A stretch of 63,179 bases of DNA, the filler included. It is 4 parts of 4 records of this genome, joined end to end, with 100 filler letters (N's around TTAATTAATTAA, not from the genome) between each part and the next. Parts side by side here need not be neighbours in the genome. Positions count along the whole stretch, not along the records: positions 45,287 to 59,865 come from SRR20825010_5553; 3 more parts are not named here. One strand, given 5' to 3'. The notes beneath the pieces are model-generated. The model did not search any database, was not told where the DNA came from, and saw only the letters and a list, made by a program, of their open reading frames with translations. Shown piece after piece: positions 1 to 63,179 of this stretch. Every line of letters starts with the position of its first letter. Positions within the stretch are counted from its first letter, which is position 1. The translations under genes and the position numbers were made by a program.

Positions 1-2
1 AT

Positions 3-104
3 ATAGCTTTCAATATTTCAGCAAATACAAATGGTTCGTTGAACGAAATCAACCTTGAAAAGGCTAGTGGAACAGGCTTTTACGGGCAATTCACTGTTAA
101 ATAG
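3..104 (+). CDS. 3' end of an upstream CDS (partial, hypothetical)
   Basis: Frame is open from the window edge (IAFNISANTNGSLNEINLEKASGTGFYGQFTVK*), with TAG at 102-104, 3 nt before the next ATG. Confidence 0.55.
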   Translation: MAFNISANTNGSLNEINLEKASGTGFYGQFTVK

Positions 105-107
105 GCT

Positions 108-968
108 ATGAAAAAGGGAGCTATAATAAGTCTTGTTATCTGTCTTTTTAGTCAGGTGGGCTTTGGTCAAGGTTATGAAGTTTTAAATGACGATCCTTCG
201 AAGCTAATCAAAGGACATGTTGCTTTGGAGTACCTCACAGTAGATGCAGGGGTGGCCAATGTAAGTGGTGCTTATGCTTGGGCATTGGGTGTTAATACAT
301 ATTATCCTTTATTACCTTCTCTAGGTCTGGAAGGAAGCTTAAGAACACCTTTACTAAAACTAGAACCGTCTGGAGGCTTAGCCATTGCTGCTGAAGCTGG
401 AGCAAGCAAAACCCTATTCTCGAAAACTAAATTAAAAGAAGAACTCAAAGTGCTGATGAGTTTCAGTCAATCACGCTCTATGAGCACTGTAACTACTAGG
501 TCAAGTACGTTAACCATGCCTGGGAATGTTAGAACAGAATTCTTTGTACGTGGAGGAGGCTACTACAGGAATAGTAGTTATGAACCTGATGATGCTGGGG
601 TTTTCTCTACTATTAGCTCCATTACACATACTGGAGGCTATGCAGGGATAGGTATTTCTAAAGGCACATTTTTTCAGTTTAAGAGTGAAGAAACACAAGA
701 AAAATTTGCCCTCGGAAGCATCTTTAAACTCTATGCAGACGTGCTCATTTTGCCCACTGATATTAAAAATCCAGTATACGATGATTCGGATGCAATCGGC
801 TGGAGGCTTGGAGTAAAATGGTACAATAGCCCTTACACTATTGAGAATAATTATGGAAGAAAGAAGGGCTTCTTCGGTAATATGTTCGCCATTGGTGAAC
901 TGGGTACACGGCCTTATGAAGGTGCCGTGATTACACTATCAGTTGGCTATGTCATTATGAAATTCTAA
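108..968 (+). CDS. Hypothetical secreted protein, probable outer-membrane beta-barrel
   Basis: 286-aa ORF with N-terminal signal peptide, alternating hydrophobic strands and C-terminal ITLSVGYVIMKF resembling a beta-signal. Confidence 0.7.
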   Translation: MKKGAIISLVICLFSQVGFGQGYEVLNDDPSKLIKGHVALEYLTVDAGVANVSGAYAWALGVNTYYPLLPSLGLEGSLRTPLLKLEPSGGLAIAAEAGASKTLFSKTKLKEELKVLMSFSQSRSMSTVTTRSSTLTMPGNVRTEFFVRGGGYYRNSSYEPDDAGVFSTISSITHTGGYAGIGISKGTFFQFKSEETQEKFALGSIFKLYADVLILPTDIKNPVYDDSDAIGWRLGVKWYNSPYTIENNYGRKKGFFGNMFAIGELGTRPYEGAVITLSVGYVIMKF

Positions 969-1026
969 AAAATATTACATCACATGATGTAACCATAAAA
1001 AGTAAACACAATTAAAATTCATCACC

Positions 1027-1965
1027 ATGAAAAAGTTAACTCTATTATTAATGATTTCTATAGCCACAATTGGCTTAAATGCACAAACGGACTGGTCAAA
1101 AGTAGACTTCGCTAAAAAGTATAAGATGAAGGCGAAAATATCCGGAGGTGTGGCGAAGACTCTCAAAAACGACCCTGTTTTTATTAATGATTATTACATA
1201 AGCCAAGCATCATTGATGAAAGGGAAATCACAGGCAGGCATGATGCAGAAACAGGGTGTGGGCTCTGTATTTGCTGAGGCCTCGCTAGCCGGAGTAAGTA
1301 CCGAAGCAATTCAAAAACTTATTGAGGAGCTACATGCTCAGTTTGTTCAAGAACTCAAGGGGATTGGGTTGACCATTACCGATGGTCAATCTGTGATTGA
1401 TGAGGCAAATGAAAGCGGTAAAGGAGACAGGAAGAATGCTTGGATAGGAAAGACTGATGGCACTGTTATTTTTGATAAGACGAGCGTTTTGGATAATGCT
1501 CCAGATATTAAAGAGCAGAATATTTTTAGACCTGGTGACATGCCGATCTATATGACATCAGCTAGAATCCCGGGTAATTTTTATAATAACGCTGCGAAAA
1601 AAGCCAATGTAAACCTCATAAGTATCAATTACATGATCCGATTCGCATCGTTTGATGGCAAAAAGAGTATGACTAGAAATAGCTTGACAACTGAAGCTGG
1701 TTTATCGATACAGCCCACTGTTTTAATCACAAACCCTAAAGCGGCTTGGGGTTCAGTAACTTTTGATAAACCTATTGAAGGTAATAACGATTGGAGCAAA
1801 GGTTTGGTAGAAACAGATTCAAGAGACGGTTCTTTCTGGGGGCTTTCTTCGAAAGGCGAATATTCTATCCATGCTGATGAAGCTAAATACATTGAAGAGC
1901 TAAGACAAATCGTACTGAATACACAAAAAGCCATCGTGGCTCAAATTAAGTCCAACATGAAATAA
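1027..1965 (+). CDS. Hypothetical secreted protein
   Basis: 312-aa ORF with Sec signal MKKLTLLLMISIATIGLNA|Q (Bacteroidota Q-rule); no family recognised. Confidence 0.8.
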   Translation: MKKLTLLLMISIATIGLNAQTDWSKVDFAKKYKMKAKISGGVAKTLKNDPVFINDYYISQASLMKGKSQAGMMQKQGVGSVFAEASLAGVSTEAIQKLIEELHAQFVQELKGIGLTITDGQSVIDEANESGKGDRKNAWIGKTDGTVIFDKTSVLDNAPDIKEQNIFRPGDMPIYMTSARIPGNFYNNAAKKANVNLISINYMIRFASFDGKKSMTRNSLTTEAGLSIQPTVLITNPKAAWGSVTFDKPIEGNNDWSKGLVETDSRDGSFWGLSSKGEYSIHADEAKYIEELRQIVLNTQKAIVAQIKSNMK

Positions 1966-2130
1966 AATATTAACTCAAGTTTCAGAAGGGAACTAAGTAG
2001 TAGTTGATTATTGATTCAAACCTTAGCTAAGCCGCATCGAGTGAGGTTCTTGGTGTTGGCTTGCTAGATTTTAAAGAACAAATAAAGCATTTTTGGCTCG
2101 AGTTGGGTGCCTTAAATAGTGGTCGATTGG

Positions 2131-2161
2131 GGAAGCCTCGGGAGCGGGGCTTCCTTTTTTT
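2131..2161 (+). terminator. Intrinsic terminator
   Basis: GGAAGCCTCG-GGAG-CGGGGCTTCC followed by a T-run. Confidence 0.85.
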
Positions 2162-2271
2162 ATACGTGCCAGTACGGATGGTGATTTGCCTAAGTCAGGG
2201 GATGTTCGAAGGGTGTTTTTCAACCTAGTTTTATCATATAATTAATTGGCTATCAGGTCAAAAAATTCCTT

Positions 2272-2793
2272 ATGGAAACTTACTTGAATAGAATTAGCGC
2301 TTTTGACAAAGAGCAAACCTACACATTGGATGATAGAAGTATCTCGAATGGACAAACCCAGTGGGCCTTACAGGATATTCAAAATGTTCATTTGAGCTTC
2401 AAACCTACAAAGCACTATGGTGATATTTACCAATGCGCTATAGCATCAAGGTCCGGGAAAATCACCCTTTCTAACAGAATGTACCTTGGGCCAGCGAATT
2501 TCGAGTACCATTCTGAAGAGTACAGCCAGTTTGTGAGAAGCCTGTTACAAAACCTAGATGGTTATGGGCTGACCAATTTTAAATCAGGGAAATCTAAGAC
2601 CACCTATTGGCTCGAAGTAATCGCTTCAACCTTCTTTTTTGGCCTTATGCTAATTGTTTTGATCGTTTTTGGTGCTTGGATTATTGCCCTTGGATTCTTG
2701 GCATTGCTGGTCTTTAGGTTAGTCCCATATTATAAGAAAAACCGACCTATGACTTTTTCTGCCAATCATATCCCAAACCACATATTACCATAA
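2272..2793 (+). CDS. Hypothetical membrane protein (soluble N-domain plus two C-terminal TM helices)
   Basis: 173-aa ORF with a hydrophobic hairpin near the C-terminus. Confidence 0.75.
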   Translation: METYLNRISAFDKEQTYTLDDRSISNGQTQWALQDIQNVHLSFKPTKHYGDIYQCAIASRSGKITLSNRMYLGPANFEYHSEEYSQFVRSLLQNLDGYGLTNFKSGKSKTTYWLEVIASTFFFGLMLIVLIVFGAWIIALGFLALLVFRLVPYYKKNRPMTFSANHIPNHILP

Positions 2794-2824
2794 AATCAAC
2801 TTTGTAAATCTTAAAATATAAACT

Positions 2825-3214
2825 ATGAAAAAGGTATTAACAGGACTGTTCTTTGTAATTGCTGTAATAGCATATTTGGTTTTTAGCTCGTCCAGCTATG
2901 GAGAAAAGCTTGAGTTTAATGGGACTGACGTTTACTACACCGACCTTGTAACTGAGGCGGATGCTCAAAAATTGGGAGGTTATTTGATTGAATCAGAGTT
3001 TGCTGATGGTAATGGAAAATCAGTTCAATTAACAAAAAGGGACTCTACTTATTTGTTTAGAATGGTTGTGATTGACGGTGTGACAGAAGACAGCACCAAA
3101 GACATAAGTTTTAAGGCATTGGCCATGCTTATCTCAATGCAGGTTTTTGATGACGCCCCTGTTGAGTTAGAAGCCTGTTCGAATACTTTTGAAACTCTTC
3201 GAGTATATAAGTGA
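2825..3214 (+). CDS. Hypothetical membrane-anchored protein
   Basis: 129-aa ORF with an N-terminal hydrophobic helix. Confidence 0.75.
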   Translation: MKKVLTGLFFVIAVIAYLVFSSSSYGEKLEFNGTDVYYTDLVTEADAQKLGGYLIESEFADGNGKSVQLTKRDSTYLFRMVVIDGVTEDSTKDISFKALAMLISMQVFDDAPVELEACSNTFETLRVYK

Positions 3215-3215
3215 A

Positions 3216-3965
3216 ATGAAAGCGACCAAAAAGTCCCATTTCACTCTCTTAATAGTCGGGTTTACCCTCTTAATGATTGCAGGCCTTAGTGCTTGTATCA
3301 TTATGCTTATTTTGATGTCTGTTGATGAGGTCTCGTTCGATAAAGGCTTTATCTTCTTTCTGGGTCTGACTGTAACTGTAATTAGCCTACGGATAATTAT
3401 TAAACAAAATCAAAGTTATAGCCAACAGAGAGTAGATGCGGCTAGAAATGGCGATGAGGCCGTTCTAACCCAATGGGAAATAGGCAAAGCACAATGGAGC
3501 CAGTTCTGTAAAGCTAAATATGAACTTGATATTAAGGAGTCTTCTGGCTATGGTTGGGGTGCAGCTAGCTTAATGGGGCTTATTTCATTTTTTTCGTTTT
3601 GGAATAAATTTGATCTAGACCAAGTTGTTGTATTTACACTGTTGACGGCTTGTGTTTTCTTTTTTATTGGGAAACATGTAGCACAACTGAAAGCTAGGTC
3701 TGATTTCAAAAGTCAAACTCAATCAGAAGCAGCTGATATTCATTTTGCTAAATGCTCTATTATATTCAACAGTAGGCTTATCCTTTTAAATGAGTTTGGG
3801 TACCAACTCAAGAACTTCTCAATTCAAGAGAAGTTCAATATGAAAGTAATTGCATTTTCGGTTGAGTCTGGGATTGGAAATAGAAAGTCTAGCCGCAACT
3901 ATACCATCCCTATGCCTGAAGGTAAGGAGGAGGAAGCAAATAAATTAGCTTCGTATTACAACTAA
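3216..3965 (+). CDS. Hypothetical multi-pass membrane protein
   Basis: Four hydrophobic segments; ATG at 3216, just after the upstream stop, preferred over TTG at 3189. Confidence 0.75.
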   Translation: MKATKKSHFTLLIVGFTLLMIAGLSACIIMLILMSVDEVSFDKGFIFFLGLTVTVISLRIIIKQNQSYSQQRVDAARNGDEAVLTQWEIGKAQWSQFCKAKYELDIKESSGYGWGAASLMGLISFFSFWNKFDLDQVVVFTLLTACVFFFIGKHVAQLKARSDFKSQTQSEAADIHFAKCSIIFNSRLILLNEFGYQLKNFSIQEKFNMKVIAFSVESGIGNRKSSRNYTIPMPEGKEEEANKLASYYN

Positions 3966-4045
3966 ATTGATTAAATTAAAGTCAGTATAAGAACTGGCAG
4001 AGTTGTTGTAACCTAGGTTAGCTAGTTACCAACCTTAATTCAAAA

Positions 4046-4237
4046 ATGAGAAAAGTAATCAACTTTTGTTTTGTCTTGCTAGCAATCGCTGCGGTAGTCT
4101 ATGGACTTATAGCACGTGACTCTAAGAATAGGGCCACCAAGGAATCTCATGCCCTGGAGTTGGTTAAGGGTAAGTCTCTAAACGATAATCTGATTTCAGA
4201 CTTGGATTCAGAGGAGGAGGTAGCTGTTCCTTATTAA
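4046..4237 (+). CDS. Small single-TM hypothetical protein
   Basis: 63-aa ORF with A-rich upstream sequence, N-terminal TM and acidic tail. Confidence 0.55.
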   Translation: MRKVINFCFVLLAIAAVVYGLIARDSKNRATKESHALELVKGKSLNDNLISDLDSEEEVAVPY

Positions 4238-4246
4238 GTATTAAAA

Positions 4247-6970
4247 TTATTTTCCTCCAAACTTATTCAGCTTGTAACCCAGCCTAAATCTAATGATTTG
4301 GCGCAAAACATTGGTTTCAGAATTTTGAATGTATTCTGAAGTTACATTTCGGTTAATTACAGAGCTTTGACCGAGTAAATCACTGGCTGTTACGCTAAAA
4401 TCCATTTTCTTTTTGAAGAAAGACTTTCCGAAAGACATGTTCCAGATTACTTGGCTGGTACCATCAATGTTCCCCACTTTACCATTTTGTTGATGGGTGA
4501 GAGAAGTGGTAATGAGAATCCCATTTTCCGATTTATAGGTGGCACGCAGTGAAGAAGCCATTTGGGAATAGCGCCTATTTCCTAATTCATTACTCGGATT
4601 TTTTACATTTGAAAAGCCAGGTCTAGCACTGAGCGATACATCAAGCTTCTTGTTGAAGTTGCTATTTAACGCAAATCCAATTCCATAATTAGAGTTTTCA
4701 GAAATTTGAATGACGCTATTTAGGAGTTGAGGGTTTCGGCTAAAGCTGGCAGAGCCACTTACTTGGATATTGAGTTTTAATTTTTCTATGGGTTTCGAAA
4801 TATTAATACTCCCATTCATATTTCTTCTTCCATCCATGTTTACGGGAGTACTTAACCGTGCACCTACAGGCAATTCAATGCCATCAGGACTATTTGTTCC
4901 ATTCCCAATGATAGTACTGTTTACTACTGTGTTTTCTGTAGTTCCTGCAGATAGGTTGAAAGATATATATGATTTTGTTTCTTTATTAAATAGGGCATAG
5001 GTTAAGGCCAGCCTGTTAGAGTAACTTTCAGAGAGTTCTGGGTTTCCTCTTCTTAGGAATAAAGGGTTACTATTGTCCAGTACATTTTGCAGTTGACTAG
5101 CTTGTGGCACGCCCATACTTCTTGAATAATTCAACCTAATTTGTTTGCCTTCCTTATTTCTGAAAGACAAACTAACATTGGGTAAAAAGCCTTCAAAGTT
5201 CCTGTCTAAAGTGGTAGACCTTGGGAAGGTCTGATTATTCTCAATCCTTTGGAACTGGTATTTTGCTCCGGTAGAAATGTTTATTTCCCCAATCTTGAAT
5301 TGAATCCCCGAGTTAAATTCGTCCTTGGTTAATCTGTTGTCATACTGACTTGATCGAAGAGTGTCGATGTCCGTATAATTCGATTCATTGTTATTGTAGT
5401 TGAGTAGTAAATTCTCATTGTCGGTTTTATTAATATCTCTTTTATAAGATAGCTTGAGGCTCTGCTTTTCTCCTATCGGTTCGGTATAAGAAACTTGAGT
5501 GGAAAATCTATTGGTATTATCTTTTGGTCTACTGAATTGGTCATAGTCCTGATTGCTTACATTTCCAGTGTTAAAACGATTGATAGACCTTACAGAGTCA
5601 ATACCAGTCGATTCACTTTGACCAAGACTAGAGTTGATTGAAATAGTTCGGCCTTTTTTGGAGAATTTGTGCCACCAACTGAAGCTACTACTCCAGTTAT
5701 TACCATCAAGCTCAGCGAAGTTCCTATTGTCGGTACTATTGATTTCTTCACCATTCATAAAAGTATTTCCAGTTACATGAGAAGTGTTTTTTCCCTCGCT
5801 TAACGAAAAACTCTGTCTTAGTGTAAATCGATCGTTGTCGCTTGGTTTATACTCTAAACTCAGTGATGTACTATGAGAAATATTATTGTTTTCACGTTCA
5901 GATCTTTGGTTGTAAACCCTACCAGAATCAGCTGCTTGAATATACTGTTGAGAAGTTTCATTAATCGATTTAGTAATTGACCCTCGGTAAGCATAGGACG
6001 CATTTGCTGTAAGCTTCGGTAGGATTTCAGAATAATAGTAAGTGTTGAAATTACTCTGTTGAGAAATGCCTCCGCTTGGCCCCATTCCTTGAACCATAAC
6101 CATACCTTGGCCGCCTCCCATATCCATGTATTGCGGTGCGCCACCTCCTGAACTTAGGTTATTGAAGCTTCCAGAGAAAGAAAATCGGTCTTTGCCTCGA
6201 ATAAAGTTAATATTCCCACTTGCTAGATAGCGTTCTGGTGGACTGTAAGTCAGGCCTAAGGTTGAAAAATAGCCTCTTCGTTTTTCTGGTTTGGTCACCA
6301 CATTAAGCACCTTTTCCCTTTTTCCATCATCGTGACCACTAAATATGGCCTCCTTACTTTTTTCATCTATCACCTGAATTTTACTTACCATATCTGCTGG
6401 TAAATTATTCAAAGTAAATTCTGGGCTGTTTTGGAAAAAGGGTTTCCCATCTACTATTATCTTTGTAATCGCTTCCCCTTGAGAGGTTAGTTTTCCATCC
6501 TTTACTTCCAATCCAGGCATTTTCTTTAGTAAGTCCTCAAGGTTGGCTTCCGAGGTAGTTTTATAAGCAGAGGAGTTGAATTCTACGGTATCCTGCTTTA
6601 GAACCACGGCAGGAGCAATGCCTTCAACACTTACTGAATCAAGTAGCATAAGGTCATCTACCAAAAATATTTTTCCAAAGTTGATTGATTGATTATTGAA
6701 TTCGAAAGTCTGGGAATAGGGTTTAAAGCCTACGTAGGTGATGTCGATTTTGTATGTGCCCTTGGTTAATCTTGAGAAGTTAAACTCACCTTTTTCCGAG
6801 GTGGTCATGGCTTTAAAAAGGCTGTCATTTTGTTGAAGAAGTATCACATTGGCCAAATAGAGAGGCTTTTGCTCGGTGCTGTCGAGTACTGCTCCAGAAA
6901 CGGTTGCTTCTTGTGATATGCAATATGAAAAGCACAAGATTGAGTATAAAAAAATAATAACTAGTTTCAT
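4247..6970 (-). CDS. Outer-membrane beta-barrel / TonB-dependent-receptor-like protein (CarboxypepD_reg-like N-domain, plug, OMP_b-brl_3-type barrel)
   Basis: 907 aa; signal peptide, EDLLKKMPG...IIVDGKPFF...LNNLPADMV plug motif, RRGNPEL, C-terminal FRLGYKL. Confidence 0.85.
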   Translation of the reverse strand: MKLVIIFLYSILCFSYCISQEATVSGAVLDSTEQKPLYLANVILLQQNDSLFKAMTTSEKGEFNFSRLTKGTYKIDITYVGFKPYSQTFEFNNQSINFGKIFLVDDLMLLDSVSVEGIAPAVVLKQDTVEFNSSAYKTTSEANLEDLLKKMPGLEVKDGKLTSQGEAITKIIVDGKPFFQNSPEFTLNNLPADMVSKIQVIDEKSKEAIFSGHDDGKREKVLNVVTKPEKRRGYFSTLGLTYSPPERYLASGNINFIRGKDRFSFSGSFNNLSSGGGAPQYMDMGGGQGMVMVQGMGPSGGISQQSNFNTYYYSEILPKLTANASYAYRGSITKSINETSQQYIQAADSGRVYNQRSERENNNISHSTSLSLEYKPSDNDRFTLRQSFSLSEGKNTSHVTGNTFMNGEEINSTDNRNFAELDGNNWSSSFSWWHKFSKKGRTISINSSLGQSESTGIDSVRSINRFNTGNVSNQDYDQFSRPKDNTNRFSTQVSYTEPIGEKQSLKLSYKRDINKTDNENLLLNYNNNESNYTDIDTLRSSQYDNRLTKDEFNSGIQFKIGEINISTGAKYQFQRIENNQTFPRSTTLDRNFEGFLPNVSLSFRNKEGKQIRLNYSRSMGVPQASQLQNVLDNSNPLFLRRGNPELSESYSNRLALTYALFNKETKSYISFNLSAGTTENTVVNSTIIGNGTNSPDGIELPVGARLSTPVNMDGRRNMNGSINISKPIEKLKLNIQVSGSASFSRNPQLLNSVIQISENSNYGIGFALNSNFNKKLDVSLSARPGFSNVKNPSNELGNRRYSQMASSLRATYKSENGILITTSLTHQQNGKVGNIDGTSQVIWNMSFGKSFFKKKMDFSVTASDLLGQSSVINRNVTSEYIQNSETNVLRQIIRFRLGYKLNKFGGK

Positions 6971-7001
6971 GAATTATGACCTTGTCATGAAACTAGTTAT
7001 T
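6956..7001. repeat. Perfect 17-bp inverted repeat overlapping the start codon of the 907-aa gene
   Basis: AATAACTAGTTTCATGA (6956-6972), 12-nt spacer, TCATGAAACTAGTTATT (6985-7001). Confidence 0.95.
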
Positions 7002-7073
7002 TTTATCTCAAACTTAAATTTTAGTTTGTTAAAACTTTAAAATTTATGGTTTGCCATATATCTGAGAATGGGC

Positions 7074-10031
7074 TTAGAACATGTCTCCATTCCCTCCTCG
7101 GCCACCTGCGCCACCTTCATTTCCACCGAAACGCTGTCTCATTTGATTCATGCGTTGCTGTCTGTCGTCAAGTGCAGGAGCGGTTCCGCTACCAAAACTT
7201 CTGATATTGAAAGTAAAGGTTAACATAAGGTACTGGGTAAGGATTTGCGAGTTAGTATCCTGGATATAAGATCCGTTGATACTTCTTGAAACTCTTTGAT
7301 TTTGTTTTAAAAGGTCAAAAACAGTCAACTTCAATTCAGCTTTGTCTTTGATTAACTTCTTACCAAACTCCATGTTCCAAACCAAATAACTCTGATTAAA
7401 TCCATCGCTAAGGCCTGGGTTTGCTGTATGGTTTACTTCTGATCTGAATACGAAGCTTGGGCCGAAAATCCAGTTCAATCTTAGGCGTGTTGACTGAGTA
7501 AATGACTCAGTATTGGTTTGGCTTTGAACAGTGTTGCTAGTAGTGCTGTAACTAGAGTTACTTGAAACCGTGAAATCAATTTTCTCACTGATATTACTGC
7601 TGAATACTGCGCCTAATCCTAAACTGGGAGAGGAAGAGTGATTCATTTCTTCGTTAATCATTTCCGGTGTACGGCTATAATTTCCAGTAAGAGTTAGGTT
7701 CAAGTTGGATTTCACCGCAGCTAATGGAAGCCCAAATGAAACAAAACTTCTCACACTATAGTAACCACCCAAATTCATAGGCTGAGAGTATTGAGCACCC
7801 GGTTCTAAAGTAATATCTCCTATTGTTGTATTCTCTCTCGAGGCAATAATGGTATTGTTACCGATGTAATTATCAGAGTAAGTGGTATTCAACGTAGCGA
7901 AAAACGTAGTGGACTTTTCAATATTGGTTTTCGTGTACCTTATTGTTGCGTTGTGTTGGTAATTCTGATCCAAGTTTGGGTTACCCGCACTAATGAAAAG
8001 AGGATTAGAGTTGTCTATCACATTTTGAAGTTGGCTAACCGATGGTGCCTGTGTACTGGTTCTGTATGAAACATTTATGTTTTCTGTACGTCCAACACTA
8101 TAACGGTAGTTAACACTTGGTAAAAAGTTGTTAAACGTTCTTTTTACGTTATCATTAGTTGGGAAAGTCTGATCGTTGTCTAATGTTGCATTCTGATAAT
8201 TTCCACTTACAGAAAGGTTTGATTTTTCACCTCTTAAGTTATAACCCACAGTAGCACCGTGTGTAATATAGTCGTTTTTGAAAATGTTACTCAAAGGAAT
8301 ATTAAGATCAGAGTACTCGCCTGACCCCTCATTGTAATCGTAAGTTTTCTTGTCTGAATCGTTGTATTGGTAACCGTATTGATAGGTCATCAATAATTGG
8401 CTCTTGTCTGTGATTGGCTCAGTAAAAGTAGCGTTGGCTCTCAACGTTACTCCTGGCTGAGTCAATGAAGCACTTTGTCTGAGGTCTTGAGTCTCAGGGT
8501 TCCCTTGGTTGTCGTAGAAAATGTTTTCAGACAATAGAAGACTTTCTCCTGTACTTTTATTCAGCGCGGTATTCACGTTGATTGAAAATGTTCTCCCTCG
8601 TTTATCAAATGAACGTCTATAAAGGAGGTTGTTAGAGAAATTATAAGCCATTAGGTCACTTGTGTTCTCAGTATCAGTAGAGTTCAACACGTCATCGTCC
8701 AACATCGTGGTTCCTGTTACAAAGGAAGAACCCACATTGTCTTGAAGTGTAAGTGATGGTCTAATTGTTAATGAGTTTTTATCATTTATGGTGTAGTCAA
8801 TTTTTGCGTTGAACCTATGGTTAATGTTAGTGCTTGGTGAAATGGTATTCTCCTCATAAGTCTGACCTTCGTTTTGAGGCAAAGTAAACTGCCTAAAAAT
8901 TGATTGGTTAGAAGTATTACTGCTTTCATTATAAAAGTAGCTTCCTGAAAAGTCTAATTTGTTGTTGGGCTGATAGGAGTAGTTGATCCCGAAAGCTGTG
9001 GTTTTAGAAATCCCACCTTGTTGGCCTACAAGGAAATCGCTAGTGTTTCCTCCGTTAGAGAAACCTCCACCGCCAGCACCGCCTCGGCCACCGGCAGCAC
9101 CACCTCTGCCGCCACCAGCGCCACCTCTGCCGCCACCAGCACCACCACGGCCACCACCAGAAGTTATTCCTAACAGGTCACTTGTTGAGAAATTTTGAAT
9201 GTTAATATTGTTGGTTTGAGCCAAAATAGTGGTTCTGCTTTTAGGTCTGAAAAGGTTGATGCTGCCACCAACATTATAAGTTTCGTCAGTTCCTGCTCCA
9301 GCGTATACTTTTCCAAATTCGCCATTACTCATGCTTGCTTTGGTGATGATGTTTAATACTTTGGAGGTTTCGCCATCCATAAATCCAGTGAATTGAGACT
9401 GGTCACTACCTTGGTCATACACTTGAATTTTCTCAATAATCTCAGCTGGTAAGTTTTGTAAAGCTGCGCTTGGGTCATTTCCAAAGAACTCTCTTCCGTC
9501 AACCAATACTCTTGTGACGTTTTCGCCTTGTGCTTGAACTTGACCATTGACGATCATAATTCCAGGCATTTTTTCTAATAGATCTTGAGCATTGGCATCT
9601 GGGTTTACTTTGTATGCCGCTGCATTCATGATGGTTGTGTCACCATTTTGCTCAACTCTGTCTACAAGTCCTTCCACAGTTACTTCGTCCAACTGTTTAA
9701 TGTCTTCAGACATTAAAATTGTACCTAAGTCATAAGTTCCTCCGGCTATTGTGATGTCTTTTTTGAAGTCGAAATAACCAACAAATGAAATTTTGAAAGC
9801 GTAGTCGCCATCGGGTATTCCTGTAATTCTAAACTCTCCACTCAGGTCGCTAATCTTGGCTTTCAAGGTAGCGTCTGCTTTGTTAATAATACTGACAGTT
9901 GCGGCCACCATGGGTACGCGGTCGGCACTATCGAGGACGGTTCCTTTCACTACCCAAAACTGTGCTTGGGCGCTGCTTGCAAAAGCTAGGAACAAAAAAA
10001 TGAATGCGATTCTGATGACTTGATTTTTCAT
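7074..10031 (-). CDS. Outer-membrane beta-barrel / TonB-dependent-receptor-like protein, paralog of 4247-6970
   Basis: Shared motifs (DLLEKMPG, VLVDGREFF, LQNLPAE, SAGNPNL); ATG at 10031 (MKNQVIRIAF signal peptide) preferred over GTG at 10040. Confidence 0.85.
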   Translation of the reverse strand: MKNQVIRIAFIFLFLAFASSAQAQFWVVKGTVLDSADRVPMVAATVSIINKADATLKAKISDLSGEFRITGIPDGDYAFKISFVGYFDFKKDITIAGGTYDLGTILMSEDIKQLDEVTVEGLVDRVEQNGDTTIMNAAAYKVNPDANAQDLLEKMPGIMIVNGQVQAQGENVTRVLVDGREFFGNDPSAALQNLPAEIIEKIQVYDQGSDQSQFTGFMDGETSKVLNIITKASMSNGEFGKVYAGAGTDETYNVGGSINLFRPKSRTTILAQTNNINIQNFSTSDLLGITSGGGRGGAGGGRGGAGGGRGGAAGGRGGAGGGGFSNGGNTSDFLVGQQGGISKTTAFGINYSYQPNNKLDFSGSYFYNESSNTSNQSIFRQFTLPQNEGQTYEENTISPSTNINHRFNAKIDYTINDKNSLTIRPSLTLQDNVGSSFVTGTTMLDDDVLNSTDTENTSDLMAYNFSNNLLYRRSFDKRGRTFSINVNTALNKSTGESLLLSENIFYDNQGNPETQDLRQSASLTQPGVTLRANATFTEPITDKSQLLMTYQYGYQYNDSDKKTYDYNEGSGEYSDLNIPLSNIFKNDYITHGATVGYNLRGEKSNLSVSGNYQNATLDNDQTFPTNDNVKRTFNNFLPSVNYRYSVGRTENINVSYRTSTQAPSVSQLQNVIDNSNPLFISAGNPNLDQNYQHNATIRYTKTNIEKSTTFFATLNTTYSDNYIGNNTIIASRENTTIGDITLEPGAQYSQPMNLGGYYSVRSFVSFGLPLAAVKSNLNLTLTGNYSRTPEMINEEMNHSSSPSLGLGAVFSSNISEKIDFTVSSNSSYSTTSNTVQSQTNTESFTQSTRLRLNWIFGPSFVFRSEVNHTANPGLSDGFNQSYLVWNMEFGKKLIKDKAELKLTVFDLLKQNQRVSRSINGSYIQDTNSQILTQYLMLTFTFNIRSFGSGTAPALDDRQQRMNQMRQRFGGNEGGAGGRGGNGDMF
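9061..9160 (-). repeat. In-frame 21-nt tandem repeat encoding about four GGAGGGR units
   Basis: ccacctctgccgccaccagc is repeated; protein reads GGGRGGAGGGRGGAGGGRGGAAGGRGGAGGGG. Confidence 0.85.
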
Positions 10032-10040
10032 ATATGGCAC

Positions 10041-10068
10041 TTTGACATAGGATTTATAGAAAGGTTTA
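10041..10068 (-). promoter_or_regulatory. Possible ECF-sigma promoter for the beta-barrel pair
   Basis: Minus strand TAAACC-N16-GTCAAA ending about 10 nt before the ATG. Confidence 0.4.
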
Positions 10069-10078
10069 TTTTGTTTTA

Positions 10079-10135
10079 TTATCGTTGTATTACGGTAATT
10101 AATTATTGTTTAACGATAAATAATTTCTACATTTG
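10079..10135 (+). promoter_or_regulatory. Tandem palindromic operator-like sites plus Bacteroidota -7 element upstream of the DUF2975 operon
   Basis: TTATTGTTTAACGATAA (10103-10119, near-palindrome), a related copy 21 bp upstream (10082-10098), and TACATTTG at 10128-10135. Confidence 0.6.
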
Positions 10136-10150
10136 ACAAAATTGAAAAAT

Positions 10151-10909
10151 ATGAATGTCTCGAAAGTGTCTTTGTGGCTAACCAATATTCTGATAGGAAT
10201 GGCTATTGCTTGGTTTGTTGGGTTGGCTGGCATCCAATTTATGGGAATTGGTTTAGGCTTCGATAAAAAGCAAAGTGAACATTTGTTTGGAGCGCGTTCA
10301 AAAACAGCTTTGCTTAAGTATTCTGTCCATCACTTCGACCTAGAATATTATTTTATTTATAGGGAGGGGGAAATCATCATTGATGAGTACTTGATAAGCC
10401 CGAAAAATATGAGGCTCAATTACAATTACTCCAAGGCTATAGTGGATGATTTTATCAGTGTTAGTTCAGGGGGAACGCATTATAAAATGCCTGCTAAAAC
10501 AGGGAAATTATATTTGCCGATAGATAAGTCAGATGTACTCCTTTATCGAAACCTGAGTCTTTTTGAGATGTTATTGCTCACAGTCATCAAGGTGTTAATA
10601 CTCCTTTGGATCCGGAGGCTCATATTGAATTTCTCTAAGGGTGAATTTTTTGTAGCAGCCAATCATCAATTGTTATATCGCATCGGTGGACTTTTGGCCA
10701 TTGTACCTATCATTCTCTTTGCCTTTGGAAGCTATTTCACCAATGGTTTTATTCCTTTGGCCATGACATTACCAGAGGGTTACTCCTTAAATGTGGGCGG
10801 AGTAGGATTTCAATGGAGCTACTTGTATATCAGTTTACTACTTATACTTATAGCGCAAGCCTTTAAACAAGGAATGGAACTCAAAACAGATAAAGACTTA
10901 ACGATATGA
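10151..10909 (+). CDS. DUF2975 family membrane protein
   Basis: C-terminal LLIAQAFKQGMELKTDKDLTI signature; ATG 10151 preferred because TTG 10133 lies within the -7 element. Confidence 0.85.
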   Translation: MNVSKVSLWLTNILIGMAIAWFVGLAGIQFMGIGLGFDKKQSEHLFGARSKTALLKYSVHHFDLEYYFIYREGEIIIDEYLISPKNMRLNYNYSKAIVDDFISVSSGGTHYKMPAKTGKLYLPIDKSDVLLYRNLSLFEMLLLTVIKVLILLWIRRLILNFSKGEFFVAANHQLLYRIGGLLAIVPIILFAFGSYFTNGFIPLAMTLPEGYSLNVGGVGFQWSYLYISLLLILIAQAFKQGMELKTDKDLTI

Positions 10910-11544
10910 AAATGAATAATACGCTGATTAAAATCTGCATTTTCTTTTTAACGATTGCTCGTTTTGCAACAATGATTGGAATGGCGATTGCTCTTTACTT
11001 TGGTGTTTTCGAGAATACTGATAGGTACTTTACGGTTCAAATGAGTCGTGAGAGCGTGGACATGGTAGAGAAGGGAAGAGCACTTACTGTGAAGACAGAG
11101 TATACAGATTACATTAAGGAAGCCAACCTGGAATCTAACACAAAGAACTATACTATTTCTTTCAATAAGGGTATTCGCATTTTGATCTTGATTGTGCTAA
11201 CCGTTGTAATGGGCTTTTCGGTTTATTTTATTCACCTCCTTCTTCAGTTTGTGAAATCGGCTTTGGATTCAGATTTCTTTAGCCATAAAAATGTTACTCG
11301 GGTGCGCCTGATGGGCATTGTCTTAATTGTATTGGGTACGTTACACCTATTTATGAATCTTTGGATTAGCTATATTGCGGGTCAGTATTTTGAATTGGAG
11401 ACCACAGGCTCTAAAACAGTGGAGGTGAGTTTTTCTCCAGATGTTTTCAGTAGTACAATTTTCGTTGGACTTATTGTATTGGTGGTGGCTCAAGCATTTG
11501 AGCATGGCTTGAAATTGAATGAAGATAAAGAATTGACAATCTAG
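10906..11544 (+). CDS. DUF2975 family membrane protein
   Basis: FFSHKNVTRVR and VAQAFEHGLKLNEDKELTI signatures; ATGA overlap with the previous gene. Confidence 0.85.
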   Translation: MKMNNTLIKICIFFLTIARFATMIGMAIALYFGVFENTDRYFTVQMSRESVDMVEKGRALTVKTEYTDYIKEANLESNTKNYTISFNKGIRILILIVLTVVMGFSVYFIHLLLQFVKSALDSDFFSHKNVTRVRLMGIVLIVLGTLHLFMNLWISYIAGQYFELETTGSKTVEVSFSPDVFSSTIFVGLIVLVVAQAFEHGLKLNEDKELTI

Positions 11545-11759
11545 TGGCCATTGTAGTAAACTTAGATGTGATGTTGGCCAAAAGAAAAATGCAGAGTAAA
11601 GAACTTGCCGAGCATATTGGAATCACTTTGGCCAATCTTTCTGTGTTAAAAACGGGAAAGGCGAGGGCTATTAGGTTCAGTACATTGGAAGCCATTTGCA
11701 AAGTGCTAGATTGCCAGCCTGCAGATATTTTAGAGTTTAAAAATGACGATGAATTATGA
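11544..11759 (+). CDS. XRE/Cro-CI HTH regulator (YozG-like)
   Basis: MAIVVNLDVMLAKRKM...LSVLKTGKARAIRFSTLEAICKVLDCQPADIL, the usual DUF2975 partner. Confidence 0.92.
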   Translation: MAIVVNLDVMLAKRKMQSKELAEHIGITLANLSVLKTGKARAIRFSTLEAICKVLDCQPADILEFKNDDEL

Positions 11760-12094
11760 CAAGTGAAGAAAGACCATGGGTACTGGGTTCGCATATTGGA
11801 ACCTTATTAGGATATTCTGTTGCCTTAGGCAGTTTTATAGTGCCATTGATTATTTGGCTCTCAAAAAAGGAGGAATCAGAAGTGATAGCTATGCATGCTA
11901 AGGCATCGCTTAATTTTCAACTGTCTATGCTGTTATACACGTTTATAGCTGGTATTGGGATTTTTCTCCTAATTGGAATCCCATTTTTGATTATCATCCC
12001 TATCGTCAATTTGATCTGTGTAATTCTGGCCACCATCGAAGCTGACAAAGGGAGGCTGTATAATTACCCTCTGTGTATTAACTTTGTGAAGTAA
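11756..12094 (+). CDS. DUF4870 family membrane protein
   Basis: PLIIWLSKKE...HAKASLNFQLS...YNYPLCINF pattern. Confidence 0.85.
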   Translation: MTSEERPWVLGSHIGTLLGYSVALGSFIVPLIIWLSKKEESEVIAMHAKASLNFQLSMLLYTFIAGIGIFLLIGIPFLIIIPIVNLICVILATIEADKGRLYNYPLCINFVK

Positions 12095-12301
12095 TTGAAG
12101 ATCATGTATTCATTTGATAGAACCACTTCTGAGAGTTTTAAAGCAGAAGATCGCAAAAATGATTTGATGTATTGGTCTAAGGTCGATGTAACTGAAAGAC
12201 TAAAAGCTGCGGCCTATCTTATTTCAGTGGCCTATGATTTTGATCCTCAAAACCCTCCATCAATGGATAAAACAGTGTTTTCAGCCAGAAAGAGAAACTA
12301 G
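12095..12301 (+). CDS. Small hypothetical protein, candidate antitoxin
   Basis: 65-68 aa (TTG 12095 or ATG 12104) with YWSKVDVTERLKAA helix; its stop overlaps the nucleotidyltransferase start; TAACTTTG -7 element at 12079-12086. Confidence 0.7.
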   Translation: MKIMYSFDRTTSESFKAEDRKNDLMYWSKVDVTERLKAAAYLISVAYDFDPQNPPSMDKTVFSARKRN

Positions 12302-12762
12302 TGGGGAAAATCTTTAATAAGGACTTTGTTGAATTTATACAACGTTTAAATGACAATGGGGTAGACTATATTTTGGTCGGAGGCTATTCTGTTATTCTAC
12401 ATGGATACCCTCGAACTACTGGAGATCTTGATATTTGGGTTGATTGTAATGTTGAAAACTATAAGAGGATAGAAAGAGCCTTTGGCGAATTTGGCTTGGC
12501 TTTGTTTGATATGACGCTGAAAAATTTTTTAAATACTGATGAGCTTGATGTTTTTAGGTTTGGCCGACCTCCAATGGCGATTGACATTATTACTTCATTA
12601 AAGGGGATTGGGTTCAAGAAGTCCCAAAAAAATGCTGTAGAACAGGAATTTGATGGAGTTAAAATTAAATATTTGAGCTTTACAGACTTAATAAGTGCTA
12701 AAAAGTCTGCGGGTAGAGCGAAAGATATAAATGATATTGAGAATTTAGAGAATAATATTTAG
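12301..12762 (+). CDS. Pol-beta superfamily nucleotidyltransferase (AbiEii/DUF1814-like)
   Basis: LVGGYSVILHGYPRTTGDLDIW (GG...DxD) and C-terminal KKSAGRAKDINDI. Confidence 0.8.
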   Translation: MGKIFNKDFVEFIQRLNDNGVDYILVGGYSVILHGYPRTTGDLDIWVDCNVENYKRIERAFGEFGLALFDMTLKNFLNTDELDVFRFGRPPMAIDIITSLKGIGFKKSQKNAVEQEFDGVKIKYLSFTDLISAKKSAGRAKDINDIENLENNI

Positions 12763-13734
12763 ATGAATATCCGTCCGAGAAGAAATAGAAAGTCAGAAGC
12801 CATTAGGCGAATGGTGGAAGAAACCAAAGTAACCACCGATGATTTTATTTTCCCTTTATTTTTGCTCGAAGGAGCTAATGATGAAATTGAAGTGAACTCC
12901 ATGCCGGGCATTTATCGCTTGGGTTTGGATAAAATGCTGAAAGAAATTGAAGCCTGTTTAAAGCTCGGAATAAATGCTTTCGATGTGTTTCCTGTAGTGC
13001 CAGAGCATTACAAGGATAAAACAGCTGCCAAGAGCTTCGACCCAAATTTCTTCTATCAAAAAGCTTTAAAACGAATCAAATCTGAATTTCCAGAAGCCGC
13101 AATTATGACGGATGTCGCTTTGGATCCTTACAATTCTGATGGCCACGATGGCTTAGTGAAGAATGGCGAAATCCTAAACGATGAAACCCTTGAAGTACTA
13201 GGTAAAATGGCTTTAGCCCAAGCCGAAACGGGTATTGATATCATCGGCCCTTCCGATATGATGGATGGCCGTGTAGCCTATATTCGTGAAGTGTTGGATG
13301 ATAATGGGTTCAAGAATGTTTCTATAATGTCGTACACTGCCAAATACGCCAGTGCTTTTTATGGCCCCTTTAGAGATGCACTAGATTCGGCTCCCAAAAA
13401 TGGAGATAAGAAAACTTATCAGATGAATCCTGCCAACCAAAGAGAAGCACTTATTGAAGCAGATTTAGATGTAGAAGAAGGTGCAGATTTTTTGATGGTA
13501 AAACCTGCCTTGGCTTATTTGGATGTTATTAAGCTATTGAAGGATAACTATGCTCAGCCGATTGCAGCCTATAATGTAAGTGGCGAGTATGCCATGCTAA
13601 AAGCTGCTGGATTGAAAGGCTGGTTAGATTATGATCGAGTAATGGCTGAAACACTTTTGAGCATCAAAAGGGCAGGAGCAGATGTGATTTTGACATACCA
13701 CGCTAAGGAATTCGCATTGTTAAATCAGCGTTAA
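12763..13734 (+). CDS. hemB: Porphobilinogen synthase (delta-aminolevulinate dehydratase)
   Basis: RPRRNR, DVALDPY..GHDG, PSDMMDGR, YASAFYGPFRDA, MVKPAL, YNVSGEY. Confidence 0.97.
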   Translation: MNIRPRRNRKSEAIRRMVEETKVTTDDFIFPLFLLEGANDEIEVNSMPGIYRLGLDKMLKEIEACLKLGINAFDVFPVVPEHYKDKTAAKSFDPNFFYQKALKRIKSEFPEAAIMTDVALDPYNSDGHDGLVKNGEILNDETLEVLGKMALAQAETGIDIIGPSDMMDGRVAYIREVLDDNGFKNVSIMSYTAKYASAFYGPFRDALDSAPKNGDKKTYQMNPANQREALIEADLDVEEGADFLMVKPALAYLDVIKLLKDNYAQPIAAYNVSGEYAMLKAAGLKGWLDYDRVMAETLLSIKRAGADVILTYHAKEFALLNQR

Positions 13735-13762
13735 TAAGCAGCGTCTAATATTTCTGCTTTTT

Positions 13763-14737
13763 TCAGTTTTCAAATTCTGATAACCCTTTCAGGAAATTCA
13801 CAAACGTGTAAATAAAATAAGCCCTTGGTGTTTCCATGAATGCCGCGTGATCACCACCCGGAATTACTGTCCATTGTTTGTGAGCTGTGCCTAGTCTAGT
13901 GAAAAGCTTTGCCTGAGTTGCTGTTGGGCCAATGGGGTCAAACTCACCTTGAAGGATTAATGTAGGCACTGTTACTTTGGCTGGATCGAGTTCGTTAAAT
14001 TGATCATACCTGTTCAAGTCAACCCGAACAGGATCGGCCTTAAGGGCTGCTTTTATATAGGCATCAATCGCCTTTTGACTAATTGATCCGGGAATTATAA
14101 AATCACTGGCAGCTGCTTCTGCTGTAGTGGGGCTCATTGCTGGCTTAACATCGCTTGGCTCGTCTGGGAATACCTGATCGCTATCTTTCCAATAACCAAA
14201 GAGTGTTAGTGAAGAAATGAGTTCAGGGTGGCGTTGGGCTGTAAGTTGAGACATGGTAGAACCCATAGACCAACCAAAAAGGTGAGGAGGGTTTTTCCAT
14301 TGCTTTTGTTCCGAAATCCACTCCAAAACAATTGCTAAGTCTTTTGCTGCCTTATCTGGGGTAAGCCAACCCGTGCTGTCTCGTGGAGTAGCGCCATAAC
14401 CTCGGCCGTCAATGGCGTACACAGTGTAGCCTTGCTCAACTAATCCATCCATTAGGGAAAGGTCTTCTCCTTCTACCTGAAGGTCAAAGTCGGGGAGAGC
14501 ACTCCAGGCTCTGCCGTGCACGAGTAAAATTGCTTCGGTGGCATTTGGGTTGGATTTGCTCCAAACGGCTACTGGGTGGGCATCCGCGAGTACGGTATTC
14601 TGTATTAGTTTGGCCCTAGTTGTTTCTAGGGTTGTGCTTTGAGCGTTTGGCGATTGACAGCCAAAATTGAGCAATAAAAAACCTACTGAAATCAATAAGT
14701 AGGTTTTAAAGATTTCAGTAGGTCTATTTTCTCTCAT
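13763..14737 (-). CDS. Alpha/beta hydrolase, probable lipoprotein
   Basis: GWSMG nucleophile elbow, GEFD and GGDH catalytic motifs; LNFGC lipobox-like. Confidence 0.85.
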   Translation of the reverse strand: MRENRPTEIFKTYLLISVGFLLLNFGCQSPNAQSTTLETTRAKLIQNTVLADAHPVAVWSKSNPNATEAILLVHGRAWSALPDFDLQVEGEDLSLMDGLVEQGYTVYAIDGRGYGATPRDSTGWLTPDKAAKDLAIVLEWISEQKQWKNPPHLFGWSMGSTMSQLTAQRHPELISSLTLFGYWKDSDQVFPDEPSDVKPAMSPTTAEAAASDFIIPGSISQKAIDAYIKAALKADPVRVDLNRYDQFNELDPAKVTVPTLILQGEFDPIGPTATQAKLFTRLGTAHKQWTVIPGGDHAAFMETPRAYFIYTFVNFLKGLSEFEN

Positions 14738-14746
14738 TATAGAGGG

Positions 14747-15844
14747 TTATGCCATTTGGCTACGGCCAAGGCTTTTAAGCATTTTGCCATGCGCAACAAT
14801 GGCGTCCATGAAGCTTTTTTCTGAATTGTAAGGAAGACCATATTCTTTGGTAGTTTCCATCACAATCTTCGATATTTTCTTATAGTGAACATGGCAAATG
14901 TTCGGGAACAAATGGTGCTCAATTTGGAAGTTCAACCCGCCAACATACCAAGAGAATAGTTTGCTTTTTGGTGCGAAATTCGTGGTGGTGAAAAGCTGAT
15001 GTACAGCCCAGTTAGTTTCTAAACTTCCAGTATCGTCCGGTATTGGATACTCCGCAGTTGGCATCACATGCGCTGGCTGGAAGATTAGACCTAAAGAAAG
15101 CCCAGTAATGAAATGCATTATAAAGAAACCTAACAAAACAACCCATGTAGGGGCAGGGATAAAGATTAAAGGAAGCACCAACGCATATCCATAATAAACG
15201 ATTTTAGAAATTATCGTTTCAATTAAAACACCAGTATAAGTTCTTTTTTGAGCTTTTAGAAGTCCTAGCTTCTTGTAGCGATAAAGTTGCTTAAAGTCCT
15301 TTGTGGTTAACCATAGGAAGGTCATAAGGCCATATAAGAACCAACCATAAATATGTTGAAGTTTGTGTACTTTCAGTAAAGGGGCATGCGGTGAAAGCCT
15401 CATCAGCTTACCCGGATCAATATCCTCGTCCATTCCTTCAATATTGGTGAAAGAATGATGAAGCACATTATGTTGAACTTTCCAATTAAAGGCACTTGCC
15501 CCAATCACGTTCATCACATAACCCATGTATTTATTTACATGCTTGTTTTTTGAATAGGCACCATGATTTGCATCGTGCATAACGGCCAGACCAATGCCTG
15601 ACATTCCAATACCCATAATGGCCCACATCAGTAGTAGAATCCACGTATTGGTGATCACTCCAGTAAGCATAAGTGCATAAGGAGCGAAGTAGAGCAAAAA
15701 CATTACTATTGTTTTTGTGACCATGGTTGAATTTCCGTAAACGGAAATCTTATTGGTCTCAAAGTGCTCTTTGACTCTTTTTCGGAGATCGCTGATGAAT
15801 TCAGCCTGATTGCTCCGTGAAAATTTTATTGCTTTATATTTCAT
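14747..15844 (-). CDS. Membrane fatty-acid (acyl-CoA) desaturase
   Basis: His boxes HDANH, HNVLHH and QIEHH. Confidence 0.93.
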   Translation of the reverse strand: MKYKAIKFSRSNQAEFISDLRKRVKEHFETNKISVYGNSTMVTKTIVMFLLYFAPYALMLTGVITNTWILLLMWAIMGIGMSGIGLAVMHDANHGAYSKNKHVNKYMGYVMNVIGASAFNWKVQHNVLHHSFTNIEGMDEDIDPGKLMRLSPHAPLLKVHKLQHIYGWFLYGLMTFLWLTTKDFKQLYRYKKLGLLKAQKRTYTGVLIETIISKIVYYGYALVLPLIFIPAPTWVVLLGFFIMHFITGLSLGLIFQPAHVMPTAEYPIPDDTGSLETNWAVHQLFTTTNFAPKSKLFSWYVGGLNFQIEHHLFPNICHVHYKKISKIVMETTKEYGLPYNSEKSFMDAIVAHGKMLKSLGRSQMA

Positions 15845-15962
15845 AAGATATTTTTAACAAGCTTTTTACTGTTGAATATAACCTGTTGTGTTTCGCAATG
15901 TTTACTCAGAACGGTTGACTCATCTAGAACGACTCTGACTAAATATTGGTTTCTTTTTGATG

Positions 15963-15994
15963 CAAAGATAACAGTCTGATTCAGTAATGGCAAA
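15963..15994 (-). promoter_or_regulatory. Bacteroidota housekeeping promoter of the desaturase
   Basis: Minus strand TTTG-N20-TATCTTTG, matching the -33/-7 consensus TTTG / TAnnTTTG. Confidence 0.65.
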
Positions 15995-16084
15995 ATTGAT
16001 TTTTGTGATTGGTTAAAGAACAGACGAATGTGGCGTTTATAGTAGGTTCTGATACCAATTTAAAATGTTGGAGCAATGACCGAT

Positions 16085-16451
16085 TCAGAGGATTTCATCT
16101 CTTTCTAACATCACAATGGAAGACTGAGGGACGATGAATAGTTTTTCGTTACCGTACCTATTTCAATGGCTTTTAAGGAAAGTAGCTAGGTCACCTTCTT
16201 CAACCTGTAAGGGGGGTATTTGATTTTCTACTCATTGCCTTTCCATGGCTCACTATCTTCGATGGGCACAGGGATAGGCTGGCCTGCCCCAACTTTGATT
16301 ATATACACATTTTGTACCTTTTCCTTTTCTTAAATTCCTAGAGGAAGGTCAATCCAGTTGCTGTTTTTTCGGCTTGTTTCTTGGGTCGTATCAAAACACG
16401 GTCTCCCACGATGATAAGGTTTCTGAGCTTATTGTCTGCTGTTAATTCCAT
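16085..16451 (-). pseudogene. groES: Decayed GroES-family co-chaperonin (long Bacteroidota paralog)
   Basis: MELTADNKLRNLIIVGDRVLIRPKKQAEKTATGL, frameshift, LPLGI*EKEKVQNVYIIKVGAG...EPWKGNE*KIKY, further frameshifts, then EKLFIVPQSSIVMLERDEIL*; not in the ORF track. Confidence 0.85.
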
Positions 16452-16619
16452 AGTCTAAGTTGTGAATCGTAAAGATAGACTGAAAGAGGTGATTTTGATT
16501 GTTTGGATCAAAAAGGCTAGAAACAAAAAGAGGGTGAACCCTATGGGTATCCTTATAATGGTTAAAAGGGAAGGCTGACTTCTTTATGAAATTTAGTGTT
16601 TAGTCAGAGAAAAATAGCT

Positions 16620-17171
16620 TTAAGCAATCTCTCTTATTTCACTAAATAATTCTTCTTTGTTAGGCATATTAAAGCCTTTGGTGAGAAGGTGTTGATATAA
16701 GGCCGTTTCCAATTTGTAATCTAATTCTAAAAAGTGGTCTAATAAACACCAAGGAGCAACCTTCAATTCAACATGATTTTTATGAAGCTTGGTTACTGTT
16801 ATTTTTGATTTAGGGGATTTTAAGATATTAGAATGTCCTTTTAAGAAATCATAAATACTCTGTTTTACCTCAGTCATACTTTCCGAATAAGAGACATTAA
16901 GCTTTAATTCTAATCTGATAATGTTTCTATCACTTAGATTATTTAATGTGCCTACTAAGAATTGAGCATTTCCAACTTTAATTATTTCACCATCGATCGT
17001 TTTTATTTCACTGCGAGTCCAATTACTCGATGTAACAGAACCTATTTCTCCATTCACCTCAATAAAATCCCCCTTTTTAAATGGTTTTAGTGTCTTTAAG
17101 AAGATGCCTCCAGAAAGATTAAATAAAGAAGATAAAAAGGATTCTTTCATTTTATGGGTTATGGTTCTCAT
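16620..17171 (-). CDS. MscS-family protein lacking the N-terminal TM helices
   Basis: NLSGGIFLKTLKPFKKGDFIEVNGEIGSV...TIDGEIIKVGN, MscS beta and C-terminal domains; only 183 aa. Confidence 0.75.
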   Translation of the reverse strand: MRTITHKMKESFLSSLFNLSGGIFLKTLKPFKKGDFIEVNGEIGSVTSSNWTRSEIKTIDGEIIKVGNAQFLVGTLNNLSDRNIIRLELKLNVSYSESMTEVKQSIYDFLKGHSNILKSPKSKITVTKLHKNHVELKVAPWCLLDHFLELDYKLETALYQHLLTKGFNMPNKEELFSEIREIA

Positions 17172-17342
17172 AAATAGATACTTTGATGAAAGTTGTTTTC
17201 AATTCTTATACCAACTACACATATGTGTATGTAAACCCTACTCATACTCCAAAAATAGTCAAATTATTTATTAATCTTTAATATATGGTGTCATTTTGGG
17301 AGGTGATTTTCGTTTTGGGAATTGAAAAGCTAGCTGAGAACC

Positions 17343-19724
17343 TTAATGTAATGCTATTTTGTCGATGATAATTACTCCTTTAGGGCTCTTATCAAAGACA
17401 AATCGAACTTTGAGTAATTCACTGAGATTGAATTCGGGTGATTTACTAGTAAGCATATTTTGAGATATGAAAAATGTGTTGTAAACGGCTTCTGAAGTTT
17501 TAGTGGATTGAAGGCTTGCGTTTTTTAAAACATCAACTGTGAGCTGTCTTTGCAAATAACTATACTCACTTAATGTTAGTTGCGCGATATGGCCCGCGGT
17601 ATCAGTGAGCATAATACTGAAGTCAATTGGTTCTGGAGCTTTTTTATCATCTTCATCTTCTTCCTCATTTTCTTCTTCGGATGAGTCCTCCTTGTTTTGG
17701 TTTGAGTTATTATTACTGTTGTTCAGCTCATTGTTTTCATTCTTGTCCGTGTTCTTCTTCTTCTTCTTCTTTTTGTCCCTGTCTTTGTCTGGATATGAGT
17801 TCTCTTTAGATTCTGCCAATTCAAATGTAAGCGCTGCTGCTTCGGCTAACGTAAATTTATCATCAACAGTAAATTCGACCCAGGCACTTTGGCCTTCATA
17901 GGCGAGACTATCCCAGCCTACATAAATAGCCTGAGTAGCTTTGTTTCCCCATTTCATGGCTACCAACTGCTCTCGCCAGACGGTTAAGTTCTCGGAAGTG
18001 ACTTTTCCTCCGCTTGAATTGGTGGTAAGGTCTAAGTCTTCTTCAAAATCAGCAATTACTTTCCAATCAGATGATTCATATTGATTGAGGTAAATGGTGG
18101 AAGGAAGCCAATTGTTAGCACTTCGGTGGTCCTTGAATAAGGCTTCATATTCTTTTTTGCCTTGTAGCGTGGCCTGTAAGAATGCACTTATATATACTTT
18201 ACCAATTTGAAGTTGATCTTCCATTGGTATCAATGCCTTTTTATTGAGCAATGAGCCATAAGGCTGCCCCGAGTCTGAATTACCCCATGTGGTATTGAAC
18301 TGACCATGATTTGCACCATATATATAGACAGCCGATTTGAAGTAGTAAAGCGAATCGGTGAATTTGACTCTTTCGTACTGTCTTAAACCTGCAAATGACT
18401 GTACATCTCCATCATTTGCACCATGTAATACCAAGTAGTTTACGTTCTCTAGTGGCGTTTGAATTTCTCCTGGCTTATACTGCCCGTCTACTGGAGCGAT
18501 GGCCACAACTGATTTTATGTTAAAATTGAAATCGAATTTTTGTTTGGCATCATCAGGGTAGAATTTTAATCTATTGAAGAAACCAGCGACTGCAGCCGCT
18601 TCTCCGCCACGGGAATGCCCCATAACGGCAATGTTTTCTAGGTCTACCTTATTCTGAAATACGTTGTCTGATTCATTGTTCCACTTTCTCCAATATTTAA
18701 GGTGTTCTAAAAGCAACCAACCTCGTGCATCATTTTCTTCATCTAAACCATCACCGAATATGTCTTTCCAAGAGCTGTTGATGAAATTTTCATCAACACT
18801 CACCATGATCATTCCTTGACTTGCCAAGAGTTTTCCTAGGTATTCATAGCCAGGGTCAGAAAAATCTTCCATGCCATGATTGCCATGTACAATTAAAGCC
18901 AAAGGAAAAGGGCCATCACCCTCAGGATACCAAACTCGGCCATTGATAGGGAGCGCTTCTTCATCGAAACCCCAAAAACGAGTTCGTAGTTTTCCAGCGA
19001 ATCCTTCCCAATTATCTAATAAACGAGATCCATCAACTGAATCAGTAACGATGGTAGCTTCTTCAGCAAATTCCTTTCGTTGCTGATCATTTCCACTACC
19101 ATAAGTGAGGTATCCAACTTTGTAGGTTCCTTCTTCTGCAGGGTTAGCGGCTTCAATCAGTTGAGCTTTGTAAGCTGAAGTTTGTGCTGCGTCAATGTGT
19201 TCTATCTCAGGTTTACTTCCCGTGTCGAATAACCATATAAGTCCCCAAACCAAACCAGCTAAACCAATAAGGACACCTAAAGTTGATACGATGATTTGGT
19301 AAATGGAAAGTTTATTTCTGTTCTTTTTGAATAATGAAAATAAGCCAGCACCAGCAATTCCAGAAAAACCGATGACGAGTAAAGGGAATTTTATAGCCAA
19401 GCTATCTCCAAAAATGATGCTGGTTAAAAAGAATGCACCTGGCAGTACCCAGAGAAAACTCTTGGGTAATTTTTTCAAAATAAGGAGTAAGAGGATTAAA
19501 CTGGCACTGCACAGAAGTGCAAGAATCAGCCCGATGATGATAAGCGTTAAGCCAATCGGAGTTCCCGGTTCTAGCACAAACATAAAGAGTGCACCCAAAA
19601 CCCAAATTATGACTGATGTTGTGGCGATGGCCTTATTTGCCCCTTTCCAAGCGACTTCACCAGGTGTTACTTTTGAAATGAACGATTTAACTGTTCGGAA
19701 AATACGTTTAAAAAAATTGCGCAT
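17343..19724 (-). CDS. Membrane-anchored alpha/beta hydrolase (chlorophyllase-like fold)
   Basis: About five N-terminal TM helices; LIVHGNH, GHSRGG, HGANDGD and GANHGQFN motifs. Confidence 0.85.
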   Translation of the reverse strand: MRNFFKRIFRTVKSFISKVTPGEVAWKGANKAIATTSVIIWVLGALFMFVLEPGTPIGLTLIIIGLILALLCSASLILLLLILKKLPKSFLWVLPGAFFLTSIIFGDSLAIKFPLLVIGFSGIAGAGLFSLFKKNRNKLSIYQIIVSTLGVLIGLAGLVWGLIWLFDTGSKPEIEHIDAAQTSAYKAQLIEAANPAEEGTYKVGYLTYGSGNDQQRKEFAEEATIVTDSVDGSRLLDNWEGFAGKLRTRFWGFDEEALPINGRVWYPEGDGPFPLALIVHGNHGMEDFSDPGYEYLGKLLASQGMIMVSVDENFINSSWKDIFGDGLDEENDARGWLLLEHLKYWRKWNNESDNVFQNKVDLENIAVMGHSRGGEAAAVAGFFNRLKFYPDDAKQKFDFNFNIKSVVAIAPVDGQYKPGEIQTPLENVNYLVLHGANDGDVQSFAGLRQYERVKFTDSLYYFKSAVYIYGANHGQFNTTWGNSDSGQPYGSLLNKKALIPMEDQLQIGKVYISAFLQATLQGKKEYEALFKDHRSANNWLPSTIYLNQYESSDWKVIADFEEDLDLTTNSSGGKVTSENLTVWREQLVAMKWGNKATQAIYVGWDSLAYEGQSAWVEFTVDDKFTLAEAAALTFELAESKENSYPDKDRDKKKKKKKNTDKNENNELNNSNNNSNQNKEDSSEEENEEEDEDDKKAPEPIDFSIMLTDTAGHIAQLTLSEYSYLQRQLTVDVLKNASLQSTKTSEAVYNTFFISQNMLTSKSPEFNLSELLKVRFVFDKSPKGVIIIDKIALH

Positions 19725-19817
19725 GTTGGAATATGGTTTCCAAAATCTACTTATAAATCATTGATTATCAAATCTGTAAATTATAAGGAGCACATATCTA
19801 GCGGTAGTGACTAATGA

Positions 19818-20231
19818 TCAAATGGTAGCAATGCACTTGAGCTCAATGGCAATAGGAGTGGGAAGTGAGTTGATTTCTACCGTAGTACGGCAAGGTTGAT
19901 TTTCTTTAAAGTATTCCGCGTATATGCGGTTATATGTTTTGAAATCAGCTTTCATATTGGTGAGGAAAACGGTGACATCCACCAGCTGATCCCAACTACT
20001 TCCAGCATCTTCCAGAATGAGTTGTACATTTTTGAAAACCGAGTGACATTGCGCTTCAATATCATAAGAGCTAATATTGCCCTCTGTATCTAATTCAACA
20101 CCGGGTATTTTTTTTGTTCCTCGTTCTCTTGGCCCAACCCCAGAAAGGAATAGCAGGTTGCCTACTTTTCGGGCATGCGGATATAAACCTACAGGTTCTG
20201 GTGCTCTATTTGAATTTAACTTGTCACTCAT
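19818..20231 (-). CDS. RidA/YjgF family protein, 2-aminomuconate deaminase-like
   Basis: APEPVGLYPHARKVGNLLFLSG...PCRTTVEINSLPTPIAIELKCIA. Confidence 0.9.
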   Translation of the reverse strand: MSDKLNSNRAPEPVGLYPHARKVGNLLFLSGVGPRERGTKKIPGVELDTEGNISSYDIEAQCHSVFKNVQLILEDAGSSWDQLVDVTVFLTNMKADFKTYNRIYAEYFKENQPCRTTVEINSLPTPIAIELKCIATI

Positions 20232-20240
20232 GATATGTTC

Positions 20241-20510
20241 TTACTGCGGAACCCAAATTTGTTTTGCATTTATTTTCTCTAGTCTTGAAGGGATCGAAAT
20301 CCTTTCAGCTGATTTACAATAGAAAACAAAGCCTTTGTATGAGGTACTGTACTGATAATATTCTTTAAAGAATAACTTGCCTTGATGTTCAATGACTAAA
20401 CCATCCTCCATTTTCGAAAGCATGTGGCTGAAATCATTGGCTTCTATTTTAACAATAGCACCAGACGCTTTTATGGCTTGCTGAATGGCGGCTTGCGCTG
20501 CTGTACTCAT
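20241..20510 (-). CDS. Hypothetical protein
   Basis: 89-aa ORF in the operon, overlapping the GNAT stop. Confidence 0.7.
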   Translation of the reverse strand: MSTAAQAAIQQAIKASGAIVKIEANDFSHMLSKMEDGLVIEHQGKLFFKEYYQYSTSYKGFVFYCKSAERISIPSRLEKINAKQIWVPQ

Positions 20511-20947
20511 TTTAAATGCTTTACAAGTTCAATACGATAATTCTCAAGTTCGTCTTTTGGTTTCACATTAAAAATATCGAAGCCATTTTTAAGCGCAAAA
20601 GCCAACATCGCTTTGTGTCGGTTCAATGTTTTGAATCGGATTTTAGCATAACCTTTATTGAGGGCCCAAACTTCCATTTCATCTGCCAATGACTTCGCTG
20701 CGCCCAGCTTTCTATACTCTGGCAATACACCGCCTAACCAACTGTATAGAGAACCATCTTTGTTTTTGTGATAAGCGACTTTGCAGCCTATTACTTTACC
20801 ACCAATATTAGCCAATAATATGATATGGGCTTTGTCCTTGATTTTGCCTTCGTAGTAATCTGACTCCAATAGGGGATCAAATTCAGGAACACCCTTTAAG
20901 ACCTTTAAAGCCTCAGAAAGCGTTCCCTCTTGAATTTCTATTACCAT
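20507..20947 (-). CDS. GNAT N-acetyltransferase
   Basis: WLGGVLPEYRKLGAAKSL acetyl-CoA motif A. Confidence 0.9.
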   Translation of the reverse strand: MVIEIQEGTLSEALKVLKGVPEFDPLLESDYYEGKIKDKAHIILLANIGGKVIGCKVAYHKNKDGSLYSWLGGVLPEYRKLGAAKSLADEMEVWALNKGYAKIRFKTLNRHKAMLAFALKNGFDIFNVKPKDELENYRIELVKHLK

Positions 20948-20953
20948 TTGAAA

Positions 20954-22243
20954 TTAAGCATTCATGATACTTTCAATTTCATCTGCTTCAATTGGGATAT
21001 TGCGCATTAGGTTGAATGTGCCATCCTTAGTAATCACTTCATCATCTTCCAATCGGATACCAAGACCTTCTTCTGGAATGTAAATCCCGGGCTCAACAGT
21101 GAAAACCATACCTTCTTTAAACTCAGTGTAAATACTGGCCACATCATGAACATCTAATCCAATATGGTGAGATGTACCATGCATAAAGTACTTTTTATAC
21201 GCTGGCCATTCTGGATTTTCGTTGGCTACATCTGTCTTATCAATCAAGCCTAAACCAATCAACTCGCTTGACATGATTTTGCCTACTTCTTTATGGTACT
21301 CAGGAATTCTATTCCCAGGAGTTAACATCGCAGTGGCTTCTTTTTTCACTCTTAATACTGCATCGTAAACTTCACGTTGTCTTTTCGTAAATCTGCCGTT
21401 TACTGGAATTGAACGGGTCATGTCTGCATTGTAGTTAGCGTATTCGGCTCCAACATCCAATAACATTACATCACCATCTTTCAGCTGATCTTTGTTTTCA
21501 ATATAATGGAGCACGCAAGCATTGGCGCCACCACCAAGAATAGGAGTGTAAGCAAATCCTTTTGATCTATTCTTCGCAAACTCATATAGAAATTCAGCTT
21601 CAATTTCATATTCCCAAACGCCAGGCTTGGTTAGCCCGAGTACTTTTCTGAATGCCTTTTCGGTAATGTTGCAGGCAGTTTGCATGAGTTCTATTTCCCG
21701 CCTCTCTTTTATGTTTCTTAAATCGTATATGATCGGAGCAAGTCTTTCGTACTCATAATTTGGGTAGGTGGCATGACACCATTTGGTGAACCTGTCGGTG
21801 CGGGTTTCCACATCCGTTGCGTTTCTGATGTGCTCGTTCTGATAGAGGTAGATATTCTCTATTTCGGCCAGCATGGTATTGAAGGTGGTTTCAAACTTAT
21901 CAACCCAAATTACCGTCTGAATTCCTGAAGTTTCTGTAGCTTCCTCCTGCGTGTATTTGTGTCCTTCCCAAACGGCAATGTGCTCATTGGTCTCACGTAC
22001 AAAAAGTACTTCTCTGAGTTTTGGGTCTGGAAAATCGGGTGCAATCACCAAAACGGACTCTTCCTGATCGATCCCAGAAAGGTATAGCATGTTGCTGTTT
22101 TGTCGAAATGGCATGGTGCCATCGGCATTGGTAGGCATTACATCGTTAGAACAAACTACAACAACTGAGTTTGGCTTTAAACGGGCTTTTAGTTTTTCCC
22201 TGTTCTTAATGAACAAATCTTTTCCTATGGCTTCGTATCTCAT
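20954..22243 (-). CDS. pepP: Xaa-Pro aminopeptidase (M24B)
   Basis: LLDVGAEY..DMTRS, HGTSHHIGLDVHD, TVEPGIY, GIRLEDD; ATG at 22243 (MRYEAIG) preferred. Confidence 0.92.
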   Translation of the reverse strand: MRYEAIGKDLFIKNREKLKARLKPNSVVVVCSNDVMPTNADGTMPFRQNSNMLYLSGIDQEESVLVIAPDFPDPKLREVLFVRETNEHIAVWEGHKYTQEEATETSGIQTVIWVDKFETTFNTMLAEIENIYLYQNEHIRNATDVETRTDRFTKWCHATYPNYEYERLAPIIYDLRNIKERREIELMQTACNITEKAFRKVLGLTKPGVWEYEIEAEFLYEFAKNRSKGFAYTPILGGGANACVLHYIENKDQLKDGDVMLLDVGAEYANYNADMTRSIPVNGRFTKRQREVYDAVLRVKKEATAMLTPGNRIPEYHKEVGKIMSSELIGLGLIDKTDVANENPEWPAYKKYFMHGTSHHIGLDVHDVASIYTEFKEGMVFTVEPGIYIPEEGLGIRLEDDEVITKDGTFNLMRNIPIEADEIESIMNA

Positions 22244-22367
22244 AATCTGTGTTTTTATGAATTCGAACGAAATAACTACGAAAAAGGGAGAAAAGGAAGG
22301 AAAGGACATTAAGTCTTGAAGATGATTTTTTATATGAGTCTTCTATTTCTTCTTTATGTTTTTGCCT

Positions 22368-22395
22368 TACCTTTGTGTGGAATTAGTCTAAATAA
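22368..22395 (+). promoter_or_regulatory. -7 element plus Fur-like box upstream of the LuxR gene
   Basis: TACCTTTG followed by GAATTAGTCTAAATAA, nearly identical to the site at 23102-23134. Confidence 0.6.
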
Positions 22396-22405
22396 GAATA
22401 GTTAA

Positions 22406-23038
22406 TTGAGTCGCTCCCCACTTTACATCCATTTTCCGCAGTATCTACTTAGGCAAGGCTTAGCGACTTTGGCCAATGGGAGTGGTCATTTCGATAGTAT
22501 TAAGGAGTTTGAACATATTGAAGAACTGAAAGCCTCTGTTGGAAGTCATGCTGGTGAAACGATTGTTCTAGATTATATTCATGGAGACGGGGACTTTGTT
22601 AACGAGATCAGCCGTTGGCTTCGGGTTTATCCAAACCTTAATATTCTAGTAATTACTGATGACTTGGACAGCGTCAGAATCAGGAAGGTTTTGAAAATGG
22701 GAGTGAAGGGATTTTTAACGAAGTCGTGTAGCAAAGGCGAAATCCTAGAAACCATCCGCTCAATTAAAGTTGGGGAGACATTTTTTTGTAACAGAGTATT
22801 GAAGGCGCTTGTAGAAGAGGGCAATGAATACTTTGAGCTTTCTGAAAGAGAAAAGGAAGTGGTGAGGTCAATAGCCTCTGGGAACTCATCATCTGAAATT
22901 GCGGATAACTTGAATATTAGTATCCATACGGTGAATTCTCACCGCAAAAACATTCTGAAAAAGCTTAAACTCAAGTCCCCCACAGAGCTGATTATTTTTG
23001 CCGCTGAGCAAGGTTGGGTCAGCTTAGAGAGAAAGTAA
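22406..23038 (+). CDS. NarL/LuxR family response regulator (divergent receiver domain)
   Basis: IVLDY, GFLTKS, and LSEREKEVV...IADNLNISIHTVNSHRKNILKKL HTH. Confidence 0.9.
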   Translation: MSRSPLYIHFPQYLLRQGLATLANGSGHFDSIKEFEHIEELKASVGSHAGETIVLDYIHGDGDFVNEISRWLRVYPNLNILVITDDLDSVRIRKVLKMGVKGFLTKSCSKGEILETIRSIKVGETFFCNRVLKALVEEGNEYFELSEREKEVVRSIASGNSSSEIADNLNISIHTVNSHRKNILKKLKLKSPTELIIFAAEQGWVSLERK

Positions 23039-23079
23039 ATCACTAGTCCTAGTGATTATTTTCCCTAGCATTAGCGATT
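23038..23079 (+). promoter_or_regulatory. Tandem palindromic sites, candidate LuxR/NarL operators
   Basis: AATCACTAG-TC-CTAGTGATT (23038-23057) and a degenerate copy 22 bp downstream. Confidence 0.55.
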
Positions 23080-23101
23080 GTTCCTCACCTTAAAAGCCAG
23101 C

Positions 23102-23134
23102 TACCTTTGTGTTATTAAGAATTAATCTAAATAA
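23102..23134 (+). promoter_or_regulatory. -7 element plus Fur-like box upstream of the TonB-dependent receptor
   Basis: TACCTTTG, then near-palindrome TTATTAAGAATTAATCTAAATAA (23112-23134). Confidence 0.7.
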
Positions 23135-23139
23135 TACTT

Positions 23140-25413
23140 GTGCGTACCACGTTTTCCTTCATATTAATCCTCTTCAGCCAAATCGCTTTTGGCCAAAAAG
23201 TTACCTTAATAGATGATAGCTCAGGTGTACCAATAGAAGGTGTTATTTTCATTTTTCAGCCAGTTAATGGCGGGTATAGTGGCAATGTCGTCTCTAATAA
23301 TAATGGGCTTATTGACCTAAAGGCCATTGATTTTCCTATTATTTTCCGTGTACAACATGTCGCATATCAGTCGATTTCCGATACGCTTAAAGTAGCGAAA
23401 GACTATGCGATTCGATTAGCGCCCAAGAACACCCAACTGAACGATTTTATTGTGACTGGACAATTTAATCCGCAATCCGCAGAGCAATCTGTTTTCACTG
23501 TAAAAGTGATTGGGCAAGAAGAGATAAAAGCACGTGGTTCTATTAATCTATCTGAAGCGCTTTCCAGCACTTTGAACATTCGCTCTTCGCAGGATTTGGC
23601 CATCGGAAGCTCAGGAATTAGTATGCAAGGCATTTCTGGTCAGAACGTGAAAATTCTCTTAGATGGAGTTCCACTGGTCAACCGGAATGGAAATGGAAAT
23701 GCAGCCGACCTTTCTCAAATCAACCTGAATAATATTCAAAGGATTGAGATTGTAGAAGGACCTATGGCAGTGAATTATGGCGCGAATGCTTTGGCTGGAG
23801 TAATCAACCTTATTTCCTATAAAGACGCTGAAAACACCACTGAAATATCGGTGGGCTTGCAGGAGGAGACAGTAGGTTCTGAATTTGGTCAAGGAGAAGG
23901 GAAACACATTCAAAGCATAGATGTAAAACAGCAGATAGCCAGCCAATGGTTTGGACAAATTGGTGTACTACACAATGACTTCATGGGTTTTCAAGGAAAT
24001 CAGACGGGTAGGCCTAAGGAATGGAACCCTAAGGAGCAATATCAGGCGAATGCTCTTATTCGATTTAGCCCAAAAAATCACTCCATTTATTACAGATTAG
24101 ATTACTTAGACGAGACGATTAATGATCTCGGAAAATCGAATAATAATTATTTACCCTCGGGAGAAAATCAGCCTTTCGCTATTGATGAACAGTATTTAAC
24201 TCAGCGTGCTATTCATCATATTCAAGCGGAAGGTAAACTCCCTTTTCTGAGCCGTTACAATGCTTTTGCCTCATATTCTGACTTTGAAAGGCTCAAGAGA
24301 AAGATGTCTAAAAACCTGGTTACTGGTGAAGAACAATTAACCACTGCCGATGGCGACCAAGATGTGAGCACTTATAAGGTGTGGGAGTTTGGCGGTACTG
24401 GATACTTTGCATTTTCTGATGTACTCGACCTGCAAACTGGCTATAATTTAAGTTTTGAAAAAGTAGGTGGTGGAAGAATTCAAGAGGGTGAACAAGAGAT
24501 CAATGATATAGCCTTTTATGGTTCCTTGGAGTGGAAAACCAGTGACAATATTCTTGTCCGTCCAGGGCTGCGTTTGGCTACAAATAGTGCCTTCGGAACG
24601 CAGCTAATCCCTTCGGTACAAATCAAAAAATCTTTCGATGGAAATGCAGATTTAAGGCTCTCTTACGGAAGGGGTTATCGTGCCCCTTCAGTACGGGAAC
24701 TCTACTTTGAGTTTGTTGATTCGAACCATAGAATTTTCGGAAATGAGAATCTTAATCCAGAGTTTTCGCATCACTTCAGTTCCAACTTCACTAAATCTTA
24801 CGAGGTGGGAAATGCTAAGTCTGAGGCTGGAATTAATCTATTCTATAATACAATTGACGACCAGATTGGAATCGCACAATCGGCTGCTGATGCTACGGCT
24901 ACCACTTATGTGAACATAGACAAATACAAAACTTTGGGGCTTGGATTGAACCAGAAGATGAAATGGAATAGGTTCTCTGTCAACCTAGGGGTCTCTTACA
25001 TAGGTCGATACAACAGACTGGATGAAGAACAAGAAGATGTGCTCAATACTTTTTTTTATACCCCAGAAATCAACTCTGACCTAAGGTATGATTGGACGAA
25101 AATAGCAACGAAAATTAGTGTTTTCTACAAATACACAGGAGCATTAAGAAACTACATTTTCTCAGAAAATTCAGCTGGCGAACAAGAAGTAAACATCGGT
25201 GAAGTGGAGGGATATCACTGGTTGGATTTAACCTTGTCCAGAACCTTTTTCACCCATTTCGACATGGTCCTCGGGGCAAGAAACCTTCTAGATATTCAAA
25301 GAATCAATAATTCAGGAGTTTCGGGCGGAACACACTCTGGTGGTGCTTCTGTGCCTGTTTCTTACGGAAGAAGCTATTTTATAAGATTAAACTATAACCT
25401 AAAATTAAAATGA
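23140..25413 (+). CDS. TonB-dependent receptor, HmuR-like haem receptor
   Basis: IVTGQ TonB-box region, KILLDGVP...IQRIEIVEGP..YGANALAGVIN plug, YRAPSVRELY and GNENLNPE; directly upstream of hmuY. Confidence 0.9.
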   Translation: MRTTFSFILILFSQIAFGQKVTLIDDSSGVPIEGVIFIFQPVNGGYSGNVVSNNNGLIDLKAIDFPIIFRVQHVAYQSISDTLKVAKDYAIRLAPKNTQLNDFIVTGQFNPQSAEQSVFTVKVIGQEEIKARGSINLSEALSSTLNIRSSQDLAIGSSGISMQGISGQNVKILLDGVPLVNRNGNGNAADLSQINLNNIQRIEIVEGPMAVNYGANALAGVINLISYKDAENTTEISVGLQEETVGSEFGQGEGKHIQSIDVKQQIASQWFGQIGVLHNDFMGFQGNQTGRPKEWNPKEQYQANALIRFSPKNHSIYYRLDYLDETINDLGKSNNNYLPSGENQPFAIDEQYLTQRAIHHIQAEGKLPFLSRYNAFASYSDFERLKRKMSKNLVTGEEQLTTADGDQDVSTYKVWEFGGTGYFAFSDVLDLQTGYNLSFEKVGGGRIQEGEQEINDIAFYGSLEWKTSDNILVRPGLRLATNSAFGTQLIPSVQIKKSFDGNADLRLSYGRGYRAPSVRELYFEFVDSNHRIFGNENLNPEFSHHFSSNFTKSYEVGNAKSEAGINLFYNTIDDQIGIAQSAADATATTYVNIDKYKTLGLGLNQKMKWNRFSVNLGVSYIGRYNRLDEEQEDVLNTFFYTPEINSDLRYDWTKIATKISVFYKYTGALRNYIFSENSAGEQEVNIGEVEGYHWLDLTLSRTFFTHFDMVLGARNLLDIQRINNSGVSGGTHSGGASVPVSYGRSYFIRLNYNLKLK

Positions 25414-26501
25414 TGAACAGTAAATACACATTGAAGTTAATTCTTGCTGTAGTAGCGATTGGCTTCTTAAATGCTTGTGATGGGGAAGACGATCAACCTA
25501 AAGTTGACCCAGCGGTTTCAAGCGCAATTATAGATGCAGAGGTAGGGGGGGCAGACCAGCCAAACCAAGTTTTCATTGATTTTTCTTCTAAAAATCAAAC
25601 AGTTGTGAATCGTGCTTCTTGGGACTTAGGGTTCTATACAGGTAGTGAGTTCAGGGTGATTTTGAATAACCCTGCGAGCATGCTTACTCAATCCATCGAT
25701 AAGAATGATTTGGCCCAAGTAACCGCGGAAGATACCATAGGAATGGGAGCGCAAATGGATATTGATGCCATCTTCGGTTCATTGTTTGGAGCACCAGCGG
25801 AATGGTTACCTCTAGCCCAAACTTGGATTGACCAGCCAGATGGATCTTTGGAAGGAACTGCCATTGCAGAAGTGTCTGCTACAGCCGACCAAAACAAAGT
25901 CTACATTATCAATCGAGGTAAAAATGCTGATGGAACAGCCAGAGGCTGGATGAAAGCCCGTTTCTTAAGAGAGGGCAGTGGATACAAAATGCAATACGCG
26001 GAAATCAATGCTACTACTTTCAGTGAATTGCAGATCAGCAAAGACAATGATTATAACTTCAGTTACGTCAGCTTCAATCAGGGCTTAGTGAATGTAGAAC
26101 CAGAGAAGTCCAAATGGGATATTTGCTTTACCGTCTTCACTAATCTATTGCCAATTGATGCTACTTCCAAAATACCTTATGCCTATAAAGATTTTGTGAT
26201 CCAAAACAGAGCTAATGTGGAAATAGCTGAAGTGGCTGCGGCAGACTTTGCTTATGAAGATTTTACTTATACCAACTCAACTGATTTGAGCTACTCTTCA
26301 GAATTGGCCACAATAGGAAGCAATTGGCGAATTGTAGCCCAGCCTGGCTCTGACCAAGAAACAGGGGTAAACCCAGACCATTTCTATGTAGTGAAGGACA
26401 GTGATAACAACTATTACAAACTGAAATTCACAAGGATGCTAGATCCAATTTCTGGAGAAAGAGGTTATCCACAAATTCAGTACGATTTGCTGATTCAGTA
26501 A
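25410..26501 (+). CDS. hmuY: HmuY family haem-binding lipoprotein (long form)
   Basis: FLNAC lipobox, SWDLGF, KWDICFT, IGSNWR, YYKLKF...GERGYP. Confidence 0.85.
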   Translation: MMNSKYTLKLILAVVAIGFLNACDGEDDQPKVDPAVSSAIIDAEVGGADQPNQVFIDFSSKNQTVVNRASWDLGFYTGSEFRVILNNPASMLTQSIDKNDLAQVTAEDTIGMGAQMDIDAIFGSLFGAPAEWLPLAQTWIDQPDGSLEGTAIAEVSATADQNKVYIINRGKNADGTARGWMKARFLREGSGYKMQYAEINATTFSELQISKDNDYNFSYVSFNQGLVNVEPEKSKWDICFTVFTNLLPIDATSKIPYAYKDFVIQNRANVEIAEVAAADFAYEDFTYTNSTDLSYSSELATIGSNWRIVAQPGSDQETGVNPDHFYVVKDSDNNYYKLKFTRMLDPISGERGYPQIQYDLLIQ

Positions 26502-26568
26502 GTGTAAGGTTAAAGGTCGAGAACTCAAATTAATAAGTATTAAAAACACTTTCAAAATATATTTCAAA

Positions 26569-27480
26569 ATGAAGAATATACTGATTTATCTCATGCTAGT
26601 GACTTCGACATTGGTTGTGGCACAAAGTAAAAAGAAGCAAGATCAACAAGCGATCAAAGAAATGTGTGGTTGTTATGAAATCACTTTCAATTTTGCCGAA
26701 ACATTTGACTATCAAAGAGATTACCAATTCCATGATAACTACAGAACCAAAGGGTTTGAGTGGGCCCAATTGATAAAAGATGAGAAGGAAGAAATCTCAA
26801 TTCAACATTTGTTAATCGTTGGGGGAGGTCAAATTGTGAAACATTGGAGGCAGGATTGGCTTTACGAAAACACAGCACTTTACAGTTATGTGAAGGACAA
26901 TAGCTGGGAGCTTCACACCTTACCAAAATCGGAAGTAAAAGGCCAATGGTCACAGAAAGTTTATCATGTGGATGACAGTCCACGTTATGAGAGTTCAGGT
27001 TCATGGGTACATGTAGATGGAAAGCATTATTGGGAAGGCGCTTCTGATTCCCCCTTACCAAGAAGGGAGTATTCAAAGCGTAGCGACTACAATGTGATGC
27101 TTCGAACCAATAGACATGAACTCACTGATTTTGGATGGATTCATGAGCAAGACAATGGAAAGGTAAATCGTACCGAAAAAGGAGATGAACTTTTAGCCGA
27201 AGAAAAAGGCATGAATGTCTACACTAAAGTAGATGACAGTAAATGTGTAGCAGCACAAGAGTGGTGGAAGAAAAATGAGCAATACTGGGCAGATGTGAGG
27301 TTGGTTTGGGATGAAGTATATGGAGCGAATCCTGATTTTAGCTATGCTGAAAGCCTGAATGATAAAATGCTTTACGAAGTACTTTTTGCTTTAGGCGATG
27401 AAATGGCTACTGCCGACAATTACAATAGCATGGAAGTTCAAACTAAAGTGTCAGAGATTATTAAATCATACATGGATTAG
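26569..27480 (+). CDS. DUF6607-like secreted protein of hmu loci
   Basis: AIKEMCGCYEITFNFAETF, IVKHWRQDW, PLPRREYSKRSDY. Confidence 0.75.
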   Translation: MKNILIYLMLVTSTLVVAQSKKKQDQQAIKEMCGCYEITFNFAETFDYQRDYQFHDNYRTKGFEWAQLIKDEKEEISIQHLLIVGGGQIVKHWRQDWLYENTALYSYVKDNSWELHTLPKSEVKGQWSQKVYHVDDSPRYESSGSWVHVDGKHYWEGASDSPLPRREYSKRSDYNVMLRTNRHELTDFGWIHEQDNGKVNRTEKGDELLAEEKGMNVYTKVDDSKCVAAQEWWKKNEQYWADVRLVWDEVYGANPDFSYAESLNDKMLYEVLFALGDEMATADNYNSMEVQTKVSEIIKSYMD

Positions 27481-27538
27481 ATTGTAGGAGCTGGGTGAAA
27501 GTCCGTCAAGGGAGTTTTGCGCCAAATGGTTTTACTGG

Positions 27539-27569
27539 AAAGAGCACTTTGGAAGAGGTGCTCTTTTTT
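27539..27569 (+). terminator. Intrinsic terminator of the hmu operon
   Basis: AAAGAGCACTTT ... AGAGGTGCTCTTT hairpin followed by a T-run. Confidence 0.8.
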
Positions 27570-27584
27570 ATGACTAGTCTCTAT

Positions 27585-27624
27585 AAAAAAAAAACACGTA
27601 CCGAAATGAGGGTATCGGTACGTG
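27585..27624 (-). terminator. Intrinsic terminator of the convergent gene
   Basis: CACGTACCGA-N10-TCGGTACGTG with a 10-nt A-run on the left (U-run on minus). Confidence 0.85.
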
Positions 27625-27661
27625 AATAACTACAAACTAATTTCAATCTATGATTGATGTT

Positions 27662-27829
27662 TTATTGGATGGTTACATTAAATGTAACGCTAATATCAGT
27701 TTCTCCTCCAGCATTAGTTGGATCTCCACCACTAACACCAGAAGCATCTTTGTCTGGTTCGTGAATAAGCAGCACTTGTAAAGTTCCAGTACCTGCAGCA
27801 CCAAGTAAAACAGAGCCCGACAAACCAAT
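27662..27829 (-). CDS. C-terminus of a conserved Bacteroidota protein (partial; family often labelled type 1 periplasmic binding fold)
   Basis: IGLSGSVLLGAAGTGTLQVLLIHEPDKDASGVSGGDPTNAGGETDISVTFNVTIQ*; truncated at the contig end. Confidence 0.7.
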   Translation of the reverse strand: MGLSGSVLLGAAGTGTLQVLLIHEPDKDASGVSGGDPTNAGGETDISVTFNVTIQ

Positions 27830-27929
27830 NNNNNNNNNNNNNNNNNNNNNNNNNNNNNNNNNNNNNNNNNNNNTTAATTAATTAANNNNNNNNNNNNNNN
27901 NNNNNNNNNNNNNNNNNNNNNNNNNNNNN
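27830..27929. other. Artificial contig linker
   Basis: 44 N + TTAATTAATTAA (stops in all six frames) + 44 N. Confidence 0.98.
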
Positions 27930-27958
27930 GCGCTCTAAACCAACTGAGCTAATACCCC
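27930..27958 (-). tRNA. tRNA 5' half, isotype undeterminable (truncated by the contig edge)
   Basis: Minus strand GGGGTATTAGCTCAGTTGGTTTAGAGCGC = acceptor 5' strand plus D-arm; TAATTTTG -7 element at 27989-27996. Confidence 0.85.
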
Positions 27959-28191
27959 ATTATCTGTAACAACAGAAAAATAGTCCGCCAAAATTACACC
28001 AATTTTAAGAGTTTGAAACTACCTTGGAGAATTTTTTTCAATAAATTGACTCCTGCGGATTCAAAATCGATTTCTCAAACTTTAAAGCAAAAACAGTATA
28101 CCTTCACAGCAGATTTATGTTTCTACAGCAACTTGAGAAATAAAATTAAACCCTAATAGGTTGGAATGAAATCCATTACCCCCAAGCCTTT

Positions 28192-29661
28192 CTATTTCGA
28201 TTTCCCAAACTTAAACACCTCCGAAGGCGTCCTTGCCCTGTCCAAAATGTCTTCCATTTCAGCAACCACCTCTGGAAAATCGGCCGCCAAATTATTCTCC
28301 TCACCAGTATCCTTGGACAAATCATACAATTCTATCTTGGCATCCGGGTTCTTTAGAACATCATACTTTACCGCCTTCCAATCTCCCATTCTAACAGCTT
28401 GTCTACCCCCTTTTTCATGAAACTCCCAATACAAATACTCGTGTTCTTTCTGTTCATTCGACTTACCCAGCAAAGTGGGTAGTAAGGAAATTCCGTCCAA
28501 ACCTGGAGTTTCCTTTATCCCCGCTATTTCTGCCAAAGTAGGAAAGACATCCCAAAATGCCGAAACATGGCCCGCAACACTTCCCGGCTTAATCTTGTTG
28601 GGCCATTTAACCATCATTGGGACACGGATCCCCCCTTCGTACAAATCTCTTTTATAGCCCTTTAAAAAACCATTGCTATCAAAATAATCGGGATCTGCCC
28701 CACCCTCTAAATGCGGACCATTGTCTGAGGTAAAGATTATAATTGTATTATCCGCTATTCCCAAATCGTTGACCTTCCTAACAATTTCACCCACTTGTTC
28801 ATCCAGGATACTCACCATGGCCGCAAAGGCCGCATGGCTTTCTGTTTGGGAACCATACCCCCCTATTTTATACTTTGGGCCATCATCTATTCCCTCATAT
28901 ACCTTTTCTGGTAAATATTTACCTCTAAATCTGTTCATCACCTCCTCCGGGGCCACCAACTCTGCATGTGGAATAATAGACGGCACATAGGCAAAAAATG
29001 GCCTGTCCTTATTCTCCTCAATAAACTGTAATGCCTTATCATGGATAAGATTAGGAGCATAAATACCTTTTTTCGTGCCAGCATTCTCCGGTAGCACTAT
29101 GGAGTCTTGATTGGACCACAAATGATAGGGGTAATAATTATGCCCTATCGTCTGACAATTGTACCCAAAAAAGGTATCAAATCCCTGGTTATTGGGATCA
29201 CCTTCCGACCCTGGATATCCCAACCCCCATTTACCAAAAGCACCGGTACTATAACCAGCTTTCTTTAAAACTTCCGCAATGGTAAGGGTACTATCGGGAA
29301 TAGGAAATTGCCCTTCCGGTTTAATTCCATAATTCCCTCTAACTACCGTATGTCCGGTATGCATACCCGTCATAAGCGCCGATCTGGAGGGGGCACAAAC
29401 AGTACTTCCGGAATAATGCTGGGTAAAAAGCATACCCTCGGCCGCCAACTTGTCTATATTGGGTGTTTTAATCTTTTCTTGTCCATACACCCCTAGATCC
29501 CCATACCCCAAATCATCGGCAAGGATATAAATAATATTTGGTGGGCCAATTGTTTTTGATACTTCCGCAGAACCTAAATTGGAGGGGCTCTTTTCCATTT
29601 TACATGAAGTGAACCCAAAGGCAGCAATAATCATTAACCCAGAAACAACTTTAAAATCCAT
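28192..29661 (-). CDS. Arylsulfatase (S1 formylglycine-dependent), lipoprotein
   Basis: PNIIYILADDLGYGD, CAPSRSALMTG, FGKWGL, SDNG, YEGGIRVP; FTSC lipobox. Confidence 0.95.
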   Translation of the reverse strand: MDFKVVSGLMIIAAFGFTSCKMEKSPSNLGSAEVSKTIGPPNIIYILADDLGYGDLGVYGQEKIKTPNIDKLAAEGMLFTQHYSGSTVCAPSRSALMTGMHTGHTVVRGNYGIKPEGQFPIPDSTLTIAEVLKKAGYSTGAFGKWGLGYPGSEGDPNNQGFDTFFGYNCQTIGHNYYPYHLWSNQDSIVLPENAGTKKGIYAPNLIHDKALQFIEENKDRPFFAYVPSIIPHAELVAPEEVMNRFRGKYLPEKVYEGIDDGPKYKIGGYGSQTESHAAFAAMVSILDEQVGEIVRKVNDLGIADNTIIIFTSDNGPHLEGGADPDYFDSNGFLKGYKRDLYEGGIRVPMMVKWPNKIKPGSVAGHVSAFWDVFPTLAEIAGIKETPGLDGISLLPTLLGKSNEQKEHEYLYWEFHEKGGRQAVRMGDWKAVKYDVLKNPDAKIELYDLSKDTGEENNLAADFPEVVAEMEDILDRARTPSEVFKFGKSK

Positions 29662-29757
29662 GACCTTTTCTATTTATTTCAAACATACGCAGAATTATAA
29701 ATAGTAGCGTGTTGAAAATATCAAAACCTATTTATAAAATCTTCAATAGCATTATCA

Positions 29758-30435
29758 TTATAATGTAGCAGTCAGTTCTGCCTCGAACGGTACGATAAAT
29801 TTAAGATCGTGAAACCAATATACGGAGCTGATTACCTCTATAGTGATGGATGTATCGCTCAGTGACTCCCTACTGTACTGCCAAATTATATCCTTGGCAT
29901 CAGGAAAAGCTTGGCCTTCCAATTGATCTGAAAACAATCTATTTAACAAAGTATTCTTAGGCATCCTTGCTACCAATAATCTAATTAGGGATGCTTCAAA
30001 ATCAGACTTGAACACAGACATATTTTCCTTTTTGCCAGCTTCTATTTCAACCTTGAACCTTAGGGCTTCTGGCTGGGGAAATTTGCCATTAAAGGCCTGA
30101 AACAACAGTTGACCGACATTAAAAAATTGTTCGTGCAATGATAAATCCGCATACTCCTCCCACATTTTTTCATGGAGCATTTCATGTGATAAATTGGCAA
30201 TCTGGCTTTTACTTAAAATATCCTTGAACAAATAGCCCAAAACAATTTCTGCAGCTTCAGGAGGCTCAAAATCTGTTAAGGACAACATGCACATTTCCTT
30301 CAAATCTGTAGACGGAATAGTGGCCGTATCCCCAAATTCCATAATATCCAACAACTCCATATAATTGTTTGGGCTCCAAGCATTGGGCAATTCCCGAATG
30401 GTCTCAAATTTTTTAAGTTCAATTTTGAATTTCAT
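29758..30435 (-). CDS. Hypothetical protein
   Basis: 225-aa soluble ORF; no family recognised. Confidence 0.75.
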   Translation of the reverse strand: MKFKIELKKFETIRELPNAWSPNNYMELLDIMEFGDTATIPSTDLKEMCMLSLTDFEPPEAAEIVLGYLFKDILSKSQIANLSHEMLHEKMWEEYADLSLHEQFFNVGQLLFQAFNGKFPQPEALRFKVEIEAGKKENMSVFKSDFEASLIRLLVARMPKNTLLNRLFSDQLEGQAFPDAKDIIWQYSRESLSDTSITIEVISSVYWFHDLKFIVPFEAELTATL

Positions 30436-30605
30436 AATTTTGTCTTTTCTTGCCGTCTAGGCAACCTAAGTTAAGCAAACGAGGGATATTTCAATACTTT
30501 TATTGATTCTTATTGACGTCTTCAAATTAATAACAATACCATATAACAATCCGTAAAATTAAAAGTAAATTTATCCCTATCACAGGCCTTGGAAGAAACC
30601 TATAA

Positions 30606-31850
30606 ATGGAATTTAACTTGAAACCATACATTCTCTTTTTAATCAGTTTTATCAATTGTTCCATCGTCTTCGGACAGCTGCAAAATACCAAAATAGTGTT
30701 TGTTATAGTTGATGGCATTTCTGCTGACGTATTGGAAAAAATAGAAACACCAACGCTCGATACCATTGCCAAGAAAGGTGGCTATACCCGTGCCTACGTT
30801 GGGGGTGAAAAAGATGGCTATTCAGAAACTCCGACTATTTCCGCCGTAGGTTATAACAGCCTGCTTACAGGCACTTGGGCCAATAAACACAATGTATGGG
30901 GCAACAGCATTAAAGATCCTAATTACAATTATTGGACTGTTTTCAGATATGCCAAAGAAAACAGGCCAGAATTGAAAACTGCTATTTTCTCAACCTGGCT
31001 GGACAATAGGACAAAATTAATCGGGGAAGGCCTTCCCCAAACCAACTACCTGAAATTAAATTATCATTTTGATGGGTTTGAATTGGACACAGTGAACTTT
31101 CCACATGACGAGGACCGACTTTACATTCATAAAATAGATGAAAAGGTAGTAGATGAAGCTGCCAGGTATATACAGGCTGAAAGTCCAGATCTTTCCTGGG
31201 TATATCTTGAATATACAGATGATATGGGGCATCGATATGGAGATAGCGAGCAATTTCACAACTCCATTGCCATAATGGACAACCAAATTGGACGCATATA
31301 CAAAGCAATGGATTATAGACGAAAGGAATACGGCGAGGATTGGCAAATATTTATCACTACTGATCATGGCAGGGACAAAGAAACGGGCAAAGGACATGGA
31401 GGGCAATCCGATCGGGAACGCCTTACCTGGATCGTTACCGATGCCGACGATTTAAATGACTATTTTAAGAACGGAACCCCGGGTATAGTCGACATCTTAC
31501 CAGCGATGCTCAGAAGCTTGGAAATCTCACCCGAACCCAACAGGGCGTTTGAAATTGATGGAGTTTCTATCACCGGACCACTTTCCGTAAGTGATTTAAA
31601 AGCAAACATTCAGGGCAAGTATTTAACACTTAGTTGGAAGAACCACAATAGGGACAAAAAGCTCAAAGTTTACCTTAGTACGGAAAATGGTTTTAAAAAT
31701 GGCATATACGACCACTACAAATTGGTTAAAAAAGTGAAGGGGAACACTAATAGTACCAAAATCGATTTAGACAAATATCCTTCCCATTTTTATAAGATTG
31801 TGATAGAAGGAAAGCACAATTCCATCAATGCATGGGTAATGGCTAAATAA
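30606..31850 (+). CDS. Alkaline phosphatase superfamily protein (type I phosphodiesterase / nucleotide pyrophosphatase-like)
   Basis: VIVDGI, TISAVGYNSLLTG, TDDMGH, TTDHG; signal peptide. Confidence 0.88.
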   Translation: MEFNLKPYILFLISFINCSIVFGQLQNTKIVFVIVDGISADVLEKIETPTLDTIAKKGGYTRAYVGGEKDGYSETPTISAVGYNSLLTGTWANKHNVWGNSIKDPNYNYWTVFRYAKENRPELKTAIFSTWLDNRTKLIGEGLPQTNYLKLNYHFDGFELDTVNFPHDEDRLYIHKIDEKVVDEAARYIQAESPDLSWVYLEYTDDMGHRYGDSEQFHNSIAIMDNQIGRIYKAMDYRRKEYGEDWQIFITTDHGRDKETGKGHGGQSDRERLTWIVTDADDLNDYFKNGTPGIVDILPAMLRSLEISPEPNRAFEIDGVSITGPLSVSDLKANIQGKYLTLSWKNHNRDKKLKVYLSTENGFKNGIYDHYKLVKKVKGNTNSTKIDLDKYPSHFYKIVIEGKHNSINAWVMAK

Positions 31851-32184
31851 ATAGGACAATTATTCCATGCCCAATTGGACCACTACCCGGAGCACAGTGT
31901 TAACTATGGAATAGCACAATTCATTGAAACCGATTGTGCAGAAAATCCTACCATTTATACATTTCCAAATTAAACCATTGTTTATACTCCCTATCTTTAT
32001 TGAAGATTAAAATGAAATGATAGCCAACTCCTCAAATCAAACTAATTTTTAAATTAAACTGGCAAGCCTTTTCTGTACTAAGGTTCTCCATTTTAGAATA
32101 ATTATATAATCTATTGAAATAATTGTATAACATATTGCTTCCCCTATTTTCGACATTTGTATAACACCCAAAAAATTATTTATC

Positions 32185-32358
32185 ATGTCACAGATCATAA
32201 GCATTATACTCGTATTGAATCTTTGCTTTGCAGGAGGCACCATTTTTGTAATCCTTCATGGAATGTATATTTCAAAAAAAACACGTTCACTGGATATGGA
32301 CTCTATTCACAATTTGGAAAAAAGAAAAATCAGCGAAGGCCCAAAAAGTCAGTTTTAA
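32185..32358 (+). CDS. Small single-TM protein (57 aa, below the ORF-track cutoff)
   Basis: MSQIISIILVLNLCFAGGTIFVILHGMYISKKTRSLDMDSIHNLEKRKISEGPKSQF*; AT-rich leader. Confidence 0.45.
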   Translation: MSQIISIILVLNLCFAGGTIFVILHGMYISKKTRSLDMDSIHNLEKRKISEGPKSQF

Positions 32359-32681
32359 GGTTTAAGGACCGAAAACGCCCGAAGCCATCCAATGTGAGGC
32401 AAACCCGTGGGGGTACGCAATTAAAAATCCGTAGTTCATATTAAGACGTAATTCCATCCTTTACACCTATGGTTCACGCTATTCTTACAGCGCCTAATAT
32501 TATGGATTTTGAATGCAGGGAAATTAATCATCCGATTTAACAGAACTTTCCCAATTTTACAGTACTTGGCTTATCAGAAACCAAAATGGCAGCCAATTAG
32601 TTTGGCACATCTTACCTATTAAGGAATTTCTTATCCAAACCCAGTTTCAGATCATTAGATCCAATCAATCTTATTGTCAAA

Positions 32682-32697
32682 ACTTGTACGTACAAGT
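32682..32697. promoter_or_regulatory. GntR/HutC-type operator 1
   Basis: Perfect palindrome ACTTGTACGTACAAGT upstream of the Gfo operon. Confidence 0.8.
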
Positions 32698-32842
32698 AAA
32701 ATTCTTATATTTACTAAGTCACTTTTTCAATGACCGTTTGTTGTTTTCATTCAGGTGATGACATTTAGTTACCTGAAAATGCCCGCTTAAAGTGTATAAC
32801 AGAAGATTCAGAACGGCCAAATTGAAATAAAAAAACACCAAT

Positions 32843-34045
32843 ATGAAAATAGCCATATTAGGCTCCGGCTTTATTGCCCGATTTTATGCCGAATCATTAC
32901 ATTCACAAAGACGAAAGGATTATTTGGTGATGGTCTATTCACGTAATGAAAAAAATGCCAAACGGTTTGCAGAGGATTATAACTTGCCACATTACACGAC
33001 CTCTATGGAAGAAGCCATAGCACATCCTGATGTTGAAGTAGTGCTCATATCCCTACCCAATCACCTACATGAGGCAGCCGTTCGTGAATGCGCCAAATAT
33101 AAAAAGCATGTCATTTGCACCAAGCCCTTGGGCCGCACTGCTGAGGAAGCCAAATCTATGTTGGATATGGTTGAAGAAGCTGGAATTTTTGGAGGATACC
33201 TTGAAGACCTGTGCTACACGCCGAAATTCCTAAAATCCATGGCAAGCGTTAAGCGCGGTGAAATTGGCAAAATACTCTGGACAAAATCAAGGGAGGCCCA
33301 CCCTGGCCCACATAGTGATTGGTTTTGGGACAAGGAAAAATCCGGCGGAGGTGCCATCATCGACCTAGGATGCCATTGTGTAGAAATAGGTCGCAATTTT
33401 ATTGGTAAAAATATTAAACCATTAGAGGTCATGTGCTGGGCCGACACCCAAGTACATCCCATCGACGCCGAAGATCATGCCATAGGACTGGTAAAATATG
33501 CCAATGGGGCCATAGGGCAATTCGAAGTTAGCTGGACCTTCCGCGGAGGAATGGATTTGCGAGACGAGGTAATGGGTACCGAAGGTACTATATGGATAAA
33601 CAGCTTTTTACGTACAGGATTCGAAATGTTCACAACCGGAAAAGGAGGTGAAGGCTACGTAGCCGAAAAGGCAGAGTCGAACACTGGTTGGCTATTTCCC
33701 GTTGGGGACGAGGCCCACGAACTGGGGTATCCCCATATGTTTACAGATATGTTTACGGCCATTGAAGAAAACAGACCGCCACTTGAAACATTTTATGACG
33801 GTTATGTGGTGAACGCCATTTTGGACGCCGCCTATAAATCTGCCGAAAGCAAATTATGGGAACCCGTTATTTTGGAAGATTGGCGAGGCGATGAGCCTAT
33901 TGAACAACAAAAAAGCTGGACTTCCTATGACGAGGACCACTATATCATAAAAACAGAGGTCCTTCCCAACGGGGACAATAAAGTAATATTAAAACACAAA
34001 AAAACCGGTGCGGTAACACAAAAAGTAACCCAAACCAATAAATAA
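32843..34045 (+). CDS. Gfo/Idh/MocA NAD(P)-dependent oxidoreductase
   Basis: IAILGSGFIA, LPNHLH, CTKPL, GGGAIIDLGCH. Confidence 0.92.
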   Translation: MKIAILGSGFIARFYAESLHSQRRKDYLVMVYSRNEKNAKRFAEDYNLPHYTTSMEEAIAHPDVEVVLISLPNHLHEAAVRECAKYKKHVICTKPLGRTAEEAKSMLDMVEEAGIFGGYLEDLCYTPKFLKSMASVKRGEIGKILWTKSREAHPGPHSDWFWDKEKSGGGAIIDLGCHCVEIGRNFIGKNIKPLEVMCWADTQVHPIDAEDHAIGLVKYANGAIGQFEVSWTFRGGMDLRDEVMGTEGTIWINSFLRTGFEMFTTGKGGEGYVAEKAESNTGWLFPVGDEAHELGYPHMFTDMFTAIEENRPPLETFYDGYVVNAILDAAYKSAESKLWEPVILEDWRGDEPIEQQKSWTSYDEDHYIIKTEVLPNGDNKVILKHKKTGAVTQKVTQTNK

Positions 34046-34220
34046 AGGCCATTCCTTATAGACCAATGGAAAAGAACAATTGTAAAAAAAATATTCAGAT
34101 TAACCTCCAAGGAACTATTTTGGTACAGCTCGGCTATTCATAGAAAGTATGTTCAGGGGATTAATGTGACTTCTATGCCTACTAACAAGCTAACTTTCCT
34201 TGACAATTATAAAAAACACT

Positions 34221-35006
34221 ATGGACTTTAAAAACAGTACATATATAATAATGGGCGGAACCACAGGAATGGGTCTTGCCGCCGCTATCGCTTTAAAGAA
34301 GAATGGAGCCAACCTTATGGTGGTAGGAAGAAACTTGGATAATTGCGAAAAAGCAAAGGAGATCCTTGGCAAGGGAAGCATTTCCCTGGAAGGTGATGCC
34401 ACTGATCCAAAAACCATCAAAACAGCAATTAAAATGACGCATAAAGCATTTGGACCTATCACTGGATTATTTCATGTTGCTGGCGGAAGTGGCCGAAAAT
34501 GGGGCGATGGTCCATTGGATAAAATAAGTTTGGATGGATGGAACAAGACCATGGAGCTAAACCTGACCTCTTTGATGCTGTCCAACCAAGCTATAATAAA
34601 CTATTTTTTGAAACATAAAAAATCGGGCACCATCTTAAATATGGGATCGGTATTGGGTTACTCACCTTCACCAAAATATTTCACCACCCATGCCTACGCT
34701 GCTGCCAAATCGGCCGTAATTGGGTTTTCCAAGTCCATCGCTGCTTATTATGCCGGGAACAACATTAGAATAAACGTCATTGCCCCCAGTCTTTTTATGA
34801 CTCCCATGGCCCAAAGGGCCGTGAATGATGAAAGGATCATGGCGTTCCTTAAAACCAAGCAACCCTTGGACGGTGGGCGACCTGGGCTTTCTGAAGACAT
34901 CAACAATGCCGTACTTATGTTCCTACATCCGGATTCAAAGTTTATAACCGGACAAGTTTTGGCCGTTGACGGAGGCTGGACTATTAGCGAAGGCCAATAC
35001 CCATAA
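34221..35006 (+). CDS. SDR family oxidoreductase
   Basis: MGGTTGMG, YAAAK, ITGQVLAVDGG; ATG at 34221. Confidence 0.92.
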   Translation: MDFKNSTYIIMGGTTGMGLAAAIALKKNGANLMVVGRNLDNCEKAKEILGKGSISLEGDATDPKTIKTAIKMTHKAFGPITGLFHVAGGSGRKWGDGPLDKISLDGWNKTMELNLTSLMLSNQAIINYFLKHKKSGTILNMGSVLGYSPSPKYFTTHAYAAAKSAVIGFSKSIAAYYAGNNIRINVIAPSLFMTPMAQRAVNDERIMAFLKTKQPLDGGRPGLSEDINNAVLMFLHPDSKFITGQVLAVDGGWTISEGQYP

Positions 35007-35094
35007 GTCTTTGAAAAACAGCCAGGTACAGGGTACATACGGGGCCAAAAGCAAATTAAGTTTTGCCTAAAACCATAATAACTAAAACATTGTA

Positions 35095-35889
35095 ATGAGC
35101 GTAACAAAAGAATATCTAGCAAAGGGAAAAGAAATTATCCAAGTAATTGGGCAACAGGAATCCAAGATTCAGGAAGTGGCCCAAATTTTTGCCCAATCCA
35201 TTTTAAACGGACGAATGGTTCACCTTTTTGGATCTGGACATAGCCGAATGATGGTAGAGGAAATGTGGCCAAGATACGGATCCTTCCCTGGATTCAACCC
35301 CATTGTGGAACTTTCATTATCCTTTCATAATTTGGTGGTCGGGGCCAACGGACAGCGCCAAGCCATGTTTCTTGAAAATGTATCTGGATTGGCCGCAAGG
35401 ATCCTTCGGAATTTTGACACTGATCCAAGGGACACGGCCCTCGTAATTTCTTCCAGTGGCTGTAATGTAGTTCCTATTGAAATGGCAGAAGAATTTCAAA
35501 AAAGAAATATAAAAGTGGTTGCCTTGGTGAGCAAGCTTCACTTGGAAGGCAGTACCTCTAAAAAAACGGACGGCAAAAAACTCACCGATTTTGCCGATTA
35601 TGTATTGGATACCGGAGCACCTTTGGGAGATGCCATGATATACCTAGATGGCATGGATTCTCCAGTTGCACCCGGCTCTACACTAGGTGGAGTTCTGCTC
35701 ATAAACAGTATCAAGGCAGAGGTAGCCAAAATCTTGCATGAGAATGGCAAATCCCCAAAAGTATTGAGTAGTGGAAAAATAGTTGGAGAAAAACGGGCAG
35801 TAGATCTTTTCGAGTCTGCATATGATGAACATGCCCACTTAATGGCAAAATTATATCAAAATGTGGGAAACAAATCTGGTGAAAATTAA
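35095..35889 (+). CDS. SIS-domain sugar isomerase / phosphosugar-binding protein
   Basis: HLFGSGHS, VISSSG.N..PIEMA, PGST. Confidence 0.88.
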   Translation: MSVTKEYLAKGKEIIQVIGQQESKIQEVAQIFAQSILNGRMVHLFGSGHSRMMVEEMWPRYGSFPGFNPIVELSLSFHNLVVGANGQRQAMFLENVSGLAARILRNFDTDPRDTALVISSSGCNVVPIEMAEEFQKRNIKVVALVSKLHLEGSTSKKTDGKKLTDFADYVLDTGAPLGDAMIYLDGMDSPVAPGSTLGGVLLINSIKAEVAKILHENGKSPKVLSSGKIVGEKRAVDLFESAYDEHAHLMAKLYQNVGNKSGEN

Positions 35890-35957
35890 TGGCACGCCAT
35901 CCTTCTACCGTGTTTTTCAATACAATTTCCATTATTAGTAGATAACTAATTTAAAAC

Positions 35958-37316
35958 ATGAACTTTTCAACTGCAATTTCTAAATCGCTTCGTACAGATA
36001 TCCTGGTTATTGGGAGTGGCAGCGCTGGTGCTACCGCCGCCATTGCTGCATCAAACGGGAAGTATAAAGTAACCCTAGTGGAACGCTACGGTTTTCCCGG
36101 TGGCACATCGACCCAAATGCTCGACACTTTTTACGGTTTTTTCACTCCATCGGAATCACCTAGAAAAATTGTTGGGGGCATCCCAGATAAAGTCGTGAAT
36201 GAATTGGACAGATCGGGCAATATTTTTTTACGACCCAATACCTATGGAGCTGGCACAGGAGTGAATTACAACCCTGAAAAACTAAAACAGGTATGGGACC
36301 AACTTTTGATAAAAAGTGGTATTCAATTATTATATCATTCCACCCTAGTGGGAGTGGAAAGCACAGGAGAGGCATCAACCTGCATATTCTTCAATAAGGG
36401 AATGGGCTTTTTTTCCATAACGGCAAACAGGGTCATTGATGCCTCTGGTGATGCCGATTATTGTCATTGGGCAGATATCCCCTATGAACGTGCCGGGGAG
36501 AAGGAATCCGCCCAAAGTATGACCACCACCTTCCGTATGGCCAATGTAGAACAACAAGAGTATGAGTCGGCAGGAGGAAAAAGAATGTTGAAAGAAAGGA
36601 TGGCGGAAGCCTTTGAAAAGGGAACTTATGGCCTTCCGCGTAAAGAAGGATCCGCACATGAAATGTGCCAGCCCAAATGCATTTCCACTGTAGCGGTAAA
36701 AGTAGTGGACCTCGACCCTTTGGACGTAGAGGGCATTACAAAAGCGGAAATTGAAGGGCGCCGACAAGCCTTTATATTTGAAGATTTTTTCAGGGCAGAG
36801 ATACCTGGATACAAGAATTCCAAGATCATTGGACTCTCGCATCAAATTGGTGTTCGGGAAACTCGAAGGGTTTTTGGGGAATACCGTCTTACCAAGGAAG
36901 ATTGTATTGGTGCCAAAACCTTCGAAGATCAGATTTTTCTCTGTGGCGCACCCATTGAAGATCATCGAAAATCGGACGAAGGAGAATCCGAAACTTTTTG
37001 GCAATATGTTCCCAACGGGGGAGCCTATGGAGTGCCTTACGGCACTATTGTACCCAAGGAAAGTCAGAACACTTGGGTCGTTGGCCGTTGTTTCTCGGCC
37101 ACCCATGACGCCCATGCCTCCTGCCGATCAATGGCACAGACAATGAGTATGGGGCAGGCGGCCGGCCTGGCCGCTATAATCTCTATGGATACCGATCAGA
37201 ACGCAAAAAACATCGATATTAACAAACTACAGGGTGGTTTAATACAAATCGGGGCTATTTTGGAAATGCCCGAGAAAGTTGCAGATACCTCAAGACACGG
37301 ATGGAGAAACAATTAA
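35958..37316 (+). CDS. FAD-dependent oxidoreductase (FAD_oxidored-type)
   Basis: DILVIGSGSAG, VERYGFPGG, IDASGDAD, GVRETRR, VVGRCFSATH. Confidence 0.9.
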   Translation: MNFSTAISKSLRTDILVIGSGSAGATAAIAASNGKYKVTLVERYGFPGGTSTQMLDTFYGFFTPSESPRKIVGGIPDKVVNELDRSGNIFLRPNTYGAGTGVNYNPEKLKQVWDQLLIKSGIQLLYHSTLVGVESTGEASTCIFFNKGMGFFSITANRVIDASGDADYCHWADIPYERAGEKESAQSMTTTFRMANVEQQEYESAGGKRMLKERMAEAFEKGTYGLPRKEGSAHEMCQPKCISTVAVKVVDLDPLDVEGITKAEIEGRRQAFIFEDFFRAEIPGYKNSKIIGLSHQIGVRETRRVFGEYRLTKEDCIGAKTFEDQIFLCGAPIEDHRKSDEGESETFWQYVPNGGAYGVPYGTIVPKESQNTWVVGRCFSATHDAHASCRSMAQTMSMGQAAGLAAIISMDTDQNAKNIDINKLQGGLIQIGAILEMPEKVADTSRHGWRNN

Positions 37317-37321
37317 CAATT

Positions 37322-38281
37322 ATGTCTCAAGAGTTTTTTAGAACAGTTTTGGGCGATAAGCCAACTTCGGAAATGGGACTCACTTATTCCCATGAACATA
37401 TCATTATAGACGATAGTTATGTAACTGCTGCCCATCCCGAATTTTTACTCAACGACGTGCATAAAATTTCCGAGGAGCTCAAGAACTTTTATAAGGCGGG
37501 AGGCAGAACCGTTGTAGACACCATGCCGGCCAATAGTGGGCGTAATGTTTTAAAATCGGTTGAAGTAAGTCACGTTAGTGGTGTTAATATAATTGTCCCA
37601 ACAGGAATGCATTTGGAAATTTATTATCCTGAAAACCACTGGAGATATCACTATTCCGAAGATCAATTGACAGAGCTTTTTATAGATGATATTGAAAAAG
37701 GCATTGATCAATTTGATTATTCAGGACCATTTGTAAAAAGGACCCAGCATAAGGCTGGCCTTATTAAATTGGCTACCGGGGATGGACCGATAACTCCCCA
37801 TCAGGAAAAAATCTTTAGGGCCGTCGTAAATGCACATTTGGAAACAGGAGCTCCTATATTAACACATACCAATTTTGGAAAACAGGCCTTGGAACAAGCG
37901 AAACTGTTCGAAAAATTGGGGGCAAATCTCCAACATATAGTGCTTTCCCATGTGGATCGGGCCAAAAAGGTAGATTATAACAAGGCGGTGCTTGATACTG
38001 GAGTTCGGTTGGAGTACGACAGTGCCTTCCGCTGGAAAGATTCAGAACCCAATTATACCCTAAATCTTTTGGAAAATCTACTCCCCCAATATCCAGATCA
38101 AATTACACTGGGAATGGATATGGCAAAAAATGCTTACTGGAAAAGTTATGGAGGCAGTCCCGGGTTAAATTATCTTATAGAGACCATTCCCCAATTTTTA
38201 AAAGCCAAAGGCTTGGAAGAGCATTACAAAAAAGTGTTTTTTGACAATCCGAATAAATTATATGCCTTTTCCCAATCTTAA
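37322..38281 (+). CDS. Phosphotriesterase-related amidohydrolase / lactonase
   Basis: FRTVLG, HEH, IKLA (carbamylated Lys position), THT, SHVD and GMD metal ligands. Confidence 0.9.
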   Translation: MSQEFFRTVLGDKPTSEMGLTYSHEHIIIDDSYVTAAHPEFLLNDVHKISEELKNFYKAGGRTVVDTMPANSGRNVLKSVEVSHVSGVNIIVPTGMHLEIYYPENHWRYHYSEDQLTELFIDDIEKGIDQFDYSGPFVKRTQHKAGLIKLATGDGPITPHQEKIFRAVVNAHLETGAPILTHTNFGKQALEQAKLFEKLGANLQHIVLSHVDRAKKVDYNKAVLDTGVRLEYDSAFRWKDSEPNYTLNLLENLLPQYPDQITLGMDMAKNAYWKSYGGSPGLNYLIETIPQFLKAKGLEEHYKKVFFDNPNKLYAFSQS

Positions 38282-38301
38282 ACCAATAGACTAGGGTCTA
38301 C

Positions 38302-39012
38302 CTACAAAAAGTAACTATTTCGAATAGGATACTCCGTAGTATTGCAATACAGATCACCATATAAATTAAGATGGGGCCTACTGGTTCTGAACCTAATTGA
38401 TATATGTAGAATAGGGGCGCCAACTGCAATCCCCATTTTTTTGGCAATATCCCCGCTAGCCGGCACCGACCTTAGTTCCTGCTCCGCTCCCATAATCTCA
38501 ATTAAGTATTCCTGACTAAGGGTCTTAAAAAAAGATCCCTCCACAAATTCCTCTGACCTTATAGGTTCCAAGGCGTTCAAAGCATACCAATTATTCTCCA
38601 AAACTACAGGTTTGTCGTCTATATAACGAACTCTTTGAAAATAGACACATTTAGAACTCTTTTCGTCCTCGGATAACGGGAAACCAATAATCGGGTCCCA
38701 TTCCACAACTTTAGGCTCCACGGTCACTCTTGTCTTTACCTTATAATCCGTTGAGCCCGAAAAACCCTTGACAGACAAGAGTCCTAGATATTTGCCTCTC
38801 TCCAGCACTTTACTGCCCTTGCCCTGTTCCTTGGCTATAAAACCCTCTTTCAACAGTTCATCCAATGCCTTTCTAACCGTTGTTCTTGTGGTCCCAAATT
38901 GAACACAAAATTCGTTCTCCGAAGGCAAATAACTATCTGGAGGATATTTTTGTGTCTGTATCCGCTTCTTTATATACTCTTGTATCTGATGGTACTTTTT
39001 TATCTTTTTCAC
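38302..39012 (-). CDS. GntR family regulator, HutC/UTRA subfamily
   Basis: LPSENEFCVQFGTTRTTVRKALDEL...QGKGS wHTH plus UTRA domain (RVRYIDDKPVVLE). Confidence 0.93.
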   Translation of the reverse strand: MKKIKKYHQIQEYIKKRIQTQKYPPDSYLPSENEFCVQFGTTRTTVRKALDELLKEGFIAKEQGKGSKVLERGKYLGLLSVKGFSGSTDYKVKTRVTVEPKVVEWDPIIGFPLSEDEKSSKCVYFQRVRYIDDKPVVLENNWYALNALEPIRSEEFVEGSFFKTLSQEYLIEIMGAEQELRSVPASGDIAKKMGIAVGAPILHISIRFRTSRPHLNLYGDLYCNTTEYPIRNSYFL

Positions 39013-39104
39013 TTTCCAAGTTCAACTATGACTGACTAATTTACATTATCTTTTATCCATTATCATACTAATATCCAATAGAATTTTTCCAAAACAAGCA
39101 GATA

Positions 39105-39120
39105 TATTGTATGGACAAGT
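39105..39120. promoter_or_regulatory. GntR/HutC-type operator 2 (upstream of gntR)
   Basis: TATTGTATGGACAAGT, a variant of ACTTGTACGTACAAGT. Confidence 0.65.
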
Positions 39121-39429
39121 TAAAATAAGCAAAAAATTTAAACCATCTAATTTACCGCAAAAGCTTAGCAGGCATGGCCTGATCACCAAACTATTGTAAA
39201 GGTAAAAAAACCGTCTATGGCAAAATCAATTATTGTACAGTGTATAAATGTATCCCTAATGAATTATAGTCCTTCAAATAGAAAACAGTCGATTGGTATT
39301 CCTTTTTCAGCAAGAAGACCCGTACTACCCTCTTCACTTTCACAAGAATGGATTTTTTCAGTAAAAAGAAACTACTGACTGCTATATTAAAATATGAAAA
39401 AAAATCTTATTATTTAAAATTAAATTTTA

Positions 39430-39445
39430 ACTTGTATGCACATGT
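39430..39445. promoter_or_regulatory. GntR/HutC-type operator 3 (upstream of the CxxCH gene)
   Basis: ACTTGTATGCACATGT, 22 nt before ATG 39468. Confidence 0.65.
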
Positions 39446-39467
39446 TGTGAGCTATTTTATATTTTCT

Positions 39468-42386
39468 ATGGGACTTATTAAAAAAATTGGAGACAGTTTA
39501 TTAACTAAAGGCAGCATCATGCTTATGATATTCTCATTTGTATGTTGCGCGGACAACAGAATAGCGGACTACCAAACTCCCGTACTTAATTATCAGACCA
39601 ATATGGAGAATGACTTTATTGTACCGGAAGGTTGGCAGATAAGCCTATGGGCAGAATCCCCCTCCCTGTACAATCCAACAAATATGGATGTTGACGAAAA
39701 AGGAAGGGTTTGGGTTACGGAAGCAGTGAATTATAGGGATTTTAACAACGATCCAAAACACCGTTTAAACTTTGAAGAAGGAGATCGGATAATGATTCTG
39801 GAAGACACGGATGGCGATGGTATTAGTGACACCTCCAAGGTATTTGTCCAGGATAAAGATCTGGTTGCACCAATGGGGATTGCAGTTGTAGGGAATAAGG
39901 TATTCGTATCCTGCGCGCCCACTTTGTTTGTCTATACTGATGAAAATGGCGATGACGTACCCGACAAAAAGGAAGCCTTTCTTACTGGGTTCGGAGGCTT
40001 CGATCACGACCACAGTCTACATTCACTAGTAGTAGGTCCGGACGGAAAATGGTATTTCAATACGGGGAATGCCGGACCGCACCGAGTGACGGACAAAGGC
40101 GGTTGGCAACTACGTTCAGGTAGCGTTTATTCGGGCGGAACCCCTTACAACGATAAAAATGAACCAGCGCAAGTCAGTGATGACGGACGTATTTGGGTCG
40201 GGGGTCTGGCTTTAAGAATGAACAATAAAGGCAAAGACCTTGAGGTGGTAGGCCACAATTTTCGAAACTCCTACGAGGTTGCGTTGGACTCATATGGAAA
40301 TATGTGGCAAAACGACAACGATGATCAAGTGGTCACCTGCAGGGTAAGTTATCTTATGGAAGGTGGCAACGCAGGATATTTCAACGCAAACGGCAAACGT
40401 ACATGGCAGGCCGACCGTAAACCTGGACAGGATATTTTCACAGCCCATTGGCACCAGGACGACCCAGGGGTTATGCCGGCGGGAGACAACACTGGAGCAG
40501 GATCACCTACAGGAGTGGTCGTTTACGAAGGGGACGCCTTTGGTCCGGAGTATCGTGGAATGCTCCTAAGTGCCGATGCCGGCCGCAACGTAATATTTGC
40601 CTACCAGCCGTCTCCGAATGGGGCCGGATTTGATTTGAAAAGGCGTGATCTGATAACCTCTACCCAAGAATCTACAGAAGGTTATGTATGGAACGATATT
40701 GATGATGATAAACGCAAATGGTTTAGACCAAGCGATGTTGCCGTTGGAACCGATGGTGCCATTTACATTGCCGATTGGTACGATCCGGTAGTAGGGGGCC
40801 ACCAGATGATGGACACCGTAGGTTATGGCCGAATCTATAGAATTAGCCCTAAAGGAAAAAATCTTACGATCCCAAAAATTGACCTAAGTACCGTTGAAGG
40901 CCAAATTGACGCCCTTCTAAATCCTGCTATAAATGTTCGAAGCCAAGGCTTTGAACAATTACTGGAGCAAGGTGAACGGGTTGTAGAAGATGTGAAGAAA
41001 ATATTGGATTCAGACAATCCCTATCATCGATCAAGAGCCATCTGGTTGTTGTCCAAACTTGGCAACCAAGGAAATGCCATTGTGAAAAACGTATTAAAAA
41101 ACGAACCGGACCCCCGATTAAGGACCGTGGCATTTAGGGCCCTGAAAGATGATGCTGAATCCTTTTTAAAATATGCCGCAACAGCGGCCAATGATCCTTC
41201 GCCACAAGTGAGAAGAGAAGTGGCCATTTCCCTTCGAGACATACCTTGGAAGGAAAGCAGTGCCCTCATCAAGGAATTATTTAAGGGATATAACGACAAT
41301 GATCCCTGGTATCTGGAAGCCTTGGGAATGGCCATGGACGGTAAAGAGGAATCGGCCTATGCCGAATTGCTTTCAGATCAGCCCAATGACCCTGTAAAAT
41401 GGCCCGATGCCTTTGCTTCGCTCGTATGGCGAATACACCCCAAATCTGCTGTCAATGCATTAAAAGAAAGGGCTCTGGCAGAAAGTTTATCCCCAAATCT
41501 TAAAATACAATCCGTAGATGCTTTGGCCTTTATTAATGACAGGGATGCAGTCGCAGCTATGCTGGCCATAAACAAATCAAGTACGGACAAAACGATAAAA
41601 CAAACCTCCCAATGGTGGCTGGACTTTAGAAAAAATAACGACTGGTTTGCTTTTTGGGACTGGGAAGCGGAAAATGGGGAAGGTTTTAGTGTTCCGGATA
41701 ATATTGCCGAACTTAATGAAATACTTTTGAACCAGGACACCTCTACAAAAAAAAGGATCGAGGCAGGAAATGAAATGGCGGGCAGCTTGATAGGTGGACG
41801 CCTATTAATTAGTTTGGCCGCCAAAAATCAGCTTTCCAATGAAGTTATTAGCGGAATATCCGAGGCTATTTTTAACAATCCCGAATTGGAAATCCGGACA
41901 TTGGCCAGTGAACACTTTAAAAAATCCGGGGAAAAGCAAATGGCCATACCAGCAATCTTAAAATTGACAGGGGATAGTGGTAAAGGTGAAAGTGTTTTTC
42001 TATCAAAATGCACAACCTGTCACAAAAATGGAATTACAGGTAACGATATAGGACCTGACCTGTCTACAATCGGGGAAAAGTTCGACAAGACCGCCCTATT
42101 GGATGCCATTATTCATCCAAATGCCTCCATTGTCTTTGGATATGAACCACTTATGATAAAAACTAAAAGCGGTCAGGCCTTTTTCGGTTTTCTTCTGTCT
42201 GAGGGCGAAACCACAGTGCTGAAGGACATGACCGGAAAACAGATTGTGATTGCCCCCGATGACATAGAGAGCAAGGAGAAAATGAAGATGGGCATTATGC
42301 CTAATGCATTGGCCTTGGGCCTCACTGAACAAGATCTGGCAAATTTATCGGCCTACTTATTGACCTTAAAGAATAGTACACTATAG
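39468..42386 (+). CDS. PVC-type haem-binding CxxCH protein (dehydrogenase-like beta-propeller, HEAT repeats, cytochrome c)
   Basis: LEDTDGDG, HNFRNSYE, FRPSDVAVGTDGAIYIADWYD, HEAT repeats, CTTCH...GPDLS...MP; start moved from 39348 to 39468 because operator 3 lies in the extension. Confidence 0.88.
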   Translation: MGLIKKIGDSLLTKGSIMLMIFSFVCCADNRIADYQTPVLNYQTNMENDFIVPEGWQISLWAESPSLYNPTNMDVDEKGRVWVTEAVNYRDFNNDPKHRLNFEEGDRIMILEDTDGDGISDTSKVFVQDKDLVAPMGIAVVGNKVFVSCAPTLFVYTDENGDDVPDKKEAFLTGFGGFDHDHSLHSLVVGPDGKWYFNTGNAGPHRVTDKGGWQLRSGSVYSGGTPYNDKNEPAQVSDDGRIWVGGLALRMNNKGKDLEVVGHNFRNSYEVALDSYGNMWQNDNDDQVVTCRVSYLMEGGNAGYFNANGKRTWQADRKPGQDIFTAHWHQDDPGVMPAGDNTGAGSPTGVVVYEGDAFGPEYRGMLLSADAGRNVIFAYQPSPNGAGFDLKRRDLITSTQESTEGYVWNDIDDDKRKWFRPSDVAVGTDGAIYIADWYDPVVGGHQMMDTVGYGRIYRISPKGKNLTIPKIDLSTVEGQIDALLNPAINVRSQGFEQLLEQGERVVEDVKKILDSDNPYHRSRAIWLLSKLGNQGNAIVKNVLKNEPDPRLRTVAFRALKDDAESFLKYAATAANDPSPQVRREVAISLRDIPWKESSALIKELFKGYNDNDPWYLEALGMAMDGKEESAYAELLSDQPNDPVKWPDAFASLVWRIHPKSAVNALKERALAESLSPNLKIQSVDALAFINDRDAVAAMLAINKSSTDKTIKQTSQWWLDFRKNNDWFAFWDWEAENGEGFSVPDNIAELNEILLNQDTSTKKRIEAGNEMAGSLIGGRLLISLAAKNQLSNEVISGISEAIFNNPELEIRTLASEHFKKSGEKQMAIPAILKLTGDSGKGESVFLSKCTTCHKNGITGNDIGPDLSTIGEKFDKTALLDAIIHPNASIVFGYEPLMIKTKSGQAFFGFLLSEGETTVLKDMTGKQIVIAPDDIESKEKMKMGIMPNALALGLTEQDLANLSAYLLTLKNSTL

Positions 42387-42414
42387 TTTGAACAATTATT
42401 AAAATAACCACATT

Positions 42415-43287
42415 ATGGGTGCTGCAATAACCAGAAGGGAAGTGTTAAAATCCTCCGCTGGCATACTCGGCCTGGGTATGCTTGGGGCCTACGAGGCATT
42501 TGCAATGGACAAAAGAAGTCGATTTAAGATTGGCGCCTGCGATTGGTCAATTCAGAAAATGTCCGAAGTGAAGGCGATAGAAGTGGGCAAAAAAATTGGC
42601 TTGGATGGCGTTCAGATAAGTCTAGGCAGCTTAGCTAATAATATGCATCTAAGACAAGCGAACGTTCAACAACAATATAAGGATGCCTGCTCAGAGTATG
42701 GTATAAGTATAGGAGGCATCGCCATTGGTGAAATGAACAACACCCCTTATAAATCGGACCCACGTGCCGAACTTTGGGTATCGGACAGTATAGATGTCGC
42801 AAAAAAAATGGATGTCAAAGTCGTGCTATTGGCTTTCTTCCACAACGGAGACCTTAAAAATGATTTAAAAGGCACACAGGAAACAATTCGAAGGCTAAAA
42901 AAAGTGTCAAGAAAAGCAGAGGACAATGGTATTATCTTGGGTATAGAATCTTGGTTGAGTGCCGAAGAACATATGGAAATCATAAGTGCAGTGGGTTCGC
43001 CCAACGTAAAAGTATATTATGATGTAGCCAATTCGAACAAAATGGGATACAATATTTATGAGGAGATCCGATGGTTGGGCAAAAAGCACATCTGTGAATT
43101 TCATGCCAAGGAGAACGGTTATTTATTGGGACAAGGCCGGATAGATTTTGCAGAAGTCAAAAAAGCGATAGACGAGATAAAATATGAAGGATGGATACAG
43201 ATAGAGGGTGCCGTTCCCGATAATGCCGACATGTTTGATAGTTATGTTTTGAACAATAAATACCTTAGGTCGGTTTTAAAGATATAG
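42415..43287 (+). CDS. Tat-exported sugar-phosphate isomerase/epimerase (xylose-isomerase-like TIM barrel)
   Basis: TRREVLK Tat motif; GIES, YYDVAN, EFHAKE and IQIE metal ligands. Confidence 0.9.
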   Translation: MGAAITRREVLKSSAGILGLGMLGAYEAFAMDKRSRFKIGACDWSIQKMSEVKAIEVGKKIGLDGVQISLGSLANNMHLRQANVQQQYKDACSEYGISIGGIAIGEMNNTPYKSDPRAELWVSDSIDVAKKMDVKVVLLAFFHNGDLKNDLKGTQETIRRLKKVSRKAEDNGIILGIESWLSAEEHMEIISAVGSPNVKVYYDVANSNKMGYNIYEEIRWLGKKHICEFHAKENGYLLGQGRIDFAEVKKAIDEIKYEGWIQIEGAVPDNADMFDSYVLNNKYLRSVLKI

Positions 43288-43433
43288 CCTTAGGCTTCCC
43301 ATGCCTCTGTTTTGACTTTTACTTTTCAAAAAAATTATTCGAATTACCCGATTTCAAAATTCTTCTCCTATCAAGCGGAGTAGGCGAATACCATATTCAA
43401 ATTCTCCTAAAATGCTATACTTCTTAAGAACTC

Positions 43434-44807
43434 TTAAAACCCTGCTACGCCCCAACCTTTGCGATATTCCCGTTGAAGAAATTTATTGGCCTTAGGCTGA
43501 TTGAGGAACGACATATTGACCGGATCCCATTTCAGGACCGTATCCGGCATACGTATTGCCACCGTGCCCAATAGGATGGCTTCCGTCATAGGACCGGACT
43601 GAGCAAAATATGATTCTGTTTTATCACCTCCCAAACAGGCATCCACAAAATGGTGGTAGTGATTGCGGTCTTCCAAGGTTGGCATTTGGTAATCCAAATA
43701 TTTGTTTTCTGGCAACAGTACAGGCATTTCTTTATGCGGTATGAGCAAAGCACCTTCAGTCCCTATTAGGATAGCCGATTCTGCTGGATACGGTTTTCCA
43801 TGAAAAAGGGCCTGCACTTCCCAAGGCGGGTAAAACTCCCCGTCGAACCATTCCAAAGGAAGAGCATCTGATGCTGTAAGCTCATTGCCAGGAAACATCC
43901 AGGTGATATGGTCACCCTGCGGCCATGTATCCCCATTTCGTTCCGAAGATTCCTGCCATGAATCCTGAACCTGGGCAACCACCGAAATAGGTGCTTTTAA
44001 TCCAAGACCCTTCCAAACGGCATCAAATATATGGCATCCGATATCTCCGGACCAACCTGTTCCGAAATCCTGCCACGCTCGCCAAATGGCCGGATGATAT
44101 ATGTTGGGCGCATAAGGACGCATAGGAGCGGTTCCAATCCAAAGGTTCCAATCTAAATTGGAAGGAACTTCCGATCCTTTTAGGGGTCGGGGACCGGGCA
44201 GCCTATACCTTTCTATTGCCGCTGGACGATTGGAGCACAAATAAGCATGCTTTATCTTTCCTATGATGCCATCCTTAATTAACTGTACCGCTGTCCTATC
44301 TCCTTTACCGGAGGCATGCTGCGTACCCAACTGTGTTACCACCCCAGCCTTTACCGCGGCTTCAGTAAGCTTGCGTACCTCAGCTACATCATGGCACAAG
44401 GGCTTCTGACAATAAACATGTTTTCCAAATTGAATAGCCTGATAGGCCATAGCAAAATGATTGTGGTCCGGTACAGATACATTCACTGAATCAATATTGT
44501 TATGCTCCTTTTCCAGAAGATCACGCCAGTCCTTATATTTTCTTGCTCCCGGGAAAAGTTCAGCTGCCTTTAGCAAGTTTTGCTCGTCCACATCACAAAT
44601 CGCCACAACCTCCAAATCAGGATGTTGCCCAAAGTTCTTGAGATCGTGTCCCCCCATACCCCCGACACCAATACTAGCATGTCTTAATTTTTTCTTTGGC
44701 AATGCTAAACTAACTGCCGAATTCCCCAAAAAGGGAACAACAAGAGCTGCTGTAGTAATTGTATCCAAGAATTTTCGTCTGGAAACAGATTTCTTATAAT
44801 TAGTCAT
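43434..44807 (-). CDS. Tat-exported Gfo/Idh/MocA oxidoreductase
   Basis: SRRKFL Tat motif, IGVGGMG, PDHNH, YCQKPL, DFGTGWSGDIGCH, REYRKGW. Confidence 0.92.
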   Translation of the reverse strand: MTNYKKSVSRRKFLDTITTAALVVPFLGNSAVSLALPKKKLRHASIGVGGMGGHDLKNFGQHPDLEVVAICDVDEQNLLKAAELFPGARKYKDWRDLLEKEHNNIDSVNVSVPDHNHFAMAYQAIQFGKHVYCQKPLCHDVAEVRKLTEAAVKAGVVTQLGTQHASGKGDRTAVQLIKDGIIGKIKHAYLCSNRPAAIERYRLPGPRPLKGSEVPSNLDWNLWIGTAPMRPYAPNIYHPAIWRAWQDFGTGWSGDIGCHIFDAVWKGLGLKAPISVVAQVQDSWQESSERNGDTWPQGDHITWMFPGNELTASDALPLEWFDGEFYPPWEVQALFHGKPYPAESAILIGTEGALLIPHKEMPVLLPENKYLDYQMPTLEDRNHYHHFVDACLGGDKTESYFAQSGPMTEAILLGTVAIRMPDTVLKWDPVNMSFLNQPKANKFLQREYRKGWGVAGF

Positions 44808-45099
44808 AGAAAATATATTATTGGGTTGAACTAAATAATTATCTAATTGTTCCGCACTAAATAAATACTACACGAAACCTCTAAGGTCCAGCAGTATATA
44901 ATTCACAAAAGATAATGACAATTATTTAAAAGATAATCAACTCTCGGGGTTTTCCTTATTGCAATGAAGAAAGTAATGCGCAAAAGATGCAAAGAATATA
45001 GATTCTTCCTTAATTAATAGATCAACTATAATTATTGCAAGAACACAACAATTAATCATGATCACCAAAGTGAGCCTAAAATAGGCCATTTTTTTAAAC

Positions 45100-45129
45100 A
45101 AAAAAGGCTCCCAATTTCTTGGAAGCCTT
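45100..45129 (-). terminator. Intrinsic terminator downstream of tRNA-Val
   Basis: Minus strand AAGGCTTCCAA-GAAA-TTGGGAGCCTT followed by a U-run. Confidence 0.85.
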
Positions 45130-45142
45130 ATCTTTGTTACTG

Positions 45143-45186
45143 TGGGCCCTACTGGGTTCGAACCAGTGACCCCCTGCTTGTAAGGC
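45143..45186 (-). tRNA. tRNA-Val(TAC), 3' half (truncated by the contig edge)
   Basis: Minus strand GCCTTACAAGCAGGGGGTCACTGGTTCGAACCCAGTAGGGCCCA: anticodon loop CTTACAA, T-arm GTTCGAA. Confidence 0.92.
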
Positions 45187-45286
45187 NNNNNNNNNNNNNN
45201 NNNNNNNNNNNNNNNNNNNNNNNNNNNNNNTTAATTAATTAANNNNNNNNNNNNNNNNNNNNNNNNNNNNNNNNNNNNNNNNNNNN
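45187..45286. other. Artificial contig linker
   Basis: 44 N + TTAATTAATTAA + 44 N. Confidence 0.98.
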
Positions 45287-46510
45287 CCATCCGCCAATAC
45301 CATGCAATAAGGCTCCATCAGAGTGAGTCACCACATTTGCATTGAAGTTAACATCCACTTCTGTGGCACCCAATATGACAACATCCAGCAATTGAGCGAA
45401 ATTACCCTTACCATGATAATTGTAACTCGTGAAAGGGCTGGTGTTAACATGGTTCGGATTATTTCGCATTGACTTCACGCCTTCCAAATCGAAAGTCTGC
45501 CCATCTAGAATATATTCGACCAAACCCTCTTCCAACATTTCAACGAGATATTTGTTGCTTCCTCCACGCGCAAAACGCGCTTTCATTCCTTTGGCTTTTA
45601 ACATTTCGGCAAAATAAATTCCAATTGAAAGAGCTGTCCCTCCTGCTCCTGCCTGAAAGGAAAAGCCATCGCGAATAATCCCTACTTGCTCACAGAATTT
45701 TGAAGTTAATTCTGCTAAAAACAATCTATCCGGACTTTTGGTAATTGCTGTTGTACCTGAAACAATTTTTTCTGGAATTCCTACTTGATCAACTTGAACA
45801 ACATGATCAACATAGTTCCCTTGAATATGCCAGGGCACGCATGGAAACGGAACCAGATTATCCGTTACCACAATCACTTTGTTTGCATATTGTGAATCCG
45901 CCAGTGCAAAGCCCAACAAACCACAAGCAGTTGCCCCATCTACTCCATTGGCATTTCCAAATGAATCTGCTGATGGAGCAGCAATCACAGCAATATCAAT
46001 TTCTACTTCCCCGTCTTGAACTGCCTGATATCGACCACCGTGCGATCGCAAAACCCCCACACCTTTCATTTTACCAGCTGTAGTAAAGCTTCCAAGTTGG
46101 CCATTCATACTGCCTTCGATGTGGTGAATCGTACCGTCTTCCAAATATTTTATCAAGGGCGCATGGCAATCAAAAGAAGCAGAAGGAAACCATATCAGAT
46201 CCTTAACTCCCAACTCCGCAGCTATGTCAAATATCTGAATAGCGATAAGGTCTCCATTTCTAAAATGATGGTGTGTCGATATAGTCATCCCATCTTTCAA
46301 TCCCGCATTGACTAAAGCTTGCTTTAACGATGGGACAAGTTTATTCCCATCAGCAGGAAAGTCCGCACACGATGAAATGAGTGGCCCGAATTTTCTTCCA
46401 TCAGGGCGATGCTTTCCAACTCCCTTATATGGTATTTCTGGTTTGCCATTAACTAGTGTAGGTACCGATCTACCTATCGCATTCACTACAACTGCATCCT
46501 TACCTTTCAT
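45287..46510 (-). CDS. citF: Citrate lyase alpha subunit (citrate CoA-transferase), 3'-truncated by the contig edge
   Basis: GLKDGMTISTHHHFRNGD, LRSHGGR, FSFQAGAGG, LDVVILGATEVDVNFNANV. Confidence 0.93.
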
Positions 46511-46522
46511 AATTTGCTATTC

Positions 46523-47728
46523 TTATTCCTTATCGCTCCAATTTTTCTCTAGTCGACCTAGCGCAACCGCCAGGTCGATTGTCCGCATCGCACGTTTCAC
46601 GACAGGCGCATCAATCATTTTTGTGCCAAGGGAAACAACCCCCAACCCCTTTTCAGAGGCAATTTTAAACGCCTTAACAATTTTTTTTGCGGCATCAATT
46701 TCGACTTCAGTAGGTGCGAAATTTTCACGAATTATTGAAACCTGTCGTGGATGAATACAACCCATACCTTCAAAACCCAAAGCCTTTGAAGCCTGTACAT
46801 TGGCCTTCAAAGCAATCATATCCCCCACATCACTAAATACAGAATCAATGGCCTGTATCCCTGCCGCCTTGCATGCATGAACAACCTGAACCCGAGCAAA
46901 GAGCGATTCCACGCCTTCGTTGGTCCTATTCACCCCCATATCGGCGGTATAATCTTCCAGGCCAATGGCCATGGCCACAACATTTTCCGCAGCTTCTGCG
47001 ATTTCAAGAGATTTCAAAACGCCACGCGCACTTTCAATTATGGGCATTAACCAAACGGGATCCTTTGTACCCGTTTTATTTTGAATCAGGGCAATCCTTT
47101 CATTTACCGAATGTATTTGAGCTGCACTTTCACATTTCGGCACCAGCACAAGATTTACATTGTGAGGGACCACATAGTCTAGATCCTCCAGACCTGCAGG
47201 CATTTGATTGATCCTTACCATCCGCTCAACACCCATGAAACTCAGGTTTCTCAGCGCATTTCTAACAAGCAAACGAGCTTCTCCTTTTTTATGAAAAGCA
47301 ACTGCATCTTCCAGATCCAGTATCACTCCTTCCGGCTTATGGATACCCGCATTGATCATCAAACTGGGTGTGTTTCCAGGGAGGTACAGGCGTGTAGTCC
47401 GTGGTTGATCAGCCACTGTATGATATTGATTTTCAGGCAGCATCTCCAAAAGGTATTGCTCATCAGTTGGTTTCAACTGCTTTATCGCTGCCTCCACCCG
47501 CGCCGCAATCACAAACGGCAAAGCACCTTTATCAGATATCTCAAGAACCGCGTGTTCAATAGAGAAAAAATCAAGGATGGATTTACACAGAAGCCTGATG
47601 TCTTCTCCATAAAGCGCATTGACCTTGCTAATTACCTCAATCTGAATGCCTCCGGATTGGACTAACTCCAAAGTCACCAAACAGTCCGACCTGTCCTTTT
47701 CACCATTATTCCCAGCCGTTGCAATCAT
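46523..47728 (-). CDS. citE: Fused citrate lyase acyl carrier (CitD) and citryl-CoA lyase beta subunit (CitE)
   Basis: N-terminal ~90 aa CitD-like (ATAG...RSDCLVTLE, SKVNALYG, DKGALPFVIAARVEAA), then CitE (RTTRLYLPGN, ILDLEDAV, LVPKCES, IIESARG, GCIHPRQ, MIDAPV). Confidence 0.9.
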   Translation of the reverse strand: MIATAGNNGEKDRSDCLVTLELVQSGGIQIEVISKVNALYGEDIRLLCKSILDFFSIEHAVLEISDKGALPFVIAARVEAAIKQLKPTDEQYLLEMLPENQYHTVADQPRTTRLYLPGNTPSLMINAGIHKPEGVILDLEDAVAFHKKGEARLLVRNALRNLSFMGVERMVRINQMPAGLEDLDYVVPHNVNLVLVPKCESAAQIHSVNERIALIQNKTGTKDPVWLMPIIESARGVLKSLEIAEAAENVVAMAIGLEDYTADMGVNRTNEGVESLFARVQVVHACKAAGIQAIDSVFSDVGDMIALKANVQASKALGFEGMGCIHPRQVSIIRENFAPTEVEIDAAKKIVKAFKIASEKGLGVVSLGTKMIDAPVVKRAMRTIDLAVALGRLEKNWSDKE

Positions 47729-47765
47729 TTTGAACTCATTAAAAATTTTACAAAAACAACCACTA

Positions 47766-49268
47766 TTATTTTGCCCATATCGGTAAAGTCATCTCCAAAT
47801 CCAACCAGGGAACGATGATGAAATACAGAATCATCGTCAGAAGAAATAAAGTAATCAGATTTAGCCAAAAACCTGTTTTAACCATCTGCGCAACCGAAAC
47901 TCTTTCACTTGCCAACACCACAGTATTAGGCCCGGTAGCAGCAGGCATCATAAAGGCACAGGAACATGCAACTGTAGCCGGTATCATTATCAACAGGGGG
48001 TTAACACTCGCTGCTATGGCCGTGCTTGCCAATACGGGCAGCAAAATATTTGCACTGGCTGTATTGGAATTAAACTCGGTAAAAACCAAAACAAAGGCCA
48101 TCACAATTATTAAAATGTAGATAAAAGAGAAGCCACTAATAAATGAAAGTTGCCCTCCCAACCAATCAGCCAATCCCGTTGACACAAAACCCTCGGCCAC
48201 AGCATATCCACCTCCTACGATCATCACAACACCCCAGGGTACCTGACTGGCTTCCTTCCAGGTTATTAATCGTTTATCGTCACCTGCCGGAATCAAGAAT
48301 AATACAATGGCAGAAGCCATGGCAATGGTACTGTCATGTATTTGACCGGAAATCCCAAATAAACCGGTCCATCCGGGAATCACCAATGACCCAAAAACTA
48401 GATCGTTTTTAAAAACCCAGGCAAAAACCGTAACTGCAGCGATATACAAGACTCTTTTTTCACCTGCCTTCATTTTACCCAATGCGTTCAGCTCATCCTT
48501 GATTATTGTTAAGTTATTGCTAAGGTCTCCGTCTATTTTGAAATAGTTAATAATAAAATACCAAAACACCGGGATTAATATCACCAATATTGGGACTCCT
48601 ATTTTTAGCCAAACAAAAAAATTAACCGGTGGAGCCTCGGGAAACATCTTATCGAAAATCCCAACAAAAATCATATTGGTTGGTGAGCCAATAAGCGTGG
48701 CAAGCCCACCAATAGACGCAGAGTAGGCAATAGCAAGCATTAATGCCGGAGCAAATCTATTGCTCTTTTCAACTTCTTCATCCTTACCAATTATGGAAAG
48801 ACCTATAGGCAACATCATCAAAGCTGTTGTGACATTTGCGATCCACATTGAGACCAATGCTGTTGCAATCATCATACTTAAAACAATTTTTTGTCGACTC
48901 GTGCCAAAGACATTAATAATGGTAAGTGCAATTCGCTTATGAAGATTTTGTGTTTCAATGGCCTTTGCTAAAAAGAAAACAGCCAAAAACATAAGCGCAT
49001 AATTATGTCCATAATTCGCGGCAGTTTCCGCCGGCGATAATATGTTCATTAAAGGATACAGCACCAATGGGATAAATGCAGTAACATAAACAGGTATAGC
49101 TTCGGTTATCCACCAGACGCTCATAAGGGCCACAACAGCCGCAGCTCCTTTAGCTTCTGGATTCATACCTTCCGGATTAGGGAGAAATAAGATAATCCCA
49201 AACACTGCTATTCCAGTTAAAGCACCAATCGTTTTCTTAGTTAGCATTTCTTTCCCGCTTAAATTCAA
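47766..49268 (-). CDS. SLC13/DASS Na+:di/tricarboxylate symporter
   Basis: WWITEAIP, SMWIANVTT, IGSPTN, TEFNSNTA, FMMPAATGPN; start TTG 49268 or ATG 49247. Confidence 0.92.
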   Translation of the reverse strand: MNLSGKEMLTKKTIGALTGIAVFGIILFLPNPEGMNPEAKGAAAVVALMSVWWITEAIPVYVTAFIPLVLYPLMNILSPAETAANYGHNYALMFLAVFFLAKAIETQNLHKRIALTIINVFGTSRQKIVLSMMIATALVSMWIANVTTALMMLPIGLSIIGKDEEVEKSNRFAPALMLAIAYSASIGGLATLIGSPTNMIFVGIFDKMFPEAPPVNFFVWLKIGVPILVILIPVFWYFIINYFKIDGDLSNNLTIIKDELNALGKMKAGEKRVLYIAAVTVFAWVFKNDLVFGSLVIPGWTGLFGISGQIHDSTIAMASAIVLFLIPAGDDKRLITWKEASQVPWGVVMIVGGGYAVAEGFVSTGLADWLGGQLSFISGFSFIYILIIVMAFVLVFTEFNSNTASANILLPVLASTAIAASVNPLLIMIPATVACSCAFMMPAATGPNTVVLASERVSVAQMVKTGFWLNLITLFLLTMILYFIIVPWLDLEMTLPIWAK

Positions 49269-49297
49269 TCAAACCTATGTAATTCAACCATTGCATA

Positions 49298-49316
49298 TTG
49301 ATCAATAATCGATCAA
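49298..49316. promoter_or_regulatory. Palindrome in the divergent intergenic region, candidate operator
   Basis: TTGATCAATAATCGATCAA, 8 of 9 arm positions complementary. Confidence 0.4.
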
Positions 49317-49422
49317 AATCATATTTTTAAAACTATCATATTAATAATATATTCATGTTTTTTGGGTTTAAAACAATGAATATTTCTAATATTTGATAAT
49401 CTTAAAACAATAATCGCAATCA

Positions 49423-50949
49423 ATGATTAAATCAGAAGCCTTGATCTACTTAGTCAATTCCATGACGAAACCAGAAAAGAAAGCCTTTAGGGTTGCTACT
49501 GATTCTTCTGAGGGAGCCTACTACCTCCAGCTATATGGTCTAATTGATAGTAAAAAAGAAATCACATCTGAAGAGCTAAGAGAAGCGTTCGCCCTAAAAT
49601 TACCAAAAGCGTCCTTTGACACTTCAGCAACCCATCTTTACAAAGCACTCCTGAATACGATGCTTGATTTGCGCAAAGATCAGGATAGTTACTATTCATT
49701 ATTTGATAAAATCCTAAAGGCCAGAATTCTATTTGAGAAATCCCTGTATCAAGAGTGCTTCGACACGCTTGAAAAAGTAAAAAAGGATGCCACCAAATAT
49801 GAAAATTACTACGCCTTATTGATCTCTTCTCGGTTGGAATTGGAGTACCTGCTTGCACTGAACTTTCCAGGATTGGATGAAAAAGAATTGCTCCACAAAC
49901 ACTTTAAGGTAAGCGAGACTTTACGAATAATTCAGAAAATACATCAACAATCTGCTCTTTACGAATTGCTGAAGTTCCGTATGCTTCATCGGGGCAATGC
50001 CCGATCAGAGAAACAAAAAACAGAGCTAAACGATTTGGTGGTAAGCGAGATGAGTATTGTATCCTCATCGAACATCGAAAATTTTGAAATAAGGAAATTA
50101 CATCAGCTATTTCAGGCCAACTATTTGATCAGTGTAGGGGATTATAAGTCAGCATTTCATTCATTCAATGAACTCAATAATTTGCAAGAAGCAAATAAAC
50201 ACTTATGGTCAAACCCACCGATCTACTATGTATTATCTTTAGAGGGAATACTGGATAGCTTGAGAAGCCTGAGAGATTACAAAGGGATGAGTCATTTTGT
50301 ACAACAGCTAAAGAAAATTGAAACTCCCTTCTTAAGTTTTAATACAAATGTTACTTGTCTTATCTTTCTGTATGAGCTTTTTCCTTTGCTGGATCGGGGT
50401 GATTTCAAATCCTGCGCTCAACTCACGAAAAAATATGAAACAACATTGCTCAAAAAGGCACAGCTTCTTAGTCTTGCGCGAAATGCTGAACTACACCTTT
50501 ACCTTGCCCTGATTAATTTCGGGCTGAAAGAATTTCAGATTGCAAAGAAAAGTTTAAGTAAAATCATATTCACGAATAGAGACTATTCATATCTACCTGT
50601 ATTTAGAACCATTCGATTAGTAAATCTTATGATTCTTTATGAGTTAAGGGATACTGAATTCATAAAATATGAAACAAGATCTATCAAAAGAGATATCAAT
50701 GCAGCTGGTAAAGAATATAAAATAGAGAAGAAGATTATCAGCTTTGTAAATAAAGCTAATCTCCCCATTTCGAGTGTAAAAAGGAAGCGACTTTGGGAAA
50801 GCGTTGAAAAAGATTTTGAGATTATCAATCACGATGTTTACGAGCAGCAAACACTTCGTCTCTTTGATTTCTCTGCCTGGATTGAGAGCAAGGTGAGAAG
50901 GATTTCACTTTCTGAAATCTTAGAAACCCGAGTTTCTCAAGAATATTAG
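49423..50949 (+). CDS. Hypothetical all-helical (TPR-like) cytoplasmic protein, possible regulator
   Basis: 508 aa with no signal peptide or TM; N-terminal LIYLVNSMTKPEKKAF and C-terminal FDFSAWIESK. Confidence 0.85.
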   Translation: MIKSEALIYLVNSMTKPEKKAFRVATDSSEGAYYLQLYGLIDSKKEITSEELREAFALKLPKASFDTSATHLYKALLNTMLDLRKDQDSYYSLFDKILKARILFEKSLYQECFDTLEKVKKDATKYENYYALLISSRLELEYLLALNFPGLDEKELLHKHFKVSETLRIIQKIHQQSALYELLKFRMLHRGNARSEKQKTELNDLVVSEMSIVSSSNIENFEIRKLHQLFQANYLISVGDYKSAFHSFNELNNLQEANKHLWSNPPIYYVLSLEGILDSLRSLRDYKGMSHFVQQLKKIETPFLSFNTNVTCLIFLYELFPLLDRGDFKSCAQLTKKYETTLLKKAQLLSLARNAELHLYLALINFGLKEFQIAKKSLSKIIFTNRDYSYLPVFRTIRLVNLMILYELRDTEFIKYETRSIKRDINAAGKEYKIEKKIISFVNKANLPISSVKRKRLWESVEKDFEIINHDVYEQQTLRLFDFSAWIESKVRRISLSEILETRVSQEY

Positions 50950-51143
50950 CCATAATCCCTTTACACATTTTCAATTCCTTTGTCAGATAGTAAGATCGCA
51001 GACTAATTCTAAATCCTCTACCCCCAGAGAGGTGAGATTTGTGGTCAGTATCGACTAAATAAAAGCCTTCTCACAGATTTCAGAAAGCTTATGTCGTTAT
51101 TGGGGGAAGGTATAAGAACGCATAAACATGTGGTCAATAAAAG

Positions 51144-51350
51144 CTACGTACGATTTGGATCGCTCATCTTACCCTCATTGAGGTTATAATAAATTCGCTG
51201 AGTTGGGTAGGCAAAATCAATGCCTATGTCCTTAGCAAATGCCTTGAGCACATCTTCCCAAATCTTGTGTTCGGATGTTTGGTTTTTTTTTGATTAACCA
51301 GGCTCCTCATTGTGAGCATACCCCCGCTTACTGCCTCCAATGTTCTAACC
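51144..51350 (-). pseudogene. 3' fragment of an MscS-family channel gene
   Basis: SGGMLTMRSLVNQKK, frameshift, EHKIWEDVLKAFAKDIGIDFAYPTQRIYYNLNEGK...*; no 5' part. Confidence 0.7.
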
Positions 51351-51374
51351 AATGAAGCTGCTGTGCTTTCCGAC

Positions 51375-51569
51375 ATGTATGTGTATGCCAAAACCCTACA
51401 CATCAATAGGTTTGAAACAAAACAGCTGGAATTGAGCCTTTGAGTAATCCGGAAAACGAATGATAACTATTTCAGTGAATGGTTCAATCATGATAGATTT
51501 GGGGCAATTACAAAAAGGAATTTATCTGATTGGCGATGGCCAAACGCCAAGAAAATAGTTGTGAAATAA
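51375..51569 (+). pseudogene. Remnant of a T9SS C-terminal sorting domain
   Basis: YVYAKTLHINRFETKQLELSL / GKRMITISVNGSIMIDLGQLQKGIYLIGDG / NAKKIVVK* across frameshifts; hairpin at 51576-51613 follows. Confidence 0.55.
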
Positions 51570-51662
51570 ACAAGATTATCACCCGGCATTTAAGGGAGTA
51601 TGTCTGGTGGTAATGAATTATAAACTTTATTTCATACGCACCGATTCGAAAGATCATTGACC

Positions 51663-53726
51663 CTAATGCAATTCAAGAATCTCAAACTCTACCCGACGGT
51701 TTTTGCTTTGCCCTTCTTCTGTTTCATTTGTCGCTATCGGTCGTGCTTCACCATACCCCATAACTTCCATTCGGTAATCAGGAATGCCTTTGCTTCTGAA
51801 GTAATCGTAAACAGCGCGAGCCCTATTTTCCGAAAGGTTCTGGTTGTACTCGTCAGAACCAATGTTATCCGTGTGCCCTGATATCCGTATTTTCTTAATT
51901 TGCCCATCACTCATACTGCCGTAAACCCTATCAAGCTCTGAAAAAGAGGCTGTTTTGAGTTCAGATTTGTTGAAATCAAAAAAGATGTTGTTCAGAATGA
52001 TTTTGGCCTGCTTTTCAATTTTTGTGAGGTACAAATCCTGAGTGATGGTTTTTGACGCAGTGATTGTATTGAAATCAAAGTTGAAACTCTGTGTCAAGTG
52101 ACCGTATTTGTTGGCATGAATCCCATAACTGGCTCCACCACGCACTTTGATCGAATAATAACTGGAGTCGCTGTTTACTTTGCCTACATCCAAACCATCA
52201 GGTAATCTTTCGATCACCACAGCTGCACTAGCTATTCCCTCCTTAGTCTGATAGTCCAACACTCTTCCTTCTATCGTAACGAATAGTTCGTCAGGCCGTG
52301 GTGTTGTCAGATGATTGATGGATGCGGTGATTGGGTTGACCGCTTTACTATCAAAAAATAAATCGTCGGCATTAAATCGAAAGATATCTGTATCCTCATC
52401 CATGTCGCCTCTGGAGAAATATATTTGATTGCCTGAAGACGGGATACTAAAATATTGATCATCCTCCTTACTATTGATTCCGGAACCCATGTTTTCAGGA
52501 GCAGACCATTTTTCCCAGCTTTCATCCAGCCGCATAGATACAAATATATCAGCCCCACCATAGCCGCTAAATCCGCTGGTTGAGTAGTATAAGGTTTTTT
52601 GGTCGGCACCAAGGAACGGAGCATAATCATCTCCAGCTGTATTTAGATCCCCGCCCATATTTTTAGGCTCAGACCATGCTCTTCCCTTTTTATGTGAAAT
52701 ATATAAATCACGTCCACCATAAGAATCGTCCCGCTCAACAGAAAGGACAATTGACTCCCCACTACCTACCAGGAAGAAATCCGCCCTGGGTGAGTAATTG
52801 TATTCGTTTTCAATTTCTACGGACTCGGGTTTGTCGAACGAGTCGCCATGCCGTTGCGACACGGAAATACCCGAATACATTCTCCCTTTTGCAGCGTATC
52901 TATTACCAAGTATCAATGTTTCCTCACCATTGACGTTGGTGATTGAGCTTATAAAATTGGGGCCACTTGTATTCAATGGAGGCCCTATGTTCTTGGCCAA
53001 CTTCCACTGTCCGGTTCTCTCATCCATCTCGGACATCCAGATATCCTCAGGATCATCCACTCCTCCAACATTGTCCGGGTGGTATTTTCGGCTGAAATAC
53101 AACCGTTTTCCATCAGGAGTGATTATGGGACCATTCTCTTGATAGGCACTATTTACATTAGCACCGAGCTTTTCGGTCTGAAAATTCTCATTGATACCTG
53201 GCACAAGGTTAATCAACACACTGATTGGGATATTGGATACAGAGATCCCAATGGCGTCAATGCTGTTGTATCCGGGTACTGCCGCACCATCAATAACCAC
53301 TTTAATAGCATGAATTTTATAGGGTGTGTCGTCGAAAAACAAATTCAGTAACCTGCTTTCGATGGGAATTGGTCTCGTTCTAAGATCTAACAAGGTGTAT
53401 TCCAGATACTCCTCATCGTAAGCCAGTACCTGTTTTATCGCGCCGGGGTTTTCGGATTCGGCTATAGCCACTTGTTTTGCCTGAATAGGTTTATCGAACG
53501 ACACGACAATGAACTGTTCATCATTGTCATTCTTCGGGCGCCAGGCACTGGGATTGTCCCCTCCTGCCGGGAAAACATTGGGTTTGTGCAGGGCCTGAAT
53601 GCCCGAATAGCCTAAGCGACCATATTCCGATGAAACATCTACAACCTGAGAAGCCCAAACGACAGTTTCCTGTGCTTTGACATTCCCGAAGGCTAAAATT
53701 GCGGCGATAATCAGTGATTTTTTCAA
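51663..53726 (-). CDS. OmpA family protein with PD40 beta-propeller repeats
   Basis: PIITPDGKRLYFSR, SGYGGADIF, NIFFDFNKS, GHTDNIG, NLSENRA, NRRVEF. Confidence 0.92.
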   Translation of the reverse strand: MKKSLIIAAILAFGNVKAQETVVWASQVVDVSSEYGRLGYSGIQALHKPNVFPAGGDNPSAWRPKNDNDEQFIVVSFDKPIQAKQVAIAESENPGAIKQVLAYDEEYLEYTLLDLRTRPIPIESRLLNLFFDDTPYKIHAIKVVIDGAAVPGYNSIDAIGISVSNIPISVLINLVPGINENFQTEKLGANVNSAYQENGPIITPDGKRLYFSRKYHPDNVGGVDDPEDIWMSEMDERTGQWKLAKNIGPPLNTSGPNFISSITNVNGEETLILGNRYAAKGRMYSGISVSQRHGDSFDKPESVEIENEYNYSPRADFFLVGSGESIVLSVERDDSYGGRDLYISHKKGRAWSEPKNMGGDLNTAGDDYAPFLGADQKTLYYSTSGFSGYGGADIFVSMRLDESWEKWSAPENMGSGINSKEDDQYFSIPSSGNQIYFSRGDMDEDTDIFRFNADDLFFDSKAVNPITASINHLTTPRPDELFVTIEGRVLDYQTKEGIASAAVVIERLPDGLDVGKVNSDSSYYSIKVRGGASYGIHANKYGHLTQSFNFDFNTITASKTITQDLYLTKIEKQAKIILNNIFFDFNKSELKTASFSELDRVYGSMSDGQIKKIRISGHTDNIGSDEYNQNLSENRARAVYDYFRSKGIPDYRMEVMGYGEARPIATNETEEGQSKNRRVEFEILELH

Positions 53727-53739
53727 TTAAATATGAATT

Positions 53740-54432
53740 TTAATTGCCTAATACCCTTACCTCAACCCTACGGTTTTTGGCTTTTGCTTCGGATGTTCTT
53801 TCTGTACTGAGGGGCTGAGTTCCTCCGAAGGCTTTGGTTAAAACTCTGTTCTTTTTTACTCCTTTTTTAACAAGGTATTCTTTGGTGGCATCTACTCGAG
53901 ACAGTGAGAGTTTCATATTAGCAACTGGGTTTCCAGCAAAATCTGTATGCCCTTCCAACTGAATTATAGTATTCGGTCGGTCTTCTAGCCATTTCACCAG
54001 CTGATCCAATTGCTCGTATGAGCTTTCTGTAATTTTATCATTCCCACTTGCAAAAATCAAGTTATCAAGTGTTATCAATTCATTTTCATCACCAGGTTCT
54101 ATAAACATGGTGAAAATAAAAAGACCATCACCATCAGGATCCTGAATGACTACTTCCTTATTCGATTGGTTATACCCATTTTTATCGGCAAGGAAGCTAT
54201 ACCCCACACCTTCGGCCAAATAAAATTCAAATTCTCCATCGCTACCTGCGGTTGTAATTCCGATATCATCAAAATAGGGCAATTTTTCATATGTTATAGA
54301 CGCAGCTACTGACGAGGAGTCCTGCTGACTGAGAATCTTCCCATAAACTTTAATGAAATTTACACTTTCGGGTTGTGCGTAAGATGAACTTATATAGAAT
54401 ATTGTGATCAGGAATAATACAAACCTGTACAT
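53740..54432 (-). CDS. OmpA family protein
   Basis: LEGHTDFAG, KLSLSRV, NRRVEV; ATG at 54432 (MYRFVLFLIT signal peptide) preferred. Confidence 0.9.
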   Translation of the reverse strand: MYRFVLFLITIFYISSSYAQPESVNFIKVYGKILSQQDSSSVAASITYEKLPYFDDIGITTAGSDGEFEFYLAEGVGYSFLADKNGYNQSNKEVVIQDPDGDGLFIFTMFIEPGDENELITLDNLIFASGNDKITESSYEQLDQLVKWLEDRPNTIIQLEGHTDFAGNPVANMKLSLSRVDATKEYLVKKGVKKNRVLTKAFGGTQPLSTERTSEAKAKNRRVEVRVLGN

Positions 54433-54619
54433 AGCGGTGACTCTAACGGAAAACATACTGCAAATTAAAATTTTTTGTTCGCTATTGATTAGGATACGAA
54501 TAAGTATTTTGCATAAAAAATGCATTTAATATAAACTTGGCATATAAATCGACGAAACAGTACATTCCATCGTTAAACTAAATCTTCAAATAAAAAAATC
54601 TTCAAACTTAAGCCGCGAC

Positions 54620-55534
54620 ATGAAATACTTTCTAAATATTATCCTAATTCTGCTACTCACTGCTGCAGTTGGACAAACTAAAATTCAATTCAAACTCGAT
54701 GACGGAAAGGGCTTCTTCTCCGCTTATCCACCACCGGAAACACCAAAAGGAATTTTAATATTATTACCCGATTATTTACAAGAGGAAGAAGCGTTTCTCA
54801 AAAGAACCACGGTGATGAATCAATGTTACAATCAGGGGATCGTGACAGTGGTTGTTACAGTTGGTAGAAAAATATTTGCAGATGGTACCGTAGTGGATTT
54901 GCTTTCAGAGGTTTGCAAAAAAACAATGGAGGGTTTTGAGGTTCCGCGTGATAAAGTTGTTTTCGGTGGATATGGATATGGAGGAACCATTCTACTGAAA
55001 TATGCGCAGTTGTGTTTAAAGTATGAAAACGATTTTCCGGTGAGCCCTGCAGCTGTTTATGCTGTCAATACTCATGTAGATATTACTCTGGCATTCAAAA
55101 GCTATGAACGTCAGATTGCTCAAAACGTGAATGTAGAGTTAACTCAAAATGCCAAAAACTTCAAGGACATTATGCTGCGAACACTTCAGGGAACGCCAGA
55201 GGAGGATCCATTCATTTATGATTCATTTTCTCCCTTTAAATACGGCTCCAAATCTGTTGATAACATTGAGATGCTAACTCAGACTCCCATTCGACTCTAT
55301 AATGACACGGATTTGATATGGAACATGCAAAACAGGCAAAACAGCGCATATGATATGCAAGCGACAGCCTCTTCCGAGTTTATTTATCAATTAAAAAGAC
55401 TGGGGAACAAAAAGGCGGAGTTTATTTCAACAAATATTGAAAACCCAACAGGAAAGAGAAATTCAGTCGAACGGACGTTCGTTGATGAGGCAGATCTCAG
55501 TCTTTGGATTACCAATCAATTAATAATAAAATAG
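54620..55534 (+). CDS. Secreted alpha/beta-hydrolase-fold-like protein, apparently without the catalytic Ser
   Basis: Signal peptide, PKGILILLP, and VPRDKVVFGGYGYGG at the GxSxG position. Confidence 0.65.
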   Translation: MKYFLNIILILLLTAAVGQTKIQFKLDDGKGFFSAYPPPETPKGILILLPDYLQEEEAFLKRTTVMNQCYNQGIVTVVVTVGRKIFADGTVVDLLSEVCKKTMEGFEVPRDKVVFGGYGYGGTILLKYAQLCLKYENDFPVSPAAVYAVNTHVDITLAFKSYERQIAQNVNVELTQNAKNFKDIMLRTLQGTPEEDPFIYDSFSPFKYGSKSVDNIEMLTQTPIRLYNDTDLIWNMQNRQNSAYDMQATASSEFIYQLKRLGNKKAEFISTNIENPTGKRNSVERTFVDEADLSLWITNQLIIK

Positions 55535-55558
55535 CGGCTTGTAAGAAATTCAGAGAAT

Positions 55559-56521
55559 TCAAAGGCGCACTGAAAGGCAGATCGTATTGATCAGCCAGGC
55601 AGCCAGCTTAGCTGTTTGATTGTCCTTATCATACTTGGGATTCATCTCCACAACATCGGTACTGATCAACTTGCCGGATTGTGTTATGAGGTGAATCACT
55701 TTTTGAACCAATCCTAGATCAAAACCCATTGGAGACGGAGCACTCACCCCTGGGGCGTATGCGCTCGAAAACCCATCCAGATCAATGGTAAGATAAATGT
55801 GATCGACCATGGAGATGAAAGTTGAAATACGCTGAGCGATCGTGGTGAGGTTGTCAATCCGAAATTGATCCATTTCCATGAACTCAACTCCAAGTTCTTT
55901 CGCTGTTTCGTAAAGCCTTTTATTATTGACATGTGGTTGAACACCCAGACAGAGGTAATGAAAATTGGCTTCTTCCTGTCCAATCTGGTAAAAGGGAGTT
56001 CCGGAATTACGCCGGTCTTCTACCTTTCTCAGGTCAAAATGAGCGTCGAGATTGATAATACCAATTTTAGTCTGGTTGCTTTTTGTCCCTAAATGATTTT
56101 TGATCCCCTGAAAATGGGCATACGCCAGATCATGCCCTCCCCCTAACAAGATTGGAAAGCAGTTTTGATCAAGCAAGTGTTTCACTTTTTCGGCTATTAA
56201 ATCTTGCGCTCCATCCAGATTTTGATCCTCACAAACCACATCACCACAGTCCAAAAGCCGTACATCTGCTTTCAAATGATCCGCAAAACCTGCCAATGAT
56301 TTTCTAATTTCCCCCGGTCCTTCTTTAGCACCAATTCTTCCCTGGTTTCGCCTCACCCCCTCATCACAGCAATAGCCAAGCAAAGCGATTGACTTCATGC
56401 TTTTATGAATGGGGAGGGAAACGTCGGGATCAAGGCATTCTACTTTTTGATAGATGTAAATTAGCTCATCAGCACTTCTACCCGTCCAGTTGTCCTTGTT
56501 TTGTGGTTTATAATAAGCCAT
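55559..56521 (-). CDS. hutG: Formimidoylglutamase
   Basis: DEGVRRNQGRIGA, LGGGHD, NLDAHFDLR, IDLDGF..APGVSAP. Confidence 0.93.
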   Translation of the reverse strand: MAYYKPQNKDNWTGRSADELIYIYQKVECLDPDVSLPIHKSMKSIALLGYCCDEGVRRNQGRIGAKEGPGEIRKSLAGFADHLKADVRLLDCGDVVCEDQNLDGAQDLIAEKVKHLLDQNCFPILLGGGHDLAYAHFQGIKNHLGTKSNQTKIGIINLDAHFDLRKVEDRRNSGTPFYQIGQEEANFHYLCLGVQPHVNNKRLYETAKELGVEFMEMDQFRIDNLTTIAQRISTFISMVDHIYLTIDLDGFSSAYAPGVSAPSPMGFDLGLVQKVIHLITQSGKLISTDVVEMNPKYDKDNQTAKLAAWLINTICLSVRL

Positions 56522-56523
56522 GG

Positions 56524-58524
56524 CTAAAATAGGTTCTTCAGCAATTCGTCCTCAACTAATTCTGGCAAAGTGACGGAGAGTTTTGGTGATCGTTTCATTT
56601 CACGCTTGATGGCAAAAATGGCTTCTTCGTTTCTTCCCCAGCTTCGCCGGGCAATGCCATTGTTCACATCAAAAAACAACATGTTTTGAATTTTTCCGTC
56701 CGTTTCCTCACTCCCATCAAGCACCATCCCAAAACCTCCATTGCTCACTTCGCCCCAGCCCACACCGCCTCCGTTATGAATGGAAACCCAGGTAGCACCC
56801 CGGAAGCTATCCCCAATCACATTGTGAATAGACATATCAGCTGTAAACCGACTCCCGTCATAAATGTTGCTGGTTTCCCTAAACGGAGAATCCGTGCCAC
56901 TCACATCGTGATGGTCGCGTCCAAGGACAATAGGAGCGGTAATTTCTCCGGTACGGATTGCCGCATTAAAAGCCAAAGCAATTTTCATTCGCCCTTCAGC
57001 ATCCGAATATAAGATACGTGCCTGCGAACCCACCACAAGTTTGTTCGATCCAGCTTCTGCAATCCATTTAATGTTATCCCGGAGTTGCTGCTCAATTTCG
57101 GAAGGAGCCTCTTTGAGCATTTCTTGCATTACGTTTTGGGCAATACGATCTGTCTTTTCCAAATCCGCAGGATCGCCAGAGGTGCAAACCCAGCGAAAAG
57201 GCCCGAATCCATAGTCGAAACACATCGGCCCGAGAATGTCCTGTACATAAGATGGATATTTAAAATCAATTTGGTTTTCGGCCATCACATCCGCTCCGGC
57301 ACGGGAAGCTTCCAGCAAAAAGGCATTGCCGTAATCAAAGAAATAAGTACCTCTCGTTGTGTGCTGATTGATAGTATCGGCATGTCTTCGCAGCGATTCT
57401 TGCACCCTGACCCTGAAAGCCTCCGGGTCTTCACTTATGAGCGCATTGGCTTCTTCATAAGAAAGGCCTACGGGATAATAACCACCCGACCAGGGATTGT
57501 GGAGGGATGTTTGATCCGAACCAATTTCTACAAAAATACCGGCCAGGTGAAACCACTCCCACACATCGACAACATTCCCAATAAAAGCAATGGAAACAAC
57601 TTCCTCAGCTGATTTGGCTTCCTTCACACGTAAAATGAGTGCCTCCATGTCATCAATGAGCTCATCCACCCACCCTTGCTCATATCGTTTGGTTGCAGCC
57701 TCCGGATTTACCTCCGCACAGACCGTAACGCATCCGGCAATGTTTCCGGCCTTCGGCTGTGCGCCACTCATACCCCCTAAACCGGCTGTAAGAAAGAGTT
57801 TCCCTTTCGGGGAAACATCATTTCCCAACTTTCGCCGAAAGGCATTCATGACCGTAATTGTTGTGCCGTGTACGATTCCCTGCGGACCGATGTACATAAA
57901 AGAACCAGCCGTCATTTGGCCGTATTGTGTTACACCCAGGGCATTAAACCGCTCCCAATCATCGGGTTTCGAGTAATTGGGCACCATCATTCCATTCGTC
58001 ACCACCACTTTTGGAGCTGATTTGGAAGATGGGAACAGTCCCATAGGATGGCCAGAATAGAGATGTAAGGTCTGTTCTTCGGTCATTTGTGTCAAATATT
58101 TCATCGTCAAGAGGTACTGCGCCCAATTCTGAAAGACTGCTCCGTTTCCCCCATAGGTTATAAGCTCATGTGGGTGTTGCGCTACTTTTGGATCAAGATT
58201 GTTCTGAATCATCAGCATGATGGCCGCTGCAGATTCACAACGCGCAGGATATTCGGAAATGGATCGCGCGTACATATCATAATCGGGGCGGAAACGATGC
58301 ATATAAATGCGTCCATAGTTTTTCAGCTCCGACGCAAACTCCTTTGATAACTCCTGATGCCAGTGTTTCGGGAAATAACGAAGGGCATTTCGAATGGCTA
58401 GTTTCTTTTCTTCTATCGACAGGATACCCTTTCGCACCGGAGCGTGACTGACCTTGAAATCAATTTTTCTTTTGGGTGGAAGTGCCGCAGGTATGCCCTG
58501 TATAAGTTGGTTTTTGAAATCCAT
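56524..58524 (-). CDS. hutU: Urocanate hydratase (long form)
   Basis: YGQMTAGSFMYIGPQGIVHGT, AGLGGMSGAQP, SDQTSLH, GRDHHDVSG, HNGGGVGWG. Confidence 0.96.
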   Translation of the reverse strand: MDFKNQLIQGIPAALPPKRKIDFKVSHAPVRKGILSIEEKKLAIRNALRYFPKHWHQELSKEFASELKNYGRIYMHRFRPDYDMYARSISEYPARCESAAAIMLMIQNNLDPKVAQHPHELITYGGNGAVFQNWAQYLLTMKYLTQMTEEQTLHLYSGHPMGLFPSSKSAPKVVVTNGMMVPNYSKPDDWERFNALGVTQYGQMTAGSFMYIGPQGIVHGTTITVMNAFRRKLGNDVSPKGKLFLTAGLGGMSGAQPKAGNIAGCVTVCAEVNPEAATKRYEQGWVDELIDDMEALILRVKEAKSAEEVVSIAFIGNVVDVWEWFHLAGIFVEIGSDQTSLHNPWSGGYYPVGLSYEEANALISEDPEAFRVRVQESLRRHADTINQHTTRGTYFFDYGNAFLLEASRAGADVMAENQIDFKYPSYVQDILGPMCFDYGFGPFRWVCTSGDPADLEKTDRIAQNVMQEMLKEAPSEIEQQLRDNIKWIAEAGSNKLVVGSQARILYSDAEGRMKIALAFNAAIRTGEITAPIVLGRDHHDVSGTDSPFRETSNIYDGSRFTADMSIHNVIGDSFRGATWVSIHNGGGVGWGEVSNGGFGMVLDGSEETDGKIQNMLFFDVNNGIARRSWGRNEEAIFAIKREMKRSPKLSVTLPELVEDELLKNLF

Positions 58525-58525
58525 G

Positions 58526-59779
58526 TCAGTCTTGTTTGAATGCTAAACGACCAGCTTTCCAAACCTCGCAAGGTTTCATGCGGCCTTGATGATAAGTAAT
58601 TTCATTGTAGTGATCTGTTGGAAACAGGGCAAAATCTGCTTTCTTTCCCTTTGCCAGAATGCCGCGATCGTTTAACCGAAGCGCATAGGCCGCCCGAAAA
58701 GTAATCGCCGAAAGCACCTCCGCATTCGTTAGTTTTTCAAACGAACCCAGTACGGAAGCTTGTGTCAATAAATCACCCATGGGCGCAGAGCCTGGATTCC
58801 AATCGCTGGCTATGGCAAAACAAGCGCCAGCATCCAGCAGTTTTCTCGCCGGAGCAAAACCACAGCCTAAACCCAAAGAAGCCCCTGGCAAAGCTGTCGC
58901 CACCACATCACTATGTGCCAGCATTTCAATTTCCTTAGCTTCACTAGCCTCCAGATGATCGGCACTTACTGCCTGAACCTGCACCGCCAATTTGCTCCCT
59001 GCTGTACTAAACTGATCGGCATGGATCGTGATATCAAAGCCCATGGCTTTGGCTTGCTTGAAATAAGAATGTAGATCGTTTTCTAAAAAGGCAGTTTGTT
59101 CCACAAAAGCGTCTATACGATTTGTGAGTTTTTCTTGCTTGATTTTTGGAAATAAATCTTTTGAAATCCAATCGAGATATTCGCTGGCGTTTCCGTCAAA
59201 ATCCTTTGGAACAATGTGTGCTGACAGACAAGTGGCGATCAAATCGGGATGGCTAAGTTTATTCGCTTCCTGTATTGCACGAAGCATTTTAAGCTCCTCG
59301 TCTACAGAAAGTCCATAGCCGCTTTTCACTTCTATAGTTGTGATCCCGTCGCTGAGGTGTCTTTTGGCACGTGAGACAATGCCCTGGGTAAGTTCGTGAA
59401 AGCTTGCCCGTCGGGTCTTGGTTACAGTATCCCAAATGCCACCTCCTTTTGACGCAATTTCCAAATAGGAGCTTCCAGCATTACGCAGGGCATAATCCTC
59501 TGCCCTACTACCACCGAAACAGATGTGTGTGTGGCAATCGACAAAACCGGGAAGGCAAACCGCCTTATCCGTCAATTCAATAATTTCTATTTCATCAGAA
59601 TGCTTGTATACGTCACACAACTGCTGGAAAGTCCCCACTTCGAGAATGAGTTCTTCTTCCATAAGCAAAGCTCCATTTTGAATAACCTCAAGTTGAGTAT
59701 CTCTTAGGGCTCCTTTAAGTGGAATTCCATTCATGGTTAAGAGTTGAGCGAACGGTCCGATTAATCGCTTTTTTTTCAT
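58526..59779 (-). CDS. hutI: Imidazolonepropionase
   Basis: PGFVDCHTH, EVKSGYGL, HADQF, SADHLE, ASDWNPGS. Confidence 0.95.
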   Translation of the reverse strand: MKKKRLIGPFAQLLTMNGIPLKGALRDTQLEVIQNGALLMEEELILEVGTFQQLCDVYKHSDEIEIIELTDKAVCLPGFVDCHTHICFGGSRAEDYALRNAGSSYLEIASKGGGIWDTVTKTRRASFHELTQGIVSRAKRHLSDGITTIEVKSGYGLSVDEELKMLRAIQEANKLSHPDLIATCLSAHIVPKDFDGNASEYLDWISKDLFPKIKQEKLTNRIDAFVEQTAFLENDLHSYFKQAKAMGFDITIHADQFSTAGSKLAVQVQAVSADHLEASEAKEIEMLAHSDVVATALPGASLGLGCGFAPARKLLDAGACFAIASDWNPGSAPMGDLLTQASVLGSFEKLTNAEVLSAITFRAAYALRLNDRGILAKGKKADFALFPTDHYNEITYHQGRMKPCEVWKAGRLAFKQD

Positions 59780-59865
59780 CAATAGGTCATAAATGGTTGG
59801 TAAGAAGGATCGTCTAATTCGCTGTTTTCTATTTCAGAAGATTGATTCATCACCCTAAGTAACTC
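59779..59865 (-). CDS. C-terminus of an upstream gene (partial), possibly histidine ammonia-lyase
   Basis: ELLRVMNQSSEIENSELDDPSYQPFMTY* with TGATG overlap onto hutI; identity inferred from context only. Confidence 0.45.
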   Translation of the reverse strand, partial: ELLRVMNQSSEIENSELDDPSYQPFMTY

Positions 59866-59965
59866 NNNNNNNNNNNNNNNNNNNNNNNNNNNNNNNNNNN
59901 NNNNNNNNNTTAATTAATTAANNNNNNNNNNNNNNNNNNNNNNNNNNNNNNNNNNNNNNNNNNNN
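59866..59965. other. Artificial contig linker
   Basis: 44 N + TTAATTAATTAA + 44 N. Confidence 0.98.
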
Positions 59966-60155
<190 letters not shown>

Positions 60156-60324
60156 TCACACTGATGCATTCCGGGCCTGCGTTCCGCCGCGCTTCTTCAA
60201 AGAAAGGCGTGGCAAATCCATGGCGTGGCCCGCTTCATAAGCCTCATTGGAATAAGCATACTGGCAAGGAAATTCAACCGATTCTTATGCGTACAGGAAT
60301 TTCAATCGTTTAGACATTTGTGGA

Positions 60325-60340
60325 CTTACGTAAAAGTAAG
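60325..60340. promoter_or_regulatory. LiuR-like (MerR family) palindrome upstream of mdh
   Basis: CTTACGTAAAAGTAAG compared with consensus TTTACGTwwACGTAAA. Confidence 0.5.
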
Positions 60341-60418
60341 AATTTTGCCTCAAAAATGTGCATCGTCAATGATTGCTCGACGCTCGTCGGGGATTCTGTG
60401 TGCCAAGGGAAGTGGAGA

Positions 60419-61624
60419 TCAGCCCGCTTGTTCCGCCTGCTCTCCGGCATGAACAGATTTCTCATCCTTTCGCGGACCGGTTTGCTCCAGCCAGTCCTGG
60501 CTCTGCATCTCTATGAGCCGGGAAACAGTGCGATCGAACTCGAAAGCTTCTGTGCCGTTTGAAGCCGTGTAGAGTGCATCGGGCTGAGCAGCGGCGGATA
60601 TGAACACCCGTGCCCCGGCATCGTATAGTGTGTCGATGAGAAGAATGAACCGTTTCGCTTCGTTGCGTCGCCTCATATCCATTGCCGGGACATGATCGAT
60701 GAAGATCGTGTCGAACGTGCCGGCGATGGCCAGATAATCGCGAGCGCCGAGCGGTTTCTCGCAGAGATCCGCAAATGAAAAGCGTGCAGCTGAACCGGAC
60801 GCCTGTGGCACGGGCACGGTCCTGCCCTTCACCTTCAGCTGCGAGGGCTCGACTGGCTGTCCGGCGGTCACTGTCTCCCAGGCCTCGTCCATCTGCTTTG
60901 TGGCAGCTGCATCGTCGGGTGAGATATAGACAGGAATGCGGTTGAGCTTCTGCATCCGGTAATCGGTGTCGATATCCAGCTCGAGAATGCGGGTGTTTTC
61001 CTTGAGAATGCCGATGAACGGCAGAAAAAGGCCGCGATTGAGCCCGTCGCGGTAGAGGTCGTCCGGTGCGACGTTGGATGTGGCCACCAGAACCACGCCC
61101 TTGTCGAACAAGGCCGAGAAAAGGCGGGAGAGAATCATCGCATCGGCAATGTCGGTTACAGTGAACTCGTCGAAACACAGAACCCATGCTTCTTTCGCCA
61201 ACGCCGCGGCCACGGGCGGGATCGGGTCCGTTTCCTGTGTCTCTCCGGCTTTCAGCGCCGCACGGTGTTGTCCGATGCGATCATGAACGTCTGCCATGAA
61301 ATCGTTGAAATGGGCGCGCCGCTTGTGCTCTACGGGCACCAAATCATGAAACATGTCCATGAGCATGGTCTTGCCGCGTCCCACCCCGCCATACACGTAG
61401 AGCCCACGCACCGGCTCGCGAGATGTCTTTCGCCGGGCGAACAACCAGCCGAGCGCGCTCGATTTGCGGGCCAGACGCTTGTCACTGATCTCGCCGATCA
61501 GCCGGTCTAGCGCTGCCGCGATTTTTTCCTGCGCGGGATCGCGGGCGATCCTGCCTGTCTCGACCATATGGTCATAGCGCTGCGTGACGGAAGGATGGGT
61601 TACGAGTCCGTCACGCAATGTCAT
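60419..61624 (-). CDS. zapE: Cell division ATPase ZapE (AFG1 family)
   Basis: GLYVYGGVGRGKTMLMD, LCFDEF, ATSN..PDDLY, RFILLIDTLYD, RTVSRLIEMQ. Confidence 0.95.
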   Translation of the reverse strand: MTLRDGLVTHPSVTQRYDHMVETGRIARDPAQEKIAAALDRLIGEISDKRLARKSSALGWLFARRKTSREPVRGLYVYGGVGRGKTMLMDMFHDLVPVEHKRRAHFNDFMADVHDRIGQHRAALKAGETQETDPIPPVAAALAKEAWVLCFDEFTVTDIADAMILSRLFSALFDKGVVLVATSNVAPDDLYRDGLNRGLFLPFIGILKENTRILELDIDTDYRMQKLNRIPVYISPDDAAATKQMDEAWETVTAGQPVEPSQLKVKGRTVPVPQASGSAARFSFADLCEKPLGARDYLAIAGTFDTIFIDHVPAMDMRRRNEAKRFILLIDTLYDAGARVFISAAAQPDALYTASNGTEAFEFDRTVSRLIEMQSQDWLEQTGPRKDEKSVHAGEQAEQAG

Positions 61625-61675
61625 GTCAGGCTTTCACACTTGGCCGTCTGGCCGAAGGATGTTGAAGGTGGTCGC

Positions 61676-62209
61676 TCAGCGCGACAGTGAGATGGGCTGG
61701 CCGGACGTGGTCTGGCCATCGAAACGGCCCGCTCCGGATGAGTAGAGACGTGCGAGCACGCCGCCATTCGCATCGTAAAAAGCGAGCTGCTTGCCTTCGA
61801 CATTCCATGATTTGACGCCGTCGATGGGAGCCGGGCAGCGCAGCGGCCCGGCACGATAGCCAGAGCCGAACTTGGTCTGCGGTGTGGCGACCCGGCACGA
61901 CTGGCCTGCCACATTCACACTCCACACGCCGGCAACACTGCCGGTGGAAACATCCGGTGCGTTGGCCGCCGCATTCGGGTCGAGCGCTGCCACCTGGGTT
62001 TCCTGCTGAGGTGCCTCAGGGAACTGCGAAGGATTGGTGGCCGGGCTTGAAGGAGGTGGAAGCTGGTTAGAGGTTACCGTGCCAGACGGCGCGGAAGGCA
62101 GTGGTTCCGGAGCCCTTGCGCTCATCGGCGAGAAGCGGTCGCTCTGGCAGCCGGCCAGACCGACGGCCAAAAGCGATACGGCCAGAATTGCGAACTTACT
62201 ATGTGGCAT
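61676..62209 (-). CDS. omp19: Inh/AprI family protease-inhibitor lipoprotein (Omp19-like)
   Basis: 177 aa from ATG 62209; LAGCQS lipobox, Pro-rich linker, AGVWSVNVAGQSCRVATPQTKFGSGYRAGPLRCP. Confidence 0.85.
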   Translation of the reverse strand: MPHSKFAILAVSLLAVGLAGCQSDRFSPMSARAPEPLPSAPSGTVTSNQLPPPSSPATNPSQFPEAPQQETQVAALDPNAAANAPDVSTGSVAGVWSVNVAGQSCRVATPQTKFGSGYRAGPLRCPAPIDGVKSWNVEGKQLAFYDANGGVLARLYSSGAGRFDGQTTSGQPISLSR

Positions 62210-62392
62210 GCCGTCTCTCCGTTGCAGCGTCCAATGCACTGAAATACAAATGAGTTCCGTTTGAAACGCCAGATCGTGGCGAACTTTTGCAATTATAACA
62301 GCCCAACCAGGGTTAAGAACCTGTTTCCGCCACTTGGCTTCGTGACTGTTTCTTATTGGCAACACCTTGTCGGGGGCAGCAGGGGCCCTTTG

Positions 62393-62417
62393 GGAACCGG
62401 GAACCACCTTCGACGTT
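62393..62417 (+). promoter_or_regulatory. EcfG (RpoE2/SigT) general-stress promoter
   Basis: GGAAC-N16-CGTT upstream of the DUF1328 gene. Confidence 0.75.
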
Positions 62418-62459
62418 GAAGCTTCTCAACCGGCGTTAGCGCCAAAAGGAGGGCAAACA

Positions 62460-62621
62460 ATGCTTAAATGGATTCTCATTCTGCTGATCGTCGCGGCTGT
62501 CGCGGGTCTGCTTGGTATGAACAGTCTGGCAGGGGCGGCGATGACCGGCGCCAAACTGCTGATCGCCGTGGTGCTGGTTCTCTTCCTCCTCGCGGTTCTG
62601 GGTATCGTGGCAATAGCCTGA
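62460..62621 (+). CDS. DUF1328 (UPF0391) small membrane protein
   Basis: MLKWILILLIVAAVAGLLGMNSLAGAAMTGAKLL; AGGAGG RBS before ATG 62460. Confidence 0.85.
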   Translation: MLKWILILLIVAAVAGLLGMNSLAGAAMTGAKLLIAVVLVLFLLAVLGIVAIA

Positions 62622-62711
62622 CATCGCACATTATTGATGAGGCCGTTCGTCTGGTAATTTTGCCTCTCATCAGCCATATAGGCGCCTGAGACACAGGGTT
62701 TTGGAGCCATC

Positions 62712-63179
62712 ATGGCGCTCGAGGCAGCATTCGCGAAGATGAACGGCCTCGGCAACGCGATCATCGTTGCCGATATGCGCGGTCGCGCGGACCGGGTTAC
62801 GCCCGAGGCCGCGCTTGCGCTCAATGCCGACCCGGCAACGCGTTTCGATCAGATCATGGCGATCCACGATCCGCGCCTTGCCGGCACCCATAACTATATC
62901 GAAATCATCAATTCCGATGGCAGCCAGGCGCAGGCCTGCGGCAACGGCACACGCTGTGTCGTGCAGGCGCTTGCCGCCGAAACGGGCGAGAAGGTTTTCA
63001 CCTTCCAGACCATTGCCGGCATTCTGAACGCCGAGGAGCATGAGGACGGGCTGATCTCCGTCGATATGGGTAAGCCACGGTTCGGCTGGCAGGACATTCC
63101 GCTTGCCGAAGAGTTTCGCGATACGCGTATGATCGAGTTGCAGGCCGGCCCCATCGATGCGCCGGTGCTGCATTCGCCT
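62712..63179 (+). CDS. dapF: Diaminopimelate epimerase (partial, runs off the window)
   Basis: [32 protein letters not shown]; missing from the ORF track because no stop is reached. Confidence 0.95.

Follow-up and report, generated by a model that had tools for sequence, protein, structure and literature searches.

The window, a stretch of 63,179 nucleotides of DNA from a marine bacterium, contains a part of the record SRR20825010_5553 at positions 45,287-59,865, and a run of N ends at 45286. On the minus strand of this record we found three ORFs in the same direction, encoding a DASS-family transporter, a CitD-CitE fusion and CitF (Table 1), as the first-pass annotation had described, with spacers of 37 nt (DASS/fusion) and 12 nt (fusion/citF). 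The contig does end inside citF, after 408 codons, at the N run; the full-length protein has 520 aa in L001 and L002, two near-identical Marinoscillum loci (98% and 95% at the amino-acid level). In these loci ribokinase, SusC, SusD and hydrolase genes lie 3' of citF and citC, citG and citX are not there, which rules out the earlier caveat that accessory genes might lie past the contig break. The divergent RusR/BT2802-family gene holds the same position in seven related loci, and the transporter of related ribose-type loci belongs to either DASS or CitMHS. An artefactual assembly fusion was also ruled out: both Pfam domains, which match residues 12-84 (PF06857, E 2e-16) and 114-327 (PF03328) of the fusion, are present in all 120 closest proteins listed. 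A survey of 401 genomes from the phylum gave 33 ACP matches, all of them in frames of about 400 aa. The fusion was not matched in the nearest genome (G001), which was left out of further counts.

Table 1 Features of the citDE-citF locus, in positions of the window.
Feature	Position	Strand	Basis
citF, acyl-transferase alpha subunit, first 408 of ~520 codons	45287..46510	-	PF04223 2e-102
CitD-CitE fusion protein, 401 aa	46523-47728	-	Pfam domains
CitE-type acyl-CoA C-C lyase domain, same ORF, family motifs intact	46523..47461	-	PF03328 8e-50
CitD/ACP-like domain, residues 1 to ~89, without carrier serine	47462..47728	-	PF06857, gapless profile alignment
Arg13 codon AGG, at CitD Ser14 position	47690..47692	-	sequence and alignments
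DASS-family anion symporter, probable tricarboxylate importer	47766..49268	-	PF00939 1e-67, PF03600 1e-50, TIGR00785 above cut-off
Divergent RusR/BT2802-family gene, putative ribose-locus regulator	49423..50949	+	NF058569 9e-205, above cut-off

Ser14 of CitD, which we take to be the attachment site of the prosthetic group, is invariant in 8/8 canonical CitD proteins, and position 15 is Gly in E. coli. From the fusion motif AGNNGEKDRSD it had been suggested, by manual alignment, that this serine is replaced by Arg. The alignment check that accompanied the suggestion bears it out: MAFFT with seven annotated CitD proteins placed Arg13 on CitD Ser14 without a gap, as did a profile-profile alignment to CitD (probability 99.5, 90 columns, no gaps), and both pair G9/R13/S14/D15 of the fusion with G10/S14/G15/D16 of E. 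coli CitD, so that no manual insertion is required. Among the 83 residues aligned at the carrier position in diverse fusions (three further rows are gapped there), 76 are Arg (46) or Lys (30), and the others are Ser (3), Ala (2), Thr (1) and Gln (1); in 110 aligned hits from 109/110 loci we counted 104 Arg, five Lys and one gap. The family extends over bacteria, archaeal MAGs and two anaerobic protists; in the protists CitF-ACP*-CitE is a single polypeptide, and the site is occupied by Arg or Lys. The predominance of Arg or Lys argues that the carrier position is under selection and has not simply decayed. Of the proposed vestigial structural ACP, therefore, the non-carrier role is backed, and the notion of a merely decayed residue is not.

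We then consider the genes that load the carrier. Both citG and citX were detected in 1/82 fusion-bearing genomes, and a strong citC match in 1/80 (G408 and G419 were left out of this count). All these positives come from a single genome, G410, which has a separate canonical Ser-bearing citD-E-F-XG-C operon, so that the consistent co-occurrence with which the first-pass annotation could have been refuted did not appear. G002 and G003, the two closest relatives of the window's genome, were negative for all three genes. A PF08218 match was present in 20/80 genomes, but 19 of these were weak and lay in frames of 160-191 aa; one that we inspected presumably represents a CoaD-like protein. MdcG as a substitute loader was found in 0/5 genomes, a weak negative given that no control exceeded the cut-off. 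The genomes are mostly MAGs for which completeness values are not given, and they are mutually related, so the counts are not independent. The lack of citC, citG and citX noted upstream of the locus extends genome-wide in the fusion-bearing genomes, apart from G410. Taken together, Arg or Lys at the site, a neighbouring Ser kept in only 39/83 diverse fusions and the scarcity of citG and citX suggest that this is very probably an enzyme without a prosthetic group that works on free CoA, which supports the streamlined lyase proposed earlier.

The AlphaFold model of the whole fusion had a mean pLDDT of 96.5; the ACP domain alone folded poorly from a single sequence (pLDDT 56) and was excluded from the analysis. 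The CitE domain is a TIM barrel with a C-terminal lid, and it resembles CLYBL and malyl-CoA lyase in fold (Z 34); searches with the whole protein returned lyase-domain matches only, among the matches listed. Its DLED, RIN, IES, EDY, HP-Q and MID motifs are conserved, as seen in alignment with canonical CitE, and its score is above the cut-off of PF03328 and below that of the CitE equivalog TIGR01588 (264 versus 443 bits). Docking of the ACP domain with CitF of L001 scored 0.83, a value that may echo the solved MdcC-MdcA complex, and the best control 0.01; the docking mark is reached by 116/157 solved and 2/215 mismatched pairs. Contact agreement between runs was at least 95% and partner pLDDT at least 89; in the predicted complex the ACP domain docks on CitF, and residues 13-14 are part of the interface.

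The genome context of the lyase falls into two types that barely overlap. Among the 82 fusion genomes, 64 carry a HICDH-like gene, 17 have the lyase beside ribose/ADP-ribosylglycohydrolase genes instead, and one has neither. The best family match of the HICDH-like gene is homoisocitrate dehydrogenase, and it has YSSPIV-LR in common with a solved HICDH. Across 401 genomes of the phylum, a close HICDH-like gene was found in 29/33 fusion genomes versus 3/368 others, and the four exceptions each have four ADP-ribosylglycohydrolases beside citDE-F; in 50 locus-derived genomes it was present in 36, and 13 of the remaining 14 have the hydrolase cassette. Homoaconitase and saccharopine genes occur in some lyase loci. 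Gene content, the residue change, the missing loading genes and this co-occurrence are all direct observations.

Marinoscillum represents the ribose/ADP-ribosylglycohydrolase type. A rus locus is defined by at least two adjacent homologs of RusR, ribokinase, RusT or SusC/D (bioRxiv 10.1101/574913); here RusR lies in the window and the remainder in L001/L002 and their extensions. In five Marinoscillum-type genomes we found no close HICDH-like gene, and the reverse homocitrate/aminoadipate module (HICDH-like gene, HD protein, homoaconitase) was not encountered; IDH- and aconitase-family matches there were only distant (at most 49%, partial). Homocitrate as the substrate in these genomes is therefore extrapolated from other lineages.

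In multi-hydrolase cassettes from metagenomes, all 19 loci that extend at least 5 kb downstream have a family-III CoA-transferase, and 18 of the 19 also have a stand-alone CitE-like lyase; CitF or CitD was present in 0/80 loci. A free-CoA transferase and CitE-like lyase pair thus fills the same slot in these other cassettes, and a similar cluster may occur in Streptomyces coelicolor. In 3/4 plasmid-collection cassettes examined, the pair is missing from the stretch shown. Most hydrolase-ribose loci have no lyase: neither lyase nor transferase was found in 14 that we examined, one with three hydrolases included, and in the family of M. luteum a close hydrolase is present in 19/121 genomes and CitF in only one. 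Hits close to the hydrolases of Microvirga, Paraburkholderia and Persicobacter were set aside as single-hydrolase loci without a lyase.

From these data we infer the chemistry as follows. Together, CitF and the CitD*-CitE fusion would make up a lyase of two chains, which carries no prosthetic group on the protein and uses free CoA in a cycle. CitF would transfer CoA from acetyl-CoA to a 2-hydroxy-tricarboxylate, releasing acetate, and CitE would split the acyl-CoA, in a Mg-dependent retro-aldol step, into a 2-oxoacid and acetyl-CoA, the latter serving again in the next round. The ACP-like domain would dock CitE on CitF, and the Arg or Lys may hold a phosphate of free CoA at the former phosphoserine link. 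As read from the near-identical Marinoscillum copies, the locus would be part of a ribose-utilisation cluster. Uptake of a riboside would fall to SusC/D and its cleavage to three enzymes of the ADP-ribosylglycohydrolase family; the freed ribose would pass to RusT and ribokinase, and the acid aglycone to the DASS transporter and the lyase. A role on the aglycone of a riboside is probable. The most likely acid is (S)-homocitrate, cleaved to 2-oxoglutarate and acetate, for which we see about an even chance. Homocitrate of the aminoadipate pathway is the R form and CitE-type lyases are S-specific; PrpD, a possible fix for this stereochemistry, occurs in only 2/80 loci. The natural product ribocitrin consists of (S)-homocitric acid as a tririboside (PMC12381216). 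For the explanation as a whole, a free-CoA two-chain lyase acting on a riboside-derived acid that is most likely homocitrate, we estimate a probability of roughly 0.55. A bolder version is tentative: the ACP turned into a non-covalent CoA-docking domain, the enzyme an undescribed (S)-homocitrate lyase, the pathway in this locus the first catabolism of ribocitrin-type ribosides, with the hydrolases as alpha-ribofuranosidases and the transferase-lyase cassettes of other bacteria doing the same job.

A free-CoA lyase might instead cleave citrate to oxaloacetate and acetate, in fermentation, as a reductive TCA step (as proposed for Ignavibacterium) or on a citrate riboside or ester. One full-length CitF homolog indeed exceeds the cut-off of the citF equivalog TIGR01584, the transporters match citrate-carrier families, and citrate cleavage was proposed in PMC3362086. 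About 17/80 loci have a cluster for a Na+-pumping decarboxylase on their upstream side, but the decarboxylase is of the methylmalonyl-CoA type. Citrate is also disfavoured by the tight co-occurrence of the lyase and the HICDH-like gene, which homoaconitase and saccharopine genes join in some loci, and relatives of Marinoscillum have citrate synthase and aconitase-sized matches, so that citrate could be oxidised directly and would need no lyase. We regard this alternative as doubtful. The suggestion of another tricarboxylate looks likelier than citrate fermentation.

It is improbable, though compatible with the promiscuity of CitE-family enzymes (PMC3832036), that the substrate is another 2-hydroxy acid, such as citramalate, an alkylcitrate or some other aglycone, possibly different for HICDH- and hydrolase-linked loci. 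The scant overlap of the two contexts fits this idea, as do the tandem CitF subtypes in four loci and the SASF-E/D motif, a Glu/Asp in the hydrolase-linked CitFs of Cytophagales/Bacteroidales at a position that is Pro in most others. However, hydrolase-linked CitFs nest in two places among HICDH-linked ones in the tree, at about 70-77% identity, and the second group lacks the change. An AU test (p 4e-42) is supporting only, as it used a group chosen once the first tree had been seen, 22/84 rows, a quick tree and an unlabelled row (L066) inside a hydrolase group. It is least likely that Ser14 of the fusion or some other residue bears a prosthetic group, with loading enzymes that escaped recognition. 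This serine is present in 109/109 aligned Bacteroidota-type hits and lies at the modelled interface, and a conserved HD protein accompanies the HICDH-type loci (18/80). Yet the serine is not conserved family-wide and is Gly in E. coli, which counters the earlier caveat that it might be the attachment site; CitG/CitX are missing in 81/82 genomes, and a single query (no positive control) did not retrieve the HD protein in the five Marinoscillum-type genomes.

The putative free-CoA lyase is a widespread, unstudied variant of citrate lyase. We found no report of the serine loss, a homocitrate lyase, ribocitrin breakdown or a riboside link for the lyase in a search outside of which most subscription papers lay; in PMC8887013 and PMC3534657 the relevant passages deal with ATP-citrate lyase alone. 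If correct, a two-gene free-CoA form would mean that the enzyme can do without the carrier arm, and it would offer a far simpler part for pathway engineering than the six-gene lyase. Many MAGs annotate these genes as 'citrate lyase acyl carrier protein' or similar (33/401 sampled phylum genomes), and a reverse TCA cycle or fermentation of citrate has been argued from them, wrongly if homocitrate is what the enzyme cleaves. For the many orphan bacterial clusters of ADP-ribosylglycohydrolases, the context moreover provides a concrete substrate class that can be tested.

Textbook citrate lyase requires six genes and ATP-dependent activation. The E. coli citCDEFXG system (EC 4.1.3.6) shares homologous CitF, CitE and a CitD-like domain, the order D-E-F and an adjoining tricarboxylate-type transporter with the present locus, whereas here D is fused to E, Ser14 is Arg/Lys, citC/X/G are missing, and the context is ribose utilisation or homoisocitrate rather than fermentation genes. 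In Ignavibacterium album, whose family's homologs group with this fusion family, IALB_1146/IALB_1147 were noted in 2012 as CitF and a CitE-CitD fusion; citrate cleavage was assumed, and the accessible part of that paper makes no remark on the serine and has no occurrence of 'citC' (PMC3362086). The rus systems resemble the locus in RusR, ribokinase, SusC/D and a RusT-like permease, and their variants contain ADP-ribosylglycohydrolases and esterases, but the DASS transporter and lyase are additions here, and 'citrate' does not occur in the main text of that paper (bioRxiv 10.1101/574913). CitE-like acyl-CoA lyases paired with family-III CoA-transferases (malyl-CoA lyase, (S)-citramalyl-CoA lyase, CLYBL) have the same fold, and the stand-alone lyases use free CoA thioesters (PMC3832036); in contrast, CitF is the transferase here, and the lyase retains a domain derived from an ACP. 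MdcC of malonate decarboxylase, from the related ACP family PF06857, has its modified Ser in a loop flanked by two strands and docks to MdcA, the transferase, at the C-terminal domain of the latter (PMC5534430); unlike the domain described here, it is covalently loaded, by MdcB/MdcG, and serves a decarboxylation.

On the minus strand of its contig, the locus comprises a DASS transporter gene, a gene for a 401-residue ACP-CitE fusion (CitD*E, its ACP-like domain without a carrier serine being called ACP*) and a citF gene broken off after 408 codons, the arrangement that the first-pass annotation had described; a RusR/BT2802-family gene is divergent from them. The nearest locus is that of a Marinoscillum sp. 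(98% amino-acid identity), followed by M. luteum (95%). In the Marinoscillum loci, the rest of the cluster encodes a ribokinase, SusC, SusD, three ADP-ribosylglycohydrolase-family (ARH) proteins, two esterases, a RusT-like permease and a DUF4595 protein, and citC, citG and citX were not found downstream of citF in the Marinoscillum sp. and M. luteum loci. It is thus unlikely that accessory genes lie past the contig end, as had been cautioned, since the counterparts continue with ribose genes instead. Our searches for these genes covered 82 genomes: 50 from the 80 locus-derived ones, picked for longer contigs, and 32 from an even phylum sample with a requested completeness of at least 90; the E. 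coli control was positive in every search. citG and citX were each detected in 1 of 82 genomes, and 1 of 80 had a full citC. It was G410 in every case, where citC and citXG belong to an operon of their own that includes a stand-alone, Ser-bearing citD. The proposed lack of loading genes in fusion genomes is therefore supported.

Coordinates of features in the window and in retrieved loci (L numbers)
Feature	Location	Remarks
Contig carrying the locus	45287-59865	
Stretch matching Marinoscillum sp.	45287-50943	89% nucleotide identity
Apparent histidine-utilisation genes	55559-59782	presumably formimidoylglutamase, urocanase, imidazolonepropionase
Apparent partial tRNA gene	45141-45186	at contig end, by eye
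Last contig	59966-63179	GC about 58% vs about 40% elsewhere; genes look alphaproteobacterial, presumably ZapE-like and DapF-like
Methylmalonyl-CoA epimerase and Na+-pumping decarboxylase genes	L041:5000-10000	immediately precede citDE-F in many Bacteroidales; about 16 similar loci
Small HDIG-domain protein gene	L040:13981-14529	accompanies HICDH-like gene; 17 similar loci
Tandem citF paralogs after a single citDE	L041, L045, L055: about 11200-14900; L042: 1294-4516	
LeuA-type synthase gene	L143:16611-18305	two genes past Nonomuraea hydrolase-ribokinase cassette; may be incidental

The GC content and gene affinity of the last contig may indicate bin contamination.

R13 of the fusion aligns without gaps with Ser14 of annotated CitD proteins, a residue that all 8 canonical sequences share and that we take to be the prosthetic-group attachment site, bearing out the earlier proposal that Arg replaces the carrier serine. 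An R-S motif was found in 118 of the 120 closest proteins among the matches listed (the pattern missed the other two), and over 110 loci the site is Arg in 104, Lys in 5 and a gap in 1. In a diverse set of 151 proteins, made up of the query and the representatives of 150 clusters formed at 50% identity, the 86 with an ACP domain carry Arg (46), Lys (30), Ser (3), Ala (2), Thr (1), Gln (1) or a gap (3). The neighbouring serine had been raised as an alternative attachment site; however, the following residue is Ser in only 39 of 83 diverse fusions and Gly in E. coli CitD (residue 15), while the Asp one further along is kept in 83 of 83. Judged from these alignments, selection acts on the basic residue at the former carrier position and not on the adjacent Ser. 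Three fusions of the set (P0193, P0159 and P0191) retain Ser; P0193, a singleton with the canonical motif, may have arisen by a separate fusion event or be an artefact of assembly.

In the AlphaFold model, R13 sits in the loop joining strands 2-6 and 16-22, comparable to the MdcC loop bearing Ser25; the MdcC prosthetic group is 2'-linked and lacks the 3'-phosphate (PMC5534430). Arg or Lys might hold the 3'-phosphate of free CoA. ACP* (residues 1-95) modelled with full-length CitF of L001, a Marinoscillum locus, and CoA scored 0.83, the best control scoring 0.01; the docking mark was attained by 116 of 157 solved pairs and 2 of 215 mismatched pairs. Contact agreement between runs was at least 95% and partner pLDDT at least 89, with ACP residues 13-14, 35-43 and 67-71 contacting the C-terminal part of CitF. 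This predicted score may echo resemblance to the solved MdcC-MdcA pair.

The lyase occurs in two genomic contexts. It adjoins genes for an IDH-family protein and an HD protein in 18-19 of 80 loci, some of which add homoaconitase-family, PrpD, saccharopine dehydrogenase and LKR-like genes. The top family match of the IDH-family protein was homoisocitrate dehydrogenase (HICDH), under the cut-off; a PDB search placed a putative isocitrate dehydrogenase first and HICDHs next, and YSSPIV-LR is common to it and PDB 3ty3. Close HICDH-like homologs (at least 64%) were present in 29 of 33 fusion genomes versus 3 of 368 others, with homologs of ~50% in 12 more fusion-free genomes. All four fusion genomes without one have citDE-F adjoining four ARH genes and a sugar ABC transporter. 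Among the 50 locus-derived genomes, 36 carry the HICDH-like gene, with ARH genes at none of those loci, and 13 of the remaining 14 have ARH genes there, although in one of them these show only as a fragment at the edge, alongside the remainder of the cassette. Overall, 64 of 82 genomes are of the HICDH type, 17 of the ARH type and 1 of neither, in a set skewed to relatives of the window. Quick trees place ARH-linked CitFs in two groups amid HICDH-linked ones.

An Ensifer ARH cassette without CitF encodes a family-III CoA-transferase and a CitE-like lyase instead. Neither CitF nor CitD turned up in 80 metagenome ARH loci. Where the downstream sequence reached 5 kb or more (19 loci), the transferase was always present, the lyase was present in 18 and ribokinase in 12. 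Thus CitF/CitD*E and this pair, whose type is known to use free CoA, take each other's place in one slot. The ARH-lyase link is one-way: in the family of M. luteum, close ARH homologs occur in 19 of 121 genomes and CitF in 1, and no lyase was seen at 14 of these ARH loci, mostly single-ARH. The transferase-lyase pair was also absent from Nonomuraea, Agrobacterium and Nitratireductor cassettes within the stretch seen.

The family is widely spread: Mastigella eilhardi and Kipferlia bialata have CitF-ACP*-CitE in a single chain, another protein has the reverse order CitE-ACP* and a Lys, and further fusions carry the names of Methanomicrobia and Thermoplasmata MAGs. The triple fusions P0162 and P0207, from two unrelated anaerobic protists, are sisters in the CitF tree (99), and lateral transfer is a possible explanation. 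The tandem CitFs represent two subtypes, told apart by several motif segments such as FGGST in one and RGGSN in the other, and they may serve two acyl donors or two substrates.

Taken together, CitF/CitD*E likely works with free CoA; its substrate is a bet. Homocitrate of the aminoadipate pathway is R, whereas CitE-type lyases are S-specific, a mismatch that counts against this substrate. Ribocitrin, described as a tririboside of (S)-homocitric acid, would fit both contexts; two reports give its biosynthesis as unknown and its detection in Streptomyces isolates as tentative (PMC12381216, PMC13136089). The homoisocitrate module was not found in five Marinoscillum-type genomes, so homocitrate as the substrate here is an extrapolation. 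Citrate is a rival candidate, and a CitE-CitD fusion known in I. album was interpreted as citrate cleavage (PMC3362086).

Our literature search found no published account of carrier-serine loss or a homocitrate lyase. Earlier work describes rus loci with ARH genes, in a study whose supplements may list such loci (bioRxiv 10.1101/574913), and the canonical cluster alone (PMC2996986). The locus is real, and its presumably similar working notwithstanding, the variant departs from canonical citrate lyase in two defining features, the serine and the loading genes.
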